Assembly (NCBI GenBank): GCA_000025185.1
Contig: CP001848.1
Span: 1,830,001 to 1,862,000, forward strand
DNA: 32,000 bases
Direction of reading: 5' to 3'
Origin: Pirellula staleyi DSM 6068
GTDB lineage: Bacteria > Planctomycetota > Planctomycetia > Pirellulales > Pirellulaceae
The notes beneath the pieces are model-generated. The model saw only the letters and a list, made by a program, of their open reading frames with translations. It was not told the origin of the DNA and did no database searches. This document shows, one piece after another, positions 1-32,000 of this stretch. Made by a program: the position numbers and the translations under genes. Position 1 is the first letter of the stretch. Every line of letters starts with the position of its first letter.

Positions 1-452
1 GCGCGGTTTGCGACGAAGCACATCGTCACGGGGCACGCGTCAAAGTGATCTTTGAAAACGATTATCTGACAGCAGGTGGCGCGGGACTTTCGAGCGACGA
101 TTTCAAACGCCGACTCTGTCAGCTTAGCGAGCGCGCGGGGGCTGATTGGGTGAAAACTTCCAGCGGCTATGGCTTTATCAAACAGCCGGATGGGAAGTAC
201 AGCTATCAAGGTGCCACCGAGCACGATCTCGCGCTGATGCGCGCCAGCTGCTCGCCGCAGGTGCAAGTGAAAGCTGCTGGAGGGGTGCGCGATCTCGATG
301 GTCTGATTCGTGTGCGTGATTTAGGGGCTTCACGCTGTGGCGCTACCGCCACGGCAGCGATGCTCGATGAGTATCGCCGGCGCGAAGCTGCTGAAAAATC
401 GGGCGCATCGGTCGCGGTGACCGAAGGTGTCATCGGCACCGGCTCTTATTAA
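1..452 (+). CDS. deoC: Deoxyribose-phosphate aldolase, C-terminal part (5' end outside window; codons in window frame 3)
   Basis: The frame is open from base 3 (AVCDEAHRHGARVKVIFENDYL). It contains VKTSSGYGF (the Schiff-base lysine region of class I aldolases) and VKAAGGVRDLDGLIRVRDLGASRCGATATAAML, both typical of DeoC. Stop TAA at 450-452. Confidence 0.8.
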   Translation, partial: AVCDEAHRHGARVKVIFENDYLTAGGAGLSSDDFKRRLCQLSERAGADWVKTSSGYGFIKQPDGKYSYQGATEHDLALMRASCSPQVQVKAAGGVRDLDGLIRVRDLGASRCGATATAAMLDEYRRREAAEKSGASVAVTEGVIGTGSY

Positions 453-569
453 CGCGCGCGACGCGATTCGATTTGCCCTGAGCCGGTGCGCGCGGCGATA
501 ATCGAAGCCGCTCGTCCTGCTTCACTCGTTCTGCATAACTCTACTCTCCCCTGGCTCACGAGAAGTTCG

Positions 570-3500
570 ATGATGGCGTCTCGCTCGATCGGTTTGACAT
601 CGCTGCTCGTCCTGTGCCTGCTCGGTGCGCAGCTTGCGCGCGGCGACGATTTTCCCGCTGTCCGCAGTAGTCCCTCGGAGGCAAATCTCAAGCCGATGGA
701 GGCCGAGGAAGCAGCGTCGAAGATCAAGTTGCCCGAAGGTTTTCGCGCCACGCTGTTTGCAGCAGAACCCGATGTCCAAAACCCAATTGCGATGGCATGG
801 GACAAGCGTCATCGTCTCTGGATCGCGGAAAATTACACCTATTCTGATCGCTCGCAGCGGTTCGATCTGTCGCATCGCGATCGTGTGCTGATCTTCGAAG
901 ATACCGACAACGATGGCCGCGCCGACTCGCGCAAGGTCTTCACCGATCAAGTGCAAATGTTGACCAGCGTCGAGCTGGGGCGCGGTGGCGTGTGGCTGAT
1001 GTGTCCGCCGCAATTGCTCTTCATTCCCGATGCCGACGGCGACGATCAGCCCGATGGTCCGCCACAAGTGATGCTCGATGGCTTCGACGTCGCGCAAGAC
1101 AACTATCACAACTTTGCGAACGGTCTGCGCTGGGGTCCCGATGGCTGGCTTTATGGACGCTGCGGCCACTCTTGCCTCGGCAAGCTCGGTATCCCCGGAA
1201 CTCCTGCAGAAAATCGCGTTCCGATCGATGGTGGCATCTGGCGTTATCATCCCGATCGAAAAGTGGTCGAAGTCCTCTGTCATGGAACGGTGAATCCGTG
1301 GGGGCACGACTGGGACAAAAACGGCGAGCTGTTTTTCATCAACACCGTGATCGGTCACTTGTGGCATGTTTCGCCCGGATCGCACTACAAAGAATCGTTT
1401 GGCGAAAGCATGAATCCGCATGTCTATGAGCGGATGGACATGATCGCCGATCACTACCACTTCGACACGCGTGGAAGTTGGACCGACAGCCGCGATGGAA
1501 AAGCGAATGATCTCGGTGGCGGACACGCGCACATCGGCATGCTGATCTACGGTCACGATGCGTGGCCCGCGTCGTATCGCGACAAACTGATGACGATCAA
1601 CATGCATGGTCAGCGCGCGAATGTCGAGCGCTTGGAGCGAACACTTTCGGGTTATGTCGGCAAGCATGAGCCCGATTTTTTTGTGGCGGCTGATCCCTTT
1701 TTTCGCGGCCTCGATCTCTCGGTGGGACCCGATGGCAATGTGTTTGTGATCGACTGGAGCGATACCGGCGAGTGTCACGATCACACGGGTGTGCATCGCG
1801 AAAGTGGCCGGATTTTCAAGATCAGTTACGGTGCAGAGCGCGAGCGACAAGTGGTGCCCAAACCGTTTTGCATCGCTGGCGATGGGAAGCTCGCCGAACT
1901 GCTGCGCGACTATCAAGCCGAAAAGACAACCCCCGAGAAATTGCTAGCGCTCGAGCACGATCCCGATGAGCATATGCGGGTCTGGGCCATTCGTTTACTC
2001 ACCGATTTCTGGCCCCTCGACACAATTGTCGGGCCACAGCCGAGCGCTAAGTATCCTGACGATCCTGCAGTGCTGGCGATGCTCCTGCGCCGGGCAGAGC
2101 ATGACGAATCGGGACTGGTGCTGCGCGTCATTGCATCGACCATGCAGCGACTCCCGACCAGGCATCGCGCTGCAGTGGCCGAGCGCCTCGTCGCGCACGA
2201 ACAATATGCCGGCGATGTCGATCTCGCACTGCTAGTTTGGTATGGCCTCATCCCTGTCGCGAGCGACGATCCGCAGTCGCTCGTGGCGGTTGCCAGGCAA
2301 AGTCGCTGGCCCTTGCTCGCACGCTCGATCGCGCGCAATTTAATGTCGCAAAGCGCAGCGCGACCCGAGCTGATGGATGCCCTTCTGACGAGCGCCGAGA
2401 AAATGCCAGCCGCTTCGCAGGCGCAAATTCTGCTGGGGATGGAAGAGGCGACGCGAGGCTGGCGCAAGGCGAAACAGCCCGAGAGCTGGGAGCGTTTTAC
2501 ATCGCTTCCTGCGCTTGCCGAGTCGGCTGATCGAGTGCGCGAGCTGAGCACGCTGTTTGGCGATGGACGCGCTTTGGCCGAGATTCGCGAAATCGCAAAA
2601 AATGGCAAAATCGACCTGCAAACACGCGTAAAAGCGGTCGAAACGCTGATCGAAGCCAATCCCGACGATCTCCGTCCGCTCCTCGAATCGCTGCTCGATA
2701 CGCGGGTGCTCAACCGGGCCGCAGCGCGCGGACTAAGCACCTACGACGATCCGGCCATCGCCACGCTGCTGGCCCGCAAGTACAAACGTTTTCAAGCCGA
2801 AGATCGCGCGGTCGTGATCGAAATTCTTCTCTCCCGCGCCAGCTTTGCCGAGTCGCTGCTCGATAGCTTTGCCGACGGTAAGGGGCAAATTCCGCTCACC
2901 GATATCACCGCCAGTCACGCGCGGCAGATTGTCAGCTTGCAGCAAGAATCGCTCACCAAAAAACTGACCGAAGTTTGGGGCGAGCTGCGCGACTCGTCGG
3001 CCGAGAAGCTCGCGCTCAAAGCAGCGCTCCGCGAGCGGCTCACTTCCGAGCATCTGCAGCAGGCCAAACTGGCTGAAGGGCGCACGATCTTCTCCAAGAC
3101 CTGTGCGCAGTGTCATCAGCTGTATGGCGAAGGGAAGAAAGTGGGGCCCGATCTCACCGGCTCTCAGCGGCAAAATCTCGACTACCTGCTCGAGAACATT
3201 CTCGATCCGAGTGCTGTCGTCGGCAAAGACTATCGCATGACAATGGTGCAGATGACCGATGGTCGTGTGCTGAGTGGTCTGGTTGTTTCCAAGTCGCCCG
3301 AACAAGTGGTGCTGCATACGGCGAGCGAAGAACTTTCGTTGCCGGTCGACGAGATCGAGCAATCGCGCGAGACAAATCTCTCCGCGATGCCCGATGGTCT
3401 CTTGCAGAATCTGAGCGAGGCGCAAGTGCGCGATCTCATTGCGTATTTGATGCACTCGAGTCAAGTGCCACTCGCTCGCGATGCAGAGCGCGAGCCTTAA
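570..3500 (+). CDS. PVC-type heme-binding CxxCH protein / membrane-bound dehydrogenase-domain protein with HEAT-like repeats
   Basis: ATG 570 yields the signal peptide MMASRSIGLTSLLVLCLLGAQLARG; the ORF is open from 486. The N-terminal block KLPEGF..LFAAEPDVQNPIAMAWDKRHRLWIAE is typical of the planctomycete/verrucomicrobial dehydrogenase-like domain. The centre is a long helical repeat region. The C-terminus has the cytochrome c motif CAQCH followed by GPDLTG, NLDYLLENILDPS and SAMP. Confidence 0.85.
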   Translation: MMASRSIGLTSLLVLCLLGAQLARGDDFPAVRSSPSEANLKPMEAEEAASKIKLPEGFRATLFAAEPDVQNPIAMAWDKRHRLWIAENYTYSDRSQRFDLSHRDRVLIFEDTDNDGRADSRKVFTDQVQMLTSVELGRGGVWLMCPPQLLFIPDADGDDQPDGPPQVMLDGFDVAQDNYHNFANGLRWGPDGWLYGRCGHSCLGKLGIPGTPAENRVPIDGGIWRYHPDRKVVEVLCHGTVNPWGHDWDKNGELFFINTVIGHLWHVSPGSHYKESFGESMNPHVYERMDMIADHYHFDTRGSWTDSRDGKANDLGGGHAHIGMLIYGHDAWPASYRDKLMTINMHGQRANVERLERTLSGYVGKHEPDFFVAADPFFRGLDLSVGPDGNVFVIDWSDTGECHDHTGVHRESGRIFKISYGAERERQVVPKPFCIAGDGKLAELLRDYQAEKTTPEKLLALEHDPDEHMRVWAIRLLTDFWPLDTIVGPQPSAKYPDDPAVLAMLLRRAEHDESGLVLRVIASTMQRLPTRHRAAVAERLVAHEQYAGDVDLALLVWYGLIPVASDDPQSLVAVARQSRWPLLARSIARNLMSQSAARPELMDALLTSAEKMPAASQAQILLGMEEATRGWRKAKQPESWERFTSLPALAESADRVRELSTLFGDGRALAEIREIAKNGKIDLQTRVKAVETLIEANPDDLRPLLESLLDTRVLNRAAARGLSTYDDPAIATLLARKYKRFQAEDRAVVIEILLSRASFAESLLDSFADGKGQIPLTDITASHARQIVSLQQESLTKKLTEVWGELRDSSAEKLALKAALRERLTSEHLQQAKLAEGRTIFSKTCAQCHQLYGEGKKVGPDLTGSQRQNLDYLLENILDPSAVVGKDYRMTMVQMTDGRVLSGLVVSKSPEQVVLHTASEELSLPVDEIEQSRETNLSAMPDGLLQNLSEAQVRDLIAYLMHSSQVPLARDAEREP

Positions 3501-3583
3501 TCGTTTATCGGATGCAATAAATCGACCGGCGTAAGCATCTATGCTTTGCGCTGCGCCGCCTCTCCGTTTTTGGGAACCTCTCA

Positions 3584-5221
3584 ATGCGAACTGCATCCTG
3601 GTTTTTATCGCTTTTCGTGCCGCTGTTGCTTCCAGCGTTTTTGCTCGCCGCTGAGCCGAAACAGCCGAACATCCTGTTTGCTTTTGCCGACGACTGGGGG
3701 CGCGTGGCGAGTGCTTACGCTAAGCTCGACGGTCCCGGCACATTCAACGATGTGGTGCAAACCCCGCACTTCGATCGCATCGCATCGGAAGGTGTGCTGT
3801 TTCGCCGTGCGTTTGTCTCTTCGCCGAGTTGCACGCCCTGCCGCAGCGCGCTCCTTACCGGACAGCATTTCTGGCGCACCGGGCGCGGCGCAATTCTACA
3901 AGGCGCTATTTGGGATGGCTCGATCACCTCGTTTCCAGAAGTCCTCGCGACGAAAAACTATCATCTCGGCGAGACCTACAAAGTTTGGAGTCCTGGCTTT
4001 CCGAACGATGCTCCCTACGGCGCTGGCAAGTATGCCTACGAGAAGAGTGGCGGCCGCTTCAATCAGTTTTCGCAGAACGTCACGAAGCTCGTTGCCGAAG
4101 GCAAACCACTCGCCGAGGCCAAGCAGCAACTCTACGGCGAAGTGGTGGCCAACTTCGAGGCGATGCTCGCCGCACGCGCTACCGATCAGCCGTTCTGCTA
4201 CTGGTTCGGACCGACAAACGTCCATCGCAAATGGATCAAGGGATCGGGCAAAGCACTTTGGAATATCAACCCCGATGATCTGCAGGGCAAGCTCCCCAAG
4301 TTTCTTCCCGATGTTGCTGAAGTGCGTGAAGACTTCGCCGATTACCTCGGTGAAGTGCAAGCTTTCGACGCAGCGCTAGGCGAGATCCTGAAGCGACTCG
4401 AAGCGACGGGCGAACTCGAAAACACGGTCATCGTCGTCAGTGGCGATCATGGTCCCCCGGGCTTTCCGCACGGCAAATGCAACCTCTATGATTTCGGCGC
4501 CAGCGTTTCGCTTGCCATTCGTTGGGGAGGTGCCAAGGGGGGCCGCGTCGTCGACGACCTCATCAGCTTGACCGATCTCGCCCCCACGTTCATTCAGCTG
4601 GCCGGCGGCGAAATTCCTACGGGCACCACCGGGCGAAGTTTGGTCAGCATCCTCAAGAGTGAGAAACAGGGGCAGATCGAGCCGGAGCGGAACGCGGTTT
4701 ATATCGGCCGGGAACGTCATGTCGAAGATGCACGGGCCGATTACATGCCCTATCCACAGCGCGCTATTCGCACGCACGATTTTCTCTACATCATTAACTT
4801 CCGCCCCGATCGTTGGCCCCTTGGCGATCCCTATCGACTCGATGGCGATCGTCCACCGACCGCGGAGGAGATCACCGAGAACACCCGCGTGACACTTCCC
4901 GACGACGACGCAGGACCTGCCAAGGCGTGGCTTGTGGGACAGCGGAACCATCCGATGTGGAAGGCCCATTTCAACTGGGTGTTTGGCAAACGGCCCCGCG
5001 AAGAACTGTACGACCTGAAGGCCGATCCCGATCAGCTGACCAACGTTGCCGCTGATCCCAAGTATGCCGCAGCACGCGCGGAACTTGAGCAGCGATTGCT
5101 CACCACGCTGCGGGAGACAAACGATCCCCGTCTGGTCGACGATGGTAAGTTCTTCGAGACTCCGCCAATGTCGGGACCACTGCCACCTCGCCCCGCTGGC
5201 AAGAAGGGGAAGCAAAAATAA
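3584..5221 (+). CDS. Sulfatase (formylglycine-dependent arylsulfatase family), secreted
   Basis: Signal peptide MRTASWFLSLFVPLLLPAFLLAA. Contains PNILFAFADDWG, the sulfatase signature SCTPCRSALLTGQ (C-x-P-x-R) and SGDHGPP. Confidence 0.9.
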   Translation: MRTASWFLSLFVPLLLPAFLLAAEPKQPNILFAFADDWGRVASAYAKLDGPGTFNDVVQTPHFDRIASEGVLFRRAFVSSPSCTPCRSALLTGQHFWRTGRGAILQGAIWDGSITSFPEVLATKNYHLGETYKVWSPGFPNDAPYGAGKYAYEKSGGRFNQFSQNVTKLVAEGKPLAEAKQQLYGEVVANFEAMLAARATDQPFCYWFGPTNVHRKWIKGSGKALWNINPDDLQGKLPKFLPDVAEVREDFADYLGEVQAFDAALGEILKRLEATGELENTVIVVSGDHGPPGFPHGKCNLYDFGASVSLAIRWGGAKGGRVVDDLISLTDLAPTFIQLAGGEIPTGTTGRSLVSILKSEKQGQIEPERNAVYIGRERHVEDARADYMPYPQRAIRTHDFLYIINFRPDRWPLGDPYRLDGDRPPTAEEITENTRVTLPDDDAGPAKAWLVGQRNHPMWKAHFNWVFGKRPREELYDLKADPDQLTNVAADPKYAAARAELEQRLLTTLRETNDPRLVDDGKFFETPPMSGPLPPRPAGKKGKQK

Positions 5222-5242
5222 GCCTCCCTCCACCAAGCGCGC

Positions 5243-5279
5243 AAAAAAAGACGCCGTGCCCTGTGCGAGCGCGGCGTCT
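5243..5279. terminator. Intrinsic terminator hairpin between convergent genes (U-tract on the minus strand)
   Basis: AGACGCCG (5249-5256) pairs perfectly with CGGCGTCT (5272-5279). On the plus strand it is preceded by A7 (5243-5249), so the minus-strand transcript reads stem-loop + U7. It lies 22 nt after the sulfatase stop and about 280 nt after the DUF1559 gene stop. Confidence 0.5.
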
Positions 5280-5339
5280 GATTGGTCATGCAGCGATCAA
5301 TGTCATGCAAAACGTGTTGGCTACGAGTCGTCTAGGTAT

Positions 5340-5406
5340 CGATCCATGTCAGGCAGCAACACCTAGGCTACATCCCAGTGTGCCACTGGGCTCTGCCCAG
5401 TGAGAA
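5340..5406. repeat. Dispersed palindromic intergenic repeat, family A, copy 1
   Basis: CGATCCATGTCA ... GTGCCACTGGGCTCTGCCCAGTGAGAAG. The same two blocks recur at 26643-26693, and the second block recurs at 27145-27172. It contains the perfect hairpin CACTGGGC-TCT-GCCCAGTG (5384-5402). A related hairpin CACTGGCA-AAA-TGCCAGTG lies at 5466-5484. Confidence 0.8.
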
Positions 5407-5560
5407 GTGGAGAGGGACCCTATGTTTTAGGCAGATTTCGCCCAAAACATCGGCTCCAGCTTCCGCACTGGCAAAATGCCAGTGGCACCCCAAAACAGCT
5501 GAGCTTGATCGATAGACAGATTACTACATCCAATTTCGCTCGAAAAACGAGCGAATCGGA

Positions 5561-6526
5561 CTAGAACTGCCCCACGACGTTGCCGTCCCAGCGATCCGAG
5601 ATCGCCGTCAGCGTGGCGAAGTCGACCGTTTGGGCCACCATGCGAACCGAACCATCCGCCAGCACGCACATCACGCCCGATGGGTGAGCCGAGAAGAGCG
5701 GAATGTTCACTTCGTAAGGGGCTCCGTTGCCAGCCGAACCGTAGCCACCCTTGATGGGATAACGCACGGTGGTGACGTTTTGGGTCCAGTTACGGGCACC
5801 AGCGCCACAGCTCCAAGCTCCACCCCAGTGACCACTCGAGCGGCGATCGACTTTGTTGCCGCTGGCGTCGCGCTGGAAGTCGCTCTGCTCGCTGGCCATC
5901 ATCACGTTGCTCGTGCCGTCGGTGATGTCTTTGAAGCCGACGGTGAACTCGCTGATGGAGATCACGCCGCTATAAACAGTCCGGCCGTAGGTGTCTTGGA
6001 ATGGACCAGGCGAGACCGTGGTCGAGGTGCCACCGGTGTAGTACGAACCACTGATACCAACGTAGTGCGGGGTTTGCACTTCCACGGCACCCAGCATTTT
6101 GGTCTTGGGAAGTGGCGACGAGGGGCACCATAAACCTGGCACGCGGAGCGTTTGAATCAGGTTGACATTGGGCGAAGCGGGAGCATCTTGCAGCGTCCAG
6201 TCGCCGGTGAAGACAGCCTTCTCAAAAGCGGGCTGTTGTTCCATGAACGGGAGCAGACGGAAGAACCACGACACACCGCGCTGGATGGTCGAGCCACTAC
6301 CAACCTGCGGCACACCGTTGAAAGGCAGGATGCCGAAGGTGTCGTGATACATGTGGGCCGCCAGGCCCATTTGCTTGAAGTTGTTCGAGCATTGCGAGCG
6401 ACGGGCAGCTTCGCGCGCAGCTTGCACGGCGGGAAGCAGCAGAGCCACCAAGACACCGATAATGGCGATCACCACCAGCAGTTCCACCAGGGTAAAACCC
6501 CGGGTGTTGGAACGCAAATCACGCAT
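5561..6526 (-). CDS. DUF1559 domain protein with prepilin-type N-terminal cleavage/methylation motif (H-X9-DG type)
   Basis: N-terminus RGFTLVELLVVIAIIGVLVALLLPAVQAAREAARRSQCSNNFKQMGLA. C-terminus HPSGVMCVLADGSVRMV. A GAGGAG Shine-Dalgarno lies 7 nt upstream of ATG 6526. Confidence 0.9.
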   Translation of the reverse strand: MRDLRSNTRGFTLVELLVVIAIIGVLVALLLPAVQAAREAARRSQCSNNFKQMGLAAHMYHDTFGILPFNGVPQVGSGSTIQRGVSWFFRLLPFMEQQPAFEKAVFTGDWTLQDAPASPNVNLIQTLRVPGLWCPSSPLPKTKMLGAVEVQTPHYVGISGSYYTGGTSTTVSPGPFQDTYGRTVYSGVISISEFTVGFKDITDGTSNVMMASEQSDFQRDASGNKVDRRSSGHWGGAWSCGAGARNWTQNVTTVRYPIKGGYGSAGNGAPYEVNIPLFSAHPSGVMCVLADGSVRMVAQTVDFATLTAISDRWDGNVVGQF

Positions 6527-6662
6527 AGCATCTCTCCTCAGTCTGGGAAAAAACGGACATAAAAACTGCGTCTACAATGAAGGCAGCAGACGTGGACGTG
6601 ACCGAGCAGCCGATCGTTCGAAGGCGATCGCATGCCAGGGGAGAGAGGGGTTGATCGGTGGG

Positions 6663-6687
6663 AGCCCCCTTCCGTGCCAAGGGGGCT
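6663..6687 (-). terminator. GC-rich hairpin between the lipoprotein gene and the DUF1559 gene (possible attenuator/terminator, no U-tract)
   Basis: AGCCCCCTT (6663-6671) and AAGGGGGCT (6679-6687) form a perfect 9-bp stem with a 7-nt loop, 15 nt downstream of the lipoprotein stop. Confidence 0.25.
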
Positions 6688-6701
6688 GATTGCGCGAGAA
6701 A

Positions 6702-7118
6702 CTATCGGCTTGTCAAATCGAAGTTCACTTCGTTCGAACCGCTGGTGACCGTGGCGGTCAATGTCGAGGCGACGTTGTATTTAGGTGGGAGTGGTTCCAC
6801 GAATGGTGGTTCGCTCCCGGGATTTTCAGGAGCTTGATACTGCGTGGTGATGCTCACCTTATGCTCCCCCAATTCCGCCCCTTTCACACCGGGCAAAAAG
6901 GAGAGTTCGTACTTGCCACTGCTGTCGGTCACCCCTTCCGAGGGTCGACCTTTCGCCGGCGCGAACATCACATAGGCGTTGGGATACGGAGCTCCGTCGA
7001 GCGTGACAACGCCACTGACGGTGGAAAGCTTGGGCAGATCCGAACTGGAACAACCACCAGCCGCAAAGAGCGCGACAGCCGCGAGTGAAACAAAGCGAGC
7101 GAAACGTGCGGTGTGCAA
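6702..7118 (-). CDS. Small lipoprotein with carboxypeptidase-regulatory-like (beta-sandwich) domain
   Basis: Signal peptide plus cysteine, MHTARFARFVSLAAVALFAAGGC. Then VSGVVTLDGAPYPNAYVMF..GVTDSSGKYELSF, typical of CarboxypepD_reg-like lipoproteins that accompany DUF1559 genes. The start is TTG at 7118, preceded by GGAGGA with a 6-nt spacer. There is no in-frame ATG or GTG upstream before the stop at 7182-7184. Confidence 0.75.
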   Translation of the reverse strand: MHTARFARFVSLAAVALFAAGGCSSSDLPKLSTVSGVVTLDGAPYPNAYVMFAPAKGRPSEGVTDSSGKYELSFLPGVKGAELGEHKVSITTQYQAPENPGSEPPFVEPLPPKYNVASTLTATVTSGSNEVNFDLTSR

Positions 7119-7795
7119 AGAAAATCCTCCCGAAGGCCAAGATGGCGATGCTCGTTCGGGAGAGACAAACGAGTGAACTCTTCACATAATGCATCATCGG
7201 GCGGCTGGCCGCAATTCCCTAGCCGGAGGGGTAGGCTCCTAGTTCTCGTTTTGCGGGAAACACCGCCCTTACCCTTCCATCGGGTCGGCTGTGCGCGGTT
7301 TTCATCCTGCAAAATCTAGTAAAACGCGCGGTTTTTTCTTTGAAACGGTACCTGCAAGCACTCCTCGGTTATCTCGCGATTTATTTAGATTTCCCTAGAA
7401 AAACGCCGCTTTCGCAAGCTCAGTACCTCCCCGCAAACCCCATCGCTGACGCTCACCATGCCCGGCGAGAGCAAAAGGTGCGTATGCGCTGAAAGTTCGC
7501 TCGTCTAACCACGCTTTTCCCTAGCGGTCCCCCGCCCGCACCACCAACTTCCCCGCAAAAAATTCCTCCACCCAGCCCCCATCTCCGTTCGAAGTTCGAT
7601 GCGTAGTTTGCAGCTCAGGTACTCCGTACCTGACCAAAAAGCCGATCGGCCCCCGACAAAGCAACCTTATTTTCCCTCGGTCACCCTCCCCCTGTGCGTT
7701 GTTTACTCGGGTCTTGATTCCTGTTAGCAAGTCGCTGTGCAGAGCATGGCGTGGGCTGTTTGCTCGTTTCGTTTTTCTGTTTGGGGAGAAGGGAT

Positions 7796-9283
7796 ATGCG
7801 TCGAGAGGGGGAATGGGAACTGCGGGGGTTGCTGAGCTGGGGGCTGGCTGGTTGTTTGTGGCTGGTGGCTGTTTTGGTGGCAGGGGAAGCGTTTGCAGAC
7901 GATGCGGCGCGACAGCCGAATGTGGTGGTGGTGTTTATTGATGATCTGGGGTGGGGAGATTTTTCGTGCTTCGGGAACAAAGAGGGGGCGACTCCGCATA
8001 TCGATCGGATGGCGGCGGAAGGGATTCGTTTTTCGCAGTTTTATGTCAGTTCGCCGATCTGCTCGCCGTCGCGCTGCTCGCTGACAACCGGCCAATATCC
8101 GCAGCGCTGGAAAATCACGTCGTTCCTGAACAGCCGCGCTGATAACGCGCGGCGCGGTGTCGCCAACTGGCTCGATCCCGAAGCGCCGACGATGGCGCGG
8201 ATCCTTCAGCAGCACGGCTATCGGACGGGCCATTTTGGCAAATGGCATCTGGGGGGACAGCGTGATGTCGACGATGCCCCGGCGATTGCGAAGTATGGCT
8301 TCGACGCGTCGCTCACGAATTTCGAAGGGATGGGGGCCAAGCTGTTGCCGCTCACGCTGAAGCCTGGGGATAGTGTGCCGGGCAAAATCTGGAGTGATGC
8401 CGAGCGGCTCGGCGCGCCGGTGACCTGGATGCAGCGGTCGAAGATCACGGGGGGCTTTGTCGATGGGGCGATCGCGTTTATCGATGCCGCCACTCGCGAT
8501 GGGAAGCCGTTCTACGTCAATGTTTGGCCCGACGATGTACATAGCCCTTTCTGGCCCCCGGTGGAAACTTGGGGAGAGAACAAACGCGAGCTGTATCTAG
8601 CGGTGCTCGAGGCGATGGACCTGCAACTCGGGAAGTTGTTTGACCATCTGCGTTCGCGCGATGAGCTGCGCGAGAACACCATCGTGCTGATTTGCAGCGA
8701 CAATGGCCCGGAAGCTGGCGCCGGAAGTGCCGGGCCGTTTCGAGGTGGCAAAACAGAGTTGTTTGAAGGGGGAATTCGCTCGCCGCTGATTGTTTGGAGC
8801 CCCGCGCTGGTGGCGGCTGAGCAGCGTGGCAAGGCCAACGAAACAGCAGTCCTCTCGACGCTCGATCTGCTCCCCTCGCTGGCCAAGCTCGCTGGGGCAC
8901 CGCTGCCGGCCGACGTGCAGTTCGATGGCGAAGAGTGCTCGGCAACGCTGCTCGGTCGCGGTAATGAGTCGCGCACAGCGCCCCTGTTTTGGCGACGTCC
9001 ACCCGATCGCAAAACAGCCGGGGCGAAAGGTCGGCGGGTGCTGCCCGATCTCGCCATGCGCGAGGGGAAGTGGAAGCTGTTATGCGATTACGACGGCGCA
9101 GGTGCGCTGCTGTATGACCTCGAAAGCGATCGAGGAGAAACCAAAAATCTGGCCCAGCAGCATCCCGATCGCACCAAGGCGATGCAGGCCAAACTCCTGG
9201 CGTGGCATAGCTCGATGCCTGCCGATCGTGGCCCCGAGCTGGGGCAAGAGACGCTCGAGTCGCTACGAAAAACAGCGAAATAA
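7796..9283 (+). CDS. Sulfatase (formylglycine-dependent), secreted
   Basis: Contains PNVVVVFIDDLGWGD, the signature ICSPSRCSLTTGQ (C-x-P-x-R), FGKWHLG and CSDNGPE. ATG 7796 is preceded by GGGGAGAAGGGA and followed by a hydrophobic signal-like stretch. The ORF is open from 7751. Confidence 0.9.
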   Translation: MRREGEWELRGLLSWGLAGCLWLVAVLVAGEAFADDAARQPNVVVVFIDDLGWGDFSCFGNKEGATPHIDRMAAEGIRFSQFYVSSPICSPSRCSLTTGQYPQRWKITSFLNSRADNARRGVANWLDPEAPTMARILQQHGYRTGHFGKWHLGGQRDVDDAPAIAKYGFDASLTNFEGMGAKLLPLTLKPGDSVPGKIWSDAERLGAPVTWMQRSKITGGFVDGAIAFIDAATRDGKPFYVNVWPDDVHSPFWPPVETWGENKRELYLAVLEAMDLQLGKLFDHLRSRDELRENTIVLICSDNGPEAGAGSAGPFRGGKTELFEGGIRSPLIVWSPALVAAEQRGKANETAVLSTLDLLPSLAKLAGAPLPADVQFDGEECSATLLGRGNESRTAPLFWRRPPDRKTAGAKGRRVLPDLAMREGKWKLLCDYDGAGALLYDLESDRGETKNLAQQHPDRTKAMQAKLLAWHSSMPADRGPELGQETLESLRKTAK

Positions 9284-9441
9284 GTCTCACTAACATCAGC
9301 TACTCGCAGCCGATTTCAGCATGTACTTTCGAGCGGCTGATTTCCTGCTTGCCACGCTCGGTATAATCGTTCCGCCCATCGTGGGGGCTCGTGATCACTA
9401 CAGAATTGATCGGCTAACTTATCGGCAGCGGGAGCGGATGG

Positions 9442-9831
9442 ATGAACACGCAAGTGATACTGCTTTGGATTGGTCGGGTCTTAACCGTGCTGTTGTCGGC
9501 GATGCTGATTTTCAGCGCTATCATGAAATTTGTCGGTGGGCCTGATCTCGAAGAGGGGATGGCCAAGTTCGGCTTGCCGATGAGCATTGTGGTGCCGCTC
9601 GGGATCGTCGAGCTGACCTGCGTGATCCTCTACCTCTGCCCACCGACGGCGATGATCGGCGCGATCTTGCTGACTGGATATATGGGGGGCGCGATGCTGA
9701 CCCATCTGCGCATCAACGACTCGATTGTGATCCACATTGTGCTCGCCATTTTGATTTGGGTCGCCCTCTATCTCCGCGAACCAAGACTCTGGAAGCTGAT
9801 GCCGATTCGAACCGACCTCTTTCCCAAATAG
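9442..9831 (+). CDS. DoxX-like family integral membrane protein
   Basis: 129 aa with four hydrophobic helices. The IFSAIMKFVGGP and LLTGYMGGAMLTHL blocks resemble the DoxX-like family. Confidence 0.7.
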   Translation: MNTQVILLWIGRVLTVLLSAMLIFSAIMKFVGGPDLEEGMAKFGLPMSIVVPLGIVELTCVILYLCPPTAMIGAILLTGYMGGAMLTHLRINDSIVIHIVLAILIWVALYLREPRLWKLMPIRTDLFPK

Positions 9832-9857
9832 TCTCTTCGCCCGGGAGTGCTCGCGCG

Positions 9858-12800
9858 ATGGCCGATCAGCTTCTGCTCGCGGAACTAGAGCGACGCTTGG
9901 CCAGCTGCGGGCAGATTGCTGCATGGCTGCGGCCGCTGCGCGAAAGTGGGCTCGCGCTCGGCGGAAACAGCGATGTTTTACGGTGGCTCGTCGACGAGTA
10001 TCTGCCGCACCTCGCGGTGGAATCGGAGCAGCTCGGCAGCTTTGATCCCGGTTTTGCTGGGCGCACTCGCACGCTCGATCACGATGCTGCCGTGCAGCAG
10101 CTGGTGCGAGCACCGGTCGCTTCGCTCGCACAGTTGTCGACGCTCTACGAGCACGGGCGTGAGCGCTTCTCGATGTTCGACCCCGCCAGTGCGTACGTCG
10201 CTCGCTCGGCTGAAGTGGCGTATTTCCTGACGCTCGACGAGCATGCCCCAGCGGCAATTGCTGCATGGTGTCGTCTTGCAGGGAGCGTAGACGAACTTTC
10301 GCTGCGCTACGAGCTGATCGAAGCGCTCGATGCGATCGCTCCCTTGCCACTGGTCGATGCGCTGATAGATGCTTGGCTCGATCGCAGCCGGCAAACCGAT
10401 GACCTCTCCTCGATCATGACGCGAGTGAAAGAGGAACTAGCGCATGCGCGCCGGTCGCAAAGTGCAGCGGCTGAAACGTGGTGGCAGGTTCCGCGTGCAG
10501 CGGGGCGTTTGCGCGTGGTGCTGAAGCTGCTCGATCCGCAGCATCAGTGGGCCGATGTCGACACCTGCCTGCAGCAGTTCCGCACGCTGCAAGAGCCTGT
10601 TGTCGCTCCGGCCTGGGCTGCACTGGGGTATCCCGCCGAGGCTTCGCGGAACTTGCAAGGCTCGGTGATTCGCTATGCCTGGTTCTTGCCGCAGGCGCTC
10701 GAAATGCAGGGGCGTTTTGCGGAAGCGATGGAGCTGCAGGCTGAAATCACGAGCGCGCTGGCACCAGAGAATCAGGCTGCTACGCCGCCGCAATTGGTGG
10801 CGATGCTCCGCCGAGCGCTCCTGTTCCGGATGCACGGGATGCACTCGAAGTTTCACGAGCAATGGCGCGCGCTTGCGCCAGCAGGTCAGTTCGACGAGCT
10901 CGAGCCCGCGCTGCTGTCGGCGAGCCACTGGATCGAGAACCTCACGTTCTCCTACGATGCTGCTCTCGCCGCGCATCTGCTGATGAGCGAAGGATCGCGC
11001 GCGACGCTCCGCTGGCTCGAGCGACGTCTGGGGATCACCTCCTTCGCTGCTGCGACCGATCACGAAATCGGCGCTGCTGTCCAGTCGCAGCTTCCGCGCC
11101 TTTTGGCAACCTTGCCAATCATCGCCGGTGGGCTCTCGCAGCTGCTTGCCCCTCAGCAGTCACTTCGTTTGCTCGAACTGGCGCTCGGCACTTGGGGGGT
11201 AAGCGATAACGATCTCGCCGAGCAACTGCGCCGCGCGCCAGTGCAGGCGCTGCGCGGCCTCGTTCCGTACGTTGCCCAGTGGCTTGTCGCGAGTGGCAAT
11301 CCGCGCCGTGCGGCGTGCTACTTCTTTCCTGAAGCGAGCGCGAATCCTGCAGAGCGAGTCGACCATTTTGCCGCGCTGCTGTCGGCCTGGGGGATCGATC
11401 GGGAGCAGGAAACGCTCGCCTGGATCACTTTTTGCGATGTCGCCTTCTCGATCTTCCGGGCCTTGTCGTGGCACGAAGCGGAGGAGCTTTGGCTCGCCTA
11501 TGTCACGGCCGATCTGGCGTGGACAGCGGCGCGCGGGAATGCCACGCAGTCGCTCCTGGCGGCGAATCTCAGCGAGCGCTGCCTCACGCTTCCGGCCGCT
11601 TATCGAGCTCCCTATGCCAGTGAGTTGTGCACGCAAGTCGGTCTGCTCTTGCGACATGCAGTGGCGAGTGCTGGTGCTGCAGCAGCCGACCGCGTGGTGA
11701 CACTTCAGTCGACGATGCGAGCGCGCCACGTCGCCTCGCGCTCGCTGGTGACACTCAGTCTGCGTGCTGAAAATTTTGATGCCGCGCGAAAGCTCCGCTG
11801 CGAAGCGCTGGTGATCGATGCCGAGCTTTCGCAGCGCGTGCTGCGCGAGCAGATCCGTTTGCGCAGAGCCGAGCGCCATGCGCGCGAGCTTCAGCCTCCG
11901 CGCGCGACTACCTCGTCGATAGCAGCTGCTTCGCCCCCAGGCTGGAGCATGCCGCGCGCGAACGATCAAACTGCCGAGTGGTCGCAAGCACTCCCCTTTG
12001 CGCTCGACCTTCGCGCGAGTCCCGCCTGGGAATCACTCGACCCCGGAACAACCGATCAGCTTGCGCCGCGCGGACTCTCTGATAGCCTTCCTGCCACAGA
12101 CGATGCTCCCGAAATGGCCTACTCGAGCCAGCGACTCGCCGCGACACTCGCGCCACACGAGGCTCTGCTGACGCTCGGTTTTGCACTCACAGGGGAGTTT
12201 GTCTGGAACCTGTTTCGCTGCGAGCAGGATGATCTTGCGCTCGTGGCCAGCGATGCCGGTAGTGGCTCGGCGACCGATGAGCAGCGCGTGCAAAGCGCGA
12301 TCGATCGGCTCGAGATGGCGATGCGCTTGGCCTGGCCCATCGATGCAGCAGCGTCGTGGAAATCGCAGGTGGAGTCGGAAGTAGCCGCGATCAGTTTCGG
12401 GCTCCGTAAATCGCTCGATCGCGCGACACTCGAGCGGCAATACCGGCTGCTGCTCGATCGGCTCGCCGAGTTTCGTCCCTTGGTGGCTGCCGCGCGCAGC
12501 GCGTTTGACGCTGCATTTTCCGGTTCCGCAGCGATCTCGAGCGCCGACTGGAATGCCTGGTGGCAGAACGCGCTGGCCGAGCTTCCCGATACCGCGACCG
12601 TTGAAAGCGAACTCCACGAGCGACTTGCAAGCGCCCTCGACAATCTGCTCGCGGAGCTTTCGACGATCCTTCCCATCGCGACGATCGCCACGCATCTTCG
12701 CCCCGACGATCACCTGCTGCTGCAAGTCGAAGGAACGCTGCATGCGATTCCGCTGGCGATGCTCCACGCTGGTGGTGCTGCAGGCTCACGTGAAAAATTT

Positions 12801-13634
12801 CTGTGCGAGCAGGTCAGCACGTTGCAGGTGATCCCCTCGCTCTTGGCCCTTGCCGATTTGCGTCAGGCAGAAGCAGCGGCGAACTTCGACTCGTCTCGAC
12901 CACAGCTTCTTTCGCTCTCTTCGCTCGACAGAGACGACCCGCGCGAAGCACCGGTAGCGCAGCTGTTCGAGCGTCAGCAAGCGGCGCTCCGCGCGGAGCT
13001 GTTGGGCCAAACGCCGATCGCTATCGACTGGACGATCGCTGGCAGCGATCCCCCCGGGTCGTACAGCACACTGCAAACGATGCTCGCCGAGCGCCGCGCA
13101 ATTCCGCTCGCTACGCTGGTGGGACATGGAAGCAGCTCTCCCGGCGGCATGCTCCTGCAAGCGTCGCCCCCTGAAGCTCGCGAGCGCTACGAGCTGTGGA
13201 CTGGCAGCGAGCTTTGGACTGCCACGAGCGAGCGAACTGCTACCCGCGCGATGACTGAGGATCTTGCGGCGGTCCAGCTGCTGCTGCAAGTGAGCTGCAG
13301 CATCGGGCGCATTCGCCAGTCGGGGCTGCAGGACTTCGATGGATTTTGCATTCGGCTGTTCGAGAGTGGCCTGCGCTCGACCATCGCCGCCCGCTGGCGC
13401 ATTCATGGTAGCCAAGCGGTGCTCTTAGCGACAGAAATCGCACGCGACTATTTGACCCGCCGCATGCGCGAAGCCGATGCGCCGACCAATCACCGGCGCG
13501 ACCGGGCTGAGAGTCTCGCTGCAGTGCGGCTCCGCTGGATTCACGAATTACGCAGCAGCGATGCCGCGACAGCAGCGCGAGCCCGCGAGCGGTCGGCCAC
13601 ACTCGCGGCGTTTGAGCTGTTTGGCCTCGGCTAG
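9858..13634 (+). CDS. Large helical-repeat protein with C-terminal CHAT (caspase-like) protease domain
   Basis: 1258 aa from ATG 9858. The ORF is open from 9756, but that extension overlaps the DoxX-like gene. The C-terminal ~330 aa (about 12700-13634) show LHAIPLAML, a candidate catalytic His in LVGHGSS (codon 13125-13127), a candidate catalytic Cys in LLLQVSCSIG (codon 13296-13298), then AARWRIHGSQAVLLATEIARDYL. The N-terminal ~900 aa are Ala/Leu-rich helical and no P-loop was seen. Confidence 0.8.
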   Translation: MADQLLLAELERRLASCGQIAAWLRPLRESGLALGGNSDVLRWLVDEYLPHLAVESEQLGSFDPGFAGRTRTLDHDAAVQQLVRAPVASLAQLSTLYEHGRERFSMFDPASAYVARSAEVAYFLTLDEHAPAAIAAWCRLAGSVDELSLRYELIEALDAIAPLPLVDALIDAWLDRSRQTDDLSSIMTRVKEELAHARRSQSAAAETWWQVPRAAGRLRVVLKLLDPQHQWADVDTCLQQFRTLQEPVVAPAWAALGYPAEASRNLQGSVIRYAWFLPQALEMQGRFAEAMELQAEITSALAPENQAATPPQLVAMLRRALLFRMHGMHSKFHEQWRALAPAGQFDELEPALLSASHWIENLTFSYDAALAAHLLMSEGSRATLRWLERRLGITSFAAATDHEIGAAVQSQLPRLLATLPIIAGGLSQLLAPQQSLRLLELALGTWGVSDNDLAEQLRRAPVQALRGLVPYVAQWLVASGNPRRAACYFFPEASANPAERVDHFAALLSAWGIDREQETLAWITFCDVAFSIFRALSWHEAEELWLAYVTADLAWTAARGNATQSLLAANLSERCLTLPAAYRAPYASELCTQVGLLLRHAVASAGAAAADRVVTLQSTMRARHVASRSLVTLSLRAENFDAARKLRCEALVIDAELSQRVLREQIRLRRAERHARELQPPRATTSSIAAASPPGWSMPRANDQTAEWSQALPFALDLRASPAWESLDPGTTDQLAPRGLSDSLPATDDAPEMAYSSQRLAATLAPHEALLTLGFALTGEFVWNLFRCEQDDLALVASDAGSGSATDEQRVQSAIDRLEMAMRLAWPIDAAASWKSQVESEVAAISFGLRKSLDRATLERQYRLLLDRLAEFRPLVAAARSAFDAAFSGSAAISSADWNAWWQNALAELPDTATVESELHERLASALDNLLAELSTILPIATIATHLRPDDHLLLQVEGTLHAIPLAMLHAGGAAGSREKFLCEQVSTLQVIPSLLALADLRQAEAAANFDSSRPQLLSLSSLDRDDPREAPVAQLFERQQAALRAELLGQTPIAIDWTIAGSDPPGSYSTLQTMLAERRAIPLATLVGHGSSSPGGMLLQASPPEARERYELWTGSELWTATSERTATRAMTEDLAAVQLLLQVSCSIGRIRQSGLQDFDGFCIRLFESGLRSTIAARWRIHGSQAVLLATEIARDYLTRRMREADAPTNHRRDRAESLAAVRLRWIHELRSSDAATAARARERSATLAAFELFGLG

Positions 13635-13785
13635 TGCTCCGTCTATCGATCGATTTCAAGCAAAACCGGGTGGCTACTAGCTGGCTTGTCCAGCAGTGTG
13701 CACCTCTATAATCTCAAAACCGTGTTGAGCTACGCACAACGCAGGCACCAACTGAACGTGACATTGATTGCTTGACGAAGTCGTA

Positions 13786-13811
13786 GGTCAGGTCCCCTCT
13801 CAGGGACCTGA
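13786..13811. terminator. Perfect 10-bp hairpin between the convergent CHAT and dynamin genes (candidate bidirectional terminator, no clear U-tract)
   Basis: GTCAGGTCCC (13786-13795), loop CTCTCA, GGGACCTGAC (13802-13811). Confidence 0.35.
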
Positions 13812-14031
13812 CGGGAGTTGATCCGGCAATTCTCGATCCGGTTTCACCACGCTTGTCCCGCGTCTCGACGTGGGGGTTCTAACGTGCCGGGTGCCTGCTC
13901 TTCTCGCGGGGCTTTGCAGCTACAACGTGCTCTCTACTGGCAATGTCCACTCCCGTCAGATCCCCTCCAGGCATCTGGACCTACTCGAGCGCCAATCGAT
14001 CGATAGCTGAACTACTTCGACGCGTCGCGCG

Positions 14032-16023
14032 CTACTCCACTTCGAGACCGGCCCGCACACCTTGTAGCGAAGTCAAAATGGTCTCGAGCTGCGAGCGAAT
14101 CAGTGCGCACTCGTTCAGCTGCTCGTCGATCGTTTGCTCCTGCTGCTGTCGATCGACGATCACCGACTCGAGCTGTCCGCGCACTTCGTCGACCATCACC
14201 CCCATCTGCTCCCCCATGGTGTCGCGCATCTTGGTGATCATCTCCAGCACCTGCTGACGAATCACCCCTTCAAGACGCACCTGCTCGCGCAGTAGCGCCG
14301 TCGACAGCGCTGAAGTTGCGGCCGCACGAATTTCACTCGCTGCTTGTTGGGCCTTGAAGATTGTCCGTCCGAGGCTGATCGCTCCAAGGGTAATTCCGAC
14401 GACCGGAATGGTGAACTTCATCATCACCATCGCGAAGCCGAGGATGCCGTTGAAGATCACACCATTGACCACCTTATCGGCCCCGTGGCTGGCCCCTTCG
14501 ATCATCGCTCCCCAGCCTCCCAGGATTCCGAGTCCCGCGCCAGCAATCCGGTTGAGCGCCGAAACCTCTTGCGTCTTTCGTTCGGGGATCAGGCTGACGG
14601 TGGCGGTGATGCTTTGCTGGTACTCTTCGAGGCTCATCATGAAATGCTTTGCTTGCTCGTCGAGCTGCGTCACGAGCTCGGTGTGATGCGCGCGGAGAAT
14701 CTCCATCAGCACCGTCTCTTGCCATTTCTTCACCTCTTGATCGACGTACTTTTGCAGCGAGTCGATCACCTTATCTTCGACTTTTTGTTTGCTCCGAATC
14801 GTCTCCCAGATGCCGACATCGACAGCCGCAGCGCGCTGCGCCAGACCGGTATCAATTTGCCGAATGAGGGAGCGGAGAGAGCTTTGCGCGTCGGTGACCA
14901 TCACATCGCCGCGGCGCTCGATGGTGTGCAAAATGCGCTCGCGCTGACGCTCGACCGCATCGAGCTTGGGACGCTGTTTTTCCATCATCAACTGCAGCTC
15001 TTCGAGCGGCTGTTTGAGCAGTTTTTCGCGGTAGGGCAGGAGCTGCAAAATCCCTTCGCTCACCGCATTTTCTCCCATGCGAATCGGTGTTCGCAGTTTG
15101 ACACGTCCTCGCTCGCGCGCCAGGAATGTCTCGAGCGCCCGCTCAAACTCAGGGACTCCCGACCGGGTAAGCAGTGGCTCTTGATTTTGCAAACGTCCTG
15201 CCAGCGCGTCGCGAGCGGCGACATAAAAAACGCGGGGACGGCCACCGACACGCGGCTCAAGTTTTTCGCGCGACAGCCGCTTCAGATCGCTCACATCTTC
15301 GGGTGAATCACGCACCGCATCAAACCGGTTCCAGAGGAAAAAGACATCGCTGAGATCGCGGCTCGCCAGTTCGTTTTCGATGAACGAACGCTCGCTCGAC
15401 GAGAACTGCTGTTCGCACGAGAGGACGATCACCATCGCATCGGCATCGACCAGGAACGAGCGAGTCACCTCGGTCCGAGTTTCTGATTCGTTGAGCCCCG
15501 GCGAATCGACAATCTCGACGTTTTGACGACAGAGCTCGAGTGGATAAAAGACTTCGCAGTGCGAATAGGGACTCACATTCCGCCGCTGTCCCGTTGCTTC
15601 ATCGACATCGTCTTGCTCGTCGACTTTGATCGTCACCAGATCCTTGAGCGCAGCGGGATTGGCTTCCAGATCGACCTCCAGCGGCGCGCTAACGATCTCA
15701 GGATCATCGTCGCGAAAATAGAGGACCGCGCGTTTCTTTTCACCGAAGCGAATTCGCGTAATCACCGCCGTGCACGGTGCCACTTTTGCCGGAAGAACAT
15801 TTTGTCCCAACAGGGCGTTGATCAGGGTCGATTTGCCGCGCTTGAACTCGCCAGCGATCAGCACCTTGAACGTATCGGACTCAAGCGCCTTGCGAACGCG
15901 CGCGATTTGATCGGCGCGCGAAATGGAATCGAGACGTCGAAAGGCTTGCTCGAGCTGCACGAGCAACTGGCCGACGTGCGCTCGGTCGCGCGCAAAAGTT
16001 TCAAACGTGGGTGCGGATGTCAT
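14032..16023 (-). CDS. Bacterial dynamin-like protein (DLP-2), intact GTPase motifs, C-terminal membrane hairpin
   Basis: 663 aa from ATG 16023. G1 is GEFKRGKST (15829-15852), G3 is VDSPGLNE and G4 is WNRFD. Long helical stalk. Hydrophobic/glycine-rich paddle AGAGLGILGGWGAMIEG...GILGFAMVMMKFTIPVVGITLGAISLG (about 14362-14560). The start overlaps the upstream stop as ATGA (16023-16020). Confidence 0.9.
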   Translation of the reverse strand: MTSAPTFETFARDRAHVGQLLVQLEQAFRRLDSISRADQIARVRKALESDTFKVLIAGEFKRGKSTLINALLGQNVLPAKVAPCTAVITRIRFGEKKRAVLYFRDDDPEIVSAPLEVDLEANPAALKDLVTIKVDEQDDVDEATGQRRNVSPYSHCEVFYPLELCRQNVEIVDSPGLNESETRTEVTRSFLVDADAMVIVLSCEQQFSSSERSFIENELASRDLSDVFFLWNRFDAVRDSPEDVSDLKRLSREKLEPRVGGRPRVFYVAARDALAGRLQNQEPLLTRSGVPEFERALETFLARERGRVKLRTPIRMGENAVSEGILQLLPYREKLLKQPLEELQLMMEKQRPKLDAVERQRERILHTIERRGDVMVTDAQSSLRSLIRQIDTGLAQRAAAVDVGIWETIRSKQKVEDKVIDSLQKYVDQEVKKWQETVLMEILRAHHTELVTQLDEQAKHFMMSLEEYQQSITATVSLIPERKTQEVSALNRIAGAGLGILGGWGAMIEGASHGADKVVNGVIFNGILGFAMVMMKFTIPVVGITLGAISLGRTIFKAQQAASEIRAAATSALSTALLREQVRLEGVIRQQVLEMITKMRDTMGEQMGVMVDEVRGQLESVIVDRQQQEQTIDEQLNECALIRSQLETILTSLQGVRAGLEVE

Positions 16024-17732
16024 GGAAGTTTCTCCGTCGAGCTGACGCCATCGGCTGGAAGTTGAATTTGAGCAAGTAAGGTGCGGCAAACCTGAATCAC
16101 TTCGTGGGGCGAGTCGGTCTGCTGAACGCGATCGGCTGTCTGGTCGGGTCTGCTCGGCTCGAGCGCTTGCACCAGCTGCTCGAACCAGCGATCGCTCTGC
16201 ACTTTCATGTCACTAGCGATCCGCTCGGTCGAGGCATCGATCCACTCAGCGAGCTGGGTGGTGATTGCGGCGCGCTCGGCCTCGAGCTGGGCTTCGGCCA
16301 TGTGCCGCCGGCGGTTGTTCGTGACGATGATTCCAATCACCGAAACGACAGCGGCGGCGAGCGGAGGCATGATCATGATCGGGATCGAGAGGGCGGCAAT
16401 CGTCGCGGTGAGGGCAATGTAGTCGCGCTTGCCATGTTTTTTTTCGACCTCGGGACGACTTGCGACATCGACCTGCAGCTGCGAGCAGCTGGTGCTCTCG
16501 ATCGACTGGCCGAGAGGGACAAAAATCCGTTCGCTCTCGAGCAAACTGCGCATCCGCCGAGCGTAGAGACTCGCCGCCTCTTCGCCTGCTTGCTTGAGAT
16601 CGCGCACCAGATGAGCGGTCGCTTCGTGCTGCAGATACTCGAGCGATGCCGACGCTAGTCGGGCCGAGAGTTCGAGCGACAGCTGCGACGCGCGGCCGCG
16701 CAGCTGCGCAATGGCCTCGCGCTGGGTCAGGCGATGTTCCCCCTCGAGCATCGAGCGATTACGCGCGGTGGGATCGCTCTCGGCGCGCTCGGGAGGAGGC
16801 TCGGGCAACAGCAGCTCGCTCCGGTCGAGCAGATGGGCCAGCAGAGTGGTCCACCGAACCGCCGCGGCGGGAATGCCAGCGGCAAGCCGCGCGCGAAGTG
16901 CCGCTGCAGGATCTTGCGTGACAAGCTCAATCTGAGCCGCTCGGCGCGAGACAAAACGCTCGAGCCGCGTGGCTAGTTCCTCGCGATCTGCGGCGCTTGC
17001 GACGCTGTCGAGGTCGCTCACCACTAGCATCACCGGCGCTGCAGCGTAGGGCAACACGAGTTCGTCGAGGACCCGCTGTTCGCTCGTCGAGAGGAGCTGA
17101 TGCGCGGTGAGGGTCATTACGACGACGGCCGAGCGGAGGCTGACTCGCAGCAGCGACTCGACCGACGCTTCGCTTCGCAAATCGGGAAGGGAAGCAACGG
17201 CCCAGTGGCCATGGCCGAGCAGCGGCGAAGGGAGTTGCACCAGCACCCCGGGTCCGATATCGCGCGGACGTAGCGGCAGCTCGAGCGGTTCGCTATTTCC
17301 CGAAAGCAGCGTGGCGCTGGCGGCTGTGCCGTAAGCAATCGTGATCGGCCCGGCACTCTCTTGCCAGTTCCCCGCAAAAAGTTCGGTCTCGAGGAGCTGA
17401 TTCACCAGCAGCAGACGCTGTTTGGCCGAGCTTCCCAAAATCGTGACGCAGGGAATTTCGGCAGCAGCCAGCTGCGCCGCTGTCGCCGCTTCGTTTCGTA
17501 CTTCGCGAAAGCTTCGAATGGCGGTGGCCAGTTTCGAAAAACTGCCATGCTGATGACCGGGCAGCTCTTGCTCGACCCGCGTCACCACATCGGCCATCAC
17601 ACCAATGGCTGCCTGCAGGTTGGTCGGAATAGTGACGCGCGCCGCGAGTGATTTGGCAGAGATGGGGCTACCACAGCTGCTGCAGAAGCGAGCTTGATCG
17701 CGCAGCGGAGTTCCACAATGGTTGCAGTTCAT
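16020..17732 (-). CDS. Zinc-ribbon protein with degenerate dynamin-like G domain (predicted pseudo-GTPase) and C-terminal membrane hairpin
   Basis: 570 aa from ATG 17732. N-terminal ribbon CNHCGTPLRDQARFCSSCG. VTILGSSAKQRLLLVNQLLETELF aligns to the P-loop/helix-1 of the two neighbouring DLPs (VLIAGEFKRGKSTLINALLGQNVL), but GxxxxGKS is lost. ASLPDL replaces DxPG and VVSDLD replaces (N/T)KxD. Hydrophobic hairpin YIALTATIAALSIPIMIMPPLAAAVVSVIGIIVTNN (about 16317-16421). Confidence 0.75.
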   Translation of the reverse strand: MNCNHCGTPLRDQARFCSSCGSPISAKSLAARVTIPTNLQAAIGVMADVVTRVEQELPGHQHGSFSKLATAIRSFREVRNEAATAAQLAAAEIPCVTILGSSAKQRLLLVNQLLETELFAGNWQESAGPITIAYGTAASATLLSGNSEPLELPLRPRDIGPGVLVQLPSPLLGHGHWAVASLPDLRSEASVESLLRVSLRSAVVVMTLTAHQLLSTSEQRVLDELVLPYAAAPVMLVVSDLDSVASAADREELATRLERFVSRRAAQIELVTQDPAAALRARLAAGIPAAAVRWTTLLAHLLDRSELLLPEPPPERAESDPTARNRSMLEGEHRLTQREAIAQLRGRASQLSLELSARLASASLEYLQHEATAHLVRDLKQAGEEAASLYARRMRSLLESERIFVPLGQSIESTSCSQLQVDVASRPEVEKKHGKRDYIALTATIAALSIPIMIMPPLAAAVVSVIGIIVTNNRRRHMAEAQLEAERAAITTQLAEWIDASTERIASDMKVQSDRWFEQLVQALEPSRPDQTADRVQQTDSPHEVIQVCRTLLAQIQLPADGVSSTEKLP

Positions 17733-18766
17733 TTCGACGACTCCTCGCCAGGATGCGAACTGGAGGTTTTGATCGAGCGGAGCGGCGCACCGCAGCTGAA
17801 ACAAAAACGATCGCTGGAAGTCAGGGGCGTTTTACAAACGCTACAGACGACCGCTTGCTGCTGAGGTGCCTCGAGCAGCAGCACCGATTGTTGGGCGAGC
17901 GCGACGGCCTCGCTCCGAAGTTTTTGATACCCCTCCTCGCGAATCCAGCGATCGAGTTCCTTCACGCGCCGAATCGGCCAGGGATGGGTCAGTTCATGTT
18001 CGGTCGGAGCCCCACGCAGCATCGAAGTCATGTTGCTATCGAACTCCTCGCTCAGCTCGCGGGCTTGCTCGAGACAAGCATCGAGGTTCAGCGTCACTGG
18101 CACAGGTGTGCTGAAACGCATTAAGCGGAGCAGCGTTTGCATCGCAGCGTCGAAGCTGTCGCAGGCTAGCAGCCCCGCGCGATCGGCGGAGTATTCGGCC
18201 GAGCGAATGAAGTGCATCAGCTGCGAGAAAGCGACCGACTTCACGATGCCGCCAACCACCGGAATCAGATCGACGAGCCCCAGCATTTTGACACCGATTT
18301 GCTGGAAATAGACATGCTTGAACAAGATGTGGCCGAGTTCGTGTCCGATCACGAACTGCAACTCTTCGCGCGAGAGTGACTCGACCAGCCCACCGCCGAT
18401 CACCACGTGAGGAGTTTCAACACCGGCTGTCCAGGCGTTCGTGCCGTAGCCAATGAAGAAGTCGGGATAGGGATAGACACCGAGCGTGCGACAGCAGTGC
18501 CGAAAAAGTTCGTGCAGCGACGGGAACTGCTTTTCGCTAACGCGGAGGTTCGTTGCCAGGTTGACAGCCCGCATCTGATACTCGGTGAAGAGTTCGCTAT
18601 GCACACGAACCAAATCGCCGAAGCCTGCCGACTCGCGCAAGAGCGACATTGCATGCTCATCTTGATGATGTCGATAGCGTCCTGGCGAGAGAGACGCAAA
18701 GCTGTGCGCCGGCGTGGTCGACGGCACCAGTTGCTGCGAAAGGGGCTCGAAACGAGGGATATTCAT
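17729..18766 (-). CDS. M48-family Zn-metallopeptidase with C-terminal zinc ribbon
   Basis: HELGH at codons 18329-18343. Third-ligand region RSAEYSADRAGLL. THPWPIRRVKEL is typical of the M48 C-terminus. C-terminal ribbon CSVCKTPLTSSDRFCFSCG (17792-17845). No convincing full transmembrane helices. The stop overlaps the next start as ATGA (17732-17729). Confidence 0.85.
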   Translation of the reverse strand: MNIPRFEPLSQQLVPSTTPAHSFASLSPGRYRHHQDEHAMSLLRESAGFGDLVRVHSELFTEYQMRAVNLATNLRVSEKQFPSLHELFRHCCRTLGVYPYPDFFIGYGTNAWTAGVETPHVVIGGGLVESLSREELQFVIGHELGHILFKHVYFQQIGVKMLGLVDLIPVVGGIVKSVAFSQLMHFIRSAEYSADRAGLLACDSFDAAMQTLLRLMRFSTPVPVTLNLDACLEQARELSEEFDSNMTSMLRGAPTEHELTHPWPIRRVKELDRWIREEGYQKLRSEAVALAQQSVLLLEAPQQQAVVCSVCKTPLTSSDRFCFSCGAPLRSIKTSSSHPGEESSK

Positions 18767-18775
18767 ACTTTTTTC

Positions 18776-21358
18776 CTACTCACTGCGCTTTCTTTGAACG
18801 ATCCCCAGCGACTGACTGGCGGCGAGTTGCATCAGATGATCGAGGCGCTGATCTTGCCGCTCGAGCCGCTGCTGAAGCGCCTCGAGATGCGCGAGCTGAT
18901 CGCGCTCGTTCTGCAATCGACGACGCTCTTGCTCCATCACTCCAGCGATCCACTGGCGATAGTGCCGGACCTGCACGCGCAAATTCTCCTGAATCGCGAG
19001 GCACATGTTTTGAGCCAGCGACGGGGCACTTTGCTTCATGGTCGCAATGGGACTTTCCATCACCGATTCAAACAGGGTGTCGACTTCGCTCGCGCACTCT
19101 TCTTTGACTGCACTAAACGACTTGCCCGACATCCAGCCGAGCACCCCTCCGACAAGGCCACCGATCACCGTTCCGACCCCCGGAATGATCGAGCCGACAC
19201 CAGCGCCGACCGCAGCGCCGCCGAGAATCCCACCCATGTTTGAGGAGGCGATCGACTGCACTTTCTCGGCCAGCGAACCGGCGAGATCGCTCATGTCGAC
19301 ATCGGTCCGGACATCGGTGGTCGAAGCAATTTCGCCCACTTGGAGGTGAAACTTTTCACCGACAATGCGGTAGCGCTCGCGGAGGCCTGCGAAGAGTTGA
19401 TTTTGAATGCGGCGCAGCTCTCCTTCCGCTTGCGACTGGAGTTCCTGTTGCAAACTCGTGCTGAGGTATGACAAGTCGCGCTCGACGCGCGACTGCAGAT
19501 TCGTGAGCAGCTCGCGGAGCTGATTGGAGTTCGCGCAGTCGGTGATCTCTTGCCGAATGCGCGACTTTACTTCCGAGAGTTTCAGCTCTAAGTGACTCGT
19601 GCCGTTGCTGGCCAAAACGGTCGAAAGTCGCTTGATTTGCGGCAAGATTTTGCCCACTTCGGTTTCGCAGTAGATCACCGGATCGGGAATCTGCTGCGCT
19701 TCGAGCGCGGCAATTGTGGTGCGATAGGCTTGCTCGGCGGCGGCGCTTGCCGCGCGAATCTGCTCGGTGAATTGCCGGATCGCCACCACTGCGCGGGCTG
19801 CCACAATCATCGGCCGTTCGTGCGAGAGAATCTGCATCATCAGCGCTAGGTCGCGTTCGAACTTTTGCTGCCACTCGGGATGATCGCCGCGCAGGGCACG
19901 CTCGGCTGCCATGGTGAACGAGTGGAGCTGACGATGATCGCGACCAACTTCCGCAGCGAATCGTTTTTCCCCCATCCGCCGCGCTTCTTCGATTTGCTCT
20001 TCCCCCGATTCACCGAGAATCTCGGCGTTTTCCATCGCACGGTCGACCTTCGTGAGGACGAGCATCAAGTGGGGCATCACTCCCGACAAAGCTCGCACAA
20101 AGTCGCGCGTGCTGCCACTCACCGGCTGCTGCAAATCCGAGAGCACAATCGCGCCATCCGCTTCGCCACGAATCACTTGCCACGCGCGGCGCGCGTTGGC
20201 TTCGACGTTGGTGTTCACCCCCGGGGTATCGATCACCACTAGCCCGGGCGGGAGTCGCGGACTCGGAAAATCGAGCCACAGCTGCTCGACATCTTTCCCT
20301 TCGCGATCCTGGTCAGTGAGCAGCCGGATATGTTCGCGAAAGGTCTGCTCGCGCACTTCCCCTTGCTGGGATAACTCGAGCTCGAGCGCTTGCAGCCGCG
20401 CGCCACAAGCGACCGTATGCTCGGGCAAATAGTCGAGCTGTAGCGACAGATCGATGAGCCGCTGCTGATGCTCGTCGAGCGTTTGACGGTAGCGATCGAG
20501 GCTCGTCTGCGACAGCCGAATCGTCTCTTGCGCGGAGACGATCAGCTTTTGCTGCGCTTCGATCGCGAGCTGCTGCTCGCGCGCACGCTCGAGTTGTCCG
20601 ATATGGGCCTGCCCGGCCGGATCGACCAGCATTTTTTGGAGTGGCCAGTTCCAGGGGCGTCGCCAATCGGCCAAGTTGCGGACATAAAACGGCAGCGCTT
20701 TGCCAGCCGCATCGAGCTCGGCACGAAAGGTGGCCGCTTCGTTTTGCTGCAGCTCAAGCTGCTGCTCGAGCTGCGCCAGCGCCCGCTGATGCTTCGCCAG
20801 TCGCTGCTCTTCGTGCACAATCCGATGCTGATCGACCACGATCGCTTGCTCGGTTTCCGCAATCATACGTGGCAGATCGTCGACGTCGGTCACCGCTTTG
20901 GCGCACGCTTGTCGGGCTACTTCGATCGCGCGCACGATCTCCGGCGTACGATCGTGATAACGGCTCTGGAACGTCTCCTCTTTCCCACCGGCACGAACGA
21001 CGCGGTAGCCGATTTCGCGGGCTGGCCGGATGAAGGTGACGGTCCCTGTGCATTCGCGCACCGCCGAGCTGAGGAGCGCTTCTCCGAGCAGCGCGTTGAG
21101 GAACGTGCTCTTCCCCGCCTTCTTTTCGCCGACGACGCACACAAACAGCTCGCTCCGCTGCAAGCGGCGCTGGCTCTCGGCGATCAGCGCTTGGACGGTC
21201 CGTGTCGGCTCATCACCTAGTCGATCACGATGGCGCGATAGTTCCTCGAGCAGCTTGAGCGAATCGTGTACCGCCGCGAGCAGTTGCTGATCGATCGAAC
21301 GGCCGGACGCAGACTCGACCATTTCAGCATCAACGATGTTGTGGGGCTGCGTTGTCAT
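18776..21358 (-). CDS. Bacterial dynamin-like protein (DLP-1), intact GTPase motifs, coiled-coil insert, glycine-zipper membrane hairpin
   Basis: 860 aa. G1 is GEKKAGKST (about 21104-21130), G3 is VIDTPGVNT (aa 377-380) and G4 is LTKVD. Glycine-zipper segment NMGGILGGAAVGAGVGSIIPGVGTVIGGLVGGVLGWMSG (about 19128-19245). A 9-nt spacer separates it from the M48 gene. Confidence 0.9.
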   Translation of the reverse strand: MTTQPHNIVDAEMVESASGRSIDQQLLAAVHDSLKLLEELSRHRDRLGDEPTRTVQALIAESQRRLQRSELFVCVVGEKKAGKSTFLNALLGEALLSSAVRECTGTVTFIRPAREIGYRVVRAGGKEETFQSRYHDRTPEIVRAIEVARQACAKAVTDVDDLPRMIAETEQAIVVDQHRIVHEEQRLAKHQRALAQLEQQLELQQNEAATFRAELDAAGKALPFYVRNLADWRRPWNWPLQKMLVDPAGQAHIGQLERAREQQLAIEAQQKLIVSAQETIRLSQTSLDRYRQTLDEHQQRLIDLSLQLDYLPEHTVACGARLQALELELSQQGEVREQTFREHIRLLTDQDREGKDVEQLWLDFPSPRLPPGLVVIDTPGVNTNVEANARRAWQVIRGEADGAIVLSDLQQPVSGSTRDFVRALSGVMPHLMLVLTKVDRAMENAEILGESGEEQIEEARRMGEKRFAAEVGRDHRQLHSFTMAAERALRGDHPEWQQKFERDLALMMQILSHERPMIVAARAVVAIRQFTEQIRAASAAAEQAYRTTIAALEAQQIPDPVIYCETEVGKILPQIKRLSTVLASNGTSHLELKLSEVKSRIRQEITDCANSNQLRELLTNLQSRVERDLSYLSTSLQQELQSQAEGELRRIQNQLFAGLRERYRIVGEKFHLQVGEIASTTDVRTDVDMSDLAGSLAEKVQSIASSNMGGILGGAAVGAGVGSIIPGVGTVIGGLVGGVLGWMSGKSFSAVKEECASEVDTLFESVMESPIATMKQSAPSLAQNMCLAIQENLRVQVRHYRQWIAGVMEQERRRLQNERDQLAHLEALQQRLERQDQRLDHLMQLAASQSLGIVQRKRSE

Positions 21359-21389
21359 CGTGTCACGTTTCCAGGGAATTCGTCGCGGT

Positions 21390-22139
21390 TCAGCAAATCT
21401 TGTCGAGCAAACAGTGCTGGAGTTTTTCGCGGGCCTGTTTTAACTGCGTCTTAATCGTTTCCAGACCGACGCCACGGCGCTCGGCAATCTCTTGGTAAGA
21501 GTGATCTTTGAAGTACTGCAGCCAGATGGCGCGGCGCTGCGCGGAGGGGAGAAAATAGATCGCCTCGCGCACCAGACGTGCTTCCTCGCGGCGGAGCACG
21601 ACGTCGTCGTCGGTGGAGCTGAGGGTATCCTTCAGCGTGTCGTGGTCGAGCGAAAGTTGATCGACCGGCGATTTCAGCCCCAGCCGCCGCGCCTCTTGCT
21701 CGAAGAGTTTGCGGACCCGGTTAACGACCGACGTGTAGAGGTAGCGCTCGGGATGCTCGGGACGAAACTGCTGCTCGATTACCTTGCGCCGAAATGAACT
21801 TTGCCCAGCGCTGCTGACGAAATGGGGGAGCACAAACCGCTGGCTGCAGTAGTCTCGATCGCGCGCCCGCCACTGCTGATTGTGGAGCTCGCGCTGCTGA
21901 TCACCAGGGTCCTGCGCCGTGAGGATCGCGTCGTCACTAGGGAGCCTCAGTAGCTCGCCGCCGTACGCTTTTTGCTTCGCGCGTACGACCCCGAGCGCAA
22001 CGGTTGTGAGCCAGTCGCTGGCAGTCGAATAAAGCCGCTTCCAAGCGCGCGGATCGTTGCTCGCAAGTTGCGACCAAAACGGCTCGTGGGCGAGCAGTCG
22101 CGCGGTCGCAATGGCAGCCGGATTGGGCTTAAACTCCAT
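21390..22139 (-). CDS. Sigma-70 family (ECF-like) RNA polymerase sigma factor, divergent region 2
   Basis: The C-terminus LPSAQRRAIWLQYFKDHSYQEIAERRGVGLETIKTQLKQAREKL is a clear region 4 helix-turn-helix. ERYLYTSVVNRVRKLFEQEARR resembles region 2.3/2.4. A long atypical N-terminal part precedes these. Confidence 0.75.
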   Translation of the reverse strand: MEFKPNPAAIATARLLAHEPFWSQLASNDPRAWKRLYSTASDWLTTVALGVVRAKQKAYGGELLRLPSDDAILTAQDPGDQQRELHNQQWRARDRDYCSQRFVLPHFVSSAGQSSFRRKVIEQQFRPEHPERYLYTSVVNRVRKLFEQEARRLGLKSPVDQLSLDHDTLKDTLSSTDDDVVLRREEARLVREAIYFLPSAQRRAIWLQYFKDHSYQEIAERRGVGLETIKTQLKQAREKLQHCLLDKIC

Positions 22140-23148
22140 CGCTCCCCCCTTCCGCCAACGTCAATGTTTCGTGAGCCGGGAGATAACGCACCGCCACGAC
22201 GAGCTGCTGTTTCGCGGCAAGATCGGCCAGATCGATTTCGAGCAGCGATGCTTGCCAACCGAGTGTGCTGGGAGGGTTGCTGCGCTCGAGCGGGATGGCA
22301 AGCATCCAGGAGTAGCCGAGCAGCGTGGCGACCTGCGCCGGTGATAAGCGCGCAAGCTCGTCAGCGGCGGCTGGTCGAATCAATATCGAAAGCGTGAGAG
22401 TTTTCGAGGCCTCGCGCGCTGCGGGTTGATCGACGTAGAACCAGCCTTCGAGCAGCGATCGCTCGGTGGCATTCCCTGTGGCTGCAGTTTGTGCTGCGGC
22501 TGTCGGCGCTTCGCGCGGTTCGAGTACGAGGGGCAAATTCCACTGCACGCCGGTCGCTTGATCTTCCAGTTCCACGATCACGACAAGGACCGGTGGATCG
22601 CTCGCGCTGGCGAGGGTGCTCACCCCAATCGACCGATCGGAAGATCGACCGAGCACACGAAATTCGCCGCTGGCGAGCGGCTGTGGCAAGCGCGCTGTGT
22701 CGAGGGCAAGCTGGTAACTCGCTTCCGGTGTTGGCGGTGCTGCGGCTGGAGGAGATGGAGCCTCGGCAGAGCGCACGGCTGCTGGCTGCAGCGCGACGAC
22801 ACCTAAGTAAGGCGCACGCGCAGCGCGCGACCATTCGAGGAACAGCAGGTCGAGCGGAGTTCCTGCAGCAGAGCAGTACAGCTCGAGCGTGCGCCCTTGG
22901 CCGGGCGTGTGTTCTGCGAGCAACAGCCGACCATGCGCGAGATAAAGCGCCGCTGCTGCGGAGTTCGCGAGAAGCTCGCGCAAGGTGCCGACGGCGTCGC
23001 CACTGAGCTCGATCGACAGGAGCGAGCCCCCCTGCTCGGCCGCCACGCTTTGCAAAGCGCGCGAACCGGCATCGGCCAGCTGCAGATCGTCGACCAGACG
23101 CCTGAGCCCAGCATCGCGCTCGCTTCGCCGATCACCAAAGCTGGACAT
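22129..23148 (-). CDS. Hypothetical protein (339 aa), first gene of the sigma/dynamin cluster
   Basis: Codon usage is like neighbouring genes when read by eye (GC-rich third positions, same preferred Leu, Asp and Ala codons). ATG 23148 (MSSFGDRRSERD); the ORF is open from GTG 23244. The 3' end overlaps the sigma-factor start by 11 nt. No recognisable domain, no TM helix; Ala/Pro-rich linker PSPPAAAPPTPE. Confidence 0.6.
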   Translation of the reverse strand: MSSFGDRRSERDAGLRRLVDDLQLADAGSRALQSVAAEQGGSLLSIELSGDAVGTLRELLANSAAAALYLAHGRLLLAEHTPGQGRTLELYCSAAGTPLDLLFLEWSRAARAPYLGVVALQPAAVRSAEAPSPPAAAPPTPEASYQLALDTARLPQPLASGEFRVLGRSSDRSIGVSTLASASDPPVLVVIVELEDQATGVQWNLPLVLEPREAPTAAAQTAATGNATERSLLEGWFYVDQPAAREASKTLTLSILIRPAAADELARLSPAQVATLLGYSWMLAIPLERSNPPSTLGWQASLLEIDLADLAAKQQLVVAVRYLPAHETLTLAEGGSDGV

Positions 23149-23394
23149 CGAGAACGCTCCGCAGAGGAGAGGTGGAACTGGGGGGAAAGAGTCGCGGCGG
23201 GACCTGCGCGGGGGATGTGCGAAAGAGAAAAAATTTTGCCACACCCTGGGGGGGAAGTCAGCAGTCGCTCACCGACAATTCACAGAATTTATGCCGCTGC
23301 TGATCCCCCGCCGCTCCCCACGCCGGGCTCTTGAAGGGCAGAGCGAGGGATTGTTCCCCTCGACCATCGCCCTCACAGCTTCAGGAGCCTGATC

Positions 23395-23592
23395 ATGAAA
23401 GTCGTCACCATTCCCGGCGTAGGAACCTATCTCCGGATCGAAGCCCCCACGATGGCCGGCGCTTCGGAGCACGTACGCTACGAGTCCCTTCCCCCCGATA
23501 CCTTCATGGAACTCGCCAGCCCGGCGAGCGCCGCACCATCGCTCCTGCAGCGCATGGTCCTGGGGGTCGTGCTCTGGCTTGTCAGTGCCTAG
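23395..23592 (+). CDS. Small hypothetical protein (65 aa), short hydrophobic C-terminus
   Basis: ATG preceded by AGGAG with an 8-nt spacer. GC-rich third positions like real genes. It diverges from the sigma/dynamin cluster. No recognisable family. Confidence 0.35.
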   Translation: MKVVTIPGVGTYLRIEAPTMAGASEHVRYESLPPDTFMELASPASAAPSLLQRMVLGVVLWLVSA

Positions 23593-23774
23593 GGAGAGAA
23601 CCTCGAGGCAAAAGCGACGAGTGCGTGTCGCACCGGCGAGAAGCGTTTGTGGCGGTTGTCAACGGAGCGAAAATTGACGAAACAGCCGCTGCAAAAAGAG
23701 CGATGCGCACTGACAAAAAACTTGCCAGCAGTATCGCATCGAAGCAGAGGAGCCAGGGGAAAGAGAGCCTCGGC

Positions 23775-24620
23775 CTATCGCGAGGCGGTGAGGCGTGGAT
23801 CACCACTTGGCTGCATGGCAAACGAGCTTTCGTTGCGCACGCCGGTGAAGATTTCCCATTCCTGCTGGCTGGTGAACGAGCGGACATTTCCGCCGGCGAA
23901 CACCACGTTCATGTGCGACTTGTGGAACGGAATGACGGTGTAGAGACCCCGCAGCGGGCTGAAGCGAAAGCGGCGAGGCTGCCACGGTGCTTCGAAATCG
24001 CGGGCCAGCACTTGTTGGCTCAGTTCCCCCGGTCGGTCTTTCGATTTCTGCGACCCGAGCTGGGCCAAGGTGCGAACCACTTGCTCGCGTCCCGGCACCA
24101 CTTCGGCCTGCCATGCGCCACGCTCGGCGTTATACATCAGCACGGTCCGCTCGGGGACGGCGTACTGGCTCAGTGTCTTGCAGTCGAACAGGTAGCTCGA
24201 CGAGAAGGTATCAAACAGCGAGGCGGAATCTTCGTAGCTGCCAACATCGCCCGGCGATTTGAACAGCGATACATGTCCCGAAACATAGGGAAACAGTCCC
24301 ACAGTGGCGCTCTGGCGCAGCTCGGTCATCGTGCCGACACCGCAGTGGAACGGCATCACACCGTTGTAGCTGTCGGCATACATCTGGGTCGCTAGGGCAA
24401 TTTGGCGAAGATTGTTCTGCGATTCGGTGCTTCGAGCCGCCTGTCGGGCCGACTCGAGGGCGGGGAAAATGATCGAGCAAAAGACGGCAATGACCGCCAT
24501 TGCTACGAGCATTTCCACCAATGTAAGTCCTTGACGTGTAACAGCTTGCTGAGTCGATGCAGGGCCGCTGACGAGCGTTTTGCTCGTGCCGCAGCAAGCA
24601 GGCGTGCGTGGGCATTCCAT
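23775..24620 (-). CDS. DUF1559-like protein with prepilin-type N-terminal motif
   Basis: QGLTLVEMLVAMAVIAVFCSIIFPALESARQAARSTESQNNLRQIALATQMY, then a C-terminal variant of the H-X9-DG block (HMNVVFAGGNVRSF). The start is uncertain: ATG 24620 was chosen and ATG 24680 is also in frame. Confidence 0.8.
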   Translation of the reverse strand: MECPRTPACCGTSKTLVSGPASTQQAVTRQGLTLVEMLVAMAVIAVFCSIIFPALESARQAARSTESQNNLRQIALATQMYADSYNGVMPFHCGVGTMTELRQSATVGLFPYVSGHVSLFKSPGDVGSYEDSASLFDTFSSSYLFDCKTLSQYAVPERTVLMYNAERGAWQAEVVPGREQVVRTLAQLGSQKSKDRPGELSQQVLARDFEAPWQPRRFRFSPLRGLYTVIPFHKSHMNVVFAGGNVRSFTSQQEWEIFTGVRNESSFAMQPSGDPRLTASR

Positions 24621-25063
24621 AACGTGACTACTCACTTGGAAGCCGCAGTCGGGAGAGGGGACCGCGTAAGGCCAAACCATTCAGCCGCTGAAGAAATCCC
24701 CAGCGACCATTTCGAGGGTGGGACAAATTGTCCCCAGGCGACAAATCCAAGCTGGCAAGTTGGCTGTCAGGCCCAACCTAGCTGGCGCGAATTTGTGGAA
24801 GGCGGGTTAGTGCGGGAGAGCGCACGGAGGGTGTTACTGCTTCCAACTCTATCGACAATCGGCAGGCTCTGTCAACCGTTAGTTTGATGAATTCAGAGCC
24901 AGTTTTTCATAAAGCAAGGCTCTGTCAACGGTAAATGAATTCGCATTAAATTCAAAAAGTTCCACAAGACACATGTTTAGCGTAGAAATTGAGGGTGTTT
25001 TGCCGGCCTCTGTTGGTGCTGGGCTTAATGGGGGAGTAACCTCCACAAGATGCATGCATGCCA

Positions 25064-32000: not shown

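What the first reader, a model, noticed from the sequence alone, without database searches (positions are those of the whole stretch)
14032..23148. Sigma-factor-headed cluster: two dynamin-like GTPases bracketing an M48 metalloprotease and a dynamin-like pseudo-GTPase
Six co-directional minus-strand genes have tiny or negative spacers: an 11-nt overlap, 31 nt, 9 nt, ATGA, ATGA. In order they encode an unknown 339-aa protein, a divergent sigma-70/ECF-like factor, and DLP-1 (860 aa; GEKKAGKST, DTPG, TKVD). Then come an M48 Zn-protease (HELGH, AEYSADRAG, THPWPIRRV) ending in a zinc ribbon, a 570-aa zinc-ribbon protein with a dynamin-like but motif-dead G domain, and DLP-2 (663 aa; GEFKRGKST, DSPG, NRFD). 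All three dynamin-like proteins carry a hydrophobic or glycine-zipper hairpin near the C-terminus (19128-19245, 16317-16421, 14362-14560), where bacterial DLPs have their membrane paddle. The bacterial dynamin loci I know are DLP pairs or fusions: Nostoc BDLP, B. subtilis DynA, mycobacterial IniA/IniC, Campylobacter DLP1/2, ETEC LeoABC and the Eleos LeoA/LeoBC anti-phage system. I know of none where the pair brackets a protease and a pseudo-GTPase paralogue behind its own sigma factor. The tight coupling suggests a stoichiometric membrane-associated complex. Plausible roles are stress-induced membrane repair or remodelling with protease-controlled activation, or an Eleos-like abortive or defensive module. 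No mobility genes flank it.
Basis: partly seen in the sequence, partly recalled or inferred. Interest (0 to 1): 0.88.

Follow-up and report, generated by a model that had tools for sequence, protein, structure and literature searches.

The report
Three-dynamin plus M48 protease gene cassette
Pirellula staleyi carries a rare four-gene module, also found in at least three other bacterial phyla, that joins three membrane-binding dynamin-like proteins to a zinc protease; I found no paper describing it, and it probably acts in membrane defence or repair.

Summary
Window 14032-23148 is Pirellula staleyi DSM 6068 Psta_1462-1467, with the stated gene calls, spacers and motifs.

The core is four genes: DLP1, M48 protease, a middle DLP and DLP2. 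I found it in 14 distinct loci. The named hosts are Planctomycetota, Myxococcota/"Deltaproteobacteria", Acidobacteriota and unclassified Proteobacteria. M48-mid-DLP2 is always contiguous where contigs allow, and DLP1 lies before or after that block. Two natural M48::mid fusion proteins tie the protease to the middle DLP.

The 570-aa protein has a full bacterial-dynamin (BDLP) fold: AF2 pLDDT 80.5, Foldseek top hit Nostoc BDLP at 1.6e-11. Its dead GTPase motifs are a lineage-specific loss, because most orthologues keep GxxxxGK[ST].

The sigma factor and the 339-aa gene are not found next to any other cassette, so they are a P. staleyi add-on and not part of the system.

Two other cassettes sit in clear defence islands (SspABC; bSEFIR/PDC-M68B). 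Two more sit beside an integrase or a TraG-like gene.

Ten literature searches and PADLOC v2 found no description. Verdict: a new variant of bacterial dynamin systems. Function is untested; it is probably a GTP-driven membrane machine coupled to a protease, serving defence or envelope stress.

The parts
22129..23148 (-). 339-aa protein of unknown function (Psta_1467). It overlaps the sigma gene by 11 nt. It is a P. staleyi-specific neighbour and not part of the conserved cassette.
   Evidence: ORF. No Pfam, NCBIfam or PADLOC hit. Annotated as a hypothetical protein. No homologue in any other cassette locus.
21390..22139 (-). Divergent ECF-type sigma-70 factor (Psta_1466), 31 nt upstream of DLP1. 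Lineage-specific association with the cassette.
   Evidence: Sigma70_r4_2 8e-12, Sigma70_ECF 2.8e-6. TIGR02937 48.7 bits against a cutoff of 42.9, covering only model positions 44-165. Absent upstream of the cassettes in L003 and L006 and in L012-L023.
18776..21358 (-). DLP1 (Psta_1465, 860 aa): dynamin-like GTPase with intact G1 (21104-21130), G3 (20219-20230) and G4 (20042-20053). The G domain carries a coiled-coil insertion of about 250 aa (about 20249-21001) with a conserved aromatic-rich motif (20639-20695). A C-terminal glycine-zipper hairpin lies at 19130-19237.
   Evidence: Dynamin_N 4e-16 over aa 73-436, Gly-zipper 1.2e-3. Ten-orthologue alignment with invariant GEKxxGKSTF, DTPGVN and a conserved G4 Asp. 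Profile against PDB: Nostoc BDLP 4.7e-15. Motif coordinates.
17729..18766 (-). M48 zinc metalloprotease (Psta_1464, 345 aa). HELGH at 18329-18343, third zinc ligand in AEYSADRAG at 18173-18199, THPW at 17963-17989, one hydrophobic segment at 18227-18301, and a C-terminal zinc ribbon at 17789-17845.
   Evidence: Peptidase_M48 3e-18 (66.7 bits against a cutoff of 20.3), Zn_ribbon_3 5e-6. H142, E143, H146, E191 and H261 are invariant across 41 homologues. AF2 pLDDT 85.3. Weak Foldseek hits to ZMPSTE24, BepA, HtpX and BlaR1.
16020..17732 (-). Middle DLP (Psta_1463, 570 aa): third dynamin paralogue with an N-terminal zinc ribbon (17670-17726). Dead G1 GSSAKQRL (17412-17435), dead G3 SLPD (17181-17192), G4 position SDLD (17007-17018), and a hydrophobic hairpin at 16314-16424.
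   Evidence: Alignment with orthologues that keep GEKGRGKT and DTPG. Family profile against PDB sequences: BDLP 2j68 4.9e-15. AF2 pLDDT 80.5. Foldseek: BDLP 1.6e-11, IniA 5e-10, Cj-DLP, mitofusins. 18 of 24 family members hit Pfam Dynamin_N.
14032..16023 (-). DLP2 (Psta_1462, 663 aa): canonical BDLP-type GTPase. G1 at 15826-15852, G3 at 15496-15507, G4 at 15319-15330, hydrophobic paddle at 14356-14475.
   Evidence: Dynamin_N 3e-28 and Dynamin-like_hel_bact 2e-17. Nostoc BDLP 2j68 4.6e-46 over aa 38-658. 44% identity to the L003 and L005 orthologues.

Best explanation
The conserved unit is a four-gene, translationally coupled cassette. It encodes three paralogous bacterial dynamin-like proteins (DLP1, middle DLP, DLP2) and an M48 zinc protease.

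All four proteins lack signal peptides, and each DLP has a C-terminal hydrophobic hairpin. I therefore infer that they assemble on the cytoplasmic face of the inner membrane.

Inferred working model:
- DLP1 and DLP2 both have intact G1, G3 and G4. They form the GTP-hydrolysing heterotypic pair that binds and remodels or seals membrane, as in other bacterial DLP pairs.
- The middle DLP has relaxed catalytic motifs across the family and dead ones in P. staleyi. It acts as a membrane-anchored adaptor that docks the M48 protease to the assembly.
- Proteolysis is coupled to dynamin assembly. Either the protease cleaves one of the DLPs to switch the machine on or off (in the manner of mitochondrial OMA1 acting on OPA1), or the assembled machine licenses the protease to cut a target at a perturbed membrane.
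- Biological role: most likely a response to phage or mobile elements, or to membrane damage.

My estimates: the four genes form one functional unit, about 0.9; anti-phage or conflict role, about 0.45; envelope-stress repair or quality control, about 0.35. The overall confidence of 0.55 refers to the model as a whole (functional unit, membrane-associated dynamin machine, protease docked through the middle DLP), not to one specific biological role.

In P. staleyi the cassette has come to lie 31 nt behind an ECF-type sigma gene. This may give it stress-dependent expression there, but it is not part of the conserved system.

Shown computationally: gene content, conservation, fusion, folds and motif states. 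Inferred: complex formation, topology, protease coupling and biological role.
For: Conservation: 14 distinct loci carry the cassette.
- DLP1-first order: the window, L003, L005, L006.
- M48-first order: L012-L016 and L019-L023.
- M48-mid-DLP2 is contiguous wherever contigs allow. Start/stop overlaps also occur in L003 and L005.
- Named hosts: Planctomycetota, Deltaproteobacteria/Myxococcales MAGs, Holophagaceae, and a Proteobacteria MAG.

Link between protease and middle DLP: natural fusions P0138 (M48 at 171-442 plus mid at 453-926, with HExxH, P-loop and DTPG intact) and P0147.

Specificity of the link: only the closest M48 relatives (36-38% identity) sit with DLPs. More distant ones are stand-alone.

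Folds and motifs. Hydrophobic hairpins in all three DLPs and their orthologues.

Defence or mobile context:
- L016: TnpB, an AAA+DLP+DLP trio, and SspA/B/C (1.5e-116, 4e-100, 3e-98) within about 3 kb.
- L003: bSEFIR 4e-12, PDC-M68B 2e-41, DUF4062-TPR, CTD12, PIN, DDE transposase.
- L021: tyrosine integrase plus the same AAA+DLP+DLP trio.
- L012: TraG/TraD-like protein.

Resemblance to Eleos: PADLOC LeoA 2e-27 for DLP2 and LeoBC 5e-13 for DLP1. Dynamin pairs defend against phage in a P-loop-dependent way (bioRxiv 10.1101/2022.05.11.491447).
Against: - There are no experimental data of any kind.
- The flanks in P. staleyi, L005 and L015 carry no recognisable defence or mobility genes. The defence-island association is therefore 2 strong plus 2 suggestive cases out of about 7 informative contexts, without a background control.
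- The cassette was not found on plasmids or viral contigs.
- Two actinobacterial loci (L017, L018) have a DLP1-like, mid-like, DLP2-like trio with no M48 in the DNA held for them (L017 has 10-kb flanks; L018 is a 6.9-kb contig). The protease is therefore not obligatory for every relative.
- The LeoA/LeoBC matches are probably generic BDLP similarity. The NCBIfam LeoA family scores 21.5 bits against a cutoff of 325, and ETEC LeoA is not hit by DLP2.
- Nothing shows what the protease cleaves. The OMA1-OPA1 parallel is an analogy from general knowledge, not a tested homology.
Confidence: 0.55

Rival explanations
1. It is an envelope-stress membrane-repair module. The DLPs seal or fuse damaged cytoplasmic membrane, as B. 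subtilis DynA or mycobacterial IniA/IniC do. The M48 enzyme acts like HtpX and removes damaged membrane proteins. In P. staleyi the ECF sigma factor switches it on.
For: - An ECF-type sigma gene lies 31 nt upstream on the same strand.
- BDLP-type folds with membrane hairpins.
- M48 is weakly HtpX-like in NCBIfam and resembles HtpX, BepA and Ste24 in fold.
- The P. staleyi, L005 and L015 flanks are not defence-like.
- DynA-type repair and phage protection are not mutually exclusive (citing Guo et al. 2022).
Against: - The sigma gene accompanies the cassette only in P. staleyi and its 98%-identical relatives.
- The cassette is rare and patchy: about 30 clusters at 50% identity among 1.84 billion representatives, and 5 full cassettes among 185,579 species genomes found with one narrow pattern. 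That is unusual for a housekeeping repair function.
- Several copies sit among defence or mobility genes.
Confidence: 0.3
2. It is simply an Eleos (LeoA/LeoBC) anti-phage system with two accessory genes.
For: PADLOC LeoA 2.1e-27 for DLP2 and LeoBC 4.7e-13 for DLP1. In the rotated order DLP2 and DLP1 are adjacent, like a Leo pair. Some copies lie in defence islands.
Against: - DLP2 matches both the LeoA and the LeoBC profiles over nearly its full length, which points to generic similarity.
- The NCBIfam LeoA/HP0731 family is far below its cutoff, 21.5 against 325 bits.
- The best solved relative is Nostoc BDLP (4.6e-46), and ETEC LeoA is not retrieved at 1e-3.
- Eleos is defined as a two-gene system. 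Here M48 and a third DLP are conserved and one pair is naturally fused, so they are core components and not accessories.
Confidence: 0.1
3. It is a planctomycete-specific membrane-trafficking or invagination machine, related to the unusual endomembranes and uptake behaviour of this phylum.
For: The host is Pirellula staleyi. Dynamins drive membrane fission and fusion in eukaryotes (general knowledge).
Against: The same cassette occurs in Myxococcota/Deltaproteobacteria, Holophagaceae and Proteobacteria MAGs.
Confidence: 0.04
4. It is a chance juxtaposition of unrelated genes, or an annotation artefact.
For: None beyond the lack of transcript data.
Against: Overlapping start and stop codons, conservation in 14 loci, and M48::mid fusions.
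Confidence: 0.01

Closest known systems
Eleos (formerly 'Dynamins'; LeoA + LeoBC) anti-phage system and the ETEC LeoABC operon
   Same: Operon of paralogous bacterial dynamin-like GTPases with intact P-loops. DLP2 and DLP1 hit the PADLOC LeoA and LeoBC profiles. Some copies lie in defence islands.
   Different: Eleos has two genes (three when LeoBC is split) and no protease. Here a third DLP with a zinc ribbon and an M48 protease are conserved core genes. DLP2 is of the Nostoc BDLP type and does not retrieve ETEC LeoA. The NCBIfam LeoA family cutoff is not met. No anti-phage test exists.
Nostoc punctiforme BDLP (2J68/2J69/2W6D) and tandem BDLP pairs such as Campylobacter jejuni DLP1/DLP2
   Same: Best sequence and fold match for all three paralogues: G domain, helical neck and trunk, hydrophobic paddle. 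The logic of a heterotypic pair also matches.
   Different: There are three paralogues instead of two. DLP1 has a coiled-coil insertion of about 250-350 aa inside the G domain. The middle one carries a zinc ribbon and decayed catalytic motifs. A protease is linked to them.
B. subtilis DynA and mycobacterial IniA/IniB/IniC
   Same: Stress-associated bacterial dynamins that act on the cytoplasmic membrane. IniA is the second-best fold hit for the middle DLP.
   Different: DynA is a two-headed fusion and Ini is a three-gene operon with no protease. The NCBIfam DynA equivalog scores far below its cutoff, 61 against 1600 bits.
Mitochondrial OMA1 (M48 protease) acting on OPA1 (dynamin-like GTPase)
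   Same: An M48-family metalloprotease is functionally paired with a membrane-anchored dynamin-superfamily GTPase. This offers a concrete, testable model in which the protease cleaves a DLP on stress. The basis is established knowledge of the pathway; it is an analogy only.
   Different: Homology to OMA1 specifically was not tested, because no OMA1 structure or sequence was available in the tools. The DLPs here are of the BDLP/mitofusin type, not the OPA1/Mgm1 type. Cleavage has not been demonstrated.
HtpX/Ste24/BepA M48 peptidases
   Same: HExxH...E zinc site, Pfam PF01435 above its gathering score, weak fold matches.
   Different: The multi-pass membrane topology of HtpX and Ste24 is absent, with at most one hydrophobic segment. 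It has its own helical accessory regions and a zinc ribbon. It forms a small clade linked to DLPs.

Membership tests
Dynamin superfamily, bacterial dynamin-like protein (BDLP) class: DLP1 and DLP2 | G domain with G1 GxxxxGK[ST], G3 DxxG and G4 [NT]KxD-like motifs, scoring above the Pfam Dynamin_N gathering score | tested here: met
   DLP1 scores 59.9 bits and DLP2 99.4 bits against a cutoff of 27. Motifs located and invariant in DLP1 orthologues.
Dynamin superfamily, BDLP class: DLP1 and DLP2 | Helical neck/trunk and a membrane-binding paddle after the G domain | tested here: met
   DLP2: Dynamin-like_hel_bact 2e-17, and a full-length match to Nostoc BDLP at 4.6e-46. Hydrophobic hairpins in both proteins.
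Dynamin superfamily, BDLP class: 570-aa middle protein | BDLP fold (G domain plus helical bundles plus paddle) | tested here: met
   AF2 pLDDT 80.5. Foldseek: BDLP 1.6e-11, IniA 5e-10, mitofusins, all at probability 1.0. Family profile against BDLP: 4.9e-15. 18 of 24 family members hit Dynamin_N.
Dynamin superfamily, BDLP class: 570-aa middle protein | Catalytically competent G1/G3/G4 | tested here: not met
   P. staleyi has GSSAKQRL, SLPD and SDLD at these positions. 33 of 39 relatives keep the P-loop. About half lack the G3 glycine, and G4 is T[HF]xD in most members.
Peptidase family M48 | HExxH plus a downstream Glu zinc ligand, above the Pfam gathering score | tested here: met
   66.7 bits against a cutoff of 20.3. 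H142, E143, H146 and E191 invariant in 41 homologues.
HtpX (NCBIfam equivalogs) | Score above the equivalog cutoff; multi-pass membrane topology | tested here: not met
   Best score 34.8 bits against a cutoff of 355. Only one hydrophobic segment.
Eleos (LeoA/LeoBC) defence system | Two-gene operon made of one LeoBC-type and one LeoA-type dynamin | tested here: inconclusive
   PADLOC profile hits exist (LeoA 2e-27 for DLP2, LeoBC 5e-13 for DLP1). However, DLP2 hits both profiles, the genes are separated by two conserved extra genes in this order, and PADLOC's system-calling thresholds could not be run.
Eleos (LeoA/LeoBC) defence system | Membership in the LeoA/HP0731 protein family | tested here: not met
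   NF041922 scores 21.5 bits against a cutoff of 325. ETEC LeoA (4AUR) is not among the DLP2 hits at 1e-3.
Eleos (LeoA/LeoBC) defence system | Protects against phage in a manner that depends on the P-loop | not testable with these tools
   Requires phage challenge of cassette-bearing strains and P-loop mutants (criterion).
ECF (group 4) sigma-70 factor | Sigma regions 2 and 4; score above the TIGR02937 cutoff | tested here: inconclusive
   TIGR02937 scores 48.7 bits against a cutoff of 42.9, and region 4 is clear (8e-12). Only model positions 44-165 align, and Pfam region 2 is not detected. The N-terminal 115 aa or so are divergent.
ECF sigma regulon including the cassette | Co-transcription with, or sigma-dependent promoter control of, the downstream genes | not testable with these tools
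   Consensus promoter and terminator scans and an ECF-motif search gave nothing usable. RNA-seq or 5'-RACE is needed.
OMA1-OPA1-type protease/dynamin regulatory pair (functional analogy) | The M48 protease cleaves the partner dynamin | not testable with these tools
   Only genomic linkage and the M48::mid fusion are available.

The most novel reading that the evidence does not exclude
The cassette is a previously unrecognised, horizontally mobile immune or abortive-infection system. In it, a trio of bacterial dynamins senses or remodels phage-perturbed membrane and gates an M48 protease, which either processes one dynamin (a bacterial counterpart of stress-induced OMA1-OPA1 cleavage) or destroys a target. 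It would be the first protease-coupled dynamin machine in prokaryotes.
Probability: 0.35. Interest if true: 0.8.

Novelty: new variant of a known kind. Interest (0 to 1): 0.62.

Why it matters
Bacterial dynamins are known as single proteins, pairs or fusions, and their physiological roles are still poorly defined. A conserved module that fixes three paralogues to an M48 protease gives three things:

1. A defined four-component system in which to ask how dynamin assembly is regulated in bacteria.
2. A natural pseudo-enzyme series. The middle DLP runs from an intact P-loop to fully dead motifs, which helps separate scaffold roles from catalytic roles.
3. A testable bacterial parallel to protease control of dynamins in mitochondria.

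If it defends against phages, it extends the Eleos-type dynamin defences with a proteolytic arm.

Tried and rejected
- A word-indexed homologue search with the 570-aa protein found only its 98% twin. The same search with the family alignment failed because of the candidate cap, giving only 2 hits. The exhaustive representative search was needed instead.
- The broad alignment A2 was too diverse for a locus scan, so the narrower A3 was used. Its pattern targets an intact P-loop, so the counts of loci are lower bounds.
- More distant M48 homologues (P0010, P0013, cyanobacterial P0033) were checked and are not linked to dynamins.
- Sigma-70 promoter and terminator scans were at background level. 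A search for ECF-type -35/-10 motifs and for shared k-mers upstream of the 339-aa gene and of DLP1 gave nothing convincing.
- No cassette was found on plasmids or viral contigs.
- Lenient Pfam and PADLOC searches gave nothing for the 339-aa protein (E up to 0.1) and, in Pfam at E up to 1, nothing for the 1292-aa neighbour, the N-terminal extensions of the delta-clade M48 proteins, or small upstream ORFs; PADLOC at 1e-3 also gave nothing for the 1292-aa neighbour. The DLP1 insertion gave only sub-threshold coiled-coil-like hits.
- Ten literature searches combining dynamin with M48, HtpX, OMA1, defence or conflict systems found no description of this architecture.
- I considered that the 339-aa protein might be a detached homologue of the long N-terminal extension of the delta-clade M48 proteins, and rejected this because there is no BLAST similarity.

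Full report
**Source and observation**

The window is Pirellula staleyi DSM 6068. The M48 protein is 100% identical to the deposited one. All six proteins match ADB16137-ADB16142 (Psta_1462-Psta_1467) exactly.

Domain searches confirm the following:
- A divergent ECF-type sigma factor: Sigma70_r4_2 8e-12; TIGR02937 48.7 bits against a cutoff of 42.9, with only the C-terminal two thirds aligning.
- DLP1: Dynamin_N 4e-16 stretched over aa 73-436, which implies an insertion of about 250 aa in the G domain, plus a glycine zipper.
- An M48 protease: 3e-18, with a C-terminal zinc ribbon.
- The 570-aa protein: Pfam sees only an N-terminal zinc ribbon.
- DLP2: Dynamin_N 3e-28 and the bacterial dynamin helical domain 2e-17.

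Every quoted motif and the three hydrophobic hairpins were located.

**The 570-aa protein is a real dynamin paralogue**

- Orthologues from other loci align with it along their whole length and keep GEKGRGKT/GEKARGKT/GGHRSGKS and DAPG/DTPG. P. staleyi reads GSSAKQRL and SLPD at those positions.
- Those orthologues hit the DLP2 G domain directly by BLAST (8e-9 and 3e-8).
- A profile of 24 family members finds Nostoc BDLP as the best solved relative (4.9e-15), followed by IniA, Campylobacter DLP and mitofusins.
- 18 of the 24 members match Pfam Dynamin_N.
- An AlphaFold model of the P. staleyi protein (mean pLDDT 80.5) retrieves BDLP (1.6e-11), IniA, Cj-DLP1/2, mitofusins and LeoA, all at probability 1.0.

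A motif census of 39 members shows the P-loop intact in 33 and lost in six, P. staleyi included. The G3 glycine is replaced in about half, and G4 reads T[HF]xD in most members. The family is therefore a third DLP paralogue under relaxed catalytic constraint, and the pseudo-GTPase state in P. staleyi is the end of that trend. The family HMM scores DLP2 orthologues at 74-96 bits and DLP1 orthologues at 24-32 bits, so it is closer to DLP2.

**The conserved unit**

- L003: DLP1 860 aa, M48, middle DLP split in two, DLP2.
- L005.
- L006.

More distant M48 relatives in archaea, cyanobacteria and elsewhere are stand-alone.

A scan of 185,579 species genomes with a middle-DLP pattern found five further complete cassettes: two Deltaproteobacteria MAGs, one Myxococcales MAG, one Proteobacteria MAG and a Holophagaceae genome. 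A metagenome scan added five more. In all ten of these the order is M48-mid-DLP2-DLP1.

The invariant core is therefore M48-mid-DLP2, with DLP1 on either side. This makes 14 distinct loci, of which 10 show all four genes. The rest are cut by contig ends, and none contradicts the pattern.

Two proteins in the representative library are natural M48::middle-DLP fusions with intact HExxH, P-loop and DTPG. That is classic evidence of a physical and functional link.

The cassette is rare. There are about 30 clusters at 50% identity among 1.84 billion representatives.

Two actinobacterial loci carry a DLP1-like, mid-like, DLP2-like trio with no M48 in the DNA held for them (L017 with 10-kb flanks; L018 is a 6.9-kb contig).

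**What is not conserved**

No homologue of the sigma factor or of the 339-aa protein occurs in the DNA held for any other cassette locus. They accompany it only in the 98%-identical relatives. The sigma-factor "head" is a local feature of P. staleyi.

**Anatomy of the parts**

- DLP1 orthologues share invariant GEKxxGKSTF, DTPGVN and a conserved G4 Asp within [TS][KRQ]xD (TKVD in P. staleyi). They also share the coiled-coil insertion, which carries an aromatic-rich motif (LPFY...WRRPWNW in P. staleyi; APWWxFW in the delta clade), and a glycine-zipper hairpin.
- DLP2 aligns with Nostoc BDLP over almost its full length (4.6e-46). ETEC LeoA is not retrieved at 1e-3.
- The M48 catalytic residues H142, E143, H146, E191 and H261 are invariant in 41 homologues. 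The model (pLDDT 85.3) weakly resembles ZMPSTE24, BepA, HtpX and BlaR1. It has at most one hydrophobic segment.
- The zinc ribbon at the M48 C-terminus and the one at the middle DLP's N-terminus are 54% identical over 22 residues.

**Genomic context**

- L016: TnpB, an AAA+DLP+DLP trio, the cassette, ParA, then SspA/SspB/SspC at 1.5e-116, 4e-100 and 3e-98.
- L003: a bSEFIR fragment (4e-12), PDC-M68B (2e-41), DUF4062-TPR, CTD12, PIN and a DDE transposase.
- L021: a tyrosine integrase, an HTH gene and the same AAA+DLP+DLP trio in another orientation.
- L012: a TraG/TraD-like ATPase and a ComM-like gene.
- The P. staleyi window (sulfatases, DUF1559 pilin-like proteins, a ClC channel), L005 and L015: nothing of this kind.
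- Plasmids and viral contigs: no copy found.

The defence or mobile flavour is real but partial, and it lacks a background control.

**Mechanism**

Shown: four conserved, overlapping genes; three BDLP folds with membrane hairpins; two catalytically intact GTPases and one relaxed or dead; a catalytically intact M48; and the M48::mid fusion.

Inferred:
- DLP1 and DLP2 are the GTP-driven pair on the cytoplasmic face of the membrane.
- The middle DLP is the adaptor that brings in the protease.
- Proteolysis is coupled to dynamin assembly. Either the protease cleaves a DLP (by analogy with OMA1 cleaving OPA1, established knowledge but only an analogy), or it cleaves an external target.

My probabilities: functional unit about 0.9; defence or conflict role about 0.45; envelope-stress repair about 0.35. 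In P. staleyi the sigma gene may add stress control.

**Comparison with known systems**

The nearest named system is Eleos (LeoA/LeoBC). It is a two-gene dynamin defence whose P-loops are required for protection (bioRxiv 10.1101/2022.05.11.491447).

DLP2 and DLP1 hit the PADLOC LeoA and LeoBC profiles (2e-27 and 5e-13). However, DLP2 hits both profiles, the NCBIfam LeoA family scores 21.5 bits against a cutoff of 325, and the best solved relative is BDLP, not LeoA. I therefore do not file the cassette as Eleos.

M48 and the middle DLP hit no PADLOC v2 model meaningfully. Ten literature searches found no paper that links bacterial dynamins with an M48 protease. The library is incomplete, so an existing description cannot be fully excluded.

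**Verdict**

This is a real, conserved and apparently undescribed variant of bacterial dynamin systems, with three DLP paralogues plus an M48 protease. Its emphasis on the sigma factor, the bracketing order and the pseudo-GTPase as defining features does not generalise. Interest is moderate to high, at 0.62.

Noticed in passing
L016:2678-7462 and L021:13881-18759: A separate three-gene module lies directly beside the cassette in two loci, in different orientations. It consists of an AAA ATPase (weakly TRIP13/IetA-like) and two dynamin-like GTPases of about 589 and 685 aa. These loci therefore carry five DLP genes. I know of no name for this trio.
   Followed up: partly
P0138 (930 aa) and P0147 (691 aa), from the representative library: Natural fusions of the M48 protease with the middle DLP. 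Each also has an N-terminal extension of about 170 aa with no Pfam match. The delta-clade M48 proteins have similar extensions of 150-270 aa.
   Followed up: partly
L017:7662-13620 (Couchioplanes caeruleus) and L018:2512-6910 (Kineosporiaceae MAG): Actinobacterial loci carry DLP1-like, mid-like and DLP2-like genes in a row, with no M48 detected in the DNA held (L017 has 10-kb flanks; L018 is a 6.9-kb contig). This may be a protease-less relative of the cassette.
   Followed up: partly
L003:10981-12682: The middle DLP is split into 304-aa and 260-aa ORFs separated by 4 nt. This could be a frameshift, an assembly error or a genuine split like LeoB/LeoC.
   Followed up: no
window 9756-13634 (+): A 1292-aa ORF converges on DLP2 (called as 1258 aa in the MAG L001). 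It has no Pfam or PADLOC hit even at lenient thresholds. By eye its C-terminal part has a His...Cys pattern (GHGSS...SCSIG) reminiscent of CHAT/caspase-like domains, but this is unverified.
   Followed up: partly
window 17789-17845 and 17670-17726: The zinc ribbon that ends the M48 protein and the one that begins the next gene's product are 54% identical over 22 residues. This suggests a local duplication or a shared partner.
   Followed up: no
window 486-9283 and 23775-30925: The flanks are typical planctomycete content: a DUF7133 plus cytochrome c protein (486-3500), two sulfatases (3584-5221, 7751-9283), two DUF1559/prepilin-type proteins (5561-6526, 23775-24680), a ClC channel (25064-26470), an HtrA-like trypsin-PDZ protease (27292-28962) and a PQQ beta-propeller protein (29414-30925). 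No mobility or defence genes were recognised.
   Followed up: yes
L016:19165-22267: A complete-looking SspA-SspB-SspC phosphorothioation defence module lies about 3 kb downstream of the Holophagaceae cassette. SspC runs off the end of the locus.
   Followed up: yes
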